Positions 1-64,000 of a DNA stretch of 64,000 nt are shown piece after piece. The notes under the pieces were generated by a model. It saw only the letters and a list, made by a program, of their open reading frames with translations. It had not been told where the DNA came from and searched no databases. The position numbers were made by a program, and so were the translations under genes. How positions within the stretch are numbered: the stretch's first letter is position 1; the number at the start of each line of letters is the position of its first letter. Source of the stretch: an uncultured Muribaculaceae bacterium (GTDB lineage: Bacteria > Bacillota_I > Bacilli_A > RF39 > UBA660); the NCBI GenBank assembly GCA_964369845.1, contig CAYJFJ010000003.1, forward strand, positions 2,563 through 66,562, read 5' to 3'.

Positions 1-256
1 TACATAATTTACCTAGTTTTACTTTTCCTACTAAACTGTGAAGTAATATATCAAATATATTATATCCTGCATAAATTAATAACATTTTAATTGCAAGATT
101 TGTATTACCTTCAGTAATATATTTAGTTGCCTCTCCCATTAAATAGCCATATAATACTACTAATGTAGAACTTAAAAGTATTGCACTAAAAGCTATAATC
201 ATTAGCTTTTTTTCTCCTTTTAAGTATTTTTTTATAAATTTAAAAAATTCTAACAT
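1..256 (-). CDS. ABC exporter-type membrane protein, N-terminal part only (gene runs off the window start)
   Basis: Own translation of the minus strand from ATG at 254..256: MLEFFKFIKKYLKGEKKLMIIAFSAILLSSTLVVLYGYLMGEATKY... A basic N-terminus followed by long hydrophobic helices, as in MsbA-like exporter TMDs. Absent from the ORF track because there is no stop inside the window. Confidence 0.35.
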   Translation of the reverse strand, partial: MLEFFKFIKKYLKGEKKLMIIAFSAILLSSTLVVLYGYLMGEATKYITEGNTNLAIKMLLIYAGYNIFDILLHSLVGKVKLGKLC

Positions 257-276
257 ATTTTTCCTTTCATTTAAAA

Positions 277-300
277 CAAGTCACTGTTTAAAATGACTTG
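277..300 (-). terminator. Intrinsic terminator downstream of mutS
   Basis: Inverted repeat CAAGTCA (277..283) / TGACTTG (294..300) with a 10-nt loop, followed by a T-run on the minus-strand RNA. It lies just after the mutS stop at 304. Confidence 0.5.
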
Positions 301-303
301 CTA

Positions 304-2856
304 TTATTTTTTTTCTTCTTGCTCAAGTAATTGTTTAAGTAAAAATATTTGATTAATAGCTTCCATCGGAGTTATATTTAATATATCTATACTTTTTATA
401 ATTTCATTTACTTCACTTTCAGCTTTTGGTTCTTCAAAACTCATAGATAACTGTACTTTAGATTCATCTTTTTTTACTTTTTTCGATTCATTTTCGTACT
501 CAAATAATATTTCTGATGCTCTTTTTATAAGTTCTGATGGTAAATTTGCAAGAAGTGCTACGTGTATACCATAACTTTTATCTACTGGGCCATTTTTAAT
601 TTTATGTAAAAATGTTATGCTATTTCCATCTTCTACTGCTGATACGTGTATGTTTTTTATATTTGAAAAATTCTTATCTAAACTTGTAAGTTCGTGATAA
701 TGTGTAGAAAATAATGTAAAACATTTGATATTTTTACTTACATATTCAAGTATTGCTTTTGCAAGCGCCATACCATCATATGTTGCTGTACCTCTACCAA
801 GTTCATCAAATAATATTAAACTGTTTTCAGTAGCATTACAAATTGCATTTTTAGCTTCTTTCATTTCTACCATGAATGTGGATTCTCCTGAAACTAAATC
901 ATCTGATGCTCCGATTCTTGTAAATATCTTATCTATTACTGCTATTTCTGCTGATTTAGCTGGTACAAAACAACCCATTTGAGCCATAATAACTATTACC
1001 GCAAGTTGTCTCATATAAGTGGATTTACCACTCATGTTTGGTCCTGTTAATAATAGTGTTGATGAGTTATTGTCCATAAAGCATCCATTTGATACATATT
1101 CTTTTTTAGAAACTGCTTCTACTACTGGATGTCTTCCGTCAATTATATTCATTACTTTGTTATTATTAAGTTTTGGTCTTACTAATTTATAATCATCTGC
1201 ACATTCTGCAAGTGCAGCTAAACAGTCAAGTTCTGCAACTGTATCTGCTGTTTTTTTTATATCTAATATTTCATCTTTAACTTCTTCTTTAATTTCTAAG
1301 AATAATTTATACTCAATATCATTTATTTTATCTTCAGCGCCAAGTATTATATCTTCCTTTTCTTTTAGAAGTGGTGAAATATAACGCTCTGCTCCAGCTA
1401 ATGTTTGTCTTCTTTCAAATCCAAATTCAGGTTTTATATCTTTTACAGATCCTTTTGAAACTTCAATGTAATAACCAAATACTTTATTATATCCAATTTT
1501 TAAGTTTTTAATGCCTGTTTCTTCTTTGATTTGTTTTTCGAAGTTTGCTACAAATTCTTTACCACCAGATCTTACTTCTTTTAGTTCATCTAAGTGCATG
1601 TTATATCCATTTTTTATTATTCCACCATCTTTTATAGTAATTGGTGCATCATCTGATATAGCTTTTTCTAATAATTCATGTAAATTAGCATGTAGTTTAA
1701 ATTTGTAACTAAAACCTAGTTTTTTTGTAATATCATTAATAGCTGGTAATACTTTTAAACTGTTTTTTAGTTGTATTAAATCTCTTGCATTTAAAGATCC
1801 ATTTGTTACCTTTCCAGCTAATCTTTCTAAATCATAAACTTCAAACAAATATTCCCTAAGTTCTGCTTTTAAAATAAATTCTGTATTTAACTTCTCTATT
1901 TTATCATATCTTTTATTAAGCATTTTCATATCTTTAAGTGGATTTAATAACCATGATTTTAATTTTCTTGAACCTACTGCTGTTCTAGTTTTATCTAATA
2001 ACCAAAGTAAACTATATGTTCTTTCTTTTAATCTTAGAGTTTCGACTAGTTCTAAATTTCTTATTGTATGGATATCCATTTCTAAGTAATCTAATTTGTT
2101 TTTTTCATTTATTTTGTTAATGTGTGCTAAATCTTTTAATAATTTAACTTTTAAGTAATAAAATAAATGTTTTACTCCTACTGCTGTTCTTGCTTCAACT
2201 TCATATAAAAATCTTGGTACTTCTTCTTCTAAAATATTATCCGAGTAAGAAATTTCTATTCCATAATTATTTTTTAAAATATCTATTAAATTAGTATTTA
2301 AATTATCTATTAATAATAATTCTTTAATACCTAAACTTAAAATTTCATTGACTAATGTTTCTTCATTTAAATTAAGTTTAACAGATGATAAATTACCAGT
2401 TGATAAATCTAAATATGTTAAAAGATACATATCGGCAAATTTTAATACGCTTGCTATATATGATTCACTGTGAGCATCTAAAAGTTCAAAGTCTGCAACT
2501 GTTCCTTTAGAAACAACGCTAACTACTCCTCTTTTAACTACACCTTTAACATTTTTTGGATTTTCAAGTTGCTCTGCTATTGCTACTTTATAACCTTTAC
2601 TTACTAGTTTTTCTATATAAGCTTTTACTGCATGATGCGGAACTCCGCACATTGGAACTCGCTCTGATAAGCCAGCTACTTTTCCGGTTAAAGTTAACTC
2701 TAATTCTCTAGATGCAGTAACTGCATCTTCGAAAAACAATTCATAAAAGTCTCCAAGACGAAAAAATACAAGTTCTTCTTTGTAATTTTCTTTTACTTCT
2801 GCGTACTGCTGCATCATTGGACTTAATTTGTTTTTATCTACTTCATTTAATTTCAT
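304..2856 (-). CDS. mutS: DNA mismatch repair protein MutS
   Basis: 850 aa. N-terminal mismatch-binding motif GDFYELF, Walker A GPNMSGKST, Walker B-like LILFDELGRGT, STHYHEL. Confidence 0.97.
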   Translation of the reverse strand: MKLNEVDKNKLSPMMQQYAEVKENYKEELVFFRLGDFYELFFEDAVTASRELELTLTGKVAGLSERVPMCGVPHHAVKAYIEKLVSKGYKVAIAEQLENPKNVKGVVKRGVVSVVSKGTVADFELLDAHSESYIASVLKFADMYLLTYLDLSTGNLSSVKLNLNEETLVNEILSLGIKELLLIDNLNTNLIDILKNNYGIEISYSDNILEEEVPRFLYEVEARTAVGVKHLFYYLKVKLLKDLAHINKINEKNKLDYLEMDIHTIRNLELVETLRLKERTYSLLWLLDKTRTAVGSRKLKSWLLNPLKDMKMLNKRYDKIEKLNTEFILKAELREYLFEVYDLERLAGKVTNGSLNARDLIQLKNSLKVLPAINDITKKLGFSYKFKLHANLHELLEKAISDDAPITIKDGGIIKNGYNMHLDELKEVRSGGKEFVANFEKQIKEETGIKNLKIGYNKVFGYYIEVSKGSVKDIKPEFGFERRQTLAGAERYISPLLKEKEDIILGAEDKINDIEYKLFLEIKEEVKDEILDIKKTADTVAELDCLAALAECADDYKLVRPKLNNNKVMNIIDGRHPVVEAVSKKEYVSNGCFMDNNSSTLLLTGPNMSGKSTYMRQLAVIVIMAQMGCFVPAKSAEIAVIDKIFTRIGASDDLVSGESTFMVEMKEAKNAICNATENSLILFDELGRGTATYDGMALAKAILEYVSKNIKCFTLFSTHYHELTSLDKNFSNIKNIHVSAVEDGNSITFLHKIKNGPVDKSYGIHVALLANLPSELIKRASEILFEYENESKKVKKDESKVQLSMSFEEPKAESEVNEIIKSIDILNITPMEAINQIFLLKQLLEQEEKK

Positions 2857-2928
2857 AATAATTCACTTCCCATATTATAACACTATAATTCTTTTTTTTC
2901 ATATAAAAATAAGTAATTTCTCACTTAT

Positions 2929-3498
2929 TTATTCATTATCTTCTTTTTTTCTTACTAAATGAAACTTTCTGTTTGCATTTAAAGCAAAATCTAATGAAAC
3001 TTCAGTACTATTTGTCTTTTTGGAAGTTTCATATTTATTGCTATATGCTTCTTCTAAATAGTGTAAAGATCTTTTTAGCATTTGCATATTTTTTTGTTCT
3101 TTTGTTAGCTTGGTTATAATTTCATTTCTTTGTTCTTCGTTAGATTTTTGATTGTAATCATTTCTGCTTTTTAAGTAAGCGTTTCTTAAATAAGATATAG
3201 AGCTTGCTAATATAGTAACTGCAAACAATGAATGCACTATTCCTGGCAATACTGATACGTTTTGCAGAATCATTAGTGTAAGAAGATAACTTAATAAAAT
3301 CATACTAGATGTTATTCCTGATATACTTTTAGCTCTTGTTAAATTTTTATCTATCGCTTTATTCAAATCTAAATTTTCTCTTAAAGTATTTTCTTTATTT
3401 CTCAGACAAGTAGTTATATACTCTAATTTTTCTATTTCTTCTTCTGCCGATTCAATTTTTAATTTTTCACTGGTTTTTAAATCTATAAATTCACTCAT
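2929..3498 (-). CDS. Hypothetical membrane protein (coiled-coil / 2 TM / coiled-coil)
   Basis: 189 aa ORF. Charged heptad-like N- and C-terminal regions flank two hydrophobic helices (SSMILLSYLLTLMIL, HSLFAVTILASSISYL). No recognisable family. Confidence 0.45.
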   Translation of the reverse strand: MSEFIDLKTSEKLKIESAEEEIEKLEYITTCLRNKENTLRENLDLNKAIDKNLTRAKSISGITSSMILLSYLLTLMILQNVSVLPGIVHSLFAVTILASSISYLRNAYLKSRNDYNQKSNEEQRNEIITKLTKEQKNMQMLKRSLHYLEEAYSNKYETSKKTNSTEVSLDFALNANRKFHLVRKKEDNE

Positions 3499-3551
3499 AA
3501 TGTTTCCTTTTGAATATTTATTATAATGATAATTTAGTTGCTTGTCAATTA

Positions 3552-4556
3552 TTATTTCAAAGCTTCTAAAGCTTCTTCAAATGTATTTACTCCGATAATT
3601 TCCATATCTAAATCATACTCTTCTTTTACACTTATAGCTTCTTCATAATTTTCAAGTGGACATAAAAATATATCTGCATTTTTCGAACCTAATACTTTAT
3701 ATTTCACTCCTGAAATTTCTCCTACAAATCCATTTTCTTCAATTGTTCCTGTACCAACTATTTTTCTTCCGTCTGTAATATCTTCTTCTACAAGTTCATT
3801 ATATATAGCAAGACTTAGCATCAGTCCGCCTGATGGACCAGATTCACTAGCTTTTGATGTAATAGTAAGTTCGGGAGATAAATCATAGTCATATGTTGTT
3901 ACAAAAACTATACCTATTTTAGGTTCATTATCAATTTCTACAATGGTTGATTTAATTTCTTTTTCTTTGTTATCTCTTTGTACAGTCAATGTTATTTCAT
4001 CGCCAATATTTTTTTCAGATATTGCTTTGTCTAGTTCACTAAAAACTTCTTCACTTTTACCATTTACTTCAGTGATAATATCTCCTACTTTTAAATCAGT
4101 ATCTGCTGCTGGATCAATATATGCAATATTAATCATTTCGCTTTTTATATCTAAACTTTTTCCTGCATAACTATATGCCGCTTGAGTAGCTAAATCTATT
4201 GATGACTCCATTTGCAGTTTATCTAAAATTCTTAATTCTTCATATGTTTGATTTTCTAAAGTTATATCTTCTTTAGTTTCTATATCCCAGTTTGGTAATA
4301 TATAAGAAAGCAGTAGTGTTGGCACTGTCCCTTCAAATACCGTTACATAAGCCATATTAAGTGTACCTTGTGCATCGAATCCACCATCTACTTCGATTCT
4401 ATCATTTAAATTTATATTACCACCAGGAGTATATATTACATATGGAAGTTTTATTGTAAAAACTATGTATATAATTATTAAACTTATTAAAAATTTGTAA
4501 TTTTCCTTTATAAAATTTTTGAATTTGTCATATATTTTATTAATCAATTCTATCAC
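3552..4556 (-). CDS. YlbL/SepM-like membrane-anchored PDZ + Lon-C-type serine protease
   Basis: N-terminal TM (FLISLIIIYIVFTI), PDZ-like segment (LKVGDIITEVNGK) and a Lon protease C-terminal-like segment (ASESGPSGGLMLSLAIYNEL ... GTGTI). Adjacent to a ylbJ-like gene, as in Bacillus. Confidence 0.7.
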   Translation of the reverse strand: MIELINKIYDKFKNFIKENYKFLISLIIIYIVFTIKLPYVIYTPGGNINLNDRIEVDGGFDAQGTLNMAYVTVFEGTVPTLLLSYILPNWDIETKEDITLENQTYEELRILDKLQMESSIDLATQAAYSYAGKSLDIKSEMINIAYIDPAADTDLKVGDIITEVNGKSEEVFSELDKAISEKNIGDEITLTVQRDNKEKEIKSTIVEIDNEPKIGIVFVTTYDYDLSPELTITSKASESGPSGGLMLSLAIYNELVEEDITDGRKIVGTGTIEENGFVGEISGVKYKVLGSKNADIFLCPLENYEEAISVKEEYDLDMEIIGVNTFEEALEALK

Positions 4557-4588
4557 CTTGTTTAATTATACCAAAGTTTGGAGATTAT

Positions 4589-5503
4589 ATGAAAAAAAAT
4601 ATGCATTTATACAAAAATTTCTTAATTTTAGTTTTTTTTGTAACTTTTCTTTATTTAATTTTTTATAACCGTGTATTAATTACTAGTGTTTCAATATCCT
4701 CTGTTAATATATGGCTTACTAGAGTTTTCCCAACTTTATTTATTATGTTTATTGTTCAAGACTTTTTAATCAATTATAACTTTGCTTATTATTTAAAATT
4801 TGTTACTGGCAAATTATTTAGAAAACTATTTTCTTTATCAGATAGTGCTACTCTAGCTTTTTTATTATCTCTTATTAGTGGATCTCCTAGTAGTGCTATT
4901 ACTGTAAAAAATTTATATTTAAATAACAACATTTCTAAATTTGAAGCAAATAGATTACTACATTTCACTTATTTTACAAATCCTTTATTTACATATAATA
5001 TTTTGACATTTATGTTTGTTGATTCTTACTATGTTTTTAAAATAATGTTTGCTTTATATATTAGTAATTTTATATTAGCTTTTGTTTTACCTAGAAATAA
5101 AGTTTTTCTTCCTTCTAAAACTAAAAATATCAATGTTTTTTTCGGTGATACACTTGTTACATCGATAAAAAATAGTTTAAATAATTTAACTTTAATTTTA
5201 GGAAGCATTACTTTTTTTATGATAGTTAGTAGTATTTTATCTAATTATTTAACAAATGATTTGCATATAGCTATTTTAAAAGGTTTTTTTGAAATAACTA
5301 ACGGACTTGAATTTATTGTAGACATTAACTATTCTAGCAATATAAAAGAAATAATTAGTATTTTAATTATTTCTTTTGGAGGCATGTCTATTCATACTCA
5401 AGTTTATTCAATGATTTGTGATACTGATTTATCTTACCTAGCTTTTCTCAAAGGTAGAATATACTCAGTTATACTTAGCGTTTTAATAGTAATCCTTATT
5501 TAG
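4589..5503 (+). CDS. Polytopic membrane protein, YlbJ-like (sporulation integral membrane protein / nucleoside-recognition type)
   Basis: 304 aa with multiple TM helices. GGAG RBS at 4580..4583 (ttt GGAG attat ATG). Resembles the YlbJ family and neighbours a ylbL-like gene. Shorter than B. subtilis YlbJ. Confidence 0.45.
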   Translation: MKKNMHLYKNFLILVFFVTFLYLIFYNRVLITSVSISSVNIWLTRVFPTLFIMFIVQDFLINYNFAYYLKFVTGKLFRKLFSLSDSATLAFLLSLISGSPSSAITVKNLYLNNNISKFEANRLLHFTYFTNPLFTYNILTFMFVDSYYVFKIMFALYISNFILAFVLPRNKVFLPSKTKNINVFFGDTLVTSIKNSLNNLTLILGSITFFMIVSSILSNYLTNDLHIAILKGFFEITNGLEFIVDINYSSNIKEIISILIISFGGMSIHTQVYSMICDTDLSYLAFLKGRIYSVILSVLIVILI

Positions 5504-6038
5504 TGCAAGATGGTAAATTATCACTTTCATATGTACTTATATAATTTATTTGGATATCATCTAATGCATTATTATTATCACTTGAATTTCTATCATTATT
5601 TGTATAAACTGGAATATTTATTTCAATTATTTTTTCAGTACTAGATACTTCATGCGTGCAAACTGAAGTATCTTTATAGTCTATCATAGCTCCTTTTATA
5701 CTCCATGCATTATTAACATTGTCTTTAGTCTTATAACTTATATTTTCAGTGGAAGATATATTTATATTTGAGTTTTTTCCACTTTCGAAGTAAATTTCAA
5801 TTATTTTTTTATCTTCAGAAAGAGTAATTTGTGATATAACTTCACCTTCTAGATCTAGTCGAATTTCACTTATAATATCAAATCTATTACTTTGGTTATT
5901 AATTGCAAAGTCATTTGAAGTTAATTCATTATTTAAATCAATTAATAATCTATATAAAAATAATATCACTATAGATATTAAACCTACTGCTACTACTAAT
6001 TCTAATATTGATAAACCTTTTTTTCCTATTTTTATCAT
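5496..6038 (-). CDS. Type IV pilin-like (pseudopilin) protein
   Basis: N-terminus MIKIGKKGLSILELVVAVGLISIVILF: basic leader, Gly, Glu at +5, hydrophobic helix (prepilin class III signal). A 4-nt overlap with the upstream gene indicates an operon. Confidence 0.6.
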   Translation of the reverse strand: MIKIGKKGLSILELVVAVGLISIVILFLYRLLIDLNNELTSNDFAINNQSNRFDIISEIRLDLEGEVISQITLSEDKKIIEIYFESGKNSNINISSTENISYKTKDNVNNAWSIKGAMIDYKDTSVCTHEVSSTEKIIEINIPVYTNNDRNSSDNNNALDDIQINYISTYESDNLPSCTK

Positions 6039-6904
6039 AAAGCACCTACTATCATGTATGGATTTTCTAAAGTGCCATCACCTGTAAATCTCAAATTACT
6101 TTTAAGTGTAATTACAGGTCTAATATTAGCTGTTTCAGTAACTGTTTTCTCAGCATCTTCTCCGATCACTTTCACATAAGCAAATAAATTATATTCGCCT
6201 GGACTCATTGTCCAGTATTCTTCATCACTTAATAAATATGTTTCATTATTATATAAGCTATAATTATACTCCTCTATTGTAAGTAGTCTAATAGGGTACA
6301 TTAATTTACCATTTGATACACTTGCTTTTTCAGTGCAACTATTTGATGAATTATTTATGCAAATTTCTTTATCACTTATAAAATTATTATTAGGTAATAA
6401 ATAGTCTTCATAAAATGTTTCAGTTTTTGTTTTTATATCAGAGCTGTAATAAGTTATATTATCATTTTCCTGTTTATATATATAATTACTATGATAACTA
6501 TTTGAGCTATTTGAATTATATATTGAGTCATTTAAATATATTGGGCTAGAATCATTTAATATTATATTTATTGTATTATCTTCACCGATACTTATTATTT
6601 CCCAGTTTAAATTAGCAAAATATAAATTATTATTATTTGTTAAACCTACAATATAAGTAGTACTATTGTGTTTTATTAATTCGTTATCACTAGTTAATAT
6701 AGAGTTATATAAAAGTAACTCTTCATTTATATTACTAGTTAAATCACTTAAATTTTCTTTTAAATGTTCTTTTTCTTTATTAAGTAGTAACCTTGAATTA
6801 CTATAAATACCAATAAGTACAAGTAACATTGTTAAAAAAGATAAAAGTAAAGTATAAATAACTGATGTTGATATAAAACCTTTATTATTTAGATTATATT
6901 TCAT
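6035..6904 (-). CDS. Minor pilin-like protein lacking Glu+5
   Basis: N-terminus MKYNLNNKGFISTSVIYTLLLSFLTMLLVL: KGF plus a hydrophobic helix but no Glu at +5, as in ComGG/PilX-type minor pilins. Overlaps both neighbours. Confidence 0.45.
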   Translation of the reverse strand: MKYNLNNKGFISTSVIYTLLLSFLTMLLVLIGIYSNSRLLLNKEKEHLKENLSDLTSNINEELLLYNSILTSDNELIKHNSTTYIVGLTNNNNLYFANLNWEIISIGEDNTINIILNDSSPIYLNDSIYNSNSSNSYHSNYIYKQENDNITYYSSDIKTKTETFYEDYLLPNNNFISDKEICINNSSNSCTEKASVSNGKLMYPIRLLTIEEYNYSLYNNETYLLSDEEYWTMSPGEYNLFAYVKVIGEDAEKTVTETANIRPVITLKSNLRFTGDGTLENPYMIVGAL

Positions 6905-7469
6905 TTTTCACCTCTATACCTAAATTAGCATAATTATATACGCAGTTTTCTTCACAAGATGATCCATCTTTATTTGTTTTATAACTTACTACTAAAATAT
7001 AATTTTGATGAATAACTGATGTATCAATAGTTTTTAAATACTCGTACTTTTCGTATGTTAAAGATATATTTTCTTGATAACACTCATCACTATCACTGTG
7101 TATACTTTCGTACGTACAGCTTTTGATTTTAGTTAAATCACTTGATACTAAAAATATACTTTCAATATTAAAACTGCTCTTTAAAGCTAAATATTCATTA
7201 TAATAAATGTCACTATAAAATAATTCTTTGTTATTGATAAGTTCATAGATGTATTTTTGTGATTTTGCAAGAGACTCTAAATCAACTCTTTGCGTTATGA
7301 ACTTTTTAACTTCACTAGTTTTAAAGATGTAACTTACATCATCATAATATAATCTTTTTTCTTCTTCAATAATTTGCGCTTTGTAAGAAGAATGTATCAT
7401 CAATAATGCTACTGTTAACATAGTTACTACTATTAAAGTTTCAATTATTGCAAACCCTTTTCTATTCAT
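6894..7469 (-). CDS. Type IV pilin-like (pseudopilin) protein
   Basis: N-terminus MNRKGFAIIETLIVVTMLTVALLM is a canonical prepilin cleavage/methylation motif (G|FAIIE). First gene of the three-gene overlapping set. Confidence 0.65.
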   Translation of the reverse strand: MNRKGFAIIETLIVVTMLTVALLMIHSSYKAQIIEEEKRLYYDDVSYIFKTSEVKKFITQRVDLESLAKSQKYIYELINNKELFYSDIYYNEYLALKSSFNIESIFLVSSDLTKIKSCTYESIHSDSDECYQENISLTYEKYEYLKTIDTSVIHQNYILVVSYKTNKDGSSCEENCVYNYANLGIEVKNEI

Positions 7470-7518
7470 TTTACTATCCTCTATTTATATTATAAGTTAC
7501 TTTTTTTTTTTAAGCAAG

Positions 7519-7543
7519 AAAAAAACTAACTGATTAGCTAGTT
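7519..7543 (-). terminator. Intrinsic terminator downstream of the hybrid histidine kinase gene
   Basis: On minus-strand RNA, AACTAGCT-AATC-AGTTAGTT (8-bp stem with one G-U, 4-nt loop) followed by UUUUU. Lies 20 nt after the stop at 7563. Confidence 0.5.
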
Positions 7544-7562
7544 TTGATTCAAATAGTCTTAT

Positions 7563-9392
7563 TTATGATACTATTTCATTTAAAATTTCTTTTATTTGTT
7601 CTTTATTAAATGGTTTTGATATATAATCATCAAATCCTTCTTTCATGTATTTTTCTTTTGCTCCTGCTAAAGCATCAGCAGTAAGTGCGATTACTGGAGT
7701 GTTAAAACCTTCTATTTTCTTTAGTTCTTTTAAAGTTTCTACTCCGTCCATCTCTGGCATCATTATATCTAATAAAATTATATCATAATTGTTTTTAACT
7801 TTTAGCTTTTCTATTGCTTCTTGTCCACTTGTAATAGTATCAATTTTTTGCGTTAAAGAATTTATTAATCTTTCAGCTACTTTTAAATTCAGTAAGTTAT
7901 CATCTATAACTAAGATTTTTACTTTAGATAAATCCTTATCTATATTTTCTAAAACTTTTTCCTCGGGTTCTTTGTAATTACTGATTTTTTGTTTTAAGAG
8001 TATTGTGAATTTACTTCCTTTGCCAAATTCACTTTCTACTATTACTTGTCCACCTAAAAGCTCTACTAATTGTTTTAATATTGTTAGTCCTAAACCTGTT
8101 CCTTCGATTGTAGAATTTTTTTCTGCATCTAAGCGGTCAAATTTATTAAATAATCTTTTTATGTTTTCTGATTTTATACCTTTACCAGTATCTTCTACTA
8201 TTATTGTTAGTAATTCCTTGTTTTTTTCATACGAAGCTGACAAATTAACTTTACCTTCTTCTGTATATTTAAATGCATTAGATACTAAGTTGTTGATGAT
8301 TTGTTTCAAATGTTGTCTATCACCTGAGAAATATTCCGGAATATTTTTAAATTCTGATACGAATTCTACCTTTTTGTGTTTTATTCTAAAATTATTTACT
8401 TTTATAACTTCATCTACTATTTCTTCAAATTTATAATCTACTGTACTAATTACTATTTTTTGACTTTCTATCTTACTGATATCTATAATATTTCCTACTA
8501 TTTCTAATAATGTTTGAGATGCAGATACTATATCCTCGGCATCCGATTTTAAAGTTCCGGTAGCATCTTTATTTTCAGCTATTTCATTACTCAGACCCAC
8601 TATTGCATTTAGAGGTGTTCTAATTTCATGGGACATACTTGATAAAAAGTCTGTCTTGGCTTGATTTGCTTTTTTTGCCTGCACTACTGCTATATCAAGT
8701 TTGTTAATTAATTTAACATCTGGATTTTCTATTGTATGATACATTAAAAAACATAATAAAGTTAAGTTAAAATCATAAATAATTATTCCTGGTATAGCAT
8801 AAGAAATTATTACAGTTACAATTAAAGCAATTAATATATATATAAATAATCTGTGTCTTTTGTCATTTTTAACAAAATTTCTTATTGTAAGGTAACTTAA
8901 ACATAGTAAATAAAACCCTACAAAATAATACGTTTTTGTTAACATTGGTCCTGTTGCGTTTGTTACTGTACCTATTTCTATTAGAGTAACTTCATCAGTC
9001 ATTATAGAAACAAAATATAATAAGACTGTAAAAAATAACATAGTTTGAAATATTCTTAAATTTTTCCGTATTTTAGGAAATACTACAACCATCATATAAC
9101 CAAATAAACTAGCTGCTGAATTTACTATTAATGTCATTAGTATTTTGTTACTACCGTTTACGTAATCATAATATACAGTATTCAATGTTTCTAAATCATG
9201 AATAGCACATAAAAAATGCAGTAATGTATTAAAAAATGCATATAAAGTTGATGATATTAATAAAGATACAAAAAAAATATTTTCTATGTTTTTTTCTCTT
9301 TTTTTAGAAAAATACATTATTACTATTATTCCTAAAAATATTAATGAAAATAATGGTAATTCAAACTCTAATGAACTATAAATTTTATTCAC
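7563..9392 (-). CDS. Hybrid sensor histidine kinase with C-terminal receiver domain
   Basis: 609 aa. About six or seven N-terminal TM helices, HisKA H-box SHEIRTPLNAI, HATPase N/G boxes (NLVSNAFKYT, DTGKGI, GTGLGL) and REC domain (VIDDNLLNLKV ... DIILLDIMMPEMDG ... K). No cognate response regulator is adjacent. Confidence 0.85.
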   Translation of the reverse strand: MNKIYSSLEFELPLFSLIFLGIIVIMYFSKKREKNIENIFFVSLLISSTLYAFFNTLLHFLCAIHDLETLNTVYYDYVNGSNKILMTLIVNSAASLFGYMMVVVFPKIRKNLRIFQTMLFFTVLLYFVSIMTDEVTLIEIGTVTNATGPMLTKTYYFVGFYLLCLSYLTIRNFVKNDKRHRLFIYILIALIVTVIISYAIPGIIIYDFNLTLLCFLMYHTIENPDVKLINKLDIAVVQAKKANQAKTDFLSSMSHEIRTPLNAIVGLSNEIAENKDATGTLKSDAEDIVSASQTLLEIVGNIIDISKIESQKIVISTVDYKFEEIVDEVIKVNNFRIKHKKVEFVSEFKNIPEYFSGDRQHLKQIINNLVSNAFKYTEEGKVNLSASYEKNKELLTIIVEDTGKGIKSENIKRLFNKFDRLDAEKNSTIEGTGLGLTILKQLVELLGGQVIVESEFGKGSKFTILLKQKISNYKEPEEKVLENIDKDLSKVKILVIDDNLLNLKVAERLINSLTQKIDTITSGQEAIEKLKVKNNYDIILLDIMMPEMDGVETLKELKKIEGFNTPVIALTADALAGAKEKYMKEGFDDYISKPFNKEQIKEILNEIVS

Positions 9393-9461
9393 AATATCAA
9401 CTCCGCTATTATAAGATTACCATATAAAAAAATCTTTTTCAATATTCTTTTGAAAAAGATT

Positions 9462-11417
9462 TTATTTTTTTTTATTTGTTTTTTTAATTTTTTTATTTAA
9501 ATAGATTTTTTCTTGAGTTTCACGCCAATTAGCTTTTACATATTTCTTGAAGTTATTTATATTTTCTTGCTCAGATGGATTTTTACAAACTATTTCTTCA
9601 TCTACCCATACATCACTTCGCGGATCCCATAATACTCCCAAATATTCATGCATTCTCTCATGATAATAATCTTCGATAGTGCCAAGATTTTCTCTCTTAA
9701 CTTTTGGAGCATAACTTTCCCATAATAACCACATTTGTGTTGCAAGTTCATCTTTTAATGTTTCCATGAATTTTTCTTTTTCTTCTTCTTTATAACCCTC
9801 AACTGACATTGGATCTGATAATACTGTATATATTTTATCTAAATCATATCTACTATAAGAAGTTATTGGTACAATTTTTGCTCCTGTTTTTTTTGCAAGG
9901 TCAAATATAGAATCATATAAATCTAACATTAAAGCATTTTGACTATGGTTAAATGCACCTTCAGGATATATTATTACACAGTTGTTGTTCTTTAAAACTT
10001 TTTCCATTTTTTCTCTAGCAGCTCTTCTACTAGGCTTGCTATCTTTGAAAATGTGAATCATTCCACTTCCTAAATAAGTCATGTACATATCTGGGTTATA
10101 TTTAATTTGCTCTGTTAACCCTAATACTAAATAAGCATTTCTATCAATTGATGCAACTGTAGTTTTTAAATCTTCGTCAAACGAATGAGTTGGCACAAAA
10201 ATGTATGGAGTTTTTTTATCTAATTTTATATTTTTCAAAATTATATTTTCTTTAACCATTGATTTTTTAACTATAAATTTAACTAAAGGATGAATTATTT
10301 TTCTTATGTTCATTCCGAGTTTCGTTGTGAAGTTATCTGCTGTTTTTGTATAAATAAATTTCATTAATTTTTTATTTAATTTGTAGCCCTTATCTATTTT
10401 TTTTATTATTTCTTTTTCGCAACTTTTTGTTTTCACACTTATTTTTGAAGTGTAATTTATTTTAAATTTGACATTACTTTCTAATCCGTGATTAGATGCA
10501 ACATCAGGCACCACTTTATAAATTGTCTCTCTTGAAATGTCACCTTTTCTTATACATGATTCTAAATCGTTTATTACTTTTGCTGTCTTATCTAGTGCAA
10601 TATCAAATAAATCTTCGAAACTTTTATCACTAGGGTTTGTACCAGCAAATGGATTTACCCATAATTTATTTTCTTTATTTAAATATTTATGTATGTCGCT
10701 TAAATCTCTATTATATGAAAAAGACTTTGCTCCTTTAAAATATTTATCTACTTTATCAAATAATTTTGCTTTTAATCCACTTTTGTCTTCTTTCATGAAT
10801 TTAACATATTTTCTTATGTGTTTAAGACCTACTTTATATACTTTTCCTTGATGTGATTTTCCATATGTTAAAAATATTGCTTTATCAATTATTTCATATA
10901 ATTTTTTATTTATATCTTTTTTTCTATATATAAACTCTTTGTTAAATTTTTCTTTTCTGTAGTTTTTGTTTTCATATTTTAAAATAAAATACATATCTAG
11001 TAAATTTTCCACGATTCCATGTTGCCATGTTTCTTTTGTTTTATCAACACTATGGTCTCCTGCATAAAAAACTATAAATGGATGAGTTACTGAATCTAAA
11101 ATATGATGAGAAATATACCCAGTTGTTATAAATGATCTTATACTTTCATCTTCAAGTAAATTGTATTCAGAAGCTACTTTTAAGTAGTTGTAGATGAACT
11201 CTTGGAAATTTTTTTCTTGCATTTCAAAACAAAAATGTAAATTGTTTTTCAATTTTTTAGCTTTATGTAATTTGTAAAAATTATTATATAAAAGTATATC
11301 GTGTCCCTGAGCAAATAAGTTATATTTTGTGTAGTTTACATAACTTTTTTTTGCTTTGTTATCTAATTTTTTAATTAATTCTTTATAAAATATATCATGT
11401 GTTTTAATAGATGGCAT
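9462..11417 (-). CDS. Fusion protein: N-terminal zinc-dependent phospholipase C-like domain + C-terminal PlsC/LPLAT-type acyltransferase domain
   Basis: 651 aa. N-terminal His-rich motifs typical of Zn-dependent PLC family proteins (KTHDIF, AQGHDILLY, HHILDSVTHPF). C-terminal HX4D acyltransferase motif (PTHSFDEDL) and a PEG-type motif (IYPEGAFN). Confidence 0.55.
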   Translation of the reverse strand: MPSIKTHDIFYKELIKKLDNKAKKSYVNYTKYNLFAQGHDILLYNNFYKLHKAKKLKNNLHFCFEMQEKNFQEFIYNYLKVASEYNLLEDESIRSFITTGYISHHILDSVTHPFIVFYAGDHSVDKTKETWQHGIVENLLDMYFILKYENKNYRKEKFNKEFIYRKKDINKKLYEIIDKAIFLTYGKSHQGKVYKVGLKHIRKYVKFMKEDKSGLKAKLFDKVDKYFKGAKSFSYNRDLSDIHKYLNKENKLWVNPFAGTNPSDKSFEDLFDIALDKTAKVINDLESCIRKGDISRETIYKVVPDVASNHGLESNVKFKINYTSKISVKTKSCEKEIIKKIDKGYKLNKKLMKFIYTKTADNFTTKLGMNIRKIIHPLVKFIVKKSMVKENIILKNIKLDKKTPYIFVPTHSFDEDLKTTVASIDRNAYLVLGLTEQIKYNPDMYMTYLGSGMIHIFKDSKPSRRAAREKMEKVLKNNNCVIIYPEGAFNHSQNALMLDLYDSIFDLAKKTGAKIVPITSYSRYDLDKIYTVLSDPMSVEGYKEEEKEKFMETLKDELATQMWLLWESYAPKVKRENLGTIEDYYHERMHEYLGVLWDPRSDVWVDEEIVCKNPSEQENINNFKKYVKANWRETQEKIYLNKKIKKTNKKK

Positions 11418-11440
11418 AAGATCCCCCTTTTATGCTTTTA

Positions 11441-12028
11441 TTAATTAGTTATCATATTTAAGTTTTTATAATTTTCTGGTTTACCTTCATATATTAAATA
11501 ATCTTTAAAGAATAAATAATATGTTGCCGGTCTAATTTTTGTGTGTTTGCGGTCAAACTTATGAATGTTGCATTCATCTAATAGTTTAGTGACCCACTCA
11601 GAACAAAAATATCTACTATTATCTTTGCTCGGTTTTGAATAACTAGTGAAGAATATATAAATTGTTCCTAAAAAATTATATTTATATTTTTCTTTGTTTT
11701 TCCAGTATGTAGCTATTTCTTTTTTTAGATGCGAAAAAGCTTTTTTATCTACCGGCACTTTTAATACTAATATATCAGTAACCGTTCCGTTTTTGAATGC
11801 TCCCTTTTCGATGTTTTCTTTAACTAAACCCGCATTTAAAAAATTCTTTTTACTTCTTCTTGCAAAAGATTTCATATTAGTTAATTTACTATCTAAAGAA
11901 ATAGATATGTGAGTGTATGTGTCTTTTTCAAATCTATGCAGAACGTTAGCCATTGATCTATATTTAATGATTTTTGATGGTAATGTTTTAGACTTACTTA
12001 ACACTAAGTAAATGTACTTTTCCGTCAT
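11441..12028 (-). CDS. Hypothetical protein, possible permuted papain-like (YiiX / peptidase C92-type) fold
   Basis: 195 aa. A conserved-looking His (DTYTHISISLD) precedes a Cys motif (RYFCSEWVTKLLDE), the order seen in permuted NlpC/P60-like enzymes. Weak by-eye assignment. Confidence 0.35.
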   Translation of the reverse strand: MTEKYIYLVLSKSKTLPSKIIKYRSMANVLHRFEKDTYTHISISLDSKLTNMKSFARRSKKNFLNAGLVKENIEKGAFKNGTVTDILVLKVPVDKKAFSHLKKEIATYWKNKEKYKYNFLGTIYIFFTSYSKPSKDNSRYFCSEWVTKLLDECNIHKFDRKHTKIRPATYYLFFKDYLIYEGKPENYKNLNMITN

Positions 12029-12127
12029 ATTTTCCCCTTTTTTTCATTACTTCAATAATATATTAATACTTTTCTATATATATGTCAATCTTTTTTTGTA
12101 TTTTAGTAACATTTTAGGTACAAAATA

Positions 12128-12150
12128 AAAACATCAATAAATGATGTTTT
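12128..12150 (-). terminator. Intrinsic terminator after the spoVID-like / cotS-like operon
   Basis: AAAACATCA (12128..12136) / TGATGTTTT (12142..12150), a 9-bp stem with a 5-nt loop. On the minus RNA it is followed by a U-rich tract. Confidence 0.5.
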
Positions 12151-12327
12151 AGCAAAGTTTCTATTTTTTCATAAATTATTATAGGTGATTTTATGCGAAG
12201 ATTTTTTACTCCTGGATTTTCTATATTTATGATTATGATATTAACATGTCTTATATTTTATCAATGTCTAATAACTTTCATATTTCCATTTAGATTTAAT
12301 GTATTTATTTTAACTGTGGAAATTTCT

Positions 12328-13209
12328 TTACTCTTCTTCTTCATTTTTAGAATAATATGGTTTTATTAAACTTTCTGTTTTGAATATATAATCTAATTTT
12401 CTTCTGATGTTTTTTGTGTTCTCAAATTCTTTTAAATCAAAAGTTATTTTGTCTGGTAAACTTATTAGTATAAACATAAGTTTTTTTTCTTGTTTTGATA
12501 AAGGAAATCTTGAATCATAATAATTTAATATTTGACTAAATTCAAGATTTAAATAATCATTTTTATAAAACTGCACTATATCTAAAATTGGTGTATCTAT
12601 TTTATAGTTATCCCAGCTAACTAATTTGTCTTCATCTGCTTTTAAAAAATGTTTAATTGATAAATTATTATGTACAATTGATACTCTTTCTTTTTTTTCG
12701 TCTTTTACTATGTCATACCAATTTTCCAGTTCTGCTTCACAAAAGTCTAAAACTTCTTTAATTTTATAATAATTTTTTATAAATAAATATTTAGATGGAG
12801 ACATATATTTTTCTTTAAAGATCATTTCAAATAAATTATCGTAGTAATTTTTGTAATAGTTTATATTTGATATTATATTTTCGTATATTTCTTTATATTT
12901 ATCAGCATTTACTTCCTTAAAGTAACTTGTTTTGTGATGAAGTATGGTTACTAGGTTTATTAAATCACTTGCTTTTTGCTCTGCTGGCATTTCAGTATCT
13001 TCAATGTATTCATAAACATTTATTTGTCTTCTGCTATCATCAATTATTTCAGGATAAGATACAAAGCCTCTACTTTTTAAATAGCTATATAAACCTTTAA
13101 TGTTTATTCCATCTTTTTTTTCTTTTAATACATATTTTCCTTGATTTGTTTCTATTATTGTTACTTTACCTTTTATCGTGTGCCTGTAAGCTGAGACAAC
13201 ATTATTCAT
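12328..13209 (-). CDS. CotS-family / YsxE-like spore coat kinase-fold protein
   Basis: 293 aa. Composition and layout resemble the CotS/YsxE family. Overlaps and follows a SpoVID-like gene, matching the spoVID-ysxE operon arrangement of B. subtilis. Confidence 0.5.
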   Translation of the reverse strand: MNNVVSAYRHTIKGKVTIIETNQGKYVLKEKKDGINIKGLYSYLKSRGFVSYPEIIDDSRRQINVYEYIEDTEMPAEQKASDLINLVTILHHKTSYFKEVNADKYKEIYENIISNINYYKNYYDNLFEMIFKEKYMSPSKYLFIKNYYKIKEVLDFCEAELENWYDIVKDEKKERVSIVHNNLSIKHFLKADEDKLVSWDNYKIDTPILDIVQFYKNDYLNLEFSQILNYYDSRFPLSKQEKKLMFILISLPDKITFDLKEFENTKNIRRKLDYIFKTESLIKPYYSKNEEEE

Positions 13210-13891
13210 CTTCTGCTATTAATATTTTTTCTCCAACTAAAAATTTCGAATCTATATTATAACTTTGTAATTCTATTTCTGTTTTTCCATATAACTTACA
13301 TAAAGTCTCTATAGTTTCTTCTTCTTTAACTAAATGCACTTTGTAACTAATATAACTATCTTCATTGCTTTTTGCAAAGGAAAGTATATTACTTTTATTT
13401 TCTTCATTTATTAGTGATACATCTTCAGCGCTATTTTCATTAGTAATTACTTCTATTTCTTCAGCGAATATATCACTATCTCTTCCTTTTTCACTTTCTC
13501 TAAGTTCTTCTAGAATAACTTCTTTTATATTTGATGGTTCTTCTTCAAATATACTTTCTTTTTCTTCTGGTTTTTCTTCTGCTTTTATAATGTAATCTAT
13601 ATCTACTTTTAGTGTATTTGGTTTTATAACTTCATATGTGAAATTATCTATATTAAATTCTAATGTTGATTCTTCTACACTTTCTTTTAAACTTAAATCA
13701 AATGGTAGTGTGAATGAAAAATTTTCAGTGTTTACACTTACTTCATGTGTTTTATAACTTCCAAAGATTATAAAATTACCTAATACAACATTTTCACTAA
13801 CGTTATATTCATGTTCTAGTGATATACTACTTACCTCTCCAATATTAGTTTTAAAATCCACATTTTTAGTAAATGGTACTATACAATTCAT
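13202..13891 (-). CDS. spoVID: SpoVID-like spore coat morphogenetic protein (N-terminal SpoVID-type domain, acidic linker, C-terminal LysM)
   Basis: N-terminus (EVSSISLEHEYNVSENVVLGNFIIFGSYK ... EFNIDNFTYEV) resembles the SpoVID N-domain. The middle is Glu-rich. C-terminal LysM-like segment YKVHLVKEEETIETLCKLYGKTEIELQSYN...VGEKILI. Confidence 0.6.
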   Translation of the reverse strand: MNCIVPFTKNVDFKTNIGEVSSISLEHEYNVSENVVLGNFIIFGSYKTHEVSVNTENFSFTLPFDLSLKESVEESTLEFNIDNFTYEVIKPNTLKVDIDYIIKAEEKPEEKESIFEEEPSNIKEVILEELRESEKGRDSDIFAEEIEVITNENSAEDVSLINEENKSNILSFAKSNEDSYISYKVHLVKEEETIETLCKLYGKTEIELQSYNIDSKFLVGEKILIAEDE

Positions 13892-13960
13892 AAAATTCCT
13901 CCTATAAAAAAATATTCTTTGATTTTGTTTTTATTACAAAAAAAACAACTTTTTTCAAAG

Positions 13961-15331
13961 TTATTTTGCAATTTTCTTTACTATATCTAAGAATTTACAT
14001 GAAGCCGATGCTTTTACTAATATATTGTCTTTTTCTTGTTTCATTTTGTTTATGAAACTAATTGCTTCATTATTGTTTTTAAAATGATGACTATTATCTT
14101 TAGTTAAACCTAATTTTTCTGCTTCTTCATTTATTAAATTAGTGTACTCACCAACAGTGACTAAAACGTCGATGTTATTTTCAACTATATTTTCTCCTAA
14201 GTTTTTATGCATTACTTCGGATAAATCTCCTAATTCTTTCATTGTACCTAAACAAGCAATTTTTCTTCCTTCAAAAGATGCTAAATGTTTAATTGCATAT
14301 TCCATTGCATCGTAATTTGCATTGTAAGCATCATTTATGTAATTTATTCCTTTACTTTCAATTAATTCCATTCGGTTACTACTAAGTTCTAGTTTAGCTA
14401 CTCCATTTTTAATTTCTTTAGCATTAACACCATATACTTTAGTTACTGCTATAGCAGCAAGTGTATTATATAAATAATGTTCTCCTGGAATTGGTACTGT
14501 GATTTTTTCTCCTTCAAAAACAAACTTTGTGTATTTTGAGTTGTATGTAACACTACTTGGCATTATATCACTTTCAGTGCTAATTCCGTACGTAATGATA
14601 TTATATTTTTCTTTATTATTAGTAGCCCATTCATTTAATAAATCATCATCGTTATTTATTACTACTGGTCCACCGTTTTGTAAAGCTTCTAATATTTCCA
14701 GTTTAGCTTTTAATATATTTTCTCTGCTTCCTAAATTACCAATATGAGCTGTTCCGATATTAGTCAAAACTACAGCATTTGGTTTTGCTATATTAGTTAG
14801 GTAACTGATTTCATTAAAATGATTCATTCCCATTTCTAAAACAGCTATATCTTCATCTTTTAAATTAAGTAACGTTGTTGGTAAACCTAAATGATTATTT
14901 TTGTTACCTAATGTTTTAAAAGCATTGTATTTTTCTTTTAATATACTATGTATTATATCTTTTGTACTCGTTTTGCCAGCTGAACCTGTTACCGCTATTA
15001 CGGGTAATGTACATGAAGATTTTTTGTAAACTGCCATTTGTCTTAAAGCTTCTTGTGTGTTTTCCACTACAATTAAAGTCTTATTATTATCTTCTAAATA
15101 TTTTACATCTTCTTGTGATGGCGTTACACCACTAACAACTGCACATATACTACCTTTTTCCATTGCGTTTTTATAAAAATCATTTCCATTAAAACTCTCT
15201 CCAATGATTCCTATATATAAACTTTCATTTTTTATAACTCTCGAATCGATGCTAAAACTTGTTACCATCAAATCTTTTTTGTTATATACTGTAACATAAT
15301 CCATATTATTTAACATGTCAAGTATATTCAT
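13961..15331 (-). CDS. murF: UDP-N-acetylmuramoyl-tripeptide--D-alanyl-D-alanine ligase
   Basis: 456 aa Mur ligase: VIAVTGSAGKTSTKD P-loop, middle and C-terminal Mur ligase domains, MurF-like N-terminus (SIDSRVIK). Confidence 0.9.
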   Translation of the reverse strand: MNILDMLNNMDYVTVYNKKDLMVTSFSIDSRVIKNESLYIGIIGESFNGNDFYKNAMEKGSICAVVSGVTPSQEDVKYLEDNNKTLIVVENTQEALRQMAVYKKSSCTLPVIAVTGSAGKTSTKDIIHSILKEKYNAFKTLGNKNNHLGLPTTLLNLKDEDIAVLEMGMNHFNEISYLTNIAKPNAVVLTNIGTAHIGNLGSRENILKAKLEILEALQNGGPVVINNDDDLLNEWATNNKEKYNIITYGISTESDIMPSSVTYNSKYTKFVFEGEKITVPIPGEHYLYNTLAAIAVTKVYGVNAKEIKNGVAKLELSSNRMELIESKGINYINDAYNANYDAMEYAIKHLASFEGRKIACLGTMKELGDLSEVMHKNLGENIVENNIDVLVTVGEYTNLINEEAEKLGLTKDNSHHFKNNNEAISFINKMKQEKDNILVKASASCKFLDIVKKIAK

Positions 15332-15345
15332 AAACTCACACCTTT

Positions 15346-17616
15346 CTAAGAAAATAAATCACTATATATTTCCTCATAATTCTTTACGAATTTTATTTTT
15401 ATTTCACTCAAATATTTTTCGGGCACTTCCACTATATCAAATGAATTTTCAAAAGGCAAGTATAAAACATTAATTTTATTATTAATGGCTGCTATTACCT
15501 TTTCTTTGATTCCACCAACTTTCATTATTTTTCCACTTAATGTAAGTTCTCCAGTAAATGCAGTTCTTGAGTCTACTTCTTTACCTAAACTTAATGATAA
15601 TAATGCTGTTGTAATACTTACTCCCGCTGATGGACCATCTTTTTTTGTTGCTGCTTCTAGGAAATGTAAATGTATATCATTTTTACTAAAATCTACTTTA
15701 TAATTTGATTTTAAATATGTAAGAGCTACTTTTATAGATTCATCCATAACTTGTCCTACCATACCTGTAATTACTACATTTCCTTGACCTTTATTTTTTA
15801 TTACTTCTACTTTGGTTAATATACCACCAAGCTGTGTATATGCAAGTAAATTAATCGTTCCTATTTGATTTATTAATTCTATGCCACAAGATTCATATTT
15901 TGCATTTCCTAAGTAAGTTTTTAAACTTTTTGCTGTTATACTCTTTTCATTATTAATTAATGCTTTTCTTACTAACTTTTTAAGTGTGTTATCTAAATTT
16001 CTAACTCCAGCTTCTTTTGTATAATTGTTTATTATATTTATTAAAACATCATTTGTAATAGATATTTTGGCATTTTTTAAATCGTATTCATCAAATATCT
16101 TAGGTAATATGTATTTTTTAGCAATATTTACTTTTTCATAAAATGTATAACTGTTTATTTTCATTATCTCTAGTCTATCTAATAGAGCATAAGGTATATT
16201 CTCATATTCATTTGCAGTTAAAATAAATAATACTTTAGATAAATCAAATTCTTCTTCAATATAATTATCAATAAACATACTGTTTTGTGATTCATCTAAA
16301 ATTTCTAAAAGAGTACTTGCAGGATCTCCCTTATAATTTTTAACCATTTTATCTACTTCATCTATTAATATAACAGGATTTTTTGCTTTACATCTTTTTA
16401 TTCCTTGAATAATTTTACCTGGATTTGCCCCTAGATATGTTCTTCTTGAACCAATTAATTCAGTTGAATCACTTAAACCCCCAACGGATATTTTATAAAA
16501 CTCTCTATTTAAAGCTTTTGCAATTGATTTTGCAATACTTGTTTTACCTACTCCAGGTGGACCTACTAAACATATAATAGGTGTTTTAATATTTTTACTA
16601 ATTGTTTTAAGTTCAGCGTATTCATATATACGCTCTTTTACTTCACTTAAGCCGTAATGTGAATTTTCTAAATGTTTTTTTATTTCAATCGTAGATGTTG
16701 TATCTTTTGTCTCGAAACTCCATGGTAAATTTATTACTGTATCTATATAATTTTTTAAAACGCTAGCTTCAGGTGACTCTTCGCTTGTAAAAGATAATTT
16801 TTCTATTTCTTTTTTTAATTTATCTTTTGTTTTTTCACTTACTTTAAGATTATTTAACTTTACTTCAAAACTTTTAACTTCTTCATCTTTAATGCTAGTT
16901 TCTCCTAGTTCAATTTTAATTTCATCTAGTTTTTCTTTTAAATAGTATTTTTTTTCTTTTTCAAGCAATTTTTTTCTGATAGATTCTTCTATTTCTTCTT
17001 CTATTTTTAATATTTCTATTTCTTCTTCAATATCTTCAAGTAGATTTTTACTTCTATCTACGGGGTTTATTTGCTGCATATATTCAAGTTTTTTTGATAT
17101 ATTAAATGGTAAAAATGATGCTATTATATCAGATGTTTTATTCAAATCTGTTGCTTTTTCTATTTTTGCTAAAATGGTATTGGAACTATTATCGTTCATT
17201 TTTACCCATTTTTTTATTGATTCTTTTAGTTTCTTTAGTAAAGCTGACTCTACTTTAGTATCAAACTTTGGAAGCGTTATTACAGTTGTAGCTGCTATTA
17301 AATTACTTTTTTCTTTATTGTCATAAAAATATTTTTGTACAACAACTCTTTCTAGTCCTTTTAATATTACTCTAGTGTTTGAATTTGGTAATTCTATTTT
17401 GTTTTTTATGTGCGCAATTACTCCGATTTTTGGTAAATCATCTACATTTGGGTTAGATTCCTTCTGATCAAGCGGAGCTACTACTAATACTTTTCCCTCA
17501 TTTAAATCTATAGATTTTTTTATTACGTTTTTACTTACTTCTGATATTAAATCGACTTTAACTTCTTGTCCAGGGAGGATAATTAATTCTTTTAAGAGTA
17601 TAACTTCATGATTCAT
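15346..17616 (-). CDS. lon: ATP-dependent Lon protease (LonA type)
   Basis: LON N-domain, AAA+ Walker A GPPGVGKTS, Walker B ILIDEVDK, protease Ser motif DGPSAGV. The start is placed at MNHEV (17616) because a GGAGG RBS precedes it. The ORF-track start at 17694 looks like an upstream extension. Confidence 0.92.
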   Translation of the reverse strand: MNHEVILLKELIILPGQEVKVDLISEVSKNVIKKSIDLNEGKVLVVAPLDQKESNPNVDDLPKIGVIAHIKNKIELPNSNTRVILKGLERVVVQKYFYDNKEKSNLIAATTVITLPKFDTKVESALLKKLKESIKKWVKMNDNSSNTILAKIEKATDLNKTSDIIASFLPFNISKKLEYMQQINPVDRSKNLLEDIEEEIEILKIEEEIEESIRKKLLEKEKKYYLKEKLDEIKIELGETSIKDEEVKSFEVKLNNLKVSEKTKDKLKKEIEKLSFTSEESPEASVLKNYIDTVINLPWSFETKDTTSTIEIKKHLENSHYGLSEVKERIYEYAELKTISKNIKTPIICLVGPPGVGKTSIAKSIAKALNREFYKISVGGLSDSTELIGSRRTYLGANPGKIIQGIKRCKAKNPVILIDEVDKMVKNYKGDPASTLLEILDESQNSMFIDNYIEEEFDLSKVLFILTANEYENIPYALLDRLEIMKINSYTFYEKVNIAKKYILPKIFDEYDLKNAKISITNDVLINIINNYTKEAGVRNLDNTLKKLVRKALINNEKSITAKSLKTYLGNAKYESCGIELINQIGTINLLAYTQLGGILTKVEVIKNKGQGNVVITGMVGQVMDESIKVALTYLKSNYKVDFSKNDIHLHFLEAATKKDGPSAGVSITTALLSLSLGKEVDSRTAFTGELTLSGKIMKVGGIKEKVIAAINNKINVLYLPFENSFDIVEVPEKYLSEIKIKFVKNYEEIYSDLFS

Positions 17617-17711
17617 AATTTTTCCTCCAACATTAGATTTTATTATATAGTTTTTTACTTCAAATGTAAAGAAAAAAAGATGTTTTTTCGTCAAAAAAAA
17701 AGAAAATAAAA

Positions 17712-18956
17712 TTAATTATTTTCTTTAACAATTTCAAGTGCTCTATGCATTTTCATATCATACTTAATTACTTCTAAAGAACCATAAGCTTTTAATAATT
17801 CTTCTACTGTAATTCCATAATTTTCTGACATTTCTTTAGCTTTAGCTTCAATTTCTTTTTCTTTAAAATCAATTTTTTCAGCGTCTGCTATTGCTTCGAT
17901 TAAATATCTGAATTCCACACGTTTTTTTGCTTCTGAATCCATTTGTTTATGTAAATCTTCATGAGTAGTTCCAGTCATTTGGAAATACGTATCTAAATTC
18001 ATTCCTTGCATTTCAAGTTGTTTAGAATATTGATCAATCATTCTATGAACTTCTTCAGTAATGATTTCTTCATTAATTTCTACTTTCATGTTTTTAGCTG
18101 CTGCTTCTAAACAATCATCAACAAATTTACTATCAGATTCTTTTTCTTTTTCGCTTTTGATAGTTTCTTCAATTTTCTTAGTTAAGCTAGCTTCATCAGT
18201 TACATCAGCATCACCTAAATCTTCAAAGAATTCTTTGTTTAATTCTGGTAATTTTTTTGTTTTAATTTCTTTAACTTCAACTTCGAATGTTACGTCTTTT
18301 CCTTTTAAATGATCTACATACTCTTCAGGAAATTTAAGTTCTAATGTAACTTTTTCTCCATTTTTAACACCAATTAATTTTTCTTCAAATCCTGGAATAA
18401 ATGAGTTAGAACCGATTTCAAGTGGATAATCAAATCCTGTACCACCTTCAAGTTCTTTTCCATCTACAATTCCTTTGAAGTTAATTACTGCTGTATCGCC
18501 AGTAGCTATTTCGCCTTCTTTAATTACTGAATCTGCAAATTGATTACGTAATTTAGTGATTTCTTCTTCGATTTCTTTTTTAGTTACTTTAGCAGTAGCT
18601 TTTTTAACACCTAAGTTTTTGTATTCTCCTAGTGTTACTTCAGGTTTAGTTATAAATACATATTTTAAGATAACGTTAGTATCTGAAATACCTTTTACAT
18701 CTACTGAAGGTTGAACAACTGGATCTAATCCTTTTTCTTTAACTAAATTATTATAAGTTTCTTCCATTACTATATTACAAGCTTCTTCATAAAGACTTTC
18801 AATACCATATTTTTTGATAAACATATCTTTTGGTACTGCACCTTTTCTAAATCCGTCAACTTTAACATTTTTAACTTCTTTTTTAAAAGCTTTGTCTAAT
18901 GCTTCAATCCACTCTTTTTCTAATTTAATTTCAATTTCATGTATATTTTTTGCCAT
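17712..18956 (-). CDS. tig: Trigger factor
   Basis: 414 aa. Ribosome-binding motif GFRKGAVP, central FKBP-type PPIase region (FIPGFEEKLIG), C-terminal arm domain. Confidence 0.95.
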   Translation of the reverse strand: MAKNIHEIEIKLEKEWIEALDKAFKKEVKNVKVDGFRKGAVPKDMFIKKYGIESLYEEACNIVMEETYNNLVKEKGLDPVVQPSVDVKGISDTNVILKYVFITKPEVTLGEYKNLGVKKATAKVTKKEIEEEITKLRNQFADSVIKEGEIATGDTAVINFKGIVDGKELEGGTGFDYPLEIGSNSFIPGFEEKLIGVKNGEKVTLELKFPEEYVDHLKGKDVTFEVEVKEIKTKKLPELNKEFFEDLGDADVTDEASLTKKIEETIKSEKEKESDSKFVDDCLEAAAKNMKVEINEEIITEEVHRMIDQYSKQLEMQGMNLDTYFQMTGTTHEDLHKQMDSEAKKRVEFRYLIEAIADAEKIDFKEKEIEAKAKEMSENYGITVEELLKAYGSLEVIKYDMKMHRALEIVKENN

Positions 18957-19029
18957 ACTTTACCTCTTTCAAATTACTTACATATTATATAATAGTTTAT
19001 AATTTATTTCAAGAAAAAACACATATTTT

Positions 19030-19200
19030 TTACATTTTATGCATTTTAATCTCTTCTTTGTTTTTCTCTGTATCAATAGTAATATATTTTCTTGTATTTT
19101 TTTTACTTAGTTCAATATATTTCTTTCTTTTTAAATTTACACTATTTTTAAAATCATTTAATATTTTCTTTTTATATATTATAATTTCTAATTTATCCAT
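19030..19200 (-). CDS. Small lysine-rich ORF (56 aa), possibly translationally coupled to the upstream hypothetical gene
   Basis: Own translation: MDKLEIIIYKKKILNDFKNSVNLKRKKYIELSKKNTRKYITIDTEKNKEEIKMHKM. Its ATG lies 1 nt after the TAA of ORF 19202..19744. Below the ORF-track size cut-off, with no homology evidence. Confidence 0.3.
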   Translation of the reverse strand: MDKLEIIIYKKKILNDFKNSVNLKRKKYIELSKKNTRKYITIDTEKNKEEIKMHKM

Positions 19201-19201
19201 A

Positions 19202-19744
19202 TTATGACTCTTGCTTTCTTAATCTAATTTTTGTTTCATCTGAAGTTTCACACACACCTTTATTATTAAACGTATTTAATTTTTCTAAATAATCTTTGTA
19301 GGCATCGTTTAATTTTTCTAAATAATTTATTTGTCCTTCATTTGTTATATTGGTAAAATCGTCAAATGCTTTGTTGTGTGGTAATTTTTGATATTTTTTA
19401 TTCTTCTTTATATGGTATAACACTATTAATAAGTTTATTCCTACATTATTTATTATAGATAGTAAATCCATATTATACATATCACATGTAAGTGCAAGAA
19501 AATTATAACTAGCAAAAATTGCTGCACTTTTTACTCTATTAATTTCTCTTTTTTCTAAGCACTCTAAATACTCTTCATATGAGTTAATATTAGTATAATT
19601 TAATTCCTTCATCAGATAAAATTCACTTTTTTCAGAATACTGCTCTATTTTAATATCTGTGTTTTCGTATAACTTAATAATGTATTGATAACCATCTTCG
19701 GAAAATGTTCCTCTAGTTAGTGCTATTAATTTATTTGTTTCCAT
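19202..19744 (-). CDS. Hypothetical protein with central hydrophobic hairpin
   Basis: 180 aa ORF with two hydrophobic segments (AAIFASYNFLALT, VGINLLIVLYHI) and a coiled-coil-like C-terminus. No family recognised. Confidence 0.45.
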   Translation of the reverse strand: METNKLIALTRGTFSEDGYQYIIKLYENTDIKIEQYSEKSEFYLMKELNYTNINSYEEYLECLEKREINRVKSAAIFASYNFLALTCDMYNMDLLSIINNVGINLLIVLYHIKKNKKYQKLPHNKAFDDFTNITNEGQINYLEKLNDAYKDYLEKLNTFNNKGVCETSDETKIRLRKQES

Positions 19745-19823
19745 AACTTCTCCTACCTATTATTATATAAACAATATCCTCAATGTCAATATTTTTGCAT
19801 AAAAAAAACTAAATTTTTAAAAC

Positions 19824-20291
19824 TTAGTTTACTTCAGTGATTGTCACAAAGTATGTTCCTGTCGGACTTTCTACTTCTACTTTATCACCTTTTTTACGAT
19901 TTAAAAGTGCAATACCAAATGGTGATTCGTTAGATATTTTATTATTGAAAGAATCAGCTTCTACTGAACCTACAAGTTTAAATTCTTCTGTATCTCCATC
20001 TTCATATGATACTGTTACTAGTGAACCTAGTGATACTTCTCCAGTTGTTTTTTTCTTTGCAGCTATTTCACAGTGTTCTAATCTATATTCTAAATCCTTG
20101 ATTTTTGCTTCAATTTGAGCTTGTTCATTTCTAGCTGCATCATAATCAGCATTTTCAGATAAGTCTCCCATAGCTCTAGCTTCTTTTAAAGCTATAATAA
20201 CTTCTGGTCTTCTTACATTTTTTAATTCATTTAATTCATTTTCTAATTCGATAAATCCTTCTGGTGTTAATACACAAACATTATCATTCAT
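19824..20291 (-). CDS. greA: Transcription elongation factor GreA
   Basis: Coiled-coil N-domain with DLSENADYDAARNEQ and a C-terminal FKBP-like domain (ISNESPFGIALLNRKKGDKVEV). Start chosen at MNDNV, preceded by an AAGGAG RBS. Confidence 0.93.
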   Translation of the reverse strand: MNDNVCVLTPEGFIELENELNELKNVRRPEVIIALKEARAMGDLSENADYDAARNEQAQIEAKIKDLEYRLEHCEIAAKKKTTGEVSLGSLVTVSYEDGDTEEFKLVGSVEADSFNNKISNESPFGIALLNRKKGDKVEVESPTGTYFVTITEVN

Positions 20292-20343
20292 AATTCTTGT
20301 CTCCTTAATAATCAAACGTTATTTGATAACGATAATAATATTA

Positions 20344-21534
20344 CTACAAATAATCCTTTTTGTCAAACATCTTAGCTCTAATCATTGTAAATGGTTCAAC
20401 CTTTTGGTCTAAAGGCAACTTTATAATCATTTGAGGATGATTTGCAACTTCAATTTCTTCGTTTTTCTCATTATATATATTATTAACTATATAATCAAAA
20501 GGTTCCGAATTTGGACCAAAAAATTCTAATTTGTCACCTTTTTTGAAATAATTTCTCTGCTCTATAGTTACTGTTTTAGTTTCTTCATTATAAAACAAAA
20601 CTATACCTAAAAAATCTTTATTTGTTTTTTCTTCTCTTCCTTGGAAGTACTGGTCTTTTACATCTGGTAATTTACTGAAAAACTGTGATTTTGATTCTCT
20701 GTTTGCACATCTATTTAATATATCTAAGTGATATGCTTCTTCTTTTTTAGTTAATTTATTATTAATTGCTAAATCAAATATTTTTCGGTATGTTCCTATA
20801 ACTGTTGCTACATAGTAAATAGATCTCATTCTTCCTTCGACTTTATATGAAACGATTCCTAAATCCATCATTTCTTTAATATTTACTACCATATTCAAAT
20901 CTTTTGGCGTCATTGTAAACTCTTCTTTGTCTTTATTTTCAAAACACCATCTACACACTTGAGCACATCCGCCTCTGTTCGCATCTCTTTTAGTAGTAAT
21001 ATTGCTCATTACACATTTTCCACTAAAAGATACACACATAGCTCCGTGAACAAATGCTTCAACTTCTATTTTAGTATTATCTATAATTCTTTTGATTTCT
21101 TCTTTAGGCGTTTCTCTTGCTAAAACTATTCTTTTAACTCCAAGAGATTGCCAAAATTTTACTGAGTACTCATTTAATACACTTGCTTGAGTTGAAAGTA
21201 CTACGAATAAATTTAATTTTAAATCTTGCACTAATTTTATAACTGCAATATCACTTGCTATTATTCCATCGACCTTTATTTCTTCTAAGTATTTTAAATA
21301 AGTTTCTAATCCTTCAAAATCTTCATTATGAAAAACTATGTTTAAAGTTACATATAACTTTTTACCTAGTTTGTGCGCATACTCAGTTCCTTCTTTAATT
21401 TGCTCTAAAGAAAAGTTTTTTGCATTTGCTCTTAAACTAAAGTTTTGCCCTCCTATATATACTGCATCTGCACCATATAAAAAAGCTATTTTAAGTCTTT
21501 CTAAATCACCTGCTGGTGCTAGTAATTCAAACAT
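20344..21534 (-). CDS. Peptidase U32 family protein (YrrO/TrhP-type, tRNA ho5U-related in Bacillus)
   Basis: 396 aa. U32 N-terminus ELLAPAGDLERLKIAFLYGADAVYIGG and a Cys-rich segment. Sits in yrrM-yrrN-yrrO-type synteny. Confidence 0.8.
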   Translation of the reverse strand: MFELLAPAGDLERLKIAFLYGADAVYIGGQNFSLRANAKNFSLEQIKEGTEYAHKLGKKLYVTLNIVFHNEDFEGLETYLKYLEEIKVDGIIASDIAVIKLVQDLKLNLFVVLSTQASVLNEYSVKFWQSLGVKRIVLARETPKEEIKRIIDNTKIEVEAFVHGAMCVSFSGKCVMSNITTKRDANRGGCAQVCRWCFENKDKEEFTMTPKDLNMVVNIKEMMDLGIVSYKVEGRMRSIYYVATVIGTYRKIFDLAINNKLTKKEEAYHLDILNRCANRESKSQFFSKLPDVKDQYFQGREEKTNKDFLGIVLFYNEETKTVTIEQRNYFKKGDKLEFFGPNSEPFDYIVNNIYNEKNEEIEVANHPQMIIKLPLDQKVEPFTMIRAKMFDKKDYL

Positions 21535-22304
21535 TATTTGTCACCGCCTTTTAATTTATAAATTGTTTTATTATACAAAAAGCCAGTGTTTTCACTTTCC
21601 TTTTCTAGATCAACAATAAACTCTTCTACTTCCATATTAAATAAATTTATTACAACATAACTTAAATTGTCTTCGTATTTTTCATGTAATCCATTAAATG
21701 TATTATTGTCATAAATTACTGTTCCTTCACTGCTTTCTACACTTAAAAAGTTGTAATCAGTGTTTTTTAAATCAATTACTCTTTCTTTTTCTATATTGTG
21801 AAAACTACTGTAATTACTATTAAGCATTCTTCTTGAATATGAAATATTTAACTTTCCATAACCAAATATTCCTACTGGTTTAATTGCTTTTTTTAGTATT
21901 TCGTTTGTTTCTTCTAGTGTTAAATCTGGAGAAATTATAACTGTGTCTACATAATTTAAATATGCATTTATACTATTATAATTAGTAGCAAAATGATTAT
22001 TAAATAATATTTTTTCTATATTTAAGTCTTTTATAATTTCAAGAACTCCTAAATCATCAAATACTATACCTTTTATGTTTTGAGGAAGTGCTGTAAGTTC
22101 TTTTTTTAACAAATCTAAATCTTTTGATTCAAACAACCTATTTATATATAAATAAGAATTTTCTTCATTTATTTCATTTAACTTAAAGTATTTATTGAAT
22201 CCAACAGAAAAAAACTCAAGTGGGTATAAAAATTTATTTATTCCAAGCACTTTAAGTTTTTCTATGTCTAGATTATTTTGTATAATAACTAGTTTATTTT
22301 GCAT
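21534..22304 (-). CDS. Divergent U32-related protein (YrrN-position gene)
   Basis: 256 aa. Assigned mainly by position between the O-methyltransferase and the U32 gene, with overlapping stop/start codons. Sequence motifs are weak. Confidence 0.4.
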   Translation of the reverse strand: MQNKLVIIQNNLDIEKLKVLGINKFLYPLEFFSVGFNKYFKLNEINEENSYLYINRLFESKDLDLLKKELTALPQNIKGIVFDDLGVLEIIKDLNIEKILFNNHFATNYNSINAYLNYVDTVIISPDLTLEETNEILKKAIKPVGIFGYGKLNISYSRRMLNSNYSSFHNIEKERVIDLKNTDYNFLSVESSEGTVIYDNNTFNGLHEKYEDNLSYVVINLFNMEVEEFIVDLEKESENTGFLYNKTIYKLKGGDK

Positions 22305-22890
22305 CTTTTTTCACACTCACTGATAAACCATCACCAATGTTGTAGAACTTCGTTTCAAATTCTTTATTTTCTTTTAAAAATTCAATATATCCTTCTATTT
22401 TTTGTACTAAACTTTTTAGGTTTGATTTATCCATCTCATTAGAAGTTCCTACATAACCATGGAAATTTATATTATCTGTTATAATTACTCCTCCAGGTTT
22501 TAAAAAATATTTGAATTTTTCGAAAAAGTTAGTATATTGACCTTTAGCTGCATCTATAAAAATTAAATCATATTTTAAATCTTCTGATAAATTTACTTCA
22601 AGTGCATCTTGATATACTACGTTTATTCTGTTTTCTAGTTTACTTCTTTTAACATTTTTTAAACACTCCATATAACGAGTTTCATCTCGCTCTATAGTTG
22701 TTATGCTTGAATCAACATATGCTGATGCCATTAAAATTGCTGAATAACCTATAGCACTTCCTATTTCTAATATATTCTCTATTTTGTTTGCTTTAATAAA
22801 TTTCATTATAAATGTTATAGAATCTTTTTCTATAATTGGAACGTTATGCTGCGTGGCATACTCCTCCATATCCATAATTATTTCTTTCAT
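22294..22890 (-). CDS. trmR: SAM-dependent O-methyltransferase, YrrM/TrmR-like
   Basis: Class I methyltransferase motif I (ILEIGSAIGYSAILMA), acidic motif (IFIDAAK) and conserved neighbourhood (mltG upstream, U32 genes downstream). Confidence 0.7.
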   Translation of the reverse strand: MKEIIMDMEEYATQHNVPIIEKDSITFIMKFIKANKIENILEIGSAIGYSAILMASAYVDSSITTIERDETRYMECLKNVKRSKLENRINVVYQDALEVNLSEDLKYDLIFIDAAKGQYTNFFEKFKYFLKPGGVIITDNINFHGYVGTSNEMDKSNLKSLVQKIEGYIEFLKENKEFETKFYNIGDGLSVSVKKDAK

Positions 22891-22902
22891 TGTTTTTACT
22901 CC

Positions 22903-23964
22903 TTAATATAATCCTGCATTTTTTATTTGTAATTCAGCATCTTTTGCTAAAAATTCTTCGTACGTTTCGAAAAAATGTACTTTACCATTTGAAACATCTG
23001 CAATGAAATACAAATTGTTTTTATTTGACGGATTTAATACTGCTGTTAATGACTCAAAAGAAGGATTACATATTGGTCCTACTGGTAAGCCTAAAAAATT
23101 TGCAGCTCTAGTATTATAACCGTTTTCATCGTTTAAGTCACTATAATTTAGTAATTCTTTCATATCTTTTTGAACTCCATAGTATGTTGTTACGTCCATT
23201 CCTAGTGTCATTGGATATGCTAAACGTGAATAAATTACTTGCGCTACGTCTTTGCGATCATCAGTTTCTACAGCTTCAAGTTCTGTTATCGATGCCATGG
23301 TAAGAAGTTCGTGAAGTGTATAACCACTTTCTTTGATATTAGTACTTAAACTAGATATTTGATTTGCTGTTTCTAGCAATAGTTTTTCAATTATTTGCTC
23401 TATAGTTGCATCTTCATAAAATTCATAAGTATTTGGAAATAAATATCCTTCGAGTGGATAATATATATCATTATCTAAAATTTCATTTGTTAAAAAATCA
23501 TATGAAGCTATTAAACTTTCGTTATATTCAGTATCTGTAAATACTTTTATTACTTCATCGTAAGTGTAATTGAAGTTTTCACTTATTATATATGCATAGT
23601 TAGTTACTCTCATTCCTTCTGGAAATGTTACTTTTATCGTATCTGCGTATATATTTGTATCTCCTGATTCTAACTGTTCTAATACTTGTGATGCTGTGCT
23701 AAATCTATTAATGTTATATGTTCCTGCTTGCAAATTCATATTAAAGTTAGCAAGCATATAAATTTTTGCTGCAAGACTACTTTTTATAACTCCTGCTGCT
23801 TTTAAATCATCAATTATATCAAATTTACTTGTTCCACTTTTAATTTCTATTGTTACATATTCATCAGTTTCACTTACTCTTTGTAAACCAAAATACGTGA
23901 AAACTGTCACTGATACTATTAATAAAACCAATACCCCTGTTATAATTAAAATTATCTTTTTCAT
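22903..23964 (-). CDS. mltG: Endolytic murein transglycosylase MltG (YceG-like)
   Basis: N-terminal TM and YceG domain signatures (LASIIE-like TMASITELEA, YNTRAANFLGLPVGPICNP). Confidence 0.85.
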   Translation of the reverse strand: MKKIILIITGVLVLLIVSVTVFTYFGLQRVSETDEYVTIEIKSGTSKFDIIDDLKAAGVIKSSLAAKIYMLANFNMNLQAGTYNINRFSTASQVLEQLESGDTNIYADTIKVTFPEGMRVTNYAYIISENFNYTYDEVIKVFTDTEYNESLIASYDFLTNEILDNDIYYPLEGYLFPNTYEFYEDATIEQIIEKLLLETANQISSLSTNIKESGYTLHELLTMASITELEAVETDDRKDVAQVIYSRLAYPMTLGMDVTTYYGVQKDMKELLNYSDLNDENGYNTRAANFLGLPVGPICNPSFESLTAVLNPSNKNNLYFIADVSNGKVHFFETYEEFLAKDAELQIKNAGLY

Positions 23965-23965
23965 A

Positions 23966-24208
23966 TTACCCTTCTTTTTTCATCTTATTTACTATTTTAT
24001 CTAAAAACTCTTTTTCTTCTTCAGTAACTTCTTTTAATGTTACTTTATCAAGAGACTTAGCATACGACATTACCGTTTTACCATCTTTATTTGGTTTTGC
24101 ATTTCTAAACACAAAATATTCTGCATTATTTTTTTTGAATTTTAATAATAGAGGATATTTTTGCTTAACATTACTTTTACTCGTAATAACTATATTATTT
24201 TCTTGCAT
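23966..24208 (-). CDS. Small DUF1292/YrzB-like protein
   Basis: 80 aa. Assigned by position between ruvX and mltG, as yrzB is in Bacillus, and by matching size and composition. Confidence 0.45.
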   Translation of the reverse strand: MQENNIVITSKSNVKQKYPLLLKFKKNNAEYFVFRNAKPNKDGKTVMSYAKSLDKVTLKEVTEEEKEFLDKIVNKMKKEG

Positions 24209-24620
24209 TTTCTACCCTTTTCATAAATGTTTCTAAAATTAAACATGCTGATAATGTATCTATAACTTTTTTACTTTGTCTAGTGTCTTTACCATTGAAA
24301 TGAAGTATATTTTGCGCAAATATAGTTGTAAGTCTTTCATCTTCAAAATGTATATTTATACCTTCTTTATTAATAAATTTAAGTAATTCATCAGATCTTT
24401 TTGTAGCAAAACCTTCACTTCCATCCATGTTTTTAGGTTTTCCTATAACTAGATCTGTTACTTTATTTTCTAAAATTATACTATTTATTTCTTTAGCTAA
24501 AAAATCATAATCTTCTGATTTATAACTAATTGTTTTTACTGGGCACGCTATTGTATTACTTTGATCAGTAATTGCTACACCGCATCTTTTAGTTCCCAAG
24601 TCTAAAGCTAATACTCTCAT
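24195..24620 (-). CDS. ruvX: Putative pre-16S rRNA nuclease / Holliday junction resolvase-like RuvX (YqgF)
   Basis: MRVLALDLGTKRCGVAITD N-terminus and an RNase H-like fold pattern, 141 aa. Confidence 0.9.
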   Translation of the reverse strand: MRVLALDLGTKRCGVAITDQSNTIACPVKTISYKSEDYDFLAKEINSIILENKVTDLVIGKPKNMDGSEGFATKRSDELLKFINKEGINIHFEDERLTTIFAQNILHFNGKDTRQSKKVIDTLSACLILETFMKRVENARK

Positions 24621-24862
24621 TATATTTCAAAACAATTATTAAGAAGTGCACTTAATAATTCCCTTCTATCATATTTTTTTATTATGCTTCTTGCATTTTC
24701 TTTATTAGTTATATATAAATCATCGCCTGTTAATATATAGCCAATTATTTGATTACTTGGATTATATCCATTACTTTTTAATTTTTGCATAACTTCTTTT
24801 AATTCTATAAGGATTAATTCCTGTCTTAATTCTTTAAAGTCATATATACTTGTTTTATCCAT
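24620..24862 (-). CDS. IreB-family regulatory phosphoprotein (UPF0297/YrzL)
   Basis: GYNPSNQIIGYILTGDDLYITNKENARSIIKKYDRRELL matches the IreB/UPF0297 signature. Start moved to MDKTS (24862), behind a GAGGTG RBS. Confidence 0.75.
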   Translation of the reverse strand: MDKTSIYDFKELRQELILIELKEVMQKLKSNGYNPSNQIIGYILTGDDLYITNKENARSIIKKYDRRELLSALLNNCFEI

Positions 24863-25094
24863 TTTACACCTCAAAGTACAAATACATTTTATCAAAAATA
24901 TGACCATATATCAAGGTTAGTTTCGTTTTCCACTATTATAATTAGTACATACCTTTAATTTATTGCATTTTTTTATCTGAGTATCTAACATGTTTTTTCA
25001 GTTATATTAATATATTTATTTTTTTGTTAACTAGTTGTATACATGATATATAATTTTTGATATAATATTTTTATAATAGATGAAGTGAGGTAAA

Positions 25095-26726
25095 ATGAAA
25101 CGATTAAACATCATGATATTTGCAATTATTTTTTTTGCAGTAATAACAATGTCAATAGGATATTCAGCATTAAATGCAGAGTTATCGATAAGTGGTTCGG
25201 CTTATGTTAAAGCGGATCAATCTATCCGGATTATCAGCAACGAGGTTAAATACGCTAGTAGTTCTTATGCTACTTATGCTCCAACTTTTACAGATAATAC
25301 TATAACAAACCACTCTACACTAGAGTATGGTACGTCAGTGCTTGAATATGAAATAGGAATAAGAAATTCTACTAGTTTTCCTTATTTCATTGAAGATATT
25401 AATGAACTTCTTGATGATAATGAAAATATATTTTACACTATAGTCGGACTTAGTAATTATCAAGAAATTAAACCTGGAGAAACGATTTATTTTACTTTAA
25501 GACTTAAAATGAACAGAGCTCATACTATTCAAAGTGAGTCATTATCTATTGAATTTAATTTTGCTCAAAGTTATATATTTGAAGATGATGTTTTAAATGG
25601 AGCTGACCCTGAACTACTTTTTGGTATGGTTCCTATTACGTATACTAAAAATGGTACTATAAAAAAGGCAGATATCAATTTGAATTGGTACTCATATTTG
25701 GACAAAGAATGGGCAAATGCTGTTATCGTTACTGAAGAATCGCGTCAAAATTACGATACTGCAGCTCCTGGAACAAAAATTAATGAAAGTGATATTTTAG
25801 GTTATTATGTATGGATTCCTAGATTTGAATATTTAATATTTAATAATACAGCTAATGCTGTTGATAAAACTGAAATAGACATAAGATTTGTGACTAAAGA
25901 TGAACCTATAAAAACTTCTACTCAATTAAATTATTATGTTACTCACCCTGCTTTTGATTACGGTGGTGAACTCTTAGCTGGTATTTGGGTTGGAAAATTC
26001 GAAACTACAGGTACTTTGACTAATCCGACAATCTTACCTAATGAAACATCTTTAAAATCACCTATTAAAAATTTATTTGACGCTAACTTAATATTTTCTG
26101 GAGGAACTTATGAAGATAATTCTTCAATTACTTATGATAGTAATATATATTATGGTTTAACTGCTTCTACCGAAAGTAAAATGATTCAAGAAGATGAATG
26201 GGGAGCTATTACTATATTATCAAGTAGTAAATATGGATCAGATAGCATTTGGAATAACTCCTCTACTACTACCGGGTGTAGTGGTGACTCTCAAGATGAT
26301 GCTAATAAAGCAGCATGTATAAATGCATTTGGAACTAATTCAAGTGGTATTTATAACCAAAGTACTACTGGGAATATATATGGTCTTTTTGATACTGCTG
26401 GTGGTGCCTGGGAATATACTATGGGTACATACGATGGAGCTATTTCATATTCTGGCTTCACTAGTGAATTTCTTTTAAATAACCAAAAATTTTATACATA
26501 TATAAGTTCTAGTTATATTAATAACTTAGGATTAACTATAGATGAAACTAAAACGTGGGATGGAGATTTATACGTTCCTACCACTTCTTCAATACCATGG
26601 TCTATTCGTGGAAACAACTATAAAGGAGGCTCTCAAAGTGGAATTTATACTGTTGGTAATACTAGAGGAAATGCAGCAGATAACGGAACTAGAAACGTTA
26701 TTATAAACGCTCCTATATTTGATTAA
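25095..26726 (+). CDS. Secreted/anchored protein with C-terminal FGE-sulfatase (SUMF1)-like domain
   Basis: GAGG RBS, N-terminal hydrophobic signal/anchor, then IGYSALNAELSISGSA. The C-terminal half has HPAF...GIWVGKFETTG and YGLFDTAGGAWEYTMG, resembling the FGE-sulfatase / C-type-lectin-like fold (GKYE ... GNVWEW pattern). Confidence 0.45.
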   Translation: MKRLNIMIFAIIFFAVITMSIGYSALNAELSISGSAYVKADQSIRIISNEVKYASSSYATYAPTFTDNTITNHSTLEYGTSVLEYEIGIRNSTSFPYFIEDINELLDDNENIFYTIVGLSNYQEIKPGETIYFTLRLKMNRAHTIQSESLSIEFNFAQSYIFEDDVLNGADPELLFGMVPITYTKNGTIKKADINLNWYSYLDKEWANAVIVTEESRQNYDTAAPGTKINESDILGYYVWIPRFEYLIFNNTANAVDKTEIDIRFVTKDEPIKTSTQLNYYVTHPAFDYGGELLAGIWVGKFETTGTLTNPTILPNETSLKSPIKNLFDANLIFSGGTYEDNSSITYDSNIYYGLTASTESKMIQEDEWGAITILSSSKYGSDSIWNNSSTTTGCSGDSQDDANKAACINAFGTNSSGIYNQSTTGNIYGLFDTAGGAWEYTMGTYDGAISYSGFTSEFLLNNQKFYTYISSSYINNLGLTIDETKTWDGDLYVPTTSSIPWSIRGNNYKGGSQSGIYTVGNTRGNAADNGTRNVIINAPIFD

Positions 26727-26754
26727 CCTTGTTTTTTTAACAAGGTTTTTTTTA
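26726..26754 (+). terminator. Intrinsic terminator
   Basis: ACCTTGTT (26726..26733) / AACAAGGT (26739..26746) followed by a T8 run, immediately after the stop of the 25095..26726 gene. Confidence 0.6.
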
Positions 26755-26773
26755 CTTTAATTTGCGCATAAAA

Positions 26774-26797
26774 AAAACTTCTAATATTAGAAGTTTT
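26774..26797 (-). terminator. Intrinsic terminator downstream of the tRNA pair
   Basis: AAAACTTCTAA / TTAGAAGTTTT inverted repeat. On the minus RNA it is followed by a U-run. Confidence 0.5.
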
Positions 26798-26807
26798 AAT
26801 TTACAAT

Positions 26808-26891
26808 GGTGCAGGCAAAGGGACTTGAACCCCCATGGATTACTCCACTAGATCCTAAGTCTAGCGCGTCTACCAATTTCGCCATGCCTGC
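26808..26891 (-). tRNA. tRNA-Leu (anticodon UAG), CCA encoded
   Basis: Reverse complement GCAGGCATGGCGAAATTGGTAGACGCGCTAGACTTAGGATCTAGTGGAGTAATCCATGGGGGTTCAAGTCCCTTTGCCTGCACCA. It has a 7-bp acceptor stem, anticodon loop CTTAGGA, a long variable arm and a T-loop GGTTCAAGTCC. Confidence 0.9.
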
Positions 26892-26898
26892 ATTACAA

Positions 26899-26975
26899 TG
26901 GTGGACCTCGTAGGACTCGAACCTACGACCGCCCGGTTATGAGCCGGATGCTCTAACCAGCTGAGCTAGAGGTCC
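26899..26975 (-). tRNA. tRNA with CAU anticodon, CCA encoded; probably tRNA-Ile2 (lysidine type) rather than Met
   Basis: Reverse complement GGACCTCTAGCTCAGCTGGTTAGAGCATCCGGCTCATAACCGGGCGGTCGTAGGTTCGAGTCCTACGAGGTCCACCA. Clean cloverleaf. The body closely resembles the Bacillus tRNA-Ile(CAU) as I recall it. Identity (Ile2 vs Met) is not provable by eye. Confidence 0.88.
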
Positions 26976-27097
26976 ACTGCCATTTAATTTTATCATATAT
27001 TTTTTAGTTGTGCAATAAAAAAATAGTTAATTTTAATATTTTTTTTACTTTATAGATTTTTTATAATTTATTTGATACAATTTAATAGAGGTAGATT

Positions 27098-28297
27098 ATG
27101 AAAAAAATTATTTTTACTATATTAATACTGTTTATTCCACTTGGAGTAAATGCTTTGGATATTAAATCCACTAACTATTTATTATATAATGAAACAGATG
27201 GAACTGTTCTTCTTGAACAAAATTCCGAGGAAAAAGATTATGTTGCAAGCCTTACTAAAATTGCTACTGCAATTGTAGCTATAGAAAATATTGATAATAT
27301 TCATGAGACTGTTGTTATTCCTCAAGAAGGACTTGCAGGACTTAGCGAAGCTAATGCATCTGTTGCTGGTTTTAGATTAGGTCAGGTTGTTACATATGAA
27401 GATTTACTTTATGGACTTATGCTTCCTAGTGGTGGTGATGCTGCTCAAACTCTTGCTTTTTTATTAGTTGGTAGTAATGAAGAATTTGTTAATCTTATGA
27501 ATAAGTTTGTATTGTCTTTAGGACTTGAAAATACTAATTTTGAAAACACTACTGGATTGTATGATGAAAACCACTACTCTACTGTAAGTGATATGCTTGA
27601 AATATTGAAATACGCTCTTAATAATGATACTTTCAAAGAAATATTTACTAGTGAAAAATATTTAACTTCTGATACTTCTATTACTTTTAAAAATTCATTT
27701 GTTACAATTAATGAAATTCAAAATTTGACTAACGAACATATTTTAGGTGGTAAAACTGGTTATATTAATCAAGCTGGATTTTGTTTTGCAAGCATCGCTA
27801 CGATAAATGACATTGATTATATATTAATTACTACTGGAGCTGATGCTACTACTGGTGATGCACTTCATATAATGGATGCTCATAATATATATTCTTATGT
27901 TGAAGAAACATTTAAGTACATATATCCTTATAAAGAAGATGATATACTTGGCTATATAGATGTAAAGTATAGTGACATATATCAATATACTATTAAAGCT
28001 ACCGATACGTTTCAATTTCTAACCGATACATCACTTGAAAAAGAAGATTTTACTTTTAATTATATTGGAGATGATTTTATTACTCCTGAAACAAAAAGTG
28101 GGAAAGTTGGCATTATTGAAGTTGTTTACAATAATAAAGTTATACATACTACTGATGTAATTTATGATGGATCAGTTAACTACTCTTTTGAAGGACTTGT
28201 TGAAGTGTACTGGCAAAATATTTTAGTTTCCGTAGTATTTATAATTATAATACTAATAACTTTGTTTAAAGTTAAAAATGAAAAAAGAAAAAACTAG
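27098..28297 (+). CDS. Serine-type D-alanyl-D-alanine carboxypeptidase (PBP5/DacB-like, peptidase S11) with C-terminal membrane anchor
   Basis: Signal peptide, SxxK (ASLTKIAT), SxN-like (LPSGGDAA), KTG (GGKTGY), and a C-terminal TM followed by basic residues. Confidence 0.8.
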   Translation: MKKIIFTILILFIPLGVNALDIKSTNYLLYNETDGTVLLEQNSEEKDYVASLTKIATAIVAIENIDNIHETVVIPQEGLAGLSEANASVAGFRLGQVVTYEDLLYGLMLPSGGDAAQTLAFLLVGSNEEFVNLMNKFVLSLGLENTNFENTTGLYDENHYSTVSDMLEILKYALNNDTFKEIFTSEKYLTSDTSITFKNSFVTINEIQNLTNEHILGGKTGYINQAGFCFASIATINDIDYILITTGADATTGDALHIMDAHNIYSYVEETFKYIYPYKEDDILGYIDVKYSDIYQYTIKATDTFQFLTDTSLEKEDFTFNYIGDDFITPETKSGKVGIIEVVYNNKVIHTTDVIYDGSVNYSFEGLVEVYWQNILVSVVFIIIILITLFKVKNEKRKN

Positions 28298-28317
28298 ATG
28301 AAATTTCATCTAGTTTT
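28290..28317. terminator. Bidirectional hairpin between convergent genes
   Basis: AAAACTAGATGAAATTTCATCTAGTTTT is a perfect long palindrome flanked by A- and T-runs. It overlaps the carboxypeptidase stop and abuts the stop of ORF 28318..28746. Confidence 0.55.
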
Positions 28318-28746
28318 TTACTTTATTTTACTAACTCCTATTTTGATTACTGCTTTACCTTTACTAACTTCGCTTAAATCTTTTAATAATAAATTGTTTT
28401 CTTTTTCCATTTTTGTAAGCTGATATTCCAATGATTTAATAGCTTCAGTCATTTTACTTGCACATATTAAAGGTACTAGTGACAATACTATAGATGTTGC
28501 TTTATGTAGTGTGCCTTCTGTCGGCGCTAAAACTAAAACATTCGTTAATACTATAGAAAATATTATATCTATCGTTGCTAAGATTTTTCTTTGTTTTATG
28601 TTGGATAAATTTAATGATTTCTTCATTAAATTATAACTTATTTTATCTTTTACTATTTCTACCGCTTCTAATATTTGTAATTTTTCTTCTTCTGTAATAT
28701 TCATACGAAATGCTGTTGTAGATTTCATTTTATATTTGTTTATCAC
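28318..28746 (-). CDS. Hypothetical small membrane protein (coiled-coil / 2 TM / coiled-coil)
   Basis: 142 aa with two hydrophobic helices (ILATIDIIFSIVLTNVLVLA, SIVLSLVPLICA) flanked by charged helical segments. Confidence 0.45.
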   Translation of the reverse strand: MINKYKMKSTTAFRMNITEEEKLQILEAVEIVKDKISYNLMKKSLNLSNIKQRKILATIDIIFSIVLTNVLVLAPTEGTLHKATSIVLSLVPLICASKMTEAIKSLEYQLTKMEKENNLLLKDLSEVSKGKAVIKIGVSKIK

Positions 28747-28856
28747 TTGATCATCTCCTAATTATTTAATGCCTATTGCCATAATAACACAAATATTCTT
28801 TTATATCTACAAATTGACAAATTATTTCAAAAGAAAAGAAAACTTAAAAAGTTTTC

Positions 28857-29273
28857 TTAGTCTTGTAGCATATTTAGTAAATCAATTTTAAATTTATCCT
28901 TAGCTGATGAACTTTTACTGATCATTACACCTTTATAAGTTGTTAATTCAGATCTATGTCCTTCTAACAATATATTTTCTGGTGTTATTTTCTCTAAGAT
29001 GATTGTGTTTTCACTTTTGTGAAATGAATACACTAATTTAACATCTCCATGAATTTGAGCAAAAGTTTTGTCACTTGGAAGTTTTAACTCATAAGTTTCA
29101 GAACCTTTTTCTTTATCTGAAGATACTAATTCTCCAACTATCTCTCCATTACGAAGTGCTGGATAAAAGTCGAAATTTAATTTCTTAAAAGCAAGCATGT
29201 TGTACTTCTTCAATGCTCTTTCTAGCTTTCTAAATTCATTTTCATCAATATAGTCTAATATATACCCTTTCAT
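28857..29273 (-). CDS. Hypothetical cytoplasmic protein
   Basis: 138 aa ORF with a plausible RBS. No family recognised. Confidence 0.45.
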   Translation of the reverse strand: MKGYILDYIDENEFRKLERALKKYNMLAFKKLNFDFYPALRNGEIVGELVSSDKEKGSETYELKLPSDKTFAQIHGDVKLVYSFHKSENTIILEKITPENILLEGHRSELTTYKGVMISKSSSAKDKFKIDLLNMLQD

Positions 29274-29378
29274 TTTTATACCCCCTTAGTACAAATACAT
29301 TATAGCATACTTGATACATTTTGTCAAATATTTATTATTTTCTTTTTTTTAGATTAAAAAAACCTTGATTTAATAAGG

Positions 29379-29651
29379 TTATTTTTTATTAAGATAAACT
29401 ATTGTTTCTCCTATATTCCAGCCATTTAACATGTATTTATTTACCTGTTTATGTGCTTTTAGTACCGCATGAACTTCTTTCGTTAAAATATTAGTGCTCT
29501 TGCCATGGACAATTCTAAGCAAATAATTTCCTGATTTATAATTTGTGTTCAAAAAATCTATTACTAAAGGATTAACCATTGCTACTACTTCACCATGTAA
29601 ATCTAAACAAGGTGTATTACTGTGCAAGACCTGCGCTGTTTGGTACGACAT
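29379..29651 (-). CDS. Smr domain protein
   Basis: LDLHGEVVAMV ... LLRIVHGKSTNILTKEVHAVL fits the Smr domain pattern (LDLHG ... IIHGKG). Overlaps the 3' end of the upstream kinase gene by 35 nt. Confidence 0.6.
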   Translation of the reverse strand: MSYQTAQVLHSNTPCLDLHGEVVAMVNPLVIDFLNTNYKSGNYLLRIVHGKSTNILTKEVHAVLKAHKQVNKYMLNGWNIGETIVYLNKK

Positions 29652-30567
29652 TTTGAACTCCCTTTACCTCATTGTATTTTGTTAATACATCATTTAAATT
29701 TGGAATAGACAATCTTCCACCTAAACTTTCACAAGATAAACCAGCTGCTATGTTTGCATATGCAATGTTTTTTTCAATATCATAATTATTTATTAGTCCA
29801 TAAACAAATGATCCGTGAAAAACATCCCCCGCTCCAGTTGTATCTAACGCTTTGATTTTGATTCCTGGCATTACTTTGATTTCTTCATTTTCTACATATA
29901 ATGCGCCGAACTCTTCTAAAGTAATGATTATTTCAGCCCTTGGAAATCTTTCTTTTAATTTCGTGTACATTGCTACTAATGAAGAAGGATAATTTATATC
30001 AGCTTTAACTCCAGTAATTTTTTCCGCAAAATCTTTTGATCCTACAATATACTTACATAATTTACTTAATTCTATAACTTCTGGTGATGCTACTCCAGCA
30101 TCTATTATTGTTAATTTATCTTCGTATTTTGTAAGCGCTGCTACTGATGCATGATATTCATATCCATCAACTAATATAGCATCTGGTTCCTCTGAAAATT
30201 CTTCTTTTTTCATATGCGGAGATGTATCAGCAGTAGATATATTCATTGTTGTTCTTGTTCCACTTTTTTTATTAATCATTATAAATGAATTTGAAGTTGA
30301 TTTTTCAAATGAAGTTTCTATAAGCGATGTTTTAACTCCAAACATTTCAAATTCTTTTTTCATTTTTTCGCCATATGAATCAGAACCTATTGCTGCAGCT
30401 ATGTACGTTTCTATTCCCCATTTTGCTAGTAAACACGCTGCATTTGCCGCTTGCCCTCCGCCATTTTCTAATTTTTCTGTAATAACATTTTTGCTATTTT
30501 CGATAGGATAAGCATCTAAAATACAGCTAATATCATATGATGCATGACCAATACATAATACTTTCAT
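29617..30567 (-). CDS. PfkB-family carbohydrate/nucleoside kinase (ribokinase-like)
   Basis: N-terminal GG motif (ENGGGQAANAA) and C-terminal DTTGAGDVFHGSF ATP-binding signature. Confidence 0.8.
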   Translation of the reverse strand: MKVLCIGHASYDISCILDAYPIENSKNVITEKLENGGGQAANAACLLAKWGIETYIAAAIGSDSYGEKMKKEFEMFGVKTSLIETSFEKSTSNSFIMINKKSGTRTTMNISTADTSPHMKKEEFSEEPDAILVDGYEYHASVAALTKYEDKLTIIDAGVASPEVIELSKLCKYIVGSKDFAEKITGVKADINYPSSLVAMYTKLKERFPRAEIIITLEEFGALYVENEEIKVMPGIKIKALDTTGAGDVFHGSFVYGLINNYDIEKNIAYANIAAGLSCESLGGRLSIPNLNDVLTKYNEVKGVQNVVPNSAGLAQ

Positions 30568-30632
30568 ATCAACACCTCTTTACAATAACCATTATAATAT
30601 ATTTTACTCTTTTTTTCTAGACTTATTTTGCA

Positions 30633-31271
30633 TTAATTTTTATTAATTATAAAAAGTTCATTATCTTTGTAAAATCCGTAAAATATATTTTCTAGTTTTA
30701 AATTATTATCTTTTATCTTCTGATTCAACCAGTTTTTTGTTTTTCTTACTCTTTTTAGTACTTCTTCATCTATTTTTCCATCTAATATTAACGCCATTGG
30801 ATAACTTGATTTTTTGTTTAATTTAGTATATTCAAAAATTGATAATCTACCATTAGGTTCTAAAAATGCATATTCTATTTCTTCTATAGATTTAATTTGT
30901 TTTTGCCTCATACTTAATAATAAATCTTCTAAATTATATCTTTGTTTAATCATTTCTCTAAAGTTAATTACTCCTTCACATATTATTAATGATGGCTTTC
31001 CATCTATTAATTCTCTAACTTTTTTAGATTTTAAATTTATTAGTGCAAAACCTACTTCTAAAGCTACTAAAACTAGTATTGGTAATATTGTATACATAAT
31101 TGGTAGTGATGTATCTTCTATCGATATTGCTACTAACTCTGCAATTAATATAGATACTATTAAATCTATAATACCTAATTGTCCTACTTCCCTTTTACCC
31201 ATTAATCTATATACAAACATTACAAATAAGTAAAAAAATATTGTTTTAAATATAATTATTATTAAATCCAT
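30633..31271 (-). CDS. DUF421 (YetF/YdfS-like) membrane protein
   Basis: N-terminal TMs with the RLMGKREVGQLGIIDLIVSILIAE signature of the DUF421/YetF family, plus a soluble C-terminal domain. Confidence 0.7.
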   Translation of the reverse strand: MDLIIIIFKTIFFYLFVMFVYRLMGKREVGQLGIIDLIVSILIAELVAISIEDTSLPIMYTILPILVLVALEVGFALINLKSKKVRELIDGKPSLIICEGVINFREMIKQRYNLEDLLLSMRQKQIKSIEEIEYAFLEPNGRLSIFEYTKLNKKSSYPMALILDGKIDEEVLKRVRKTKNWLNQKIKDNNLKLENIFYGFYKDNELFIINKN

Positions 31272-31342
31272 ATAATCTCCTAAACTTATTATGTTTAATT
31301 AATATTTTTTTTAATCATGAATATAGTTAATTAGGTGATTTT

Positions 31343-31704
31343 ATGAAAAAGTACAATTGTTATATAAAAAACTTCAGTCTGTTTTTAATAACTGAATTAT
31401 TTGTAGTCTTTATTTGTAGTTTGATAAATATGTTTGGAATTTCATCCAGCTTTTCTACAGTTTTTTTACTAATAATTAATCTTTTACTTTTTTTCTTCTT
31501 CGGTTACAAACATTCTATAATTTCTAGCAAGAAAGGTTATTTTATTGGTTTTTTAAACGGATTTGCATTACTTATATTCATATACCTTATAAATATAATA
31601 TTTTTTAAAGGTACTTTTAATATTAATTTAATAACATATTATTTAGCACTACTACTGGCTTCTATCTTTGGAGGTATGGTTGGTAAAACAAAGAAAAAAG
31701 AAGA

Positions 31705-31708
<4 letters not shown>
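31343..31708 (+). CDS. Small integral membrane protein (about 4 TM)
   Basis: 121 aa, AGGTGA RBS, four hydrophobic helices, basic C-terminus. Possibly the YrzE/TIGR04086 type. Confidence 0.45.
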
Positions 31709-33130
<1,422 letters not shown>

Positions 33131-33177
33131 TTATAACATTTTTTAGTAAAATAAAAAAGATAAACTAACATTTTATC

Positions 33178-34200
33178 TTATTTTATAAACATTGCATCTC
33201 CAAATGAGAAAAATCGAAATTCATTTGTTACTGCATATTTGTATGCATTCATTATATTTTCTTTTGAAGACAAGGCACTAACTAACATCATAAGTGTGCT
33301 TTTCGGTAGATGGAAGTTTGTTATAAGTCCATCAATAGCTTTAAAAGTGTATCCTGGATATATAAATATCTCGGTATCTCCACTACATTCTTGAAATTCA
33401 TTATATTTTGTAGCTATAGTTTCTAAAACTCTAGTACTAGTCGTTCCTACTGCATAAATTTTTCTATTTTCTTTTTTAGCTAAATTAAGTCTATTTGCAA
33501 CTTCTTCATCCATGCTGTACCACTCAGAGTGCATTTTATGAGATAAAACATCGTCTACTTCAACTGGTCTAAATGTTCCTAGTCCTACGTGCAGCGTTAC
33601 ATATAAAATTTCTACACCTTTTTCTTTTAAAATATTTAAAATCTCACTAGTAAAGTGAAGACCTGCTGTTGGTGCTGCTGCTGAACCCACCTCTTTAGCG
33701 TACACCGTTTGATATCTTGATTTATCTTCTAGCTTCTCATGAATATATGGTGGAAGTGGCATTGTTCCTAAATCTTCTAATATTTCTAAAAATATTTTTT
33801 CATATATAAAATTTACATGTACTATTCCTTCTTCCATTTTAGATATTACTTCACAAGATAAATCTTCAGAAAATTTTACGATTGTTTTTTCTTTTAATCT
33901 TTTTGCAGGCTTAGCTAAACATTCCCATAGATCATTTTCTATATTTTTTAAAAGTAATAACTCTATAACTGCTCCTGTTTCTTCTTTTACACCTATAATT
34001 CTTGCAGGAAGTACTTTTGTATTATTTAAAACTAAACAATCTCCTTTGCTAAATTCGTTAACTATTTCAGAAAAAACACTTTCTTTAATATCGCCATTTT
34101 CTTTATTCATAAGTAGTAATCTAGATTTTTCTCTATTTGCTAAAGGCACTTGCGCAATTAAATTTTCCGGTAATTCATAATTAAATTCTTCTACGTTCAT
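33178..34200 (-). CDS. queA: S-adenosylmethionine:tRNA ribosyltransferase-isomerase
   Basis: 340 aa. [38 protein letters not shown]. Confidence 0.95.
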
Positions 34201-34876
34201 TTTCAGTTTGTTTAGACACTACATCATATATATAAGCTGCTATTTCATCTATAGATTTTGCAACATTATCGTTAGCACACTTTACTGTTGTAAAGTTATA
34301 TTCTCTAGCCAAATATAAGTATATTTGTTCTGCTTTTTTTAAATGATCTTCAGAAGACTCATGTTCGTCTAAACTTTCCTTTCTATTTTCTCTAAGTGGT
34401 TTTGCAGCTTCGTATGGCATGTGTAAAAAAAGTGTTAAATCAGGTTTTGGCAAAGCTAGTAAATCATATTCTAACTTTTCTAACCATTTTATTAATTCAA
34501 TTGCTTCCTTACTACTACTACACTTTGAGGCTTGATGTGCCATATTTGAAGTTATATATCTATCAAGAAGTACAATATATCCTGATTTGATTTTTTCTTT
34601 TATTATATCTATATTATAAAATCTATCTGCTGCATAATATAAACTAGCTACTCTAGGATCTACCTTTACAGCACCTTCTTCAAACCAACCTTTACATATA
34701 TGTTCTTTTCCTAAATATGGCCCACCTACAATTTTACCTGTTGGAGAATCATATACTGGAAATGAAGCTTTAAATACCTTATAACCTGCATTCATTAATT
34801 TTGTTTCTAATATTTTTGTTTGTGTTTCTTTTCCAGAACAATCTGTTCCTTCAATAACTATTAACTTACCATTCAT
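34181..34876 (-). CDS. Thymidylate kinase-family protein
   Basis: P-loop [14 protein letters not shown], a DRY motif ([13 protein letters not shown]) and a lid region. 231 aa. The stop overlaps the queA start by 20 nt. Confidence 0.6.
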
Positions 34877-34887
34877 CTTTTTTCTCC

Positions 34888-36096
34888 CTAGTTTTCAGAA
34901 AACTTTATTACTTCTTTTTTTAACTCTTTTAATACTTCTTCATTTTCTGCATTTTGCAGTGCTTTTATAATTATATTTGCTACTTTTTTAAACTCTTCAG
35001 GACCAAATCCTTTAGTAGTCATTGCTGCTGTTCCAACTCTTATTCCGCTTGTAATCATCGGGCTTTGAGTATCGTTTGGCACAGTGTTTTTATTAACTGT
35101 TATACTTATTTTATCTAAAACTATTTCTGCTTCTTTTCCAGATAAGTTAAATCCATCTAAAACATTGATTAAAAACATATGATTATCTGTTCCATTTGAA
35201 ACGATTTTTATTTCATTTTTCATAAACTCTTCTGCAAATATCTTAGCATTGTCTATTACATTTTTTGCATACACTTTAAATTCTGGCTTTAATGCCTCAT
35301 AAAAACACTGAGCTTTTGCTCCAATAACGTGCATAAGTGGTCCACCTTGAAGTCCTGGAAAAATAACTTTATCTATTTTTTTAGCAAGTTCTTCGTCATT
35401 TGTTAAAATGATTCCACCACGAGGACCTCTTAATGTTTTATGTGTCGTTGATGTTACCACATCAGCGTATGGAACAGGAGATTCATGTACTTTCCCAGCA
35501 ACTAGTCCTGCAATATGAGCCATATCTACCATTAAATATGCTCCTACTTTATCTGCTATTTCTTTAAATCTTTTAAAATCGATTTTTCTTGAATAAGCAG
35601 AAGCTCCAGCTATAATTAATTTTGGTTTTTCTAAAATAGCAAGTTTTTCAAGCTCGTTATAATCAATAGTTTCTGTTTCTAAATTTAAATCATACTGAAC
35701 TACATCATAATCTTTACCAGAAAAACTCATTTTATGTCCGTGTGTTAAATGACCACCATTTGATAAATTCATTCCTAAAACTTTATCGTTTGGCTCCAGT
35801 AATGCTCTATAAACAGCCATGTTCGCACTAGATCCTGAATGTGGTTGCACATTTACATACTTTGAACCAAAAAGCTCTTTAGCATATTCAATTGCCTTAC
35901 TTTCAAAAATATCAACATACTCACATCCACCATAATATCTTTTACCACTGTAACCTTCTGCATATTTATTCGTAAGTATACTTCCTTGTAATTTTAATAT
36001 ATCTTCTGAAACAAAATTTTCTGATGCTATTAATTCTATATTTTCTTTTTGTCTTCGTGTTTCTAATTCTAACGCTTCTTTTAAAATATTATCCAT
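34888..36096 (-). CDS. glyA: Serine hydroxymethyltransferase
   Basis: [11 protein letters not shown]-Lys motif [14 protein letters not shown]. Start set at MDNILKE (36096), behind a GGAG RBS. The ORF-track start is an upstream extension overlapping folD. Confidence 0.95.
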
Positions 36097-36106
36097 TTTA
36101 TCTCCT

Positions 36107-36940
36107 TTATTTATTTTGCATGTTATATGCATCTACTACATTTTCCATAATCATTGCAACTGTCATTGGTCCAACACCACCTGGTACAGGTGTTATGTAT
36201 GATGCTTTATTTTTAACTGTTTCAAAATCAACATCTCCTTTGATTTTTCCATCAACTCTTATAATTCCAACATCTATAACTACTGCACTCTCACTTACCA
36301 TATCTTCTGATACTAACTGCATAATTCCAGTAGCACTTATTATAATATCTGCACTTCTAGTATGCTCCGGTAAATTAACTGTTTTTGAGTGACATAACGT
36401 AACTGTCGCACCTAAATTTGTAATAGCAAATACTAGTGGCTTTCCTACTAAGTTTCCTTTTCCTATAATTGTAACTTTTTTTCCTGTTAAATCAATATTG
36501 TAATATTCAAATAACTTAATAATTCCTTTTACAGTGCAAGGCAGAAAACCTTTTTTATTCATATAATTTGCATATACACTTTCTGAATTTAGTCCATCTA
36601 TATCTTTTTTAGGATCTATTAAATTTATAATTTTATCAAAATCCAAATTTCCTGGAAGAGGACTTTGCACTAAAATACCATTAACAGCCTCATCAGCATT
36701 TAGTTCATTTATTTTAGTAATTAACTCTTCTTCAGATACATCATCATCATATTTAATTAGTTCAACTTCTATTCCCACTTCTTTGCAAGCTTTAATCTTG
36801 GAGTTAACATAGATTTTACTAGGTTCAAAATTACCAGCTAATACTATTGCAAGTTTTGCTTTAATATTTTCATTACCAATTTTTTCTTTTACACTTTCTA
36901 AAACTTTAGCACTTACAAGTTTTCCATCTAATAAAATCAT
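36107..36940 (-). CDS. folD: Bifunctional methylenetetrahydrofolate dehydrogenase/cyclohydrolase
   Basis: 277 aa. [36 protein letters not shown]. Confidence 0.93.
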
Positions 36941-37959
36941 TATATTTCCTCTCCTTTTTCAAATAGCCCAGTGTTATAGCTAAGACCTAAATGTTTGTAT
37001 GCTTTATCTGTTGCTACTCTACCAGATCTAGTTCTTTTAATAAAACCTTCTTGAAGTAAAAATGGCTCAACTACATCTTCAATCGTAGTTACTTCTTCTC
37101 CAATACTTGTTGCAATAGTTTCAACACCTACTGGTCCACCACTAAATTTTTCAATTAATGCTCTTAAATATTCTAAATCTATATTATCAAGTCCATAGTT
37201 ATCTACATTTAATCTTTTTAGTGAATCATGTGTTATATTTATATCAACTTTACCTGTTCCAATTACTAGTGCAAAATCTCTTACACGCTTAAATAATCTA
37301 TTGGCAACTCTTGGTGTTTTTCTACTTCTTTTAGCTATTTCTAGTGCTGCATCTGCATCAACTATCATATCTAAAACTTTACCAGTACGTTTTACTATTT
37401 GACTTAATTCATCGTTTGTATAATATTCAAGTTTATTTATTATACCAAATCTATCTCTTAAAGGTGATGTTAAATCTCCTGCTCTTGTTGTAGCTCCTAC
37501 AAGTGTAAATGGCGGTAAATCTATTTTAATATTTCTACTTTTACCATCATTATTTAAAATTATATCTAATTCAAAGTCTTCCATTGCTGGATAAAGTATT
37601 TCTTCAATGTATGAAGGCATACGATGTATTTCATCTATAAAAAGAACATCTCCAGGTTCTAAATTTGATAAAATAGCAGCTAAATCGCCACTTTTTTCAA
37701 TTGAAGGACCTGATGCAGTTTTTATTCCAACTCCCATTTCATTTGCAATAATGTGAGCTAAAGTTGTTTTACCTAAACCAGGAGGACCATAAAGTAGTAC
37801 GTGATCTAGTGGTTCATTTCTCATTTTTGCAGCTTTTATGAAAATAGATAAATTTTCTTTAATTTCTTTTTGACCAATATATTCATCTAGATTTTCTGGT
37901 CTTATATTTTTTTCAAAAAAATCTAAATTTGTTACTTCACCATCTGTTATTCTATCCAA
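36940..37959 (-). CDS. ruvB: Holliday junction branch migration ATPase RuvB
   Basis: [11 protein letters not shown], Walker [10 protein letters not shown], Walker B FIDEIHR, sensor and winged-helix regions. Confidence 0.96.
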
Positions 37960-37960
37960 A

Positions 37961-38491
37961 TTAAAAACCTTCTTTCTTAATATATTCTAATAATTCACTC
38001 CAACTTTGTACTGAATCGTATTTAGTATTTCTTTCTTTGTAGCCATATAAAACGCCTTTAACACCACACTCATCTACCGAATCCAAATTGAATAAATGAT
38101 CATCAAAAAAATGTGTTATTCCTTCTTCTTTTGCAAGTGGACCTTTTTCATCTATTGCTAAAAATAATTTATCATATTTTAGTTTATGTTCAGCTAAATA
38201 TTTTACTGTAATGTCATGTAGTTCAGCTGGTTCTTCAAATCCTCTTTTAGTAATTAAGACTATTTTATGACCTTTACTATTTAAATAATCAAAAACTTCT
38301 TTAACGCCTTCCTTTAAACTAGCATTTTCACTTATTTCAAGAACGTATTTATCTAAAAATTTTCTTCTTTTTTCTTCAGGCATTTTAGTATAAGAATCAC
38401 CATCTTCTTTAAATTCATAATCTTTATAATAAAAATTTGCTTGTTCTTTCGTATTAGTCATTGTATTATCAATATCAAAACCTATTGTCAT
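37961..38491 (-). CDS. HAD-superfamily hydrolase / nucleotidase-like protein
   Basis: Begins [10 protein letters not shown] (DxD-type HAD motif I) and has a downstream ITKR and acidic motif. 176 aa. Confidence 0.45.
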
Positions 38492-38636
38492 AAGCCACCT
38501 CTATTTAATTATATCTAAATTTTACCTTTATGTAAACGAAAGACACTTAAAAAAAATCAGTATTTCTACTAGTTTATTGTTTTTTTCTTCATTGCCAGTA
38601 CTAAGTCGCTATACTTATTAAATATTTAATAATAAA

Positions 38637-38656
38637 AAAGAACTATTTTAAGTTCT
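38637..38656 (-). terminator. Intrinsic terminator overlapping the MFS gene stop
   Basis: AAGAACT / AGTTCTT stem with a 6-nt loop. On the minus RNA it is followed by UUUUAUU. Confidence 0.5.
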
Positions 38657-39829
38657 TAATTTATTATTTTTACCTAATTTTTTATTTAATACAAAATAAC
38701 TTATAACTAAAATTATCAGTAGCATCATACTTAAACATAAATATGCTTGAAATATATTTGCATAATCTAAAAGTAATCCTAAGAATAAACTAAATATTCC
38801 TGAAAATAAAGTTAATGTTAAATTGTAATATGACTGAATAGTTGCTCTTTTATTACTCGGAGCAGCTTTGTTAATATATTTATTAACTATTGTTTTGCTT
38901 ATTCCTCTATAAACTTGCTGGAATGCAATAAAAAGAATTCCTATTTTTACTTCGGTAAATGATGCTCCTATAAAAGAAATAAATAATAGTGCACCTAAAA
39001 ATAGTAAGGCGTATGCTTTTATAAACTTCATAATTTTATCTACATATCTTGAAGATATTAATGCTATTAAATTATAAAATGCATATATATAACCAAAATA
39101 TATTTCTTTAATTCCAATTTCTAAAAAATACTCTACATATGTGTAATGTATTGTTGCAACAAACATATTTATTAAAGCAGAGTATATAATAATCGTTTTA
39201 AGTTTTGGATGATTAAAGACATACTTACCCGCCTGTTTAATTTGATTTATATAACTTATTTTTTCTTCTTCTTTTTCTTTTATTTCAATATTTTTTACCG
39301 TAGCAAAAGTACATGCTGATAAAAATATTAAAGTTCCTGATACGTAAAATGGTAAAGCTTCATTTATTTCATATAAATACACTGATAAAATGGCTCCAAC
39401 AATTTGAGTAAAAAAACTATACTGATATACTTTTCCTTTAAATTTAATATATTCTTTTTCTAAATTATTAGCTTTTAAGTTATCATAAAATAATGAATCA
39501 TCTGCACCACTTATAAAAGCACATCCTACTGCTATTCCTAGCTCCATAACCGTAAAATAAATAAAACTGTTTCCTAAAGGATATAATGCAAGTGACAGTG
39601 CAAAAATCAATGCTCCTAAGATAACACTTTTTTTATGTCCTATTTTATCTGCAAGTGCCCCTGTTGGAACTTCAAATATTGCAACAGATATTCTAAATAT
39701 ACTTGTTATTAAGAATATTTCAAAAAATGTTAACTCTTTAAACAAATAAAATAGTGTTATTATTGGTCCAACCCAAATACTGTTTTTCAAAAAGGTATAA
39801 ACCTTATATTGAAACAATAATTTTTTCAT
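38648..39829 (-). CDS. MFS-type transporter
   Basis: 393 aa with about 12 TM helices, an MFS-like loop motif (GALADKIGHKK) and a GGAGG RBS. Confidence 0.7.
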   Translation of the reverse strand: MKKLLFQYKVYTFLKNSIWVGPIITLFYLFKELTFFEIFLITSIFRISVAIFEVPTGALADKIGHKKSVILGALIFALSLALYPLGNSFIYFTVMELGIAVGCAFISGADDSLFYDNLKANNLEKEYIKFKGKVYQYSFFTQIVGAILSVYLYEINEALPFYVSGTLIFLSACTFATVKNIEIKEKEEEKISYINQIKQAGKYVFNHPKLKTIIIYSALINMFVATIHYTYVEYFLEIGIKEIYFGYIYAFYNLIALISSRYVDKIMKFIKAYALLFLGALLFISFIGASFTEVKIGILFIAFQQVYRGISKTIVNKYINKAAPSNKRATIQSYYNLTLTLFSGIFSLFLGLLLDYANIFQAYLCLSMMLLIILVISYFVLNKKLGKNNKLRT

Positions 39830-39884
39830 ACTTCCTCCTTTCCTTAAAATATTAATCCGAAAAAAGGTAATAAAAAAACGGATT

Positions 39885-39901
39885 ACTATTTTAAAAATAG
39901 T
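39885..39901. promoter_or_regulatory. 17-bp perfect palindrome in the MFS transporter leader (candidate operator)
   Basis: ACTATTTT-A-AAAATAGT on the plus strand (8-1-8 inverted repeat), about 55 nt upstream of the MFS start codon. A 7-bp stem TAATCCG/CGGATTA with a 19-nt loop lies between it and the RBS. Confidence 0.25.
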
Positions 39902-40010
39902 GACTCCGCTTTGCGTGTAAGAATAATCCCTATGTAGCTAGTCTTTTTGACATATACATACTCACTTGAAAATAATTTTAACAGAAATACTCGTTTGTGT
40001 CAACTATTAA

Positions 40011-40427
40011 TTAACACTCCTCATCACAACTATAAATATTAATAAATTCAGCATATACACGGTTGTTTTTTATGTATATTGCTACTTCATCTTCATTCAT
40101 TGATTTTTTTGTTATATCATTTTTTATGCATTTTTCATTATCACAGTTATCTGTTAAATCAATATATGTTATTTCTGATACTTTTTTTAAAATGCAGTTA
40201 CTTACAGTTTCTCCACTAGATAATGTGCATTCGTTTACTAAAAGTTCTTTATTATCTTGACCATATAATTTGGCTCCTTCGATAATAATATCTTTTTTTG
40301 ATTCTAGTAAACTTTCATTACTTGAACTCAGCACTTTCATAACTCCTATTGTTGCTATACTACCTATAATTGTAATAACAACTAACACTGCTAGTAATTC
40401 TATTATTGTAAATCCTTTTTTATCCAT
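40011..40427 (-). CDS. Type IV pilin-like protein (prepilin-type N-terminal cleavage/methylation domain)
   Basis: MDKKGFTIIELLAVLVVITIIGSIATIGV is a canonical G|FTIIE motif plus a hydrophobic helix. Cys-containing globular C-terminus. 138 aa. Confidence 0.7.
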   Translation of the reverse strand: MDKKGFTIIELLAVLVVITIIGSIATIGVMKVLSSSNESLLESKKDIIIEGAKLYGQDNKELLVNECTLSSGETVSNCILKKVSEITYIDLTDNCDNEKCIKNDITKKSMNEDEVAIYIKNNRVYAEFINIYSCDEEC

Positions 40428-40435
40428 AAAATCTC

Positions 40436-40990
40436 CTATTTCATCAATAACTTTAAAGCTTCTTTTATTTGTTTTTCTAGTGTTTCTGATTTATCTACAC
40501 TTCCTATTATTTTTTTAATTTCTGCAGATTTGTAACCTAAACTTTCTAATACTCCTACTAAATCATCTGTATCAGTTTCTATTAAACCTTCTGTTTCTAT
40601 ATTTATTTTTCCTTTTAAGTCAAGAATAATTTGCTTACCTAACTTTTCACCAACTTTAGGAAATTTTGTTAAGTAAAGTAAATTTTCTCTATTTATAGCA
40701 TCTACTATTCCACTTATTGATCCTGTTGCAAAAAAAGGCATTGCTACTTTTGGACCTAAACCTTTAACACTTATAAGCTTTAAGTAAAGTTCAAGCTCTT
40801 CACCACTTTGAAAACCATATAAACTAAACTCATCTTCTCTTATATGATTGTACAAATATATTTTATATTCCTTTCCAAGTTCAAAACTAAATGGATTTGC
40901 TACAAATACTTTATATCCAATATTATTGTTTTCTACTACTATATAGTTAAGACCTATATTATCTATTTTACCTTTTATATAATTATACAT
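40436..40990 (-). CDS. ruvA: Holliday junction DNA helicase subunit RuvA
   Basis: MYNYIKGKI...NYIVVENNNIGYKV OB-fold N-terminus, HhH region (LISVKGLGPKVAM), C-terminal domain III. Confidence 0.9.
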   Translation of the reverse strand: MYNYIKGKIDNIGLNYIVVENNNIGYKVFVANPFSFELGKEYKIYLYNHIREDEFSLYGFQSGEELELYLKLISVKGLGPKVAMPFFATGSISGIVDAINRENLLYLTKFPKVGEKLGKQIILDLKGKINIETEGLIETDTDDLVGVLESLGYKSAEIKKIIGSVDKSETLEKQIKEALKLLMK

Positions 40991-41034
40991 CTTTTACCTC
41001 CTATAACTATAATATCAAATTATATTTATTTTTA

Positions 41035-41931
41035 CTATAAAATTATTTTTCTTTCTCTTACTAAACTGTTATTTTGACTATAAAATCTTTTTATAAACAT
41101 TTCCTTCTCAAATAAATTTTCAAAAACCATATCTACAAATGAATCTACTTTTTTTTCTATGGTTTCATAATTATTACTCAAAACCTTAGTGATATCCAAA
41201 TCTTCTTTAGTACTTCTATAAAATAAATTAAGTAAAAACAAAATATTTTGGGTCCATATAGTTTCATTTAACGTTCCATTTGGCTTTTTAAATTCTATTG
41301 TATTTCCATTAACAAAGTTTTCTTCTGTACATCTAAAAAAACTAACTTCTAAATACGATGGAAAATTATTTTTCACTAAATAATAATCTATTAAGTCAAA
41401 AAACGATAAATTTTTTACATAAAAATCTCTAAGTATTTTTTCAAATATAAAATCCATATTCATCGAATATTTGTTATTAAATCTACTTTCGAATTCTTGA
41501 TTATTTTGAAAAAATACATTAATTACATCATTAAATTTATAATATAGCATTAAAAGGTTAAATAAGTATTTTTCATTTCCCTCTAATGCTTGTGAACCTA
41601 TATGTATATGACCAGCACACTTGTTTGTAATTAATGCTCCGTTTTCTTTTAAAAAATCACAAACTTTTAATATTTGATCAAAAGACTTTTTGTTAAATGA
41701 TAATATATCTGAAGATATTTCACCACCATAATTTCTTCCATTTAAAACACTTGCTTTATTAATTGTGCCTTCTGTTTTTGAAAGCCAATTACTACTATTT
41801 TCTTCATTGAATTTCTCAATAAAATAATCACTTTTGCATTTAACAAGTAATTCATATTCAATTTCAATACCAAAAGTGTAATTATTAAATTTGTTAATGT
41901 TCTCAGTAGTTAATATATTTTGATAATACAT
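41035..41931 (-). CDS. Amidoligase_2-family (glutamine synthetase-like fold) protein
   Basis: TFGIEIEYE near the N-terminus, GGEISSDIL, CAGHIHIGS, and C-terminal NTIEFKKPNGTLN fit the conserved blocks of the putative amidoligase family (GiEiE ... EivSP ... GlHvHv ... tiEFR..gTl). Confidence 0.55.
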   Translation of the reverse strand: MYYQNILTTENINKFNNYTFGIEIEYELLVKCKSDYFIEKFNEENSSNWLSKTEGTINKASVLNGRNYGGEISSDILSFNKKSFDQILKVCDFLKENGALITNKCAGHIHIGSQALEGNEKYLFNLLMLYYKFNDVINVFFQNNQEFESRFNNKYSMNMDFIFEKILRDFYVKNLSFFDLIDYYLVKNNFPSYLEVSFFRCTEENFVNGNTIEFKKPNGTLNETIWTQNILFLLNLFYRSTKEDLDITKVLSNNYETIEKKVDSFVDMVFENLFEKEMFIKRFYSQNNSLVRERKIIL

Positions 41932-42000
41932 GTTGACTCCTTTAATTAATTATACATTATTTTTTCAAGAAAAAAAACATCAAATGATGCTTAATTTCTT

Positions 42001-43935
42001 TTATTCAGTTGCTACAAATGTAAATGTCGATGGTTTATTAGTAGTAGCATTTAATATATCTGCATCTGCCTGCGTTTTAGCATAAGCCTCGGTTATTTTA
42101 GTTGAATTTCTAAACATATTTTCACTATATGTTACATTAGTCATATCAAAATTACTTAAATCTATACTTGTTATATTCATACCCGAAAACATATTTCTCA
42201 TGTCTGTAACTTTTTGTGTATCAAAACTTGTGATATCTAAACTTATTAGAGATGTCATATACGAAAACATACCAGACATATCTGTGACACTTGATGTTTC
42301 AAAATTTGATAAATTTAAGTTTAGCAAAGAATTACATCCGCCAAACATTGAAGACATATCTGTTACTTTATTTGTGTTGAAAGAAGATATGTCTAGATTT
42401 TGTAAAGAGTATGTATATTGAAACATATACGACATATCAGTAACATTTTCAGTATTAAAATTATTTAAATTTAAGATACTAAGCGATTCAACATTACCAA
42501 ACATTTGAGACATATCAGTAACATTACTTGTATCAAAAGAACTTAAATTTAAACTTGTAAGTGAACTTAAACTAAAGAACATTCTATTCATATTTGTTAC
42601 TGAACTTGTATTAAACATGGATAAATCTAAATCTTTCAAAGATTCTAATAATGTGAACATATTTGACATATTTGTTACGTTGTTTGTATTAAAGGAATTT
42701 ATATTCAAGTCTGTTAAATAGTGCATGTTCCGAAACATCGATGACATATTTGTCACATTACTTGTATCAAAAGAACTTAAATCTAAATCGGTTATTGATT
42801 CTAGCGAATAAAACATACTATCCATAGATGTTACATTACTTGTATCAAACGTTGACAAATCTAAGGATGTTAAATACGAATCCCCTTCAAAAGTTGAGTT
42901 ATCAGTACCAATATCCATATTAAACATTTGCTGCATAGTAGTTACGTTACCTGTGTTATACCAACCATTAAATTCTAATTTTGTAATGGCGTTAAAGTTT
43001 CGAAAAGTTCCATACTGATTAGCATTTGCTATTATTCCTCTATCAGACTGAATATGCAATATTTGTTCTTCGTCTACATTTTCTATATAAGCTACTATTG
43101 ATTCGTTTTCTGCAACTGACAAGTCCCATTTATCTGTTGCTGCTTCATATCCTTCATCAATCTGTTTATCAAAAATAATTTGTGTTACTGTATCTCTAAA
43201 GCCTGACGTATGTATTAAGTTGTTGAAACTTTGACCTGAGATCATTTCGTTTGGAAAATCTAAATTAATATTTGCACTTAATTCTTTATTTAAATTATTT
43301 GTTTGACTACTTGGTAAATCTACAAATGTAACGGACATTGTCCACTTTTCTTCTATTTTACTTGTTGTAGTAATTTCTTTTAAATCATGAAGTCTAATCA
43401 TTTTATTTACTTCTGTTACATCAAAACCTGTATAACTTTTACCAGTAGCATCTGTTACTGTTACTCTTGTAAGTCCTTCAATAGTAGTTACTTCATTTCC
43501 TTCTGGGTCTACTACGTTTAGAAGAAGTTCTGCTGTTTTTTCTGCTGTAGTATACACAAATGAATTATTTGTAAAATCAGCATATACACTATAGTATTCG
43601 GTAGCGCTAGACTCAGCTTCGCCTTTTATTAAAGTTGCAAGCTGGTCTTCTTCATTAGTTATAGATCCACTTCCATCCACAAAACCAGTTGTACTTACTC
43701 CAAAAGGAACTGGATCATGGGGCGTAAAGAAGAATCTTCTTTCGCTTGGAGTATGGGAACTTATGTTTGATAATGTATTTACTCCGTCTCCTATAATATT
43801 TCCTAAATAAGCAAATGAGCCAGTAAATATTAAAAATAAAAATACTGCTACTATTAAAAATAATTGCCTTGTAATAAATTTGTTTAATCTAGTTTTTGGT
43901 TTGATTTTATTTAATGCTTTTTTCATCTTGTTCAT
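42001..43935 (-). CDS. BspA-type / DUF285 leucine-rich-repeat surface protein
   Basis: N-terminal anchor, then about 10 tandem 26-residue repeats of the form DLSxFDTSNVTxMxxMFxxxxSLT (roughly nt 42075..42885), the Mycoplasma/Listeria-type 26-residue surface repeat. Confidence 0.8.
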   Translation of the reverse strand: MNKMKKALNKIKPKTRLNKFITRQLFLIVAVFLFLIFTGSFAYLGNIIGDGVNTLSNISSHTPSERRFFFTPHDPVPFGVSTTGFVDGSGSITNEEDQLATLIKGEAESSATEYYSVYADFTNNSFVYTTAEKTAELLLNVVDPEGNEVTTIEGLTRVTVTDATGKSYTGFDVTEVNKMIRLHDLKEITTTSKIEEKWTMSVTFVDLPSSQTNNLNKELSANINLDFPNEMISGQSFNNLIHTSGFRDTVTQIIFDKQIDEGYEAATDKWDLSVAENESIVAYIENVDEEQILHIQSDRGIIANANQYGTFRNFNAITKLEFNGWYNTGNVTTMQQMFNMDIGTDNSTFEGDSYLTSLDLSTFDTSNVTSMDSMFYSLESITDLDLSSFDTSNVTNMSSMFRNMHYLTDLNINSFNTNNVTNMSNMFTLLESLKDLDLSMFNTSSVTNMNRMFFSLSSLTSLNLSSFDTSNVTDMSQMFGNVESLSILNLNNFNTENVTDMSYMFQYTYSLQNLDISSFNTNKVTDMSSMFGGCNSLLNLNLSNFETSSVTDMSGMFSYMTSLISLDITSFDTQKVTDMRNMFSGMNITSIDLSNFDMTNVTYSENMFRNSTKITEAYAKTQADADILNATTNKPSTFTFVATE

Positions 43936-44011
43936 TTTATCCTCTTTACTATATAAATAATATCAAAAATACATGTTTTTGTAAATAAAAAAGTTAAGAT
44001 TAAACTTAACT

Positions 44012-44605
44012 TTAGTCACCTATTACTATTGTTGCATCAAACACTTTATTTTCTTCTTCGTTTCCTGCAAGAGCATCTATCCAAAGTCTTAAATCGAAAT
44101 CAACAGTAGTGTTTGACACTAATGTTTTTGTATCTAATACATATGCTGTTTTTACTTCTTTTTTTGTTAATTTTTCAATTTGTGAAATTATGTCCGCGCT
44201 TAGCGTCTTCACCTCTAAATTAGTTAGATTATTACTATCTCCAAGGTTTAAATTTGCTTTTATAGCACTATCAGACATTGTTGAAGTTTCGTTTACTACT
44301 AAATAAATGTTAAATGTACTACTTTCTGCACAAGTATTTTTTACTGAAAATGAATACGGTGCATTTTGAAGACCTATCGCATCACTTACTGGATATGAAT
44401 TTGCTAAATTGATTGTTTCGTTTTCTTCTGTTAAAGTAAAATCTCCACAACTTGATACACTCACAGTAGTAAAGGCAGTAACTGGCTCTATACTTCCTAA
44501 ATAAGCGTTAGTTACGAAAAATATAGCTAAGGCTAGCACAGATATTATCCCAAGTAATACCAATGTCATTTTGTCAGTTTTTAAATTACTAAATATTTTT
44601 TTCAT
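44012..44605 (-). CDS. Secreted or anchored protein, possibly TasA/camelysin-like
   Basis: 197 aa. N-terminal hydrophobic segment followed by NAYLGSIE, compare the AYF(T/S)D of SipW-type substrates. Beta-rich body. Weak by-eye call. Confidence 0.35.
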   Translation of the reverse strand: MKKIFSNLKTDKMTLVLLGIISVLALAIFFVTNAYLGSIEPVTAFTTVSVSSCGDFTLTEENETINLANSYPVSDAIGLQNAPYSFSVKNTCAESSTFNIYLVVNETSTMSDSAIKANLNLGDSNNLTNLEVKTLSADIISQIEKLTKKEVKTAYVLDTKTLVSNTTVDFDLRLWIDALAGNEEENKVFDATIVIGD

Positions 44606-44667
44606 TTTATACCTTCTTTATCTATATTAATAATATCAAAATTTTTATATCTATTCAAGGAAAAAGA

Positions 44668-45288
44668 TCACTTCTTTTTTTGTAGTGATCTTATTTTGTC
44701 TTTATCTTTGTTTTTTTCATAAAAATTATGGTCAAACATATTTTTTAAATTTGTTTTTGTTTTCTTTTGCTTAGAAAAGTCCTTTGGATTTTCTAAATAA
44801 TCCATATAATAACTAAATAAAACTATTAATTCTGTTATTATAACTGGTGCAAATATTGCTGCATATTTTATTTCGTAGTTTTGATCAAATAAAAATATAA
44901 ATATTATCAGCACTGCAAGTATGTTCATTTTTATTTTTCCATATATATTTGTTTTTACATTTTGATTTGCTTTATATCTCATATAATTTACTGCCGCTAT
45001 TAACAGCTCAATAATTACCGGAATAATTGCTAGTGTTGTTATTTGAAACAATACTATAAAACATACTATATTTAATACTTTATCTGCTACTGTATCGTAT
45101 AAACTTCCAAAGAATGTTGTTGCTTTTAATTTTCTTGCTAAAAAACCATCTATAAAATCCGTTGAATATATTACTAAAGCAAGTATACCTGCTTCAAGTG
45201 AACCGAAACGCACATATACTGGATATATTCCGATTACTCCAATTAATCTTATTGTAGTTATTAAATTTACTAATATTACACTTTTCAC
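44668..45288 (-). CDS. CDP-alcohol phosphatidyltransferase family protein
   Basis: DGFLARKLKATTFFGSLYDTVADK matches DG(x)2AR(x)8G(x)3D(x)3D. Multi-TM, 206 aa. Confidence 0.75.
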   Translation of the reverse strand: MKSVILVNLITTIRLIGVIGIYPVYVRFGSLEAGILALVIYSTDFIDGFLARKLKATTFFGSLYDTVADKVLNIVCFIVLFQITTLAIIPVIIELLIAAVNYMRYKANQNVKTNIYGKIKMNILAVLIIFIFLFDQNYEIKYAAIFAPVIITELIVLFSYYMDYLENPKDFSKQKKTKTNLKNMFDHNFYEKNKDKDKIRSLQKKK

Positions 45289-45297
45289 TTTTTACCT

Positions 45298-46227
45298 CTA
45301 ATTTATTTCACTTGATTCTAAAACTTCTAAATTAACTCCATTTAAAAAACTTTTAAAATCCATTTCTTTTTTTCCAAATGGTTTAACTTTTTTCAGTAGT
45401 ATATAACCATCTTTTGTTCCTATTCCAAGTTCATTTTTGCTTAATAGTTTAATTTTATTTAAATTGTTATTCTCTTTAACTATATAATCAACTTCTAAAA
45501 CTTTAAAAGGATTACCATTTAACATAAAATATGCACTGGGGTATACTCCTCTTATTTTGTTAAATACTGTTTTAGTGCTTTCATCAAAATTAATAAGTTC
45601 ATCTTCTCTTGTAAGCATTCTAGCATGAGTTGCACTATTATCATCTTGCTTTATACTTGCATTTTCTTCTTTTACTATTTTTTCTAAATTATCTTCTAAT
45701 AACTTTGATCCGATTATACTTAGTTTTTCGTATAATGTATGGTAATTATCTTCTTTTTCTATTTTAGTTTTTGCAATGTCTATAATATTACCGGTATCCA
45801 TAGATTCATCCATGTACATTAAAGTTATTCCAGTTTCTTCATCACCATTTATAATGCTCCACTGAATAGGCGCAGCACCTCTATACTTAGGAAGAATAGA
45901 CCCATGTATATTCATACACCCAAGGCGTGGTAAATCAATAAGCTCTTTTGGTATTATCTGCCCGTATGCTGCTGTTACAATTAAATCAGGCTTCATTTGC
46001 ATTATTTTTTCGTAATCTTTTTTGATTCTATTAGGCTGGAATACTTCTATACCATTTTGCTCTGCTACTACTTTTGAAGCTGTTTTTTTAAGTTCTTTTT
46101 TTCTACCAACTTCTTTATCAGGCTGAGACACTACTAAAACCACATTTGTTTTTTCTATTAACATTTTTAGTGTTGGAACACAAAATTCTGGGGTTCCCAT
46201 AAACACTACTTTTAAATCTTTAAACAT
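45298..46227 (-). CDS. fmt: Methionyl-tRNA formyltransferase
   Basis: VVFMGTPEF, NIHGSILPKYRGAAPIQ (SLLP motif variant), C-terminal OB-like domain. Confidence 0.93.
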   Translation of the reverse strand: MFKDLKVVFMGTPEFCVPTLKMLIEKTNVVLVVSQPDKEVGRKKELKKTASKVVAEQNGIEVFQPNRIKKDYEKIMQMKPDLIVTAAYGQIIPKELIDLPRLGCMNIHGSILPKYRGAAPIQWSIINGDEETGITLMYMDESMDTGNIIDIAKTKIEKEDNYHTLYEKLSIIGSKLLEDNLEKIVKEENASIKQDDNSATHARMLTREDELINFDESTKTVFNKIRGVYPSAYFMLNGNPFKVLEVDYIVKENNNLNKIKLLSKNELGIGTKDGYILLKKVKPFGKKEMDFKSFLNGVNLEVLESSEIN

Positions 46228-46254
46228 TTTTCTTCTCCATAAAAATTAAAGAAC

Positions 46255-46785
46255 TTAAATTGACATAAGTTCTTTTTCTTTAATTGTAACATTTTCATCT
46301 ACAATTTTATTATATTTATTTACACTTTCTTGAAGTGAATCTAATAAGCGTTTTTCTTCATCTTCTGGATATTCATCTTTTAAGATTGCATCTTTAATTT
46401 CTTGACGAATATTTCTAAGTGCTACTTTTCCTTCTTCTCCAGCAGATTTTGCTAATTTAACATATTCTTTTCTTCTGTCTTCTGTTAAATCTGGAATAGT
46501 AAGTATAACCACTTCTCCATTATTACTTGGAGCTATACCTAAGTTAGCTTCATTTATAGCTTTTTCAATGTCTTTGATTGCTGATTTATCAAATGGCTTA
46601 ATAAATATTTTCTTTGCTTCTGGAACCGTAATATTTGCTACACTTTGAATTGGTGTTGGATTTCCATAATAAACAACATTTATACCATTTAACATTTGAG
46701 GATTTGCTCTTCCTGCTCTAATAGTAGTTAACTTTTCCTTTAAATTTTCTATTGCTTTATTCATTTTTTCTTCTGTATTATACAT
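46255..46785 (-). CDS. frr: Ribosome recycling factor
   Basis: LTTIRAGRANPQML, IPDLTEDRRKEYVK, ALRNIRQE. Confidence 0.93.
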   Translation of the reverse strand: MYNTEEKMNKAIENLKEKLTTIRAGRANPQMLNGINVVYYGNPTPIQSVANITVPEAKKIFIKPFDKSAIKDIEKAINEANLGIAPSNNGEVVILTIPDLTEDRRKEYVKLAKSAGEEGKVALRNIRQEIKDAILKDEYPEDEEKRLLDSLQESVNKYNKIVDENVTIKEKELMSI

Positions 46786-46797
46786 TTTTATTTTCTC

Positions 46798-47541
46798 CTA
46801 ATTAATTTCTAGTTTATCATAATAATCTTGTTTTGTCGACTTCACAAGATATAAAACTTCAACTTTTCCGTTTTCGTTCATATATACGCTATATTCTAAA
46901 TTATTTATTGTTTCTTCAACATTTATAATTCCACTTAATTCATTATCAGATTTTAAATTTTCTTCGATTAAGTTTTTAATTTCTTGATCTGTTTTATTAT
47001 GTTTGTTTTCAAAGTCTTCTTCGTTAATTAAATCACCTGTAGTTTTATCAAAACTATATACTTCAAATCCAATTGCTTTTACATGATTTACAATATCATA
47101 ACTATATTTTTTTACTATAAGTGTTAAATTATCACCAAAATTAATTGTCTCAAAATCAATGTAATTTAAACTATATATACCTTCAGAATTACTATTTACT
47201 ACTGTATTTTCTTCAAGTTCTACACTACTTTCATATACGATACTAGAATTATATTCATCTATTAAATTATTTATACTGTCTTCGATATATTCATATGACC
47301 CAAAGTTAATTTCTATTTTGCTGCTAACAATTTCGTTTTCTGCAATTAGTTCCTTTTCAAAATTTATAACAAAATAATCTTTAGAAGTATCTATTCGTAT
47401 ATCTTCAAATTCTTTTTCTTCATTATTTTCTTTTTTTTCTAAATTATTTGAAAAATAACTAGTTGCAAAATAACCACCAACTATTAAAAATAATAAAAAT
47501 ATAATAAAAGTTATAAATGCTGCTTTATTTTTGTATTCCAT
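46798..47541 (-). CDS. Hypothetical membrane-anchored protein
   Basis: 247 aa with an N-terminal TM (AAFITFIIFLLFLIVGGYF) and an acidic extracellular body. Its start overlaps the upstream gene stop (ATGA). Confidence 0.45.
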   Translation of the reverse strand: MEYKNKAAFITFIIFLLFLIVGGYFATSYFSNNLEKKENNEEKEFEDIRIDTSKDYFVINFEKELIAENEIVSSKIEINFGSYEYIEDSINNLIDEYNSSIVYESSVELEENTVVNSNSEGIYSLNYIDFETINFGDNLTLIVKKYSYDIVNHVKAIGFEVYSFDKTTGDLINEEDFENKHNKTDQEIKNLIEENLKSDNELSGIINVEETINNLEYSVYMNENGKVEVLYLVKSTKQDYYDKLEIN

Positions 47542-48158
47542 TATTTATTCTCCTTTAATAATATCAAACTGTTTTCAAATGATGACATAAAAATAGTTTC
47601 AAGTTCTTCGTTCCAAAGTTCATCTGGAGTTATATCTCCTCTTACAAATGATGTAGAATCATCATAGAAAATTATTTTTCCGTTTTTCACCACTATTACA
47701 GTTGGAGCATACATTTCTGAGTTTCCAGTATCATCTATATTTAAATAATTTTTTAACTTCTCTACAATTAGTTCGTAATTACCATTATTATTTGTTCTAT
47801 CTTCAAAAAAATCATAATAATATATTTCTTCTATATTATTTTTAGTAGCTACTTCATTAATCATTGTAGCAGTTTTTTCACTCCATATATTTTTGTTATT
47901 ACCAAAAAATATTATTCCATCTTTATCTAAAATATTTAAAATTTGATTTGCACTTTTATATACAAATATGTTATCTTCAGTAAAACCTTTGTATTCTGCT
48001 GCAAACAATTCACTGTCTGAATAATCTTCTCCATAATTTAAAGTCCCGAAATATATAAATCCAAATATAAGAAAAGCAAATATAATTATACTGCTTATCA
48101 TATGAAATTTATTTTTAAATAAATTCTTGTTCTTAATATGTATCTTTTCTTTTTTCAA
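47541..48158 (-). CDS. Hypothetical membrane-anchored protein
   Basis: 205 aa with an N-terminal TM (ISSIIIFAFLIFGFIYF). The soluble domain may have a thioredoxin-like layout but lacks CxxC. Confidence 0.4.
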   Translation of the reverse strand: MKKEKIHIKNKNLFKNKFHMISSIIIFAFLIFGFIYFGTLNYGEDYSDSELFAAEYKGFTEDNIFVYKSANQILNILDKDGIIFFGNNKNIWSEKTATMINEVATKNNIEEIYYYDFFEDRTNNNGNYELIVEKLKNYLNIDDTGNSEMYAPTVIVVKNGKIIFYDDSTSFVRGDITPDELWNEELETIFMSSFENSLILLKENK

Positions 48159-48265
48159 TTTTTATCACCAATTACATTTTATCATTTTAAAAATAAATTT
48201 AAAAGTATTTATTCCAAACTTTAGTTGTATTTACAATTAATTACAACAAATATTATTATTACAAT

Positions 48266-48294
48266 AAAAAAATCAGAAAATATTCTGACTTTTT
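48266..48294 (-). terminator. Intrinsic terminator downstream of hup
   Basis: TCAGAA (48273..48278) / TTCTGA (48283..48288) stem extended by flanking A/T pairs. A U-run follows on the minus RNA. Confidence 0.55.
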
Positions 48295-48296
48295 TA

Positions 48297-48569
48297 TTAG
48301 TTTAAAGCTTCTTTTAATTTAGCTCCAGCTTTAAATGAAGCAACAGTTTTTGCAGGAATGCTTAACGGTTGTTTTGTAAGTGGATTGATTCCTTCTCTTG
48401 CAGCTCTTTCTTTTGCAGAGAATGTTCCGAATCCTACAATAGCAACTTTTCCAGATTTTTTTAATCCTTCAGTTACACCAGCAAATGTAGCATCTACAGC
48501 TTTTGCAGCGTCAGCTTTTGTTAATCCTGTTGCAGTTGCAACAAATTCTACTAATTCAGTTTTAGACAT
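48297..48569 (-). CDS. hup: DNA-binding protein HU
   Basis: 90 aa. MSKTELVEFVA...GFGTFSAKERAAREGINPLTKQPLSIPAKTVASFKAG is the classic HU/IHF fold sequence. Confidence 0.93.
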   Translation of the reverse strand: MSKTELVEFVATATGLTKADAAKAVDATFAGVTEGLKKSGKVAIVGFGTFSAKERAAREGINPLTKQPLSIPAKTVASFKAGAKLKEALN

Positions 48570-48783
48570 GTCTTTTACCTCCTGTACATTTCTAATGTGT
48601 AAGATAAATATCTTTCTTACAATATAAGCGTATCAAAAAAGATTTTTAAAATCAATATAAAATTAACATAAAAATTAACTTTTTTACTTTTTTTTATTTT
48701 CTTTCATCAAAATGTATCTTAAATGTAACAAAATATTGATTTTTTTTAGTTCTGTGTTATTATATTTACAAAGGAAATTTTAT

Positions 48784-49176
48784 ATGAATGCTCAATTATA
48801 TGACTTAAATAGTACAAATTTTATCGAAGAAAATAGAAAATACTTAATATTTTGGTTCCATAGTTATGTTGCTAGAACAAAAGATTTTGAACAAAAAAGT
48901 TCTCTTTCCAAAATTTTTATATCTATTTTAGATAATTATTTTTATGAAACAGTGCTTCTTGTAAATTTTTTGTACAAGACTAATAAAGGACCTATAACTT
49001 TTATAAATATACTAAAACAAAAAAAATTAATTGAAATGTTTGATTCTTTAAAAAACTATTACTACTCATCAAACAATTTTGATATCGAAAAAGAAACAGC
49101 TCAATTATTTACTCATCTTAAAATAATTTATAACGAAGATGATTATAATGAAATTTTACAACTAAAAAACAGATAA
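48784..49176 (+). CDS. Hypothetical protein
   Basis: Start placed at MNAQLYD (48784), behind an AAGGAAA RBS. About 130 aa, with no family recognised. One of the few plus-strand genes. Confidence 0.35.
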   Translation: MNAQLYDLNSTNFIEENRKYLIFWFHSYVARTKDFEQKSSLSKIFISILDNYFYETVLLVNFLYKTNKGPITFINILKQKKLIEMFDSLKNYYYSSNNFDIEKETAQLFTHLKIIYNEDDYNEILQLKNR

Positions 49177-49226
49177 ATGATATATACCATTTAAGATATA
49201 CTTCATAATCTGTTTTTTTACGCTTT

Positions 49227-49592
49227 TTAACGTACATATTCATTTGTTTTTGCTCTTGAAATAGTAAATATTACACACCCGCACTTTTCTGTTTCTTCCT
49301 TGCTATAGTAATCTTTATAAGTTTCTGTAACTATTTCATCTACATTTTTATAATTATCTTTAAAGTCAAAATCAAAGTATTTATTGTATGCATCTTCCCA
49401 GTTGGTGAAAACTTCTATATTTTCCACATCTACTATTATAAATTCGTCTAATGATGGTGATTTCACAAACTTAATTGTATCACCTATTTTAATGAGTTTT
49501 CTCTTTTCATCATATAACCTATATTCTCTTGTTTTATTATTATACCTTAAGTTTTCAAAGTTTTCTTCATATAGTTTCATTATATGTTCCAT
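49227..49592 (-). CDS. ASCH domain protein
   Basis: KTREYRLYDEKRKLIKIGDTIKF ... IVDVENIEVF fits the ASCH beta-barrel pattern. 117-121 aa depending on the start. Confidence 0.5.
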   Translation of the reverse strand: MEHIMKLYEENFENLRYNNKTREYRLYDEKRKLIKIGDTIKFVKSPSLDEFIIVDVENIEVFTNWEDAYNKYFDFDFKDNYKNVDEIVTETYKDYYSKEETEKCGCVIFTISRAKTNEYVR

Positions 49593-50135
49593 TTATTTAC
49601 TTCCTTTTTCTGTTTTTACTACTGACTTAATGTCTTTATATATTTTTAATATCTGTATCATTTCATCTGAAATACCTTGTTTGTCACCACTTTGTTTGAC
49701 GTTTCTTTTAATTTCCGACTCTACATCATCTAAATTTATGTATCTAAGTGAAAAATTTCCTTCTTTTTCATTTTCAGTTAACTTGCTTTTTTCTAAATTA
49801 GGTTTTTCGTCTGATAGAACTTCATAGTAATATATTTCTACTTTTCTATTTTTACCCACTTCTGGCCAGTCTTTATAATAACCTTTAATACATGCAAATG
49901 GTCTTGTATTTTTTTAATTAAGAGAAATTCCTACTTCTTCTTCTATTTCTCTATTAAGAGTGTCTATAAGCGTCTCTTCTTCTTCATTAGTTCCTCCTGG
50001 AAACTCATAATTATCATGTGAGTACGCTAATAATATTTTATGATCTGTTGTAACTAATAAAATTTTTGTTTTTTTCTTAGTTTCTGTTATGTCTTCTTCT
50101 GTCAAATTATTTTCATTTATAATAATTTCTTTCAT
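49593..50135 (-). pseudogene. NUDIX hydrolase interrupted by a single in-frame TAA (49914..49916)
   Basis: ORFs 49914..50135 and 49593..49859 are in the same frame. Reading through gives ...GGTNEEEETLIDTLNREIEEEVGISLN*KNTRPFACIKGYYKDWPEVGKNRKVEIYYYEV... The NUDIX box GGx5Ex7REIEEExG sits in the 5' part and the typical continuation follows the stop. Confidence 0.65.
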
Positions 50136-50154
50136 TTCTTTTAATCCTTCATTT

Positions 50155-50697
50155 TTATTTTTTTTCTAAATAATAAACTTTCAAGTTTTCTTTTTGACCT
50201 GATTTATTTATTATTCTAGAATGTAATGTTCCTTCATAAATCATTCCTGCTTTTTTCATTACTTTTCCACTTGCCGGATTAGATTCTATATGCTGCGCTG
50301 TAATTACTTCAAATCCCGCTTCAAAAAGAAAGTTTATTACTAGTTTCAAAGCTTCAGTAGTATATCCTTGATTCCACCATTTTGAACCTATACAATAACC
50401 TATTTCACAAGTTTTATTTTTTATACTACTATCTATCACATCGATGCACCCAATAAGCTCGTTTTTTCCTTTTAATACTATACCCCATCTATATGTATAT
50501 TCTTCTTCGTATTTATTTATCCAAAAGTCTAGTAATTTTTCTGTATCAATTTTTTCTTTGTGAAGATTCCAACTTACAAACCTATCAATTGCCTTATCAC
50601 TAGTCCAGTTATTATACATAGAGTTAACATCACTTATTTTAAGTTTTCTTAGTAATATTCTTTCACTTTGTAATTCTTTAGTTTCTTTAATTTCCAT
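50155..50697 (-). CDS. GNAT N-acetyltransferase (RimJ/RimL-like)
   Basis: 180 aa. ERILLRKL...WGIVLK...IGYCIGSKWWNQGYTTEALKLVINFLF is typical of the RimJ/RimL subfamily. Confidence 0.75.
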   Translation of the reverse strand: MEIKETKELQSERILLRKLKISDVNSMYNNWTSDKAIDRFVSWNLHKEKIDTEKLLDFWINKYEEEYTYRWGIVLKGKNELIGCIDVIDSSIKNKTCEIGYCIGSKWWNQGYTTEALKLVINFLFEAGFEVITAQHIESNPASGKVMKKAGMIYEGTLHSRIINKSGQKENLKVYYLEKK

Positions 50698-50711
50698 GTT
50701 TCATCCTTTCA

Positions 50712-51194
50712 TTATATTTTCTTAATCATACTAATTAGTCTACTATGATAATTTTTCTTGGTATAAAACTTAATTGCGTTACTATTATATGAAAAAACAT
50801 CTAAGCTTATATATTCACAATTTTCGCTTTTAAAATAGTTTTCCATTAAACTTATTAACTCACTTCCTATACCTTTTGATTCTAGATTGTTAGTTACTAT
50901 TAATTCTGTAATTTCTCCTTTTTTAGGACATTTATAATCTAAATAGTCAAACTTTTCGTATTTATGAATTATTCCCGCAACAAATCCTACACATTTGTTT
51001 TTTTCTACAGCTATAAATATTTTACCTTGATTTTCTTTTATTTCTACAATTGTTTTATTAAACGCTTCATCTTTATATTTATCAGTTAATATATTTAATT
51101 TGTCTTCATCAATACCAACTATGTAATTTTGCAGCTCTAGTATTAAATTTTTTACATCACTTTCATAGTGTTTATCATATTCCATATATTTCAT
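50712..51194 (-). CDS. GNAT N-acetyltransferase
   Basis: Motif A: ELIVTNNLESKGIGSELISLMENYFK. 157-160 aa. Confidence 0.7.
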   Translation of the reverse strand: MKYMEYDKHYESDVKNLILELQNYIVGIDEDKLNILTDKYKDEAFNKTIVEIKENQGKIFIAVEKNKCVGFVAGIIHKYEKFDYLDYKCPKKGEITELIVTNNLESKGIGSELISLMENYFKSENCEYISLDVFSYNSNAIKFYTKKNYHSRLISMIKKI

Positions 51195-51202
51195 AATAGT
51201 CC

Positions 51203-51619
51203 TTAAAAATAAATATTATATTTTACGCTTGATGCTCTTGTCATACCGACACTTTCATAAAGTTTATGCGCTGCAATTGCTGTATCTAAACATGTTAAAC
51301 ACACAGAATTATATCCACTTTCTTTAGCATACTTAAATACTTCTTCAAATAATCTTTTTCCTAGATTTTGGTTTTGATATTCTTTAAGTACACATACATT
51401 AAATATTTCTAATGCTGGCTGGAATGAAAAAGTGAATAAATCTAATTTATATGCAGTTAAACTACCGACTATCTTACTATCTTTTTTCATTACAAAAATA
51501 ATGTAATTACTATTTTGTTGATACTTTTCATAAAATTTTAAATCGTTACTACCACCAAAAGATTCATCTATTAAATATTTATATTGCTTTATATCTTCTT
51601 TCTTTAATATTTCTATCAT
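51203..51619 (-). CDS. GNAT N-acetyltransferase
   Basis: Motif A: VCVLKEYQNQNLGKRLFEEVFKYAKESGY. 138 aa. Confidence 0.7.
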   Translation of the reverse strand: MIEILKKEDIKQYKYLIDESFGGSNDLKFYEKYQQNSNYIIFVMKKDSKIVGSLTAYKLDLFTFSFQPALEIFNVCVLKEYQNQNLGKRLFEEVFKYAKESGYNSVCLTCLDTAIAAHKLYESVGMTRASSVKYNIYF

Positions 51620-51642
51620 TACTTCTCCTATTTTGATTATTT

Positions 51643-52104
51643 TTATTTATTAAAAAACTCAAATTCTGCTCTATTGTATTTACCTGTATGCATTAATTTA
51701 TAAAAATCATTTGTATACTCTTTAATTACTTTATTCCAAAATTTTTCTGCTTGCACTGAATTTGGTACACATTTAACTTCCCAGTTTCCTTTATACATAT
51801 CAAAAAGTTTTATAGCAGCATTTTTACCTATACCTGCTCTTTTGTAATTATTTGGCACAAAAAATTCCTGAACTATGTGTAGATTCTCATATTTATATAA
51901 TATAAATCCTGCAATGTTTTCATTGTGAATTATAAAATAGCCTTTATGGTCATTTTTAGTGTAATAATCACTTAAGTTTTCATAAGCATAATTACAAGTC
52001 TCGCTTATAAAATCCATTTTAAAATCTTTACTTATATCGTGTAAATATAATTGCATTAATTTATTTAACTTGTCTTTATCTTCTATTTTTATTTCTTGAA
52101 GCAT
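51643..52104 (-). CDS. GNAT-like acetyltransferase
   Basis: FFVPNNYKRAGIGKNAAIKLFDMY is motif A-like. 153 aa. Confidence 0.6.
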   Translation of the reverse strand: MLQEIKIEDKDKLNKLMQLYLHDISKDFKMDFISETCNYAYENLSDYYTKNDHKGYFIIHNENIAGFILYKYENLHIVQEFFVPNNYKRAGIGKNAAIKLFDMYKGNWEVKCVPNSVQAEKFWNKVIKEYTNDFYKLMHTGKYNRAEFEFFNK

Positions 52105-52109
52105 ATAAC

Positions 52110-52664
52110 TTACCTTTCTTCCAAATAATTTGCTAGGTCTTTATATGCGTCTGTATTCCACATTAAACACCTTATTTCATCAGAATAATTCCCTAGAGTT
52201 TTATCACTGCCTTCTGGTATAAATATAAAGTCCCATGACCATCCATAAGTACCCGATTTTTCTAAAGAAATTTTTCCTTTAGTAATTGATTTAAAAACTA
52301 TAGGATCTTTTCCATATTCACAGTAAGCAAAAGCCTCTATGAAAGATGCATTTCTATTTGTTTCTTTCTCTAATAATTTTAATATACCATCTTCTTTTAA
52401 ACAATCATCCACATAATGCGTATAAGGACCTGGAAAACCATTTAATGCATCTATGTATAATCCTGTATCATTTTTAAGAACTGAACATTTTAAACGTTCA
52501 CTTGCTTCCTTAGCTGAGTAAGAAGCTACCTCTTCTACAGTGTTAGCTTGTATTTCAGTTGTTTCCATCTTTACATTTTCAACTTCAAAGCCAAGTGGCT
52601 CCAAAACTTTTTTAGCACTTAAAATTTTTGCCCAATTTCCTGTAACGTATATTATTTTTTTCAT
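52110..52664 (-). CDS. Non-canonical purine NTP pyrophosphatase (Ham1/ITPase family)
   Basis: YVTGNWAKI, EIQANTVEEVA, NDTGLYIDALNGFPGPYTHY and GWSWDFIFIPEG match the Ham1-family blocks. Confidence 0.7.
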   Translation of the reverse strand: MKKIIYVTGNWAKILSAKKVLEPLGFEVENVKMETTEIQANTVEEVASYSAKEASERLKCSVLKNDTGLYIDALNGFPGPYTHYVDDCLKEDGILKLLEKETNRNASFIEAFAYCEYGKDPIVFKSITKGKISLEKSGTYGWSWDFIFIPEGSDKTLGNYSDEIRCLMWNTDAYKDLANYLEER

Positions 52665-52666
52665 AA

Positions 52667-53151
52667 TTACTCCATTTCATATTCGTAGACACTTCCATTT
52701 TCTGGTCTAAAGATTAGAAAATCAGTAGTTTTATCATAACCCACTATATTGTAATGTAATGCTTTTATAAAACTTCCGTGTGATACTATAAGAATTTTTT
52801 TGTTTTTATAAGTTTCTTTTACTTGTTTTAAAAATAAAGAAGCTCTTTTTAGACAATCTTGAATACTTTCTATATCTTCAGAATCATCATTTAACAAATA
52901 ATTCCAGTGTTTAAATATAATATCCATAGATACTTTTTGACCTTCTTATTTTCCAAAACCTCTTTCTTTTTATAAGTTTTCATAAATGATTTCGATTTTA
53001 TCATTTACTATTAGTTTTGCTGTTTTTTTAGTTCTTTTCATTGGTGAGCAAATGTATATATCTATTTCTTCTAGATTTAATTTTTTCCTTGCATCAATCC
53101 TTTTTCATTCCAGTTTGTCTTTCCATGTCTAACAATATATAGTTTATTCAT
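52667..53151 (-). pseudogene. Histidine phosphatase (phosphoglycerate mutase-like) gene, decayed
   Basis: Own translation from ATG 53149..53151: MNKLYIVRHGKTNWNEKGLMQGKN*, carrying the RHGxTxWN catalytic motif. After a frame change in an A-run it continues LNLEEIDIYICSPMKRTKKTAKLIVNDKIEIIYENL*KERGFGK*EGQKVSMDIIFKHW..., which joins ORF 52667..52927 (ILIVSHGSFIKAL). That is at least one frameshift and two in-frame stops. Confidence 0.65.
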
Positions 53152-53166
53152 TATTTTTCCTCATAC

Positions 53167-53655
53167 CTAACTAATAACTTTATTAACTGTTTGCTCAATT
53201 GTTAATTTGCTTGAATCTATAATATATTCTTCACTGTATTTTGCATCTATGAACTCTTTTAAAAGTACAAGTGATCTTTTTCCCATTTGGCAATCCACTG
53301 GCCTTTTTTTATCTCTTCTTATTATAGTATCTTCATCTACTATAAGAACTCTAAAAATGATTTCATAATTATTAAATTTACTTTTTATTTCTTCAAATTC
53401 TTCTGGTTTAATTATATAATTAAATACTACATCGTACCCATTTTCCAAATATGAGTTAATTAATAAAAAAGAATTTTTCCAAAATAAATCTAGCGGCGCA
53501 TCATCAAGCCATGGACTAACTCTTCCTCCTACGAAAAAATTATAAACTGTATCTCCTTCAATCATAACTGATTTTTCTAAAGTTTCAGCTATTTTTTCAC
53601 TGATGGTACTTTTACCAACTCCCGCTGGGCCTGTAATTATATATAATTTATTCAT
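53167..53655 (-). CDS. P-loop kinase / AAA-type ATP-binding protein
   Basis: MNKLYIITGPAGVGKSTISEKIA Walker A, 162 aa. Small-molecule or nucleotide kinase-like size. Confidence 0.5.
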   Translation of the reverse strand: MNKLYIITGPAGVGKSTISEKIAETLEKSVMIEGDTVYNFFVGGRVSPWLDDAPLDLFWKNSFLLINSYLENGYDVVFNYIIKPEEFEEIKSKFNNYEIIFRVLIVDEDTIIRRDKKRPVDCQMGKRSLVLLKEFIDAKYSEEYIIDSSKLTIEQTVNKVIS

Positions 53656-53676
53656 TATTACCTCCTAATTTTATTT

Positions 53677-54159
53677 TTAATCTCTATGAATTTTTTGAAC
53701 TAATATATCACTTTTTATGACTTCTAAAATGAATTTAGGTTCTACACTATACTTATTTAAATCACTTAGATTAATCCATTCAAAATATTGTTCATCACCA
53801 TATTTAAGTTCTTTACTGTTTATGATATTTTTCGAATAATCAATTTCGGAAATTATTTGAAGTTTGCTTATAAAAAGTAATTCATGTCTATTTTTCTTAT
53901 CAAAATCTGAAAAAAAGAAATTTTCTATAATACCTTTAGTTTCTAAATGTATTGTATTTAGACCTAGTTCTTCTTTAATTTCTCTTACTATTGCTTCTTC
54001 TGAAGTTTCATTCAAAGAACATTTTCCTCCAGGAAGTGTTATAAAATCAAAATGCTTATTTCTTTGCATCAATATTTTATTTTCATTAATAATTATTGCT
54101 GCAGTCCTATATGTGAAATTTACATTATCTGTTTTTATTTTAATATCCATTTTTCTCAC
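53677..54159 (-). CDS. NUDIX hydrolase
   Basis: NUDIX box LPGGKCSLNETSEEAIVREIKEELGL. Confidence 0.75.
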   Translation of the reverse strand: MRKMDIKIKTDNVNFTYRTAAIIINENKILMQRNKHFDFITLPGGKCSLNETSEEAIVREIKEELGLNTIHLETKGIIENFFFSDFDKKNRHELLFISKLQIISEIDYSKNIINSKELKYGDEQYFEWINLSDLNKYSVEPKFILEVIKSDILVQKIHRD

Positions 54160-54682
54160 TCCTTATATAATATTCTAATATATACTTATCTCTAGCAACT
54201 ATAAATTTACTATGGTATAAATTTTCGTATTTGCTTTCTTTTAAGTTTTTTATACAGTTGCTTATTTTTTTCAAACCTTCTTCTGGTGATAGCCACAAAT
54301 AACTACCACCTTCATCTTTTTCCTTTTGTGTTAAACTTAATTGACCTGTATCTTTTATTACTTTCGACAAAAATACATATGACTTTTGAATGAAATTATC
54401 CTGACTTTTTTGTTCTTCTATTATTCCCAGTTTTTTTGTTATTTCAACTACTAATCCAGTTTCTTCTAACACTTCTCTAATAAATGCCTCTTCTGGCGTT
54501 TCTTTAAAATCAATTCCACCACCAGGCAATTTATATTCGTTTTTGTTCTTTTTGTGAAAAATTGCTATTTGATTCAAATTATTTAATATTATTCCTCTAG
54601 CTGCTATTCTAATTTTCGGTTCTTTAAATATTTTTGTTTCTAAATTAAAATAGCTATCATCTATTACTTTATTCAAACTCAT
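54140..54682 (-). CDS. NUDIX hydrolase
   Basis: NUDIX box LPGGGIDFKETPEEAFIREVLEETGL. Confidence 0.75.
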   Translation of the reverse strand: MSLNKVIDDSYFNLETKIFKEPKIRIAARGIILNNLNQIAIFHKKNKNEYKLPGGGIDFKETPEEAFIREVLEETGLVVEITKKLGIIEEQKSQDNFIQKSYVFLSKVIKDTGQLSLTQKEKDEGGSYLWLSPEEGLKKISNCIKNLKESKYENLYHSKFIVARDKYILEYYIRSEKNGY

Positions 54683-54728
54683 ATTTTCTCCATTTATTAC
54701 ATTTTATCACATAATTTATATAAAAAGA

Positions 54729-54750
54729 AAAAATCTTCAATCGAAGATTT
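54729..54750 (-). terminator. Intrinsic terminator immediately after spoIVA
   Basis: AAAATCTTC (54729..54737) / GAAGATTTT (54742..54750), a 9-bp stem with a 4-nt loop. On the minus RNA it is followed by UUUUCUUUUU. The spoIVA stop is at 54752. Confidence 0.6.
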
Positions 54751-54751
54751 T

Positions 54752-55867
54752 CTATAAAACAAATGCTATTAATGTGTTTGATCCTTTATTTACTATTTTT
54801 GTCATCGTATCTCCTAATTTATATCTTGTATTGTCTGGCATCATACTAAGTTTTGCTTTTATACCTTCACCTACAACTGTTTCAAGGGATCTTCCAAATA
54901 TTTCGCTTTTCCAAATATTACTTGGGTCTGATTCGTAATCTTTCATTAAATGATCAATTAATTCTTTTGATTGAAGTTCTGTTCCTATGATAGGTTCAAA
55001 TGTTGATTCAACATCTACTCTTACCAGATGTATAGAAGATGCTACTGCTTTTAATTTTACACCATATCTAGAACCTTGTTTGATAATTTCTGGTGGAGTT
55101 AATTTCATGTCCATCGTTCCAGGATACATTATGCCATAACCTGTTGATTTTGCCATTTTGAGAGCATCTTTAACTCTTTCAAATTCATCTTTTCCATCTT
55201 TATATGATGAAAACATTTTTATTAAACTTGCTTTATTCATTACTGCTTCACCTAATAAATCTTTAAGTGTTTCGTTATATAATTCTTCTGAGCTTTCTAA
55301 GTTTATTGTTACTACTCCAGTAGCAGCATCTAAAGATGATATATAAGTATTATTTATATAACTACTTTCTTTAAAATAATTTATAACATCGTCTATATCT
55401 TTTACTTTTTCTACATTAGTAATGCTACCTTTCATCATTTCTAAATAATGTTTTTTTATTTCACTTTCTTTTGATAATGCATGTATCCATTCTGGAATAC
55501 TCATTTTAATATCTAATACTGGAAATTCATAAAGCGCAGCTTTTAAAATTTCCATAATATCTTTTTCATTCATTTTATCTACTGCAACTGGCATTACAGG
55601 TACATTATATCTTTCAGACATATCTTGTGATAAATTAATAGCACTTTCACTTGTAGGATTATTTGTATTTAATATTACAATAAATGGTTTTCCTATATCT
55701 TCAAGCTCACCAATAACTTTTTCTTCTGCATCAATATATGCTTCTCTTTTAATATCGCCAAAAGATCCATCTGTTGTAACTACTATACCTATTGTAGCAT
55801 GGTCCTTAATAACTTTTTCTGTACCCATTTCAGCTGCCTCAACAAATGTTATAGGCTCATCATACCA
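54752..55867 (-). CDS. spoIVA: Stage IV sporulation protein A, 3' segment of a split gene (codons ~123-492)
   Basis: ORF 54752..55828 (MGTEKVIKDHATIGIVVTTDGSFGDI ... KIVNKGSNTLIAFVL) is colinear with the SpoIVA middle and C-terminal domains. The same frame stays open upstream to 55891 (GYHDFITYW YDEPITFVEAAE), and YDEPITFVEAAEMGTEKVIKDH aligns with B. subtilis YEEPIPFHEAAEIGTRKVIQEH. Confidence 0.92.
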   Translation of the reverse strand, partial: WYDEPITFVEAAEMGTEKVIKDHATIGIVVTTDGSFGDIKREAYIDAEEKVIGELEDIGKPFIVILNTNNPTSESAINLSQDMSERYNVPVMPVAVDKMNEKDIMEILKAALYEFPVLDIKMSIPEWIHALSKESEIKKHYLEMMKGSITNVEKVKDIDDVINYFKESSYINNTYISSLDAATGVVTINLESSEELYNETLKDLLGEAVMNKASLIKMFSSYKDGKDEFERVKDALKMAKSTGYGIMYPGTMDMKLTPPEIIKQGSRYGVKLKAVASSIHLVRVDVESTFEPIIGTELQSKELIDHLMKDYESDPSNIWKSEIFGRSLETVVGEGIKAKLSMMPDNTRYKLGDTMTKIVNKGSNTLIAFVL

Positions 55868-55890
55868 GTAGGTTATGAAATCGTGATACC
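55863..55890. repeat. Element end / recombination site (spoIVA-3'-proximal junction)
   Basis: Plus strand TACCA|GTAGGTTATGAAATCGTGATACC. TACCA is repeated at 61137..61141. GTAGGTT-N8-GTGATACC is the inverted copy of 61117..61139. The recombinase stop codon starts 2 nt beyond it (55892). Confidence 0.75.
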
Positions 55891-55891
55891 C

Positions 55892-57487
55892 CTAGGCAAG
55901 AAAATTATCACAAGTCTTGACTCTGAATATTATCTCCACTTGTTTATCTTTTGTTATATATATTTTTTCAATTATTTTGTTTATCATCTCTTTTGTTGGA
56001 TTTTCCATATTTAAAAAACTTTTTACTATCATTTTATAATTTTCTAACTCTGAATTATTTTCTAAAACTGTATACTTCTCTTTCTCATAATCTATTAAAG
56101 ATATTTTAAGGTCAGCTATTTCTTTTTCTGTAGCCATATTCATTCTTTGAAATCTTTCAGCAGTTATTAAACCTTCAACTTTATCATCATATAAATTGTC
56201 AATTTTTATCTCTAATTTTTCGATTTTCTTTTTTGCTTCACTTATTAACTTATTAAGAGGTCCTAAAGGATCTTTTTTATTTGTTTCAAGATAATCAATA
56301 AATTCTTTAGAATCTAAATTTGCACATAGTTCTCTAACCTTATTATATATAGTCTTTTCTAACTTTTCATAACTAACATGATGAGAAAAGCAAATATTGT
56401 GTGCACTATACTTTCTATAAGTATTACAGTTCATACTTGTTCTATCTCTTTTCTTACAGTAACTAATACCCATTCTAGCATCGCAATCTTTACAAAATAC
56501 TAAATTACCTAAAATGTATTCAACATTTCTTCTTGTTTCGCTATAAACATTAGATTTATTGCGAAGTCTAACTGCCCTTTTAAATGTTTCTTCATCTATT
56601 ATAGGTTCCATCGCATTTTCTATAACAATCCATTCTTCTTTAGGTTTAGTTATTCTTTTTTTTGATTTATAGTTTAAATTCATACCTTTATTTTGAACTA
56701 ATTTGCCCGTGTACATTTCATTTTTTAAAATATTACATAATGATGTATGCTTCCATATATGTGGATACTCTAATTTTTCTGCTCTTGAATTCGTTTTTTG
56801 ATGCATTATGGGAGTTGGTATTTTTTCTTTTGTTAGTAAATTAGCTATAACTTTTGTTCCATAACCTGAAACATAGAGTTCAAATATTCTTTTAACAACT
56901 GGAGCAGCGACTGGATCTATTATTAATTTGTGCTTATCTTCTGGATCTTTCATATAACCATATGGACAAGTTCCTCCAATAAATTTTCCTGCTTGCCTCA
57001 TCGCCATAATAGCTGATTTCACTTTTTTTGATATATCTTTTGCATACATATCATTCATACCTAATCTAAACGGCATCATATCAGCACCATCACATTTATC
57101 ATTGAATGTATCTATATTATCGTTAACAGCTATATATCTAACTTTCTTATCTGGAAAGTATTTTTCAATATAATAACCTGTCTCAATGTAATCTCTACCT
57201 AACCTTGATAAATCTTTAGTTACTATCATATTTATTTTACCAAGTTCAATATCTCTAATTAACCTTTTAAATCCAGGTCTATTAAAATTAAGTCCAGAAA
57301 ATCCATCATCTATATAAGTATCAACTATTTCAAAATTTTCTCCTAAACTATTAATGAAGTTTGTTAAAAGTAATCTTTGGTTAGATACACTTTCTGATTC
57401 TATATCATCTCCATCTTCTCTTGATAGTCTTATGGATAATCCGACTTTGTAAGTCTTATTATCAATTATATATTTGCTTGTAAACAC
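55892..57487 (-). CDS. Large serine recombinase (SpoIVCA/SprA-like)
   Basis: 531 aa, GTG start behind an AAGGAGG RBS. Resolvase catalytic domain (VGLSIRLSREDG, YIDDGFSG, VTKDLSRLGRD), recombinase domain, Cys-rich zinc-ribbon region (CKDCDARM...CNTYRKY) and a C-terminal coiled coil. Confidence 0.93.
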   Translation of the reverse strand: MFTSKYIIDNKTYKVGLSIRLSREDGDDIESESVSNQRLLLTNFINSLGENFEIVDTYIDDGFSGLNFNRPGFKRLIRDIELGKINMIVTKDLSRLGRDYIETGYYIEKYFPDKKVRYIAVNDNIDTFNDKCDGADMMPFRLGMNDMYAKDISKKVKSAIMAMRQAGKFIGGTCPYGYMKDPEDKHKLIIDPVAAPVVKRIFELYVSGYGTKVIANLLTKEKIPTPIMHQKTNSRAEKLEYPHIWKHTSLCNILKNEMYTGKLVQNKGMNLNYKSKKRITKPKEEWIVIENAMEPIIDEETFKRAVRLRNKSNVYSETRRNVEYILGNLVFCKDCDARMGISYCKKRDRTSMNCNTYRKYSAHNICFSHHVSYEKLEKTIYNKVRELCANLDSKEFIDYLETNKKDPLGPLNKLISEAKKKIEKLEIKIDNLYDDKVEGLITAERFQRMNMATEKEIADLKISLIDYEKEKYTVLENNSELENYKMIVKSFLNMENPTKEMINKIIEKIYITKDKQVEIIFRVKTCDNFLA

Positions 57488-57515
57488 TTATCCTCCTTTT
57501 AAAAATTTTAGTTTA

Positions 57516-57623
57516 TTAACTTTTATATATAAATCTTTTTTCATAGTAAGAAAAAATACAAGGTTTTAAAACATCTTTCAATTTACTACCGTTTTCATTA
57601 AAAAAGCAAATTGTTTCATACAT
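57516..57623 (-). CDS. 35-codon ORF directly upstream of the recombinase (speculative accessory/directionality factor)
   Basis: Own translation MYETICFFNENGSKLKDVLKPCIFSYYEKRFIYKS. A strong AAAGGAGA RBS lies 6 nt upstream, and the ORF ends 28 nt before the recombinase GTG. There is no homology evidence and it may not be expressed. Confidence 0.3.
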   Translation of the reverse strand: MYETICFFNENGSKLKDVLKPCIFSYYEKRFIYKS

Positions 57624-57921
57624 ATTTTTATCTCCTTTTAATTATTTAATTTTATTAACACAAAAAAAATATATTCCAACTCTGAATATATTTTTAATAT
57701 ACATATTTTTAATTATCTAACATTTAAAACAAATTCTGTTAATGAGTTTTTTATGTAACATTTTTCAGATGGTATATTTAAATATCTAATTAGACCACAT
57801 AATGTGATAGTTATCTATTAGAAATTACCTTTTTTTTTACTAAATTTTGAATATCATATTTATCTCTGGTGTTACTTAAAAATATTAAATTCTAAATGTT
57901 CTTCATTTAATTATTTTCTTG

Positions 57922-58983
57922 TTATTCACTTTTAAATAATTTGATAGGAGATATTTTAAGTATTTTTTTATATCCGATATAACTAATTAGTAATAATATT
58001 GTTACTAAAGTTATATATGAAATAATCAACGAACTAATTAAATTTATCAAAGAAAAATAAATTTGTATGTCCTCAAATATAATAAATATCATACAGTATA
58101 TACACATCACTAAAACATTAATTATTAAATACAACTTTGTAATTTTTTTTAGTAAAGCTTCTATAACTAATTTTATAATAGCTATATTTCGAAATCCGCT
58201 AGTTTTTAATATTGCTATATCGTATTTATACTCATTAATCATAAAACTAATAATAAATCCTATAATAAATATCAAAAATGTAGACACTACTAAAATACCT
58301 AATTTCACATAATTTATGATATTAGTAAACAGTTCTATATCTGTAATTCCAGAGCTATCATTCATATACATACTAAGTCCTTCTTTTTCCAATAATGAGT
58401 TGAATTTTTCTATATTATCATAATCATCTATTATTACTTTAAATTCATTAGCATTTTTTAACGCGTACATTTGCATAATATTTTCAGAAACTATTATTTT
58501 GTTAAAACCTACTTTTTCATCGTTATATTCTGATATTATTTCTAATTTTAGAATTTGATTTCCAACTTCAAGATTTATATAATCTCCAACATCTTTATTT
58601 AGTGATTTTGGAACTATTGCTTCGATATTGGATATTTTATTAAACTCACTATAGTAATTAACTTCGTATACTTTGCTGTTTTCTTTAAATAATAAATCTT
58701 CATATGAATCATATATGCCATTTATATATTTTGAAGTTTCGAAATGATTTTTGTAGCTTTCTATTATTAATTCATTTTCACTGTATTCTTCAAAATGCAC
58801 ATTTAAAACTCTATTTTGTATTTTATTTTTTATTGAAATATTATAGTAATTATTTAAATAAGTTAAACTAGATAATAATATTACGAAAGATAATATAAAA
58901 ATTGCAAATACACCCGATTTTTCATTGTATTTCTTTGACTGAAAATAAAACGTCCTATTCATCTTTTTTAACCAACCCTTCAA
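57922..58983 (-). CDS. FtsX/MacB-type ABC transporter permease (4 TM with extracytoplasmic domain)
   Basis: 353 aa. TM1 (VFAIFILSFVILLSSLTYL), an extracytoplasmic domain of about 170 aa, then three C-terminal TMs. Overlaps the upstream permease gene by 29 nt. Confidence 0.7.
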   Translation of the reverse strand: MKGWLKKMNRTFYFQSKKYNEKSGVFAIFILSFVILLSSLTYLNNYYNISIKNKIQNRVLNVHFEEYSENELIIESYKNHFETSKYINGIYDSYEDLLFKENSKVYEVNYYSEFNKISNIEAIVPKSLNKDVGDYINLEVGNQILKLEIISEYNDEKVGFNKIIVSENIMQMYALKNANEFKVIIDDYDNIEKFNSLLEKEGLSMYMNDSSGITDIELFTNIINYVKLGILVVSTFLIFIIGFIISFMINEYKYDIAILKTSGFRNIAIIKLVIEALLKKITKLYLIINVLVMCIYCMIFIIFEDIQIYFSLINLISSLIISYITLVTILLLISYIGYKKILKISPIKLFKSE

Positions 58984-60184
58984 TTATAGTTGAATTTGTT
59001 AATTTTCCATTAACTTTTTTAGTTGTTAAATTAAGCGAAACAAAAATCAATAATATTGAAAATATAATAGACTCTATCGAAATTACTATAGGAATTTTTA
59101 AAAATAAATATGGTCTATAGAAAATAAGTATGTTATAAATCACATAAATAGTGATGATAATTATTAATAGAATCATAGTAATAATTAAAGCTAAAAAATT
59201 ATTTTCAAATATATTCAGTTTTACCAAATCTCTTTTTCTAAAACCGACAGTTCTCAAAATATTGAATTTACTTAATGAATTATTTATGTCTTTCATATAT
59301 ATATTGTTAATTATAATTAGTGAGAATATTAAAGATACTGCTAAAATAATATATATTATAATATTTACTATACTAATAATCTTTGAATTTACATAAGTTA
59401 CTCTTGATGCTGTTAACTCTAAATCAATAATTTGCTCTATCACCGTTTCTACATTATCTGTATTATCAACTTGTACTATTATTGAAGATAACTGATTTTC
59501 AATATCTATATACTTAAAACTTTCTTCATTTATTGTTTGTACTAATAAATTATTTACATAACATTTATTTTCATCTGAGTAATAGGAATTATTATCAAAA
59601 GTTCCGACAATCGTTAATTTTTTAGATATTGTATTCACTTCAAATAAGTTTTCATCTACATACTGGTTATAAGAAATATCTATGTTAGTTCCTATAAATT
59701 TTGTCATATCTATAAAATCATTATTAGTTAAGTTGGTTATTTCTTCTAAATTATCCTCAGGATAAAATCTACTTGGACATATGACTTCATTATCATTTTC
59801 TATATTTTTTCCTTGAGACACTTTAGGTCTTGTTTTTTCATTGGATCCTAATAACCAAAAATCTCCTTTAAAATGTTCGTGGTTTATGTTTGCTGTAATA
59901 TAAAACTCATTATCCAAAATAACATTGTCTACATGTTTTAGTTCTTCTAAATTTTTTATAGTTTCTTCTTCCGACATAATTTTTTCGTTTACATCTACAT
60001 AAATGCTTCTATACCAAATATCTTCTTTTATTCCTTTATTTATGTATGTATCCATGGTACTTTTAAACGAAAATGAAGATATTAAAAGTAAAGATATACA
60101 AATTAATATTATTATTATTTTCTTCTTTTCTTTACCTTTGTAACTATTTTTGCAACCATAATCTTTAAATATACTATTATTCAT
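58955..60184 (-). CDS. FtsX/MacB-type ABC transporter permease (4 TM with large extracytoplasmic domain)
   Basis: 409 aa. TM1 (IIIILICISLLLISSFSF), an extracytoplasmic domain of about 230 aa, then three C-terminal TMs with the FtsX-like TVGFRKRDL loop. Overlaps the ATPase gene by 8 nt. Confidence 0.72.
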   Translation of the reverse strand: MNNSIFKDYGCKNSYKGKEKKKIIIILICISLLLISSFSFKSTMDTYINKGIKEDIWYRSIYVDVNEKIMSEEETIKNLEELKHVDNVILDNEFYITANINHEHFKGDFWLLGSNEKTRPKVSQGKNIENDNEVICPSRFYPEDNLEEITNLTNNDFIDMTKFIGTNIDISYNQYVDENLFEVNTISKKLTIVGTFDNNSYYSDENKCYVNNLLVQTINEESFKYIDIENQLSSIIVQVDNTDNVETVIEQIIDLELTASRVTYVNSKIISIVNIIIYIILAVSLIFSLIIINNIYMKDINNSLSKFNILRTVGFRKRDLVKLNIFENNFLALIITMILLIIIITIYVIYNILIFYRPYLFLKIPIVISIESIIFSILLIFVSLNLTTKKVNGKLTNSTIIEGLVKKDE

Positions 60185-60860
60185 ACATTTCTTCTTTCAG
60201 TTTACCTTTTTCCATCTTTAATATTTTATCTGCATATTTTGCATTAGATGTATTGTGACTAACAACTATTACGCATTTGCCATTTTTGGCTAAATCATTT
60301 AATATTTTCATTATTATTTTTTCATTATTTTCATCTAGGTTACCAGTTGGCTCATCTGCTAGAATGATGGACGGATCATTAACTAAAGCTCTTGCAATGG
60401 CAATTCTTTGTTGCTCTCCACCTGATAATTCATTAGGAAAGTGATTTTTTCTATTTTCTAATCCCACTAGTTTTAATAATTTCAAAACTTTTTCTTCTCT
60501 AGATTTAGAATCCATTTCTTTATTGAGATACAATGGAATTAAAATATTTTGAAAAGCAGTTAAAGAATTATTGAGATAATAAGATTGAAATACAAACCCT
60601 ATATGTTTTTTTCTTAAATCTGCTAGTTTGTTTTCATTTAAATTAATTACTTTTTCCTCTATAATTGAAATATCTCCACTTGTAAATTCATCTAAAGTAG
60701 CCATACAATGCAGTAAAGTTGACTTACCTGATCCACTATTTCCCAGTATTAAATATAAATTATTATTACTGAAACTATAATTTATTCCATCAACTGCTCT
60801 TATTATACTTTTATCTTTTTCGTAAATCTTTTCACAATTTTTCAATTCTATAAAATTCAT
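60177..60860 (-). CDS. ABC transporter ATP-binding protein (MacB/LolD-like)
   Basis: Walker [11 protein letters not shown]-loop, signature LSGGEQQR, Walker [13 protein letters not shown]-loop VVSHN. GGAGG RBS. Confidence 0.92.
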
Positions 60861-60916
60861 AAATCCTCCGACATTATATTAAATTCATTTAATATAATAC
60901 TCTTATTTTAACAAAC

Positions 60917-60947
60917 AAAAAGCCACATAAAATTTATGCAACTTTTT
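60917..60947 (-). terminator. Hairpin with flanking U-run in the ABC operon leader (possible attenuator/terminator)
   Basis: Plus strand AAAAAGCCACATAAAATTTATGCAACTTTTT. It has 6 outer and 6 inner base pairs around a 3x3 internal mismatch. On the minus RNA it is followed by UGUUUGUU. It overlaps the stop of the 24-codon ORF. Confidence 0.3.
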
Positions 60948-61020
60948 AGGTTTGAAAGATAGTTGAATTTAATTGCAAAAACATTTTTCTTGTACAGTTA
61001 TTGTGATATATTAAATTCAT
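60946..61020 (-). CDS. 24-codon leader ORF upstream of the ABC operon (speculative)
   Basis: Own translation MNLIYHNNCTRKMFLQLNSTIFQT, with an AGGAGA RBS 8 nt upstream, located between the candidate promoter and the hairpin. No further support. Confidence 0.2.
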   Translation of the reverse strand: MNLIYHNNCTRKMFLQLNSTIFQT

Positions 61021-61040
61021 AACTATCATCTCCTGAATTT

Positions 61041-61069
61041 AATCTATCATTTTTTATTATCTTTGTCAA
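61041..61069 (-). promoter_or_regulatory. Candidate sigma-A-type promoter for the element's ABC operon
   Basis: Minus strand TTGACA (61064..61069), 17 nt, TAGATT (61041..61046). A perfect -35, optimal spacing and a moderate -10. Such matches are less specific in AT-rich DNA. Confidence 0.35.
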
Positions 61070-61116
61070 TATACATAGCTTGCCATATAAGGATATATAT
61101 TATAGTTCCCTCTTGA

Positions 61117-61141
61117 GGTATCACTAATTAACAACCTACCA
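61117..61141. repeat. Element end / recombination site (spoIVA-5'-proximal junction)
   Basis: Plus strand GGTATCACTAATTAACAACCTAC|CA. This is an inverted copy of 55868..55890, matching at 7+8 outer positions with a different 8-nt spacer. TACCA lies at 61137..61141. Confidence 0.75.
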
Positions 61142-61513
61142 TGGACTCTTAACCATCCTAGGATTTCCTTCTTCATCTGTAAAACCATTTGCCTCTGGTA
61201 CTACGTAACCTACGCAATCAACTAATTTTATTTTAGTTGAGAATTCACCTACTTTAATTTCTGCACCACTTGAAGGCACAAATTTAGGTTCTGTTGTCAT
61301 AATAGTTTTTCCTTCAGCACTTTGAGGGATTTCATCTAGACATTTTTTCTTTTCATATTCATCAGTAATATTAGGTACCACTAAATTTTCAATAAATCTT
61401 TTTATAAATGTAGATTTACCAGTTCTAACAGCACCTACTACTCCTAAATATATTTCTCCATTTCCCTTTTTAGATATTGAAGAAATTATTTGTTCTTTAT
61501 TCATAAACACCAA
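61136..61513 (-). CDS. spoIVA: Stage IV sporulation protein A, 5' segment of a split gene (codons 1-~122, Walker A region)
   Basis: GEIYLGVVGAVRTGKSTFIKRF...QSAEGKTIMTTEPKFVP...KLVDCVGYVVPEANGF...GNPRMVKSPW* is colinear with the B. subtilis SpoIVA N-terminus (GDIYLGVVGAVRTGKSTFIKKF...NGPRMINTPW). The TAG stop (61136..61138) is supplied by the first bases of the element. The likely true start is ATG at 61504 (MNKEQ). Confidence 0.92.
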   Translation of the reverse strand: MVFMNKEQIISSISKKGNGEIYLGVVGAVRTGKSTFIKRFIENLVVPNITDEYEKKKCLDEIPQSAEGKTIMTTEPKFVPSSGAEIKVGEFSTKIKLVDCVGYVVPEANGFTDEEGNPRMVKSPW

Positions 61514-61622
61514 TCTTTCCTTTACTACTTAAATTTATTCTTTTTTACTTTTTTATATACATAATAATTTAAATTTAAAATAAAAAGCACACTTTTCTCG
61601 TGCACTTTCTTCTTTAAGATAT

Positions 61623-62402
61623 TTAATTATATTTGTATATTTTATAATCTTCATCTACTTTTACAATTATAAATATACTTTTTAAAACTGTATTTTCTTC
61701 ATGAGTAGCTGATCCTGAATATGAATAAAAACCTGGTTTATAATCTACTTCTATAACAAATAAATCAGTGAAATCCTCTGTAGTACTTTTTAAGAGTAAA
61801 TCATCTACATCTACCGCATTTTCTTCAAGAAATTCTTGAGCTTTTGCAGCAGTATAATAACTAGTTATACTTTCTAGAGATATAGTTGTATCAGACCAAC
61901 CTTCTTCTTCACCGTTTTCATAAAATGATATAAAGTTTTTACCTTCTATTTTTAAATGCATATTATTTAAACTATCATAATCTTTTTCAATGATATTAAG
62001 GTAGTAATCAAGCACCATTTCTTCTAAAACATTTTCTGGTTCATCGTTTATTACCAACACTCTAGTTTCATTAGTATAATTACTGCTTCCTTTATATGAA
62101 TATGTATTTTCTGATAAGTCTATATAATTTATTAATCTGTACTTATCGTACTCAAGTGGCTCATATTCATCATCAAAAGAATTATTATAAACTTCTAGTA
62201 AATCATCGTATTTTTGTTCTAGTAAAAAATTTAGCTGTTTTATGTCTGCATTATCTTCTTCTAATTTTTCGATTAATTCTTCTTCAGTCAACTCTTTTTC
62301 TTGATACTGAATATATATAAATATTCCAAGAACTAATGATATTATTATAAATAATGTAAGGAAACTTCTATAGAAAATTTGCTTTTTTGTTATTTTTAAC
62401 AT
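61623..62402 (-). CDS. Hypothetical membrane-anchored protein
   Basis: 259 aa with an N-terminal TM (FLTLFIIISLVLGIFIYI) and an acidic body. It occupies the position between der/spoVIF-like and spoIVA where Bacillus has yphE/yphF-type genes. Confidence 0.45.
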   Translation of the reverse strand: MLKITKKQIFYRSFLTLFIIISLVLGIFIYIQYQEKELTEEELIEKLEEDNADIKQLNFLLEQKYDDLLEVYNNSFDDEYEPLEYDKYRLINYIDLSENTYSYKGSSNYTNETRVLVINDEPENVLEEMVLDYYLNIIEKDYDSLNNMHLKIEGKNFISFYENGEEEGWSDTTISLESITSYYTAAKAQEFLEENAVDVDDLLLKSTTEDFTDLFVIEVDYKPGFYSYSGSATHEENTVLKSIFIIVKVDEDYKIYKYN

Positions 62403-62521
62403 ACTTAACCTCTTATGGCTTTTTTATGAAGATTAATTTTGAGTGCCATATCTTTCATACTTATAATATATCAAATATATTCATAGTTTTCAATATATGC
62501 TTATAAATTTGTTTTTTTTGC

Positions 62522-62764
62522 TTAAAACATTTTTTCTACATTATTAGGTACTTTATCTTCTACTATCTTATTTACTATTTTATCTATTTGTTCATCTGAT
62601 ACTTTTTTACCTGTAACTTTGCTAAGTGTTCCTATTATTTCTTTAATAGTACCTTCATCTTTCATATTACCATTTTGCAATTTTTCTGCTAGTGATAAAA
62701 TTGTATCTTTTTTTACACTTGTTTTATTTTCAATTTTTTTAAAAAGTTCATCGTTTAATTTCAT
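62522..62764 (-). CDS. spoVIF: SpoVIF (YjcC)-like small sporulation protein
   Basis: 80 aa. LFKKIENKTSVKKDTILSLAEKLQNGNMKDEGTIKEII resembles the B. subtilis SpoVIF N-terminus (FFKNIEKKTGV...LAGSLQNANFKDENT), as recalled. Confidence 0.55.
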   Translation of the reverse strand: MKLNDELFKKIENKTSVKKDTILSLAEKLQNGNMKDEGTIKEIIGTLSKVTGKKVSDEQIDKIVNKIVEDKVPNNVEKMF

Positions 62765-62829
62765 AAATCCTCCTAGTTTATAGTATGATTTATAATTTTT
62801 TTGGTTAAAAAAATCACTTTTTCAAGTGA

Positions 62830-64000
62830 TTAATCTTCTTTGTTTTTAAATTGTAGAATTAATGGAGTTCCTTCAAGATCGAAGTTTTCTCTTATTTTAT
62901 TTTCTAAATATCTATAATAACTAAAATGAACTAAATTTTTACTATTTACATCTAAAGTTATTTTTATTGGAGCAGTTCCTGTTTGTTTAACAAAATAAAT
63001 TTTTAATCTTTTACCTTTATATGAAGGTGCTGGATGTAAGTGATATGCATCTGAAATAATTTTGTTTAGTTCACTTGTTTTAAGTTCTTTTCTAGAATTT
63101 TCAAATGCTGATATTACTTCTGGCATTAATGTATGTAATCTTTTTCTTTTAAGAGCAGATACAAATACATGTTTTGCGTACGGAGCGAATTTGAACTCTT
63201 CTTCTAAAAGCATTTTCCATTTTTTTATTTCTATATTAGGATCTTCAATTACATCCCATTTATTTACACATATTACTACAGCTTTTCCTGCATCAATTGC
63301 ATATGACAAAATATGTTTATCATGTTCTATAATACCTTCTTCAGCGTTTACTATTAATACACATACATTAGATCTATCAATAGCTTTCATACTACGTAGT
63401 AAACTATAACGTTCTACTTCTTCGTATATTTTACCTTTTTTACGCATTCCTGCTGTATCTATCATTGTATATTCTTCTTCGTTATATTTAAATACCGTAT
63501 CTACTGCATCACGAGTTGTTCCTGCAACATTTGATACTATTACACGTTCTTCATTCAATATAGCGTTTACTAAACTAGATTTTCCTACATTAGGTCTTCC
63601 GATAAAACAAAATTTTAATTTACCATCATCTTCTAGTGCAGTATATTCTGGCATTTCTTTTGTTAAATCATTTAAAAATTCATTGAATCCTAAATTGTGT
63701 TCAGCTGAAATTCCGTAGATTTTTTCAAAACCTAATTCGTAAAATTCATATATATTTGATTTTCTTCTTTCATTATCAATTTTATTTACTAGTAAAATTA
63801 CTTCTTTATCTGTTTTTCTAAGTAAATTTGCTACTTTTTTATCTGATGCATCTATTCCATTAAGCCCATCTACTGCAAATAAAATTATATCTGCCTCATC
63901 CATAGCAAGTGTAGCTTGCGCTAGAATATCTTTATCAATTTCATCATTACCTAAAAGAATACCTCCGGTATCAATTAAATTGAACTTTCTATTATTATGG
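62830..64000 (-). CDS. der: Ribosome-associated GTPase Der/EngA (5' end beyond the window)
   Basis: Second GTPase domain G1 GRPNVGKSS, DTAGMRKKG, NKWD, and a KH-like C-terminal domain. The frame stays open upstream of the ORF-track Met to the window edge (first GTPase domain NKID present). Confidence 0.9.
   Translation of the reverse strand, partial: HNNRKFNLIDTGGILLGNDEIDKDILAQATLAMDEADIILFAVDGLNGIDASDKKVANLLRKTDKEVILLVNKIDNERRKSNIYEFYELGFEKIYGISAEHNLGFNEFLNDLTKEMPEYTALEDDGKLKFCFIGRPNVGKSSLVNAILNEERVIVSNVAGTTRDAVDTVFKYNEEEYTMIDTAGMRKKGKIYEEVERYSLLRSMKAIDRSNVCVLIVNAEEGIIEHDKHILSYAIDAGKAVVICVNKWDVIEDPNIEIKKWKMLLEEEFKFAPYAKHVFVSALKRKRLHTLMPEVISAFENSRKELKTSELNKIISDAYHLHPAPSYKGKRLKIYFVKQTGTAPIKITLDVNSKNLVHFSYYRYLENKIRENFDLEGTPLILQFKNKED

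What the first reader, a model, noticed from the sequence alone, without database searches (positions are those of the whole stretch)
54752..61513. spoIVA, the spore-coat basement-layer ATPase gene, is split by a 5.27-kb serine-recombinase element (skin-like intervening element in a new target gene)
ORF 61136..61513 encodes the SpoIVA N-terminus with its Walker A motif (GAVRTGKST) and stops at ...NPRMVKSPW*. The rest of SpoIVA is encoded 5.3 kb downstream on the same strand (54752..55867, in-frame YDEPITFVEAAEMGTEKVIKDH...). Joined, the two parts give a 492-codon protein colinear end to end with B. subtilis SpoIVA, which I recall as 492 aa.

The insert encodes a 531-aa large serine recombinase of the SpoIVCA/SprA type. 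This matches the developmentally excised elements known for sigK (skin), spsM (SPbeta) and spoVFB/spoVR/gerE in some Bacillus strains. I do not recall spoIVA among reported targets.

spoIVA is an early sigma-E gene at the top of the coat and cortex morphogenesis hierarchy. Excision would therefore have to happen very soon after asymmetric division, a tighter timing constraint than for the late gene sigK. The alternative is that the strain is simply spoIVA-null.
Basis: partly seen in the sequence, partly recalled or inferred. Interest (0 to 1): 0.92.

Follow-up and report, generated by a model that had tools for sequence, protein, structure and literature searches.

The report
Mobile element splitting sporulation gene spoIVA
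The spore-coat gene spoIVA in this window is cut in two by a 5.3-kb mobile element that carries its own recombinase; it belongs to a family I could not find described, which lands in the same codon of this gene in many uncultured gut bacteria and can leave without a scar, probably so the gene is rebuilt when the cell makes a spore.

Summary
spoIVA (minus strand) is split at one Trp codon (TGG) by a 5,274-bp insert. Joining the parts gives a 492-aa protein that matches the SpoIVA equivalog model end to end.

The insert encodes a large serine recombinase (LSR), a conserved 35-aa ORF just upstream of it, and an ABC-transporter cargo. It is one member of a clade. In 24 of the 25 other loci where an LSR at least 52% identical has readable downstream DNA (18 distinct elements), the LSR sits directly before the spoIVA 3' part, at the same codon. 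The element arms are conserved (GGTATCAC-N15-TGG-N14/15-GTGATACC). All 29 related loci carry the small ORF, and cargo varies. LSRs at 44% identity or less lie elsewhere.

LSRs 99% identical occur in hosts whose spoIVA is only 68% identical, so the elements move horizontally. For three sister elements the in-silico joined SpoIVA exists exactly as an uninterrupted protein. One empty-site contig matches its occupied counterpart except for the insert, with only TGG overlapping.

Integration and scarless loss are therefore well supported. [quoted passage not shown] I found no report of spoIVA as a target. Verdict: new member of a known kind.

The parts
61139..61504 (-). spoIVA 5' part: codons 1-122, with Walker A GAVRTGKST. 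It ends with the Trp122 codon TGG at 61141..61139. The insert supplies a TAG stop at 61138..61136.
   Evidence: Pfam SpoIVA_ATPase and TIGR02836 on the joined protein
61117..61141 (-). attL: crossover codon TGG, then 14 nt, then GTGATACC (the element's left arm, 61124..61117).
   Evidence: the same TGG-N14/15-GTGATACC layout in all 8 elements with both junctions read
61041..61069 (-). Sigma-A-like promoter (TTGACA-17-TAGATT with an upstream TG) just inside the element, ahead of the ABC-transporter genes.
   Evidence: consensus scan only
60177..60860 (-). Cargo: ABC transporter ATP-binding protein (227 aa).
   Evidence: ABC_tran; LolD/FtsE/MacB-like hits, all below equivalog cutoffs
58955..60184 (-). 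Cargo: FtsX-like permease (409 aa).
   Evidence: PF02687 FtsX, 26.5 bits
57922..58983 (-). Cargo: second membrane protein (353 aa) with hydrophobic C-terminal segments resembling the neighbouring permease. No family hit.
57516..57623 (-). Conserved 35-aa ORF (MYETICFFNENGSKLKDVLKPCIFSYYEKRFIYKS) with a strong ribosome-binding site, 28 nt upstream of the recombinase gene. Candidate recombination directionality factor.
   Evidence: an HMM of it hits all 26 clade loci then in hand and none of about 147 loci with more distant LSRs; it is also present in L188-L190; no Pfam family
57648..57675 (-). Sigma-E-like promoter match upstream of the small ORF: GAATATA-N13-AATAAAAT, 12 of 15 consensus positions. 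Approximate coordinates.
   Evidence: weak in the window (8.7% of random 80-nt windows score as high), stronger in sister elements (13/15)
55892..57487 (-). Large serine recombinase, 531 aa, GTG start. Catalytic motif RLSREDGDD, with Ser22 invariant across the clade.
55865..55890 (-). attR: GGTATCAC (55890..55883), then 15 nt, then TGG (55867..55865).
   Evidence: the same layout in 17 of the 18 elements aligned (L005 reads GGTATCGT)
54752..55867 (-). spoIVA 3' part: codons 122-492 plus the stop. One intact reading frame.
62522..62764 (-). Context: intact spoVIF (80 aa) upstream of spoIVA. Another sporulation gene is therefore retained in this genome.
   Evidence: PF14069, 71.7 bits; the same gene order in the empty-site contig L174

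Best explanation
The window carries a 5.27-kb integrative element of a family I could not find described. The family is defined by three things: a TnpX/TndX-like large serine recombinase at the element's 3' edge, a conserved 35-70-aa partner ORF just upstream of it, and variable cargo (here an ABC transporter).

Shown by comparison:
- The recombinase recombines an element site (GGTATCAC-N15-TGG-N14/15-GTGATACC) with a conserved stretch of spoIVA. The crossover lies inside the Trp122 codon TGG.
- The elements move horizontally between distant hosts and land in the same codon (one secondary-site exception).
- Their absence leaves a perfectly intact gene.

Inferred:
- The small ORF is the recombination directionality factor.
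- During sporulation the small ORF-recombinase operon is switched on in the mother cell, from a sigma-E-like promoter and/or read-through from spoIVA.
- The element is then excised as a circle, and spoIVA is rebuilt and expressed so that coat and cortex assembly proceed.
- The forespore chromosome keeps the element, so it is inherited.
For: 1. The split is precise and the joined protein is a full-length SpoIVA.

2. In 24 of the 25 other loci with an LSR at least 52% identical and readable downstream DNA (18 distinct elements), the LSR is followed by the spoIVA 3' part starting at the same Trp codon. None of 65 genome loci or about 80 viral loci with LSRs at 44% identity or less has spoIVA nearby.

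3. The att arms are conserved, and attL and attR share only TGG, as expected for a serine-recombinase crossover.

4. L018 and L025 have LSRs 99% identical in nucleotides (dS 0.06), while their spoIVA is 68% identical (dS 1.8). That indicates recent horizontal transfer into the same codon.

5. The joined SpoIVA of sister elements L013, L019 and L009 exists exactly as an uninterrupted protein, on 209, 1 and at least 1000 contigs. Empty-site contig L174 matches occupied L019 at 527/527 and 2681/2683 nt, with only TGG overlapping.

6. The small ORF is present in all 29 related loci and absent from loci with more distant LSRs. Proven directionality factors of the comparable elements are similarly small proteins without known families: GirX 42 aa, CD1234 72 aa.

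7. Sigma-E-like matches upstream of the small ORF score 13/15 in two subclades. At most 1.7% of random windows do as well, and this equals the host spoIVA promoters (11-13/15). In the window and in L010 the -10 box resembles that of the host's own spoIVA.

8. All spoIVA fragments read in clade carriers are intact. Neighbouring sporulation genes are also intact: spoVIF in the window, gpr and spoIIP in L005.

9. The sporulation-gene rearrangements described in the papers read (sigK, spsM, spoVFB, spoVR, gerE) are all in mother-cell-expressed genes and are reconstituted by excision during sporulation.
Against: - No experiment or read-level data show excision during sporulation, for this element or any sister.
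- Because the elements are recently mobile, intact gene halves do not prove selection after insertion.
- The window's own promoter match is weak: 12/15, the -10 box lacks the conserved C, and 8.7% of random windows score as high.
- The closest named recombinases, TnpX and TndX, are (from my own knowledge) reported to excise and insert without a directionality factor. Excision could therefore be stochastic rather than developmental.
- The likely host lineages (uncultured Mycoplasmatales-related Bacilli) include many species that have lost sporulation.
- The small ORF and the recombinase appear to be co-transcribed. How integration would then escape inhibition by a directionality factor is unexplained.
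- The window's own joined protein and its recombinase have no exact match in the collections.
Confidence: 0.6

Rival explanations
1. Plain insertional inactivation. The element is an ordinary site-specific integrative, mobilisable or conjugative element whose preferred site happens to lie in spoIVA. Carriers cannot make SpoIVA and are asporogenous. This is tolerated because these gut lineages are under relaxed selection for sporulation. Excision happens only rarely, for transfer.
For: - The host-related orders RFN20, RF39 and ML615J-28 are predicted to have lost sporulation many times.
- Carriers appear to be a minority within species: the exact intact protein P0257 is on at least 1000 contigs, while each C-fragment allele is on 1-10 contigs.
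- The elements are recently mobile, so intact halves need not reflect selection.
- Sister elements carry transfer genes: a Mob_Pre relaxase and a T4SS coupling protein.
- One sister LSR also sits at a non-spoIVA site (L189).
Against: - Targeting of one codon of spoIVA has been kept while the recombinases diverged to about 50% identity. That is hard to reconcile with a strategy that sterilises spore-transmitted hosts.
- No decayed spoIVA half was seen in 18 distinct sister elements, including a triple-split gene.
- Neighbouring sporulation genes are intact.
- There are sigma-E-like matches upstream of the small ORF.
- In the papers read, the studied recombinase elements within mother-cell sporulation genes are excised during sporulation.
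Confidence: 0.25
2. Stochastic reversible switch. The recombinase, like TnpX/TndX-type enzymes, excises at a low constitutive rate. This gives a mixed population in which only cells, or mother cells, that have lost the element can complete spores. It would be a bet-hedging or phase-variation-like control of sporulation rather than a developmental programme.
For: - The closest named relatives are TnpX and TndX.
- No terminator is predicted between the sigma-A-like cargo promoter and the recombinase in the window, so low constitutive expression is possible.
- Near-identical occupied and empty genomes coexist in public data.
- The yabG element of C. botulinum shows excised forms at all time points and heterogeneity.
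Against: - The strictly co-distributed small ORF suggests controlled directionality.
- Excision in vegetative cells would lose a non-replicating circle and erode carriage.
- Sigma-E-like promoter matches are present.
Confidence: 0.12
3. Assembly artefact or chimera: the insert was wrongly placed inside spoIVA.
For: None found. The window's own source reads were not available.
Against: The same architecture, with matching att arms and the same codon, appears in dozens of independent assemblies from different projects and hosts. An occupied/empty pair differs only by the insert.
Confidence: 0.01

Closest known systems
gin element in gerE of Bacillus cereus ATCC 10987 (GirC recombinase plus GirX, 42 aa)
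   Same: A non-phage element that interrupts a mother-cell sporulation gene. A large serine recombinase and a very small partner protein with no known family control excision. The target site lies in conserved coding sequence, which allowed integration into another species' gerE in vitro.
   Different: The target here is spoIVA, not gerE. The elements are much smaller (3.5-11 kb versus 28.6 kb) and carry one recombinase rather than three. The small ORF lies directly upstream of the recombinase. No experiments exist.
skin elements in sigK (B. subtilis SpoIVCA; C. difficile CD1231 plus the directionality factor CD1234)
   Same: The recombinase gene sits at the element edge next to the 3' gene fragment. 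Excision rebuilds an in-frame gene. In C. difficile a small sigma-E/SpoIIID-controlled factor of 72 aa restricts excision to the mother cell.
   Different: The target is a structural morphogenetic ATPase, not a sigma factor. There are no phage genes. The recombinase is closer to TnpX/TndX than to SprA and has no SpoIVCA-specific hit. The family is horizontally mobile now, and some members carry relaxase or T4SS genes.
vrin in spoVR, vfbin in spoVFB, SPbeta in spsM, yin in yabG
   Same: The same general phenomenon: serine-recombinase elements within mother-cell sporulation genes.
   Different: Those are prophages or prophage remnants in other genes. None of the papers read lists spoIVA.
Tn4451 and Tn5397 (TnpX and TndX large serine recombinase transposons of clostridia and enterococci)
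   Same: These are the closest named recombinases: TnpX catalytic domain E = 4e-29, TndX about 34% identity. Like them, this is a small non-phage element with cargo, and its sisters carry Mob or conjugation functions.
   Different: Only about 34% identity. The spoIVA clade is highly site-specific (one TGG codon) and has long conserved inverted arms and a conserved small partner ORF. From my own knowledge, TnpX/TndX use GA-centred, more relaxed targets and need no directionality factor.

Membership tests
SpoIVA (stage IV sporulation protein A) | Full-length match to the equivalog model TIGR02836 above its cutoff; ATPase, middle and C-terminal domains in order; Walker A motif | tested here: met
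   Joined protein scores 612.8 bits against a cutoff of 459.9, aligned 1-492 of 492. PF09547, PF20438 and PF20439 occur in order. GAVRTGKST is present.
Large serine recombinases | N-terminal resolvase catalytic domain with a Ser nucleophile, then a Recombinase domain, then a zinc-ribbon domain with a C-terminal coiled-coil region | tested here: met
   PF00239, PF07508 and PF13408 are all present. R20-L21-S22 is invariant in 13 clade members. The protein matches TnpX and SprA structures by sequence. The coiled coil was judged from the sequence only.
Large serine recombinases | Very short crossover overlap (2 bp) between attL and attR, with imperfect inverted repeats around it in attP | tested here: met
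   Only TGG is shared between attL and attR across the elements. The arms read GGTATCAC-N15-TGG-N14/15-GTGATACC. TG versus GG as the crossover dinucleotide could not be resolved.
Sporulation-gene intervening elements (skin / SPbeta / vfbin / vrin / gin / yin class) | Element interrupts the coding sequence of a mother-cell-expressed sporulation gene | tested here: met
   The interruption of spoIVA is shown. Mother-cell, sigma-E-dependent expression of spoIVA is established knowledge from B. subtilis and C. difficile; it was not tested in this organism.
Sporulation-gene intervening elements | Precise excision restores an intact in-frame gene | tested here: inconclusive
   For sister elements the exact joined protein exists uninterrupted, and an occupied/empty pair differs only by the insert at TGG. 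This shows either scarless excision or insertion into that allele. For the window's own element no empty allele was found.
Sporulation-gene intervening elements | A cognate recombination directionality factor is encoded in the element | tested here: inconclusive
   The conserved 35-70-aa ORF occurs in all 29 clade loci and in none of the loci with more distant LSRs. It has no family hit. Its function was not tested.
Sporulation-gene intervening elements | Excision is triggered during sporulation and confined to the mother cell | not testable with these tools
   The only evidence is sigma-E-like promoter matches: 13/15 in two subclades and 12/15 in the window.
SpoIVCA / SprA orthologues | Specific sequence relationship to SpoIVCA or SprA beyond the shared superfamily | tested here: not met
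   SprA (YokA) matches only at E = 4.5e-17. The best NCBIfam hits (CcrB 103 bits, XisF 86 bits) are far below their cutoffs. TnpX is closer. SpoIVCA itself was not compared directly.
Tn4451/Tn5397-type serine-recombinase transposons | TnpX/TndX-like recombinase together with mobilisation or conjugation genes and relaxed GA-centred targets | tested here: not met
   Identity to TndX is only about 34%. The window element has no Mob or T4SS gene. The target is one specific TGG codon. Some sister elements do carry Mob_Pre or a T4SS coupling protein.
Prophage or phage-derived element | Phage structural or replication genes, or close recombinase relatives in phage genomes | tested here: not met
   No recombinase with a full-length match of 50% identity or more occurs in IMG/VR (best 42%; one partial 285-residue match at 49%), and none above about 35% in INPHARED phages. 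The cargo is an ABC transporter.

The most novel reading that the evidence does not exclude
spoIVA is a hub for several independent lineages of self-timing mobile elements in uncultured gut Bacilli. At least two distinct recombinase families use two different codons (Trp122 and His401), and sometimes both are present in one gene, so SpoIVA synthesis needs one or two sequential DNA excisions. Under this reading, the small ORF-recombinase operon copies the host's own sigma-E promoter of spoIVA, so each element removes itself exactly when its target is needed. The same elements spread by mobilisation or conjugation and carry defence, adhesin or transporter cargo. Sporulation competence in these lineages would then be conditional on the recombination machinery of mobile elements.
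Probability: 0.35. Interest if true: 0.8.

Novelty: new member of a known kind. Interest (0 to 1): 0.62.

Why it matters
SpoIVA is the one coat morphogenetic protein conserved in all endospore formers and sits at the base of coat and cortex assembly. A widespread element family that must be cut out of this gene would extend programmed DNA rearrangement during sporulation in four ways:

- from regulators and late genes to the basement-layer structural ATPase;
- from cultured Bacillus and Clostridium species to uncultured, genome-reduced gut Bacilli;
- it shows that small non-phage cargo islands, mobilisable elements and conjugative elements all use the mother-cell 'safe harbour';
- it supplies a new, highly site-specific large serine recombinase clade with defined att sites and a candidate 35-aa directionality factor, which is of interest as a genome-engineering tool.

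There is also a practical point. Gene callers report spoIVA as fragments in these genomes, so genome-based predictions of sporulation ability in metagenome-assembled genomes may wrongly score carriers as spoIVA-defective.

Tried and rejected
- Exact look-up of the window recombinase found nothing. The window's joined SpoIVA is also not in the collection. No same-strain empty site or source genome was identified.
- A generic attP pattern scanned against IMG/VR gave one hit, an unrelated high-GC phage with a tyrosine integrase. I treat it as chance. No free or circular form was found.
- Phage and plasmid records hold no close recombinase; the best is about 34% identical.
- The small ORF has no Pfam family.
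- I intended to use dN/dS and the intactness of the spoIVA halves as evidence of selection after insertion. I rejected this because the elements are recently transferred, so intactness could simply reflect recent arrival.
- Co-divergence of recombinase and host SpoIVA is weak (Spearman 0.28), so long vertical inheritance like that of skin is not supported.
- Promoter reading: the sigma-70 scan is at background level (69 found versus 63.5 expected). The sigma-E scoring is suggestive in sister subclades but weak in the window. It was not used as proof.
- About 30 window proteins were annotated to judge sporulation competence. Apart from spoVIF they are housekeeping genes, which is uninformative.
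- The organism was not identified beyond a low-GC (about 25%) relative of metagenome-assembled genomes labelled Bacilli, Tenericutes or Mycoplasma. There is no rRNA in the window.
- Structure prediction of a recombinase-small ORF complex was not attempted. The tool takes single chains of window sequences only.

Full report
**1. Observation**

On the minus strand, ORF 61513..61136 encodes the SpoIVA N-terminus. Its likely start is the ATG at 61504, and it contains the Walker A motif GAVRTGKST. It ends ...NPRMVKSPW followed by TAG. The reading frame resumes at 55867 (WYDEPITFVEAAEMGTEKV...) and runs to the stop at 54752.

Both junctions contain TGG: CCATGGTAGG at attL and CTACTGGTATG at attR. 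The two TGG codons are 5,274 bp apart.

Joined at this codon, the protein is 492 aa long. It matches NCBIfam TIGR02836 (spore_IV_A, equivalog) over 1-492 of 492 at 612.8 bits, against a cutoff of 459.9. It also carries the three Pfam SpoIVA domains in order. It aligns at 100% coverage with more than 100 uninterrupted 492-aa SpoIVA proteins of 71-79% identity from metagenome-assembled genomes (MAGs) labelled Bacilli.

There is no other spoIVA copy in the window.

**2. Anatomy of the insert**

All genes in the insert are co-oriented with spoIVA. From the 5' side they are:
- a sigma-A-like promoter match (61069..61041);
- an ABC ATPase (60860..60177), an FtsX-like permease (60184..58955) and a second membrane protein (58983..57922);
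- a 35-aa ORF with a strong ribosome-binding site (57623..57516);
- 28 nt further on, a 531-aa large serine recombinase (LSR; 57487..55892) with Resolvase, Recombinase and Zn_ribbon_recom domains.

Its stop codon lies one base from the right arm of the element.

The reconstructed attP is symmetric: GGTATCAC-N15-TGG-N14-GTGATACC. No terminator-like structure is predicted on the spoIVA strand inside the element. There are no phage genes.

**3. A family, not a one-off**

The window LSR has no exact match in the collection. It does have more than 100 homologue clusters at roughly 46-76% identity. Two of these clusters hold about 550 member sequences each.

I examined the genomic context of seven homologues and of the species-representative genomes found with an LSR alignment. 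In all, 29 other loci carry an LSR at least 52% identical, and 25 of them have readable downstream DNA.
- In 24 of those 25 (18 distinct elements), the LSR is immediately followed by the spoIVA 3' part, starting at the same Trp codon.
- Where upstream DNA is available, the spoIVA 5' part lies 3.5-11 kb upstream.
- None of the 65 genome loci or about 80 IMG/VR loci with LSRs at 44% identity or less has spoIVA nearby.

So the clade boundary coincides with the choice of target.

attR reads GGTATCAC-N15-TGG in all but one of the aligned elements (L005 has GGTATCGT). Every attL reads TGG-N14/15-GTGATACC. Apart from TGG, nothing is shared between attL and attR in some elements. This fits the 2-bp crossover typical of serine recombinases. 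Whether the crossover dinucleotide is TG or GG cannot be resolved.

The one exception is L189. There the same LSR that sits in spoIVA in L190 lies in an element with conjugative-element features (T4SS coupling protein, RadC, a sigma factor) next to unrelated DNA and a cotZ gene. I read this as a secondary site.

**4. Cargo varies; the recombination module does not**

Element sizes are 3.5, 4.2, 5.3, 6.8, 9.9, 10.2, 10.6 and 11.1 kb. Cargo includes:
- a SoFic-like Fic protein and a PDC-S01 ATPase, both candidate defence genes;
- a 2,111-aa methyltransferase-helicase;
- giant adhesin-like proteins;
- a signal peptidase;
- a Mob_Pre relaxase with HTH regulators;
- a T4SS coupling protein.

In contrast, the small ORF is found directly upstream of the LSR in all 29 related loci. 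Its conserved motif is MYE..EF[FY]..[ND]G..LK[DE][VL]LKSCI..YY. An HMM of it hit all 26 clade loci then in hand and none of about 147 loci with more distant LSRs, and it is also present in L188-L190. It has no Pfam family.

Known directionality factors of comparable elements are likewise tiny orphan proteins: GirX at 42 aa and CD1234 at 72 aa. I therefore regard the small ORF as the candidate directionality factor. This is an inference.

**5. Mobility and scarless absence**

The LSR genes of L018 and L025 are 99% identical in nucleotides (dS 0.06). The spoIVA 3' parts beside them are only 68% identical (dS 1.8). Several other pairs show the same contrast, and LSR identity tracks host SpoIVA identity only weakly (Spearman 0.28). 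The elements have therefore moved recently between distant hosts, landing in the same codon.

I joined the two spoIVA halves in silico for eight carriers and looked up the exact proteins:
- L013-joined is on 209 contigs.
- L019-joined is on 1 contig.
- L009-joined is on at least 1000 contigs and is named 'stage IV sporulation protein A [Bacilli bacterium]'.

The single empty-site contig for L019 (L174) is identical to the occupied locus over 527/527 nt on the left and 2681/2683 nt on the right. The two alignments overlap by exactly TGG.

Within the L009 host species, carrier alleles sit on at least three SpoIVA haplotypes that also occur intact. This proves that the predicted junction is the natural gene sequence. 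It also shows that essentially identical genomes exist with and without the element, which means either insertion into that allele or scarless excision from it.

**6. What the recombinase is related to**

- The best solved-structure match is the catalytic domain of TnpX from Tn4451 (E = 4e-29).
- SPbeta SprA matches at E = 4.5e-17.
- The best named relative in plasmid records is TndX of Tn5397, at about 34% identity.
- Phage records give 35% identity or less.
- NCBIfam models for CcrB and XisF are hit far below their cutoffs.

So this is a large serine recombinase of a transposon-like branch, not a SpoIVCA or SprA orthologue.

**7. How it most likely works**

Shown:
- site-specific integration into the TGG of Trp122 of spoIVA;
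- a conserved attP architecture;
- horizontal spread;
- intact alleles identical to the predicted excision product.

Inferred: during sporulation the small ORF-LSR operon is expressed in the mother cell, the element is excised, and spoIVA is rebuilt and transcribed by sigma-E RNA polymerase. The forespore keeps the element.

Support for the inferred part comes from four sources.

(a) Precedent. The sporulation-gene rearrangements described in the papers I read (sigK, spsM, spoVFB, spoVR, gerE) all involve mother-cell-expressed genes that are reconstituted by excision during sporulation. Sigma-E already controls spoIVCA and CD1234.

(b) Promoter matches. I scored the consensus kmATATT-N13-15-CATACAhT upstream of the small ORF.
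- It reaches 13/15 in the L013/L014/L017/L018/L021 subclade and in L019. At most 1.7% of random 80-nt windows from the same loci do as well. Because these sequences are related, they are not independent observations.
- This equals the best matches upstream of the hosts' own spoIVA (11-13/15).
- In the window the match is weaker: GAATATA-N13-AATAAAAT, 12/15, with 8.7% of random windows scoring as high. It does resemble the best match upstream of the window's spoIVA (GTATATA-N14-AATAAATT).
- In L010 both -10 boxes read AATAAACT.

(c) All spoIVA fragments in carriers of this clade are intact, including a gene split into three.

(d) Nearby sporulation genes are intact: spoVIF in the window, gpr and spoIIP in L005.

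**8. Why I am not more confident**

- No data show timing or compartment.
- Recent mobility makes the intact halves uninformative about selection.
- TnpX/TndX-type enzymes are, to my knowledge, bidirectional without a directionality factor.
- The probable host lineages (MAGs labelled Bacilli, Tenericutes or Mycoplasma; a DUF285 'Mycoplasma' protein in the window) belong to, or lie near, orders predicted to have lost sporulation repeatedly.

Plain inactivation (0.25) and a stochastic switch (0.12) therefore remain live rivals. An artefact is excluded for practical purposes (0.01).

**9. Literature and novelty**

Full-text searches combined spoIVA with intervening, recombinase, attB and prophage, and also used the product name. 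None returned a report of an interrupted spoIVA.

The primary papers and surveys I read list sigK, spsM, spoVFB, spoVR, gerE and yabG as interrupted sporulation genes, and spoVK as the integration locus of an SPbeta-like phage. The library lacks many subscription-journal papers, so absence of a report is not proof.

I classify this as a new member of a known kind. It has a new target gene, a new LSR clade with defined att sites, a new candidate directionality-factor family, and a new host range (uncultured gut Bacilli).

**10. Verdict**

The structure and the novelty hold. The recombinase assignment needs correcting. Developmental excision is plausible but unproven.
- Interest is 0.62.

Noticed in passing
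L012:7382-15615 (MAG CALVXD010000070.1); also L176, L177, L185: spoIVA has a second recombinase insertion site at His401 (SIH|MI, shared core CATAT). In L012 the gene is in three pieces. The Trp122 element is followed by a roughly 7-kb element that ends in a different 546-aa large serine recombinase, whose ORF runs across the junction, and that also carries a 200-aa small resolvase. Human-gut contigs L176 and L177 (recombinase 69% identical) have only this second site occupied, by an element of about 8.5 kb. L185 shows the same right junction.
   Followed up: partly
L183:9624-14146: A third arrangement. A recombinase 42% identical to the site-2 enzyme lies about 1.1 kb from a spoIVA 5' part that ends three codons further on (…SIHMIR|), on the opposite strand. 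This may be another independent lineage targeting the same region.
   Followed up: no
L189:9809-13872 versus L190: The same recombinase protein (P0002) is found in spoIVA in L190. In L189 it lies next to unrelated DNA (TGGTACCCCTTATG…, two unknown ORFs, then cotZ), inside an element with conjugative-element features (T4SS coupling protein, RadC, sigma70_r2 protein, GmrSD). This is probably a secondary (pseudo-attB) site or a rearrangement.
   Followed up: partly
L091:8001-9479: The closest uninterrupted SpoIVA (78% identity) has a strongly divergent right half-site (PW|NEESISFEMAAS instead of PW|YDEPITFVEAAE). Such alleles might be refractory to integration.
   Followed up: no
window 61500-61580 and 57640-57680; L010: The best sigma-E-like match upstream of the small ORF resembles the best match upstream of the host's own spoIVA. 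In the window the two -10 boxes are AATAAAAT and AATAAATT. In L010 both are AATAAACT, and both lack the canonical C. This could reflect a lineage-specific -10 consensus or simply AT-rich chance.
   Followed up: partly
L011:8585-9637; L021:7621-8910; L005:2259-8594: Several sister elements carry candidate anti-phage defence cargo: SoFic (E = 8e-40), PDC-S01 (E = 9e-142), and a 2,111-aa methyltransferase/SNF2-helicase fusion. The spoIVA site therefore acts as a small defence and accessory island hotspot.
   Followed up: partly
window 53167-54682: Directly downstream of spoIVA lie two tandem NUDIX hydrolase genes and a small P-loop kinase-like gene. In relatives the gene after spoIVA is hbs (Bac_DNA_binding; L005, L009, L010, L091, L174). 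Local synteny therefore differs in the window.
   Followed up: no
window 42001-43935 and 26810-26975: A 644-aa protein has six DUF285 ('Mycoplasma protein') repeats, consistent with a Mycoplasmatales-related Bacilli host. Two adjacent tRNA genes are the only Rfam hits in the window.
   Followed up: no

Follow-up and report, generated by a model that had tools for sequence, protein, structure and literature searches.

A small integrative element in spoIVA, probably of the sporulation-gene-intervening kind

In the 64,000-nucleotide stretch of DNA analyzed here (the window), the spoIVA gene is split by a 5,274-bp element, which raises the question of whether the gene was knocked out or can be restored. 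SpoIVA is a mother-cell ATPase and lays the foundation of the spore coat; spoIVA is a sigma-E-dependent mother-cell gene in B. subtilis and C. difficile. We conclude that the insertion is probably one of the integrative elements that intervene in sporulation genes, a small one of non-phage nature, and that its excision would restore spoIVA.

The gene lies on the minus strand and is split after the codon for Trp125 by the element (55868..61141 or, equivalently, 55866..61139). The 5' fragment, taken from the ORF list (61139..61513, minus strand), has 125 codons counted from the listed TTG; its true start is likely the ATG at 61504 (MNKEQ...). It matches positions 1-122 of the 237-position Pfam SpoIVA_ATPase profile (E = 1e-51) and ends in ...MVKSPW, followed directly by a TAG (61136..61138) that the element supplies, as the initial annotation had stated. 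The 3' fragment (54752..55865, minus strand) has 370 codons and a stop, begins with YDEPITFVEAAE, and matches positions 122-237 of the same profile as well as SpoIVA_middle and SpoIVA_C. Rejoining the two fragments in silico at the dinucleotide CA gave an unscarred spoIVA ORF of 495 aa, in agreement with the earlier proposal. The join is seamless, because the ATPase profile runs from 1 to 122 in the N-terminal fragment and from 122 to 237 in the C-terminal one. The reconstructed attB agrees with an uninterrupted allele, that of locus L087, in which both GTCCATGGTATGATGA and the peptide NPRMVKSPWYDEPITFVEAAE are found. The rejoined SpoIVA junction is identical to that of P0124, an intact relative; 16 bp of DNA and the junction peptide of the rejoined gene were both found in an intact relative.

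Element ends and host flanks together make up a canonical attL/attR pair at the two junctions. In gene orientation, attR (55843..55890) adjoins the 3' gene fragment and consists of a host arm (55843..55865), the core CA (55866..55867), and an element arm (55868..55890) that reads GTAGGTT-ATGAAATC-GTGATACC. On the side of the 5' gene fragment, attL (61117..61164) consists of an element arm (61117..61139; GGTATCAC-TAATTAAC-AACCTAC), the core CA (61140..61141), and a host arm (61142..61164). The initial annotation had given the left junction as CTCATCA TACCA GTAGGTT ATGAAATC GTGATACC and the right one as GGTATCAC TAATTAAC AACCTAC CA TGGACTC; both were recovered base for base. TACCA is located at both junctions (55863..55867 and 61137..61141), and the identity between the junctions is exactly these 5 bp.

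Joining the element ends gives GGTATCAC-N8-AACCTAC-CA-GTAGGTT-N8-GTGATACC, as proposed. This 48-mer is self-complementary at 38 of its 48 positions, with perfect 8-mer and 7-mer blocks. The inverted half-sites of the proposed attP palindrome thus stand, with 19 of 23 arm positions paired; the description "near-perfect" was slightly generous, the N8 spacers pairing at only four of eight positions. When 45 positions along the joined ends were scanned, CA was the sole center with at least 12 of 24 pairs. A palindrome scan of the whole window (63,952 positions) returned a single site with 19 of 23 pairs, at 28303; this hairpin is terminator-like and unrelated to the element. The 64 kb hold a single copy each of GGTATCAC and GTGATACC, precisely at the two element ends. 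Because the palindrome and the 8-mers are so rare across the window, a chance origin of the attP palindrome is excluded. The DNA probably comes from a metagenome-assembled contig, and the split could in principle be an artifact of assembly or binning, or the inverted repeats a coincidence. We consider this scarcely credible, since the palindrome and 8-mers are unique within the window and the same architecture was present in at least 14 independent assemblies.

Those assemblies come from a set of related loci drawn from NCBI, ENA, and Logan; all hosts of the element are uncultured genomes of gut bacteria. Where the recombinase was at least 50% identical to that of the window, spoIVA was split at the same Trp codon (14 of 14 loci), and where it was at most 45% identical, none of about 70 loci had spoIVA split at that codon. 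Recombinases of L006 and L007 are 100% identical, and the SpoIVA C-terminal fragments of their hosts are 67% identical. Integration at the Trp codon is therefore an active and repeated choice, and both the transfer and the choice of site are recent and real. Other members of the wider TnpX-like recombinase clade split a SpoVE-like gene and LysM/amidase genes.

The family also bears on where strands are exchanged. TGG is the only sequence common to attL and attR across every family member. The 5-bp overlap of the window would by itself permit a crossover at TA or AC; both were ruled out by the family-wide overlap of TGG only. The symmetry 8-mer-N15-TG-N15-8-mer is kept in most family members, and also in a branch whose 8-mer differs (GGTAGTGC/GCACTACC). 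In the serine-integrase model (Listeria A118-family; Rutherford et al. 2013), attP measures about 48-50 bp, the motif of the zinc-ribbon domain occupies positions 16-24 and is displaced in attB by 5 bp toward the center, and the central dinucleotide is non-palindromic (PMC3783163). The size of attP, the place of the motif, the 5-bp shift in attB, and a non-palindromic core were all seen here. The outer attP motif GTGATACC occupies positions 16-23, and its best match in the right half of attB is at 11-18, as GAGATACC or GAAATACC (mean score -3.2, versus -12 to -38 at other offsets). The sites differ from the model in that the shifted motif is clear in the right attB half-site and not in the left one, which contains the NPRMVK codons, and in that two relatives (L005 and L009) carry an extra base in one arm, with 15/16 spacing and outer 8-mers 33 bp apart instead of 32 bp.

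From the symmetry and the attB shift we infer that the crossover core is TG (CA on the plus strand) within the Trp codon. Placing it instead at the GG of that codon (CC on the plus strand) is formally allowed, TGG being the only overlap in all members, and the center is ambiguous in the two relatives with 33-bp spacing. A GG core is nevertheless quite unlikely: it would make the half-sites 16/14, whereas centering on TG puts both 8-mers at 16-23 in the window, L001, L004, L007, L089, and L090, and leaves the motif's attB copy at 11-18, a displacement of exactly 5 bp toward the center.

At the element edge adjoining the 3' gene fragment lies a large serine recombinase of 531 aa (55892..57487, minus strand), which starts with GTG behind an AGGAGG ribosome-binding site. 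Its stop codon (55892..55894) is 1 nt beyond the end of the half-site at 55890, as had been noted. The N-terminal catalytic, recombinase, and zinc-ribbon domains are all present (Pfam Resolvase, PF00239, E = 4e-19; Recombinase, PF07508, 5e-26; Zn_ribbon_recom, PF13408, 1e-07). The catalytic serine is Ser22, located in IRLSRED; its counterpart in the LS of TnpX ERLSRDD is Ser15. Across 27 relatives, R20, S22, R95, and R98 do not vary, and the four zinc-ribbon cysteines (C332, C335, C354, and C366) are likewise invariant among the relatives. The protein matches the PHROG 95 integrase (1.7e-103) and, in the PDB, TnpX (2mhc, 4e-29) and SprA (9dxh, 4.5e-17). The alignment with SprA spans 31-497; in a coiled-coil test by eye, the stretch from about 400 to 480 was heptad-like. 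A match to the NCBIfam XisF model was weak (2.7e-24, far under its cut-off). This intact recombinase, together with the family evidence on codon, geometry, and attB shift, supports the original reading of the junctions as attL and attR.

The element has a G+C content of 23.5%, versus 26% for the window. Besides the recombinase it holds the genes of an ABC transporter and one small ORF, and no others; all are co-oriented with spoIVA. The transporter ATPase is of the LolD/MacB/FtsE type (60177..60860, minus strand; Pfam ABC_tran, 1e-30; NCBIfam LolD-like, 2e-64, which is under the curated cut-off). It is followed by an FtsX-type permease of 409 aa (58955..60184, minus strand; Pfam FtsX, 7e-06) and by a second membrane protein of 353 aa (57922..58983, minus strand), for which a permease function is suggested by its location and by a C-terminal half that is hydrophobic, with no family match in Pfam or NCBIfam. 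In a PHROGs search of the element, the integrase alone matched, and a comparison with 50,697 phage records gave no meaningful match. A prophage or defective prophage was rejected, there being no structural, packaging, or lysis genes and the cargo being an ABC transporter. The cargo of these elements is variable and non-phage, which is new here.

Could the element be an ordinary integrative mobilizable element, for which the conserved stretch of spoIVA is merely a safe landing site? The gene would then be knocked out, excision would serve transfer only, and carriers would be non-sporulating or would sporulate only after rare stochastic loss. Some relatives (L007 and L089) carry a Mob_Pre (MobV) relaxase, and excision may thus be for transfer rather than for development. 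Different hosts have identical recombinases, the catalytic domain is TnpX-like, no sporulation-type promoter could be assigned in the window, and a search of metagenome and viral contigs for assembled attP junctions of the excised form returned unrelated matches only. On the other hand, the insertion takes away three quarters of a protein essential for sporulation, and still the family is abundant: its recombinase clusters have 547 and 567 members. Both gene fragments are still open in the loci checked, the C-terminal fragment retaining its full-length 371-codon frame in eight of nine. The exception, L006, is interrupted by a second element. One host has two different elements in this gene and tolerates them. 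The window host also retains other sporulation genes (YlbJ-like, YsxE-like, and SpoVIF), and characterized elements of such layout in mother-cell genes all excise during sporulation (PMC5595907, PMC6957869). We therefore regard the mobilizable-element explanation, along with the fate it assigns to carriers, as unlikely.

If the element does excise to restore spoIVA, a directionality factor may be expected among its genes. Every family locus has a small ORF directly upstream of the recombinase gene. In the window it encodes 35 aa (MYETICFFNENGSKLKDVLKPCIFSYYEKRFIYKS; 57516..57623, minus strand), is preceded by an AAGGAG ribosome-binding site, and stops 28 nt short of the recombinase start. Its length across the family is 35-64 aa. 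With an iterated profile, 60 of 61 matches fell at the position just upstream of a recombinase; the ORF occupies this position in 60 of 85 loci, regardless of target, even where the recombinases are only 36-76% identical. Serine codons of both the TCN and AGY types are used across members, and the ORF is conserved at the protein level. Searches against Pfam, PHROGs, NCBIfam, and the PDB gave no match. In five relatives a promoter motif of the CATA type, CATA(A/C)AATT, precedes the small ORF by 20-30 nt; the corresponding position reads AATAAAATT in the window and L001.

We propose this conserved ORF, new here, as a candidate recombination directionality factor. In skin and SPbeta, the published arrangement is attL-rdf-int-attR (PMC6957869), and in known sporulation elements the directionality-factor gene lies just upstream of the integrase gene. 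The ORF may have another role, because the catalytic domain of the recombinase is closest to TnpX, its closest solved relative, which excises without an accessory protein or directionality factor (PMC5704250). In that case the recombinase would both excise and integrate unaided, and the small ORF might, for instance, encode a regulator or leader peptide, or serve translational coupling; that the small protein resembles no known directionality factor or other family fits this possibility. We hold it to be a serious but doubtful alternative, given the protein-level conservation at a constant place and the high site specificity of the family, as against Tn4451, which inserts at many GA sites (PMC5704250).

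The element is comparable to known ones that interrupt sporulation genes, such as skin and gin. Like skin (B. subtilis sigK; SpoIVCA and Skr), it has a large serine recombinase at the edge adjoining the 3' gene fragment, a small ORF directly upstream of it (in skin, the directionality factor gene skr), and an interrupted mother-cell sporulation gene with a precise, in-frame join (PMC6957869, PMC4191935). Unlike skin, a 48-kb defective prophage in a late sigma factor gene, it is 5.3 kb without phage genes in spoIVA, an early structural gene of the sigma-E class (spoIVA is listed as a sigma-E target; PMC5025042), and no known family shows detectable similarity to its small protein. The gin element (gerE, Bacillus cereus ATCC 10987; GirC and GirX) is likewise a non-prophage element in a sporulation gene, with a serine recombinase, a small accessory factor (here a candidate), and a short overlap sequence at both junctions (PMC5595907). 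In contrast, gin measures 28.6 kb, has three recombinase genes, a different target gene, and different att sequences, and its excision and directionality factor are experimental findings, whereas for the spoIVA element they are predictions. SPbeta (spsM; SprA and SprB) shares the attL-rdf-int-attR unit, and SprA is the closest full-length solved structure. However, SPbeta is an active 134-kb phage, the similarity to SprA is distant (a single phmmer stretch), and SprB is unrelated to the small ORF.

Tn4451/Tn4453, whose TnpX gave the best PDB match for the catalytic domain, are also small, non-phage, and use a 2-bp crossover, and the MobV relaxase of Tn4451 is found on some relatives of the window element. 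The window element itself has no relaxase and does not show the pairing of MobV relaxase and oriT that marks Tn4451-type elements. Tn4451 uses many GA sites with low specificity and no accessory factor (PMC5704250), whereas the spoIVA family uses one codon in 14 of 14 loci, with the core within TGG rather than at GA. The yin element (yabG, Clostridium botulinum) and the fdxN element (Anabaena, XisF) are, like this one, serine-recombinase elements inside genes that only a terminally differentiating cell needs; their targets and hosts are different, and yin is a prophage. XisF requires XisH and XisI.

Under the preferred explanation of a sporulation-gene-intervening element, two recombinase dimers would bind attL and attR and then synapse. 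Cutting at the 2-bp core, which is TG in the gene and CA on the plus strand, followed by rotation and religation, would yield a 5,274-bp circle with the 48-bp attP and an intact, scarless spoIVA. Excision would be timed to the sporulating mother cell, where SpoIVA would be made while the forespore chromosome retains the element. The most likely directionality factor would be the 35-aa ORF, in parallel with the skr-spoIVCA and sprB-sprA units. Transcription of the element could start at a promoter of its own or reach it by read-through from that of spoIVA; no terminator-like sites were found on the minus strand inside it. The ABC exporter cargo would have no part in recombination and is probably a benefit that repays the host for carrying the element.

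We found no published spoIVA-intervening element in the literature, and spoIVA joins the short list of sporulation genes interrupted by such elements. Tentatively, and with less confidence than in the preferred explanation, we suggest that widespread small, non-phage elements of gut spore-formers might make SpoIVA synthesis conditional on their own excision, its direction being set by a new family of very small directionality factors (a core of about 30 residues). If so, the elements would control the structural step with which assembly of coat and cortex opens, a checkpoint earlier in development than that of any known intervening element, and small directionality factors would accompany the whole TnpX-like recombinase clade.

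The two pieces of spoIVA lie on the minus strand and are separated by a 5,274-bp element (55868..61141) that follows the codon for Trp125. The N fragment (61513..61139, minus strand) covers positions 1-122 of the Pfam SpoIVA_ATPase profile; the C fragment (55865..54752, minus strand) covers positions 122-237, followed by the SpoIVA_middle and SpoIVA_C domains. The five genes within the 5,274 bp are all co-oriented. They encode an ABC ATPase, an FtsX-type permease, a second membrane protein, a 35-aa ORF (57516..57623, minus strand) with a strong ribosome-binding site, and a 531-aa large serine recombinase (55892..57487, minus strand) with Resolvase, Recombinase, and Zn_ribbon_recom domains. The catalytic domain of the recombinase is closest to that of TnpX (2mhc, 4e-29), its Ser22 being aligned with the serine of the TnpX motif ...RLS..., and over its full length the protein aligns to SprA of SPbeta (9dxh). 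A prophage origin of the element was rejected: only the integrase had a PHROGs match among the element genes, and a search of 50,697 phage records returned no meaningful match to the element.

Joined in silico, spoIVA encodes a 495-aa SpoIVA whose closest intact relatives are 75-79% identical; when an empty spoIVA site from the same species was sought, the closest intact SpoIVA was 79% identical. The initial annotation had named a different sequence at the predicted crossover in intact alleles as grounds against its proposal. In the intact relative P0124 (locus L087), both the junction peptide, NPRMVKSPWYDEPITFVEAAE, and the DNA over the proposed crossover, GTCCATGGTATGATGA, are identical to those of the rejoined gene, and the proposal therefore survives this comparison. 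Judged from these alignments, the rejoined spoIVA gene is real.

Read along the plus strand, the left junction is CTCATCA-TACCA-GTAGGTT-ATGAAATC-GTGATACC and the right junction is GGTATCAC-TAATTAAC-AACCTAC-CA-TGGACTC. TACCA is present at both (55863..55867 and 61137..61141), as had been proposed, and the two junctions are identical over these 5 bp and no further. The joined element ends form a 48-mer that is self-complementary at 38 of its 48 positions, corresponding to 19 of 23 arm pairs. The initial description of this attP as a near-perfect palindrome is overstated for the N8 spacers, which match at only four of eight positions. When 45 candidate centres were scanned over the joined ends, CA was the sole centre with at least 12 of 24 pairs. 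GGTATCAC and GTGATACC are each found a single time in the 64 kb, one at either end of the element. The remaining details of the proposed arrangement were also borne out: the stop codon of the recombinase (55892..55894) lies 1 nt outside the half-site, whose arm ends at 55890, and the spoIVA 5' fragment terminates in ...KSPW followed directly by TAG. Excision at the predicted core would give attB/attP junctions reading ...AGTCCATGGTATGATG... and ...AACCTACCAGTAGGTT....

Pairing at 19 of 23 positions was found at one of 63,952 window positions, an unrelated hairpin at 28303. This strongest palindrome of the window (28280-28327, 19/23 pairs, GAAAAAAGAAAAAACTAGATGAA-AT-TTCATCTAGTTTTTTACTTTATT) sits between the convergent genes 27098..28297 (plus strand) and 28318..28746 (minus strand) and resembles a bidirectional terminator.

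Used as the query of a protein search, the recombinase matched about 110 clusters with identities of 46-76%, of which two comprise 547 and 567 members. We inspected 14 loci with recombinases sharing 50% identity or more with that of the window (L001-L010, L089, L090, and L091, and L004 on a 1-Mb contig). The relatives come from genome bins of uncultured organisms labeled 'Bacilli', 'Tenericutes', or 'Clostridia', and sequencing runs with family members include SRR26557941, SRR26879373, and SRR21938468. The recombinase gene abuts the spoIVA C fragment in all 14, and the N fragment is found 3.5-11 kb upstream wherever the contigs extend far enough. The insertion point is the same Trp codon at all family junctions, whereas the cargo is wholly different from member to member: giant surface proteins in L001, L004, and L009, a Fic protein in L005, a MobV relaxase together with a CzcD/CsoR metal-efflux pair in L007, and a MobV relaxase in L089. 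None of about 70 loci with a recombinase at most 45% identical had a split spoIVA as neighbor, and two of them had an intact spoIVA nearby.

More distant recombinases (L012-L084, 36-45% identical to that of the window) abut truncated fragments of other genes. These include a SpoVE/FtsW-like fragment (profile positions 231-326 of 354) in L084, amidase/LysM proteins in L014, L016, and L020, a LysM protein in L015, L018, L019, L021, L022, L028, and L029, ZupT in L062, L071, and L080, and a Ca-ATPase in L013. Insertion within genes seems to be a trait of the whole recombinase clade, and several of the genes are related to the spore envelope.

The sequence that attL and attR have in common is TGGTA for the window, TGGT for L001, GTGG for L005, and TGG for L004, L007, L009, and L090. 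TGG is the sole overlap common to all members, and the crossover is therefore either TG or GG. On the gene strand, attP reads GGTATCAC-N15-TG-N15-GTGATACC in the window, L001, L004, L007, and L089, with one arm of the L001 site reading ATGATACC. L090, whose recombinase is 50% identical, has another outer 8-mer in the same geometry, GGTAGTGC-N15-TG-N15-GCACTACC, and the attL arms of L005 and L009 contain one extra base, so that core and outer 8-mer are separated by 16 rather than 15 bp on one side. The altered spacing and the L090 8-mer are natural specificity variants of a single site design.

We scored the attP outer motif at successive offsets over the attB half-sites. In the right half of attB the best match was at positions 11-18, with a mean score of -3.2 compared to -12 to -38 elsewhere; the copy reads GAGATACC in L004 and L010, GAAATACC in L008, and CCTATAAC in the window. 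The left half, which encodes NPRMVK, gave no clear copy of the outer motif when scored. The motif is thus exactly 5 bp closer to the centre in attB (11-18) than in attP (16-23). In serine integrases, the motif of the zinc-ribbon domain is found at 16-24 in attP and at 11-19 in attB (PMC3783163), and the right attB half-site of this family follows the same 5-bp inward shift. GG is equally contained in the common overlap, but taking it as the centre breaks the shift rule, which is satisfied only with TG; GG is therefore an unlikely crossover dinucleotide, and TG (CA on the plus strand) is very probably the correct one. The predicted mechanism is that of a canonical large-serine-recombinase system.

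In three pairs of loci the recombinases are far more alike than the SpoIVA C fragments. Between L006 and L007 the recombinase is 100% identical and the element ends are the same, yet identity falls to 67% in the SpoIVA C fragment; the corresponding values are 87% and 61% for L005 and L009, and 87.5% and 63% for L007 and L008. Recombinase identities this far above those of the host SpoIVA show that the element recently moved from host to host and settled on one and the same codon although attB had diverged.

The C fragment retains a complete 371-codon frame in eight of nine loci checked. In the exception, L006, spoIVA is interrupted again near its 3' end (8285-15360), leaving fragments at 7391-8284 and 15340-15612. 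The serine recombinase of this second element (546 aa, 13719..15359) is unrelated and lies directly against the last spoIVA fragment; the element also carries a small resolvase-like gene (12613..13215). spoIVA is thus a target of two recombinase lineages. The window also contains YlbJ-like (4589-5503, 1e-39), YsxE/CotS-like (12328-13209, 1e-28), and SpoVIF (62522-62764, 1e-18) genes, all with matches below the curated cut-offs. The open C frames, the double insertion, and the other sporulation genes of the host are compatible with a tolerated, reversible interruption of spoIVA. We also looked for excised circles, with negative outcome, by searching metagenome and viral sequences for assembled attP junctions with the pattern GGTATCAC-N15-TG-N15-GTGATACC. 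None of the 39 metagenome and four viral matches adjoins a recombinase or spoIVA, and all were therefore considered chance matches or unrelated coding sequence.

An ORF of 35-64 aa was located immediately upstream of the recombinase gene in all 13 family loci whose upstream region was examined: the window, L001-L011 (found with the profile described below), and L089, whose 64-aa gene runs up to the start of the recombinase. Its core reads MYETxEFFxxNGxDLKExLKSCIxxYY. A conserved Ser is encoded by a TCN codon in some members and by AGY in others, and third codon positions are the most variable, so that it is the protein that must be under selection. In L090 and L091 a 41-aa gene was called upstream of the recombinase, outside this sequence comparison. 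The small protein had no meaningful match in Pfam, PHROGs, NCBIfam, or PDB. A word-indexed search recovered the window's own protein only, and an exhaustive search three short relatives; more was learned from synteny together with an iterated profile run locally. The profile matched in 60 of 85 loci, including some with other targets and recombinases only 36-45% identical. Among 23,060 six-frame ORFs there were 61 matches, 60 of them immediately upstream of a recombinase on the same strand and ending about 0-350 nt before it. A divergent small-protein family with the consensus KINcFFDENGKDLEEILKESIKNYLKK accompanies the recombinase clade whatever the target gene, and had no counterpart among curated families.

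The order of small ORF and recombinase mirrors skr-spoIVCA of skin and sprB-sprA of SPbeta, in which the small gene encodes a directionality factor (PMC6957869). However, TnpX, the nearest characterized catalytic domain, works without such a factor (PMC5704250). By analogy, a directionality factor is the most likely role of the small ORF, an assignment we consider evenly balanced.

There were no terminator-like sites on the minus strand inside the window element. Given this and the co-orientation of its genes, read-through from the spoIVA promoter is possible in the window. All element genes are likewise co-oriented with spoIVA in L001, L004, and L005, but not in L007 and L009; the opposite-strand genes in these two relatives rule out read-through as a general mechanism. 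The sigma-70 consensus showed no excess (70 occurrences vs 62.5 +/- 8 in shuffles), and no sigma-E or sigma-K promoter could be assigned in the window upstream of spoIVA or the small ORF. In L005, L007, L008, L009, and L010, the small ORF is preceded, at a distance of 20-30 nt, by a CATA(A/C/T)(A/G)ATT motif, which takes the form CATACAATT in L009; L001 and the window (about 57650) carry AATAAAATT in its place. The CATA-type motif is similar to the -10 element recognized by mother-cell sigma factors in B. subtilis, and we treat it as a lead only. Inside the element, some 180 nt ahead of the ABC ATPase gene, is a sigma-70-like TTGACA-17-TAGATT with an upstream TG (61041-61069, minus strand), which may serve the cargo as a vegetative promoter of its own.

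Elsewhere in the window, a 229-aa ORF (13202..13891) without a family match lies beside the YsxE-like gene. Several short ORFs with a prepilin-type N-terminus (5496-7469 and 40011-40427, minus strand; e.g., MNRKGFAIIETLIVV and MDKKGFTIIELLAVLVV) suggest competence or type IV pseudopilin genes. Genes for tRNA-Leu(TAG) and tRNA-Met(CAT) in tandem (26807-26975, minus strand) were the sole Rfam/ARAGORN matches. Just downstream of spoIVA is a run of small ORFs (49914-54682) in which, by eye, acetyltransferase and NUDIX genes appear to be present, two NUDIX-like ORFs being adjacent (53677..54159 and 54140..54682); L090 likewise has a NUDIX gene near spoIVA.

In the literature searched, excisable elements are known from the sporulation genes sigK, spoVFB, spoVR, spsM, gerE, and yabG, and a survey of Firmicutes lists 15 skin elements. 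We did not find spoIVA as the target of an intervening element in this literature, whose coverage is incomplete, so that a prior description is possible. What is biologically new is the target gene spoIVA and an abundant non-phage element family with an uncharacterized accessory ORF. For genome engineering, the family offers compact units consisting of a 531-aa recombinase, a 48-bp attP, and a defined attB, natural variants that include a different outer motif in the same geometry, and, in the small ORF, a candidate minimal directionality factor that can be put to the test. Insertion of the element explains why spoIVA is annotated in genome bins as 'split' or as a pseudogene. spoIVA is an essential gene and the earliest-acting structural gene of the coat, and to our knowledge it is universally conserved. 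An element in this gene would make the onset of spore-envelope assembly depend on a DNA rearrangement. Given its abundance in gut metagenomes, the family may affect sporulation efficiency and hence the transmission of commensals.

Follow-up and report, generated by a model that had tools for sequence, protein, structure and literature searches.

A conserved 35-codon gene ahead of the serine recombinase in an element that splits spoIVA: a candidate recombination directionality factor

In the 64-kb window analysed here (the whole 64,000-nucleotide stretch of DNA; the host draft genome comprises 1.09 Mb in 36 contigs, with ~25% G+C), the sporulation gene spoIVA lies in two parts on the minus strand, separated by an element that carries an ABC transporter operon as cargo and a single large serine recombinase (LSR). 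The stop codon of the last permease gene and the start codon of the recombinase are 434 nt apart (57488-57921), and this interval holds a 35-codon open reading frame (ORF). The question raised by the locus is what these 434 nt do. They could be a passive spacer, crossed by transcripts that start at the spoIVA promoter, or they could belong to the recombination machinery of the element. An earlier account of the locus, the sequence-only reading, proposed control of the recombinase by read-through and, in addition, named the small ORF as a candidate miniature recombination directionality factor (RDF). Our analysis leans, with modest confidence, toward the second possibility, in which positions 57488-57921 would be the head of a recombination module, with an RDF and its recombinase in one operon, rather than a passive read-through spacer. 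The features concerned are collected in Table 1.

Table 1. Features of the divided spoIVA gene and of the element between its parts, in window coordinates
Feature	Position	Strand	Remarks
spoIVA, N-terminal part	61136-61513	-	covers SpoIVA profile positions 1-122
ABC ATPase	60177-60860	-	element cargo
FtsX-like permease	58955-60184	-	element cargo; first of two permease-like genes
Second permease	57922-58983	-	closes the cargo ABC operon; comes after the FtsX-like permease, with which it overlaps; itself unmatched in Pfam and NCBIfam; stop codon (57922-57924) begins a 298-nt spacer
Sigma-E-like pair, AAATATA-17-CATAAAAA	57779-57748	-
Sigma-70-like candidate promoter, TTAAAA-18-TATATT	57697-57668	-	overlaps the hairpin; one of several unranked candidates for the promoter of the recombination module
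AT-rich hairpin with U8 tract	57662-57695	-	12-bp stem, AAAAAUAUAUUC (57695-57684) / loop AGAGUUG (57683-57677) / GAAUAUAUUUUU (57676-57665); 3' arm enters the U8 tract (57669-57662)
Shine-Dalgarno sequence of the small ORF, AAAGGAGA	57638-57631	-	7 nt before the ATG
35-codon ORF	57516-57623	-	product MYETICFFNENGSKLKDVLKPCIFSYYEKRFIYKS; assessed by conservation, linkage, dN/dS, family size and fold
Ribosome-binding site of the LSR, AAAGGAGGA	57499-57491	-
LSR	55892-57487	-	531 aa; Resolvase, Recombinase and Zn_ribbon_recom domains; GTG start at 57487; stop ~25 nt from the spoIVA junction
spoIVA, C-terminal part	54752-55828	-	covers SpoIVA profile positions 135-492

Both junctions of the element contain TGGTA inside Trp-Tyr codons, so that precise excision would restore the spoIVA reading frame, the two parts being rejoined at the Trp codon. 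One and the same Trp codon is the insertion point in all of the spoIVA elements, that is, in the window and in the related loci L001, L006, L090, L091, and L092. With its length of 5.3 kb, one LSR at one end, and a mother-cell sporulation gene as the split target, the element fits the sporulation gene-intervening elements of the skin, SPbeta, gin, and vfbin type; none of the literature searched was found to describe spoIVA as a sporulation gene that undergoes rearrangement. Re-reading of the sequence confirmed the coordinates and ribosome-binding sites reported earlier, as well as the GTG start of the recombinase, which is further supported because relatives display an ATG at the aligned position. 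It was equally borne out that the ABC operon, the small ORF, and the recombinase are all encoded on the spoIVA strand. This co-directionality is nevertheless uninformative, because nearly all genes of the window lie on the minus strand and the GC skew is uniformly negative.

A frame of 35 codons might be nothing more than a chance opening without function in an AT-rich spacer, given how short it is, that no database family matches it, and that the region has a G+C content of 22%. Apart from the recombinase, it is the sole non-cargo gene of the element, its stop codon is 28 nt from the GTG of the LSR, and in all relatives a GGAG-type ribosome-binding site occupies the place equivalent to that of its Shine-Dalgarno sequence. 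We traced the closest LSR homologues (56-76% identity) to their own contigs and inspected the ORFs upstream. In each of these closest relatives, the LSR is immediately preceded by an ORF of 34-42 codons whose sequence is of the same kind, and in every close relative the homologue is either directly upstream of the LSR gene or overlaps it. The cargo that accompanies the pair is unrelated from element to element: a 2609-aa surface protein in L001-3, a SNF2-type helicase in L006-8, an S26 signal peptidase together with a 1258-aa Big_3 protein and a bPH protein in L090, and type IV secretion system (T4SS) coupling proteins in the ICE-like loci L004/5 and L092. Sixteen residues are invariant across the first four small-ORF sequences, and the gene was called independently by the gene callers used for several of the assemblies.

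The sequence-only reading had named conservation of the small ORF in related elements as a check, and we carried it out on two sets of loci. An iterative HMM search, limited to ORFs that end between -60 and +300 nt of the LSR start, showed 61 of 92 loci to carry a homologue. It also joined the MYE-type peptides to longer (~60-aa) "KVNLKFKENGKSLNEII" types, which lie upstream of LSRs just 37-45% identical. The second, independent set consisted of 80 metagenome loci with LSRs of no more than 54% identity, which were searched on both strands over their full length. A family member was located just upstream of the LSR in 71 of the 78 eligible metagenome loci and nowhere else in these loci; where the LSR was at least 40% identical, every locus carried one (33/33). 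Conservation upstream of the LSR is thus found in both sets. The host genome itself encodes exactly one LSR and exactly one family member. In a search of 1.84 billion representatives, the family falls into 106 clusters when grouped at 50% identity, with lengths of 31-91 aa throughout, and it occurs in mini-elements that split spoIVA, in ICE-like elements, and in islands of gut Bacillota.

The pattern of substitution is that of a protein-coding gene under constraint. Between the small ORF and its closest relative, that of L001, 10.5 of 15 synonymous sites have changed as opposed to 9.5 of 69 non-synonymous sites (dN/dS 0.07), and for most other pairs of homologues the ratio lies between 0.1 and 0.4, which indicates that the small ORF is under purifying selection. 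Residues have been kept while synonymous sites are near saturation. Together with amino-acid conservation at the same position in more than 130 loci, the linkage in the metagenome set, the conserved ribosome-binding site, and the independent gene predictions, this makes a functionless chance frame scarcely credible, and we have discarded that explanation. On the strength of these comparisons, the small ORF is almost certainly a real gene and a conserved partner of the recombinase.

The sequence-only reading saw no convincing stem-loop plus U-tract between 57922 and 57487, a statement that proved mistaken: a 12-bp hairpin with a U8 tract is present at 57695-57662, with a folding energy of -10.9 kcal/mol (z = -3.8), and none of 200 shuffled sequences folds as well. 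Our scan for consensus terminators also missed it, because that scan demands at least three G-C pairs, and the stem of this hairpin has a single one; in addition, its U-tract is partly paired. An equivalent hairpin followed by a U-run is found upstream of the small ORF in all six relatives compared (L001, L004, L006, L090, L091, and L092), 60-110 nt upstream of the ORF and just past the last cargo gene, and several of these are strong, as in L092 (-15.9 kcal/mol, z = -3.5), L006, and L001. The hairpin in the window is probably an intrinsic terminator, rated as weak because of the lone G-C pair, at which transcription of the cargo would stop and by which the recombination module would be shielded from it, and its recurrence in every relative examined suggests that the module is built as a transcription unit of its own. 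With only ~24 nt between the U8 tract and the ribosome-binding site of the small ORF, the promoter of such an operon must overlap or precede the hairpin. As a separate point, a hairpin with a single G-C pair may terminate poorly, which we count against the reading of the interval as the head of a recombination module.

These observations bear directly on the proposal that the recombinase is expressed by read-through of transcripts that begin either at the spoIVA promoter, which depends on sigma-E, or in the ABC operon, with excision being timed by spoIVA transcription. The arguments for it are that one strand carries all genes from the 5' part of spoIVA to the recombinase, that the hairpins at 60947-60917 and 57695-57665 are both AT-rich and could leak, that a dedicated promoter has so little room downstream of the U8 tract, and that no near-consensus promoter precedes the small ORF. 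The shared strand, however, is the default across the 64-kb window, and a transcript from the spoIVA promoter would have to pass two hairpin-plus-U-tract elements as well as 3.5 kb of cargo before it reached the recombinase. The ABC operon, moreover, has its own promoter (TTGACA-17-TAGATT) and a leader hairpin of -13.9 kcal/mol (z = -2.8). Across the relatives, the terminator-like hairpin upstream of the small ORF is universal and in some cases far stronger than in the window, and it is implausible that elements with 8-30 kb of cargo, such as the 7.8-kb gene in L001 or the ICE genes in L092, should depend on spoIVA for the transcription of their recombinases. We thus regard expression by read-through as improbable and do not retain the spoIVA promoter as the control principle, although some leaky read-through from the ABC operon may occur in the particular copy in the window.

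The relatives also differ in the stretch that joins the small gene to the recombinase. In L006, L091, and L092, a near-consensus sigma-A promoter is situated between the two genes, with TTGAAA or TTTAAA spaced by 17 nt from TATAAT, an extended TG, and 10-11 of 12 consensus positions, and in each of them its end is 43-46 nt away from the start codon of the downstream LSR. The corresponding interval of L004 has a weaker extended -10 element with a TGATACAAT box. No such internal promoter is present in the window, where the gap measures 28 nt, in L001, where it measures 38 nt, or in L090, where the genes overlap; in most family members, the stop codon of the small ORF overlaps the LSR start by 18 nt. 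Judged by this comparison, the small gene and the recombinase of the window form one two-gene unit, from which the internal promoter has been lost. A conserved inverted repeat overlaps the internal promoter in L006 and L091, and a compensatory change between the two loci (GATAT..ATATC versus GATGC..GCATC) suggests that the repeat is an operator.

As regards the timing of expression, a sigma-E-like promoter pair is indeed present in the spacer, at the chance level that the sequence-only reading had anticipated. Genome-wide, the loose pattern ATA-N16-18-CATA has a frequency of 0.23 per 300 nt on each strand, the pair is absent at the equivalent place in L001, L006, L090, and L091, and in these four loci the interval from the terminator to the small ORF contains no CATA-type -10 box of the sigma-E/sigma-K kind. 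The pair is at chance level and unconserved, and it provides no evidence for a sporulation promoter. A genome-wide scan with ATAWW-N16-18-CATAMA returned 126 scattered matches without a sporulation-gene pattern and was uninformative, and the region shows no enrichment of promoter-like sites in general (79 observed, 71.7 expected). If the two genes are constantly co-expressed, it is hard to see how excision would be confined to the mother cell; we count this, and the absence of a conserved sigma-E or sigma-K type -10 box upstream of the small gene in the spoIVA-inserted relatives, against the joint operon of an RDF and its recombinase.

Read along the minus strand, the interval comprises an AT-rich spacer of ~225 nt, the weak hairpin with its U8 tract, a strong ribosome-binding site and the 35-codon gene, and the 28-nt gap before the LSR. 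The 35-aa protein would bind the recombinase and license recombination between attL and attR, in the manner of GirX, SprB, and CD1234. In relatives with an internal sigma-A promoter, the recombinase could be produced alone, permitting integration, and the small protein could come from another promoter when excision is called for; where the internal promoter is gone and the genes are fused in one operon, as in the window, L001, and L090, the arrangement would fit a reduced element dedicated to excision. Several properties argue for an RDF: the gene accompanies the recombinase across unrelated cargos, it is under purifying selection, it is the only other non-cargo gene, and, as is the case for RDFs, it belongs to the same element as its cognate recombinase, only 28 nt separating it from the LSR within these 5.3 kb. 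The candidacy proposed in the sequence-only reading is thereby strengthened, and by sequence and by analogy we judge it somewhat probable that the 35-aa protein is an RDF. The accompanying concern that the ORF is too short for such a function is moot, since GirX, an RDF proven in vitro, has 42 aa (PMC5595907) and SprB needs only the helix formed by residues 37-58 (PMC11722253). A 35-residue strand-plus-helix peptide is large enough for an RDF, because GirX, CD1234, and SprB provide precedents.

In function and layout, the closest counterparts of the locus appear to be GirC/GirX, CD1231/CD1234, and SprA/SprB, and a sporulation intervening element in which an LSR is accompanied by a small accessory factor would as such be a known type. 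GirC and GirX belong to gin, a non-phage element of Bacillus cereus ATCC 10987 that interrupts gerE, like spoIVA a sporulation gene of the mother cell, and pairs an LSR with a very small motif-less protein (PMC5595907); the likeness between the two small proteins is one of size and description. In vitro, excision by GirC depends on GirX, and integration is inhibited by it (PMC5595907). The genes for GirC and GirX are expressed together in sporulation (PMC5595907), and the fused operon of the window would have the same outcome. Yet gin measures 28.6 kb, has three recombinases, and targets gerE, whereas the spoIVA element measures 5.3 kb, has one recombinase, and encodes a protein whose role is predicted from sequence.

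In the skinCd element of Clostridioides difficile, which likewise places an LSR element in a mother-cell gene, excision needs a small element-encoded RDF that binds the recombinase, namely CD1234, a protein of 72 aa that is dependent on sigma-E and SpoIIID, with a mapped sigma-E promoter and a SpoIIID box (PMC5025042). Its recombinase, CD1231, is transcribed from a sigma-A promoter and the RDF is regulated apart from it (PMC5025042), a layout that matches L006, L091, and L092. The differences concern the size of CD1234 and its position, which is not adjacent to the recombinase, whereas the gene in the window has 35 codons and is adjacent; the sigma-E promoter of CD1234, for which no recognisable or conserved counterpart precedes the small gene here; and the separate promoter of the skinCd recombinase, in contrast to the copy in the window, which has lost its own. 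SprA and SprB of SPbeta, which resides in spsM, are again an LSR and a small RDF, of 58 aa (PMC5499854, PMC11722253). The essential part of SprB is its C-terminal helix, residues 37-58 (PMC11722253); with a loop and one helix of ~22 residues, the portion that SprB requires is comparable to the 35-aa protein both in size and in the predicted shape, extended at first and then helical. Unlike the element in the window, SPbeta is a whole prophage, with sprB under sporulation and stress-induced control of its own, and no sequence similarity between SprB and the family was detected, as no PDB or Pfam entry matches the family.

More generally, neither the small ORF nor its longer relatives matched a Pfam or NCBIfam model, tblastn of the small ORF against plasmid and phage collections found no match either, and the family searches revealed no significant resemblance to a characterised RDF or to an entry of Pfam, NCBIfam, or the PDB. 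The best hit of the family profile in a PDB sequence search was an insignificant one to the SAP-domain helix of ERI1 (E = 0.23). In the AlphaFold2 monomer predicted with the family alignment (pLDDT 81), residues 1-14 are extended and residues 15-34 form a helix, a predicted shape that is compatible with recombinase binding. The core of the family consists of Y-x-hydrophobic-x-x-F, a Gly turn, and an amphipathic helix. No description of this family of small proteins was found in the literature searched; it is currently unnamed and, by sequence, at best remotely similar to TnpW.

TnpW (PF14202; a model of 35 positions) resembles the family in having Y-x-V-x-hydrophobic-x-F, a turn, and an amphipathic helix, and in being encoded in elements moved by an LSR (TnpX, in Tn4451-type elements). 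We compared the family with TnpW examples from genomes of the same class by profile-profile alignment in hhalign, which gave P = 4.5e-4 at a probability of 33%, below significance, and the 106-member profile aligned on the same strand-turn-helix core with P = 9e-4 and a probability of 23%. Of nine TnpW loci sampled, three had an LSR gene at a distance of no more than 1.5 kb. In contrast to TnpW proper, no family member reaches the PF14202 threshold (gathering score 25 bits): the protein in the window, its longer relatives, and the 106 representatives were all without a match at E <= 0.01. Kinship with TnpW is thus a faint lead rather than membership.

Certain LSRs of mobile elements, such as TnpX of Tn4451 and TndX of Tn5397, are not known to need an RDF, and TnpX reportedly carries out excision with no accessory factor. 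The existence of such LSRs and the faint TnpW-like resemblance of the family are counted against an RDF function. The small protein could be a genuine partner of the recombinase with another role, comparable to the uncharacterised TnpW of Tn4451-type elements. It might serve as a leader for translational coupling, stabilise or chaperone the enzyme, hold it inactive as an inhibitor, or regulate the module promoter. A stop/start overlap of the kind seen in most members is the classic layout of translational coupling, yet a pure coupling leader would not retain a strand-plus-helix at a dN/dS of ~0.1-0.3 across LSRs that are 37-76% identical, and in the window the LSR has a strong ribosome-binding site of its own downstream of the 28-nt-distant stop, which makes coupling unneeded. 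The putative operator over the internal promoter in L006 and L091 is what a regulator might use, but a protein of 35 aa with a single helix has, in the predicted model, no recognisable DNA-binding fold. Likewise, the alignment with TnpW on the same core in two independent profiles, together with the TnpW genes near LSR genes, speaks for such a role, whereas the link itself stays below significance in hhalign and none of the 106 representatives matches PF14202. Weighing these points, we consider a partner role other than that of an RDF rather unlikely.

Should the 35-aa protein be an RDF, the finding would extend beyond this locus. RDFs are the bottleneck for reversible genome engineering with LSRs, as they have no common fold and are usually found singly (PMC12286644, PMC11795197). 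Here, candidates of 31-60 residues in more than 100 sequence clusters would already be paired with their cognate recombinases by a fixed position relative to the LSR gene, offering a ready panel of cognate pairs as well as a near-minimal RDF for structural work, and the parts list of a spoIVA-targeting recombination unit would be complete. A broader interpretation, which we put forward only tentatively, is that the 35-aa protein is the smallest representative of a large undescribed RDF family, possibly distant kin of TnpW, that serves a whole clade of LSRs in gut and soil Bacillota, with separate promoters in the ICE-like members and a fused operon in the spoIVA mini-elements, where a mobile integrase unit would have become an excision-only developmental switch for a spore-coat ATPase gene. 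The sister elements offer a testable contrast in this respect, between a separate recombinase promoter and the fused operon.

A promoter word common to spoIVA and the spacer was also considered as a sign of shared sporulation control and rejected: the exact common word is 9 nt long, and 37% of random intergenic pairs share as much (P = 0.37). Among longer words, the 12-mer ATGTATATWAAA has seven matches in the genome, and the 13-mer ATGTATATWAAAA, which is common to the upstream region of spoIVA and the spacer, has two exact matches in the window and no others.

The recombinase leaders of three relatives that carry both the small ORF and the large serine recombinase (L006, L091, and L004) contain an inverted repeat flanking both the −10 box of the internal sigma-A promoter and a conserved TTACAAGATTTTGTAA palindrome. 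The outer arms display a compensatory change, GATGC...GCATC in L006 versus GATAT...ATATC in L091, and the inverted repeat could act as an operator or as an RNA structure controlling recombinase expression. The window is devoid of the repeat seen in these leaders. In the window, the leader of the cargo ABC operon carries a hairpin followed by a U-rich tract and preceded by a TTGACA-17-TAGATT promoter; this hairpin might serve to attenuate cargo transcription.

Coordinates of regulatory, coding, and attachment features in the window and in related loci
Feature	Location	Strand	Properties
ABC operon leader hairpin	window 60917-60947	minus	-13.9 kcal/mol, z = -2.8
Promoter upstream of hairpin	window 61069-61041		TTGACA-17-TAGATT
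Inverted repeat, recombinase leader	L006:7945-7985		
Inverted repeat, recombinase leader	L091:2230-2270		
Inverted repeat, recombinase leader	L004:7960-7990		
L090 small ORF	L090:7891-8019		42 aa
attP-like site and second spoIVA junction	L092:9582-9728		site: AGGTATCAC...ACTCGGTAC...GTGATAGGGATACC; junction: GGTATC...ACTCGG-TGGTATGATGAA

The small ORF of L090, the most divergent of the spoIVA-inserted relatives, overlaps the start of the recombinase by 19 nt. Neither the conserved Gly nor the EKRF tail is retained in this ORF, and its dN/dS against the others climbs to 0.5-0.9; it may be either relaxing or co-adapting to its own recombinase.

In the ICE-like element L004 (recombinase 66% identical), the small-ORF/recombinase unit resides outside spoIVA (L004:9597-9660), with the insertion flank ...CTTGG-TGGTACCCCTTATG... 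located upstream of a CotZ-like gene; thus, the recombinase clade has been retargeted at least once. The ICE-like relative L092, which encodes a TraG-type coupling protein, has a palindromic attP-like site after the recombinase. A second junction into spoIVA, GGTATC...ACTCGG-TGGTATGATGAA, lies ~70 nt beyond that site, which suggests a remnant or tandem attachment site adjoining the active one.

For a presumed spore-former, the host has an unusually small genome: its assembly is only ~1.09 Mb at 86% completeness, genomes of the same family span 0.8-1.3 Mb (13 sampled), and sporulation genes in the window include spoIVA and spoVIF, among others.
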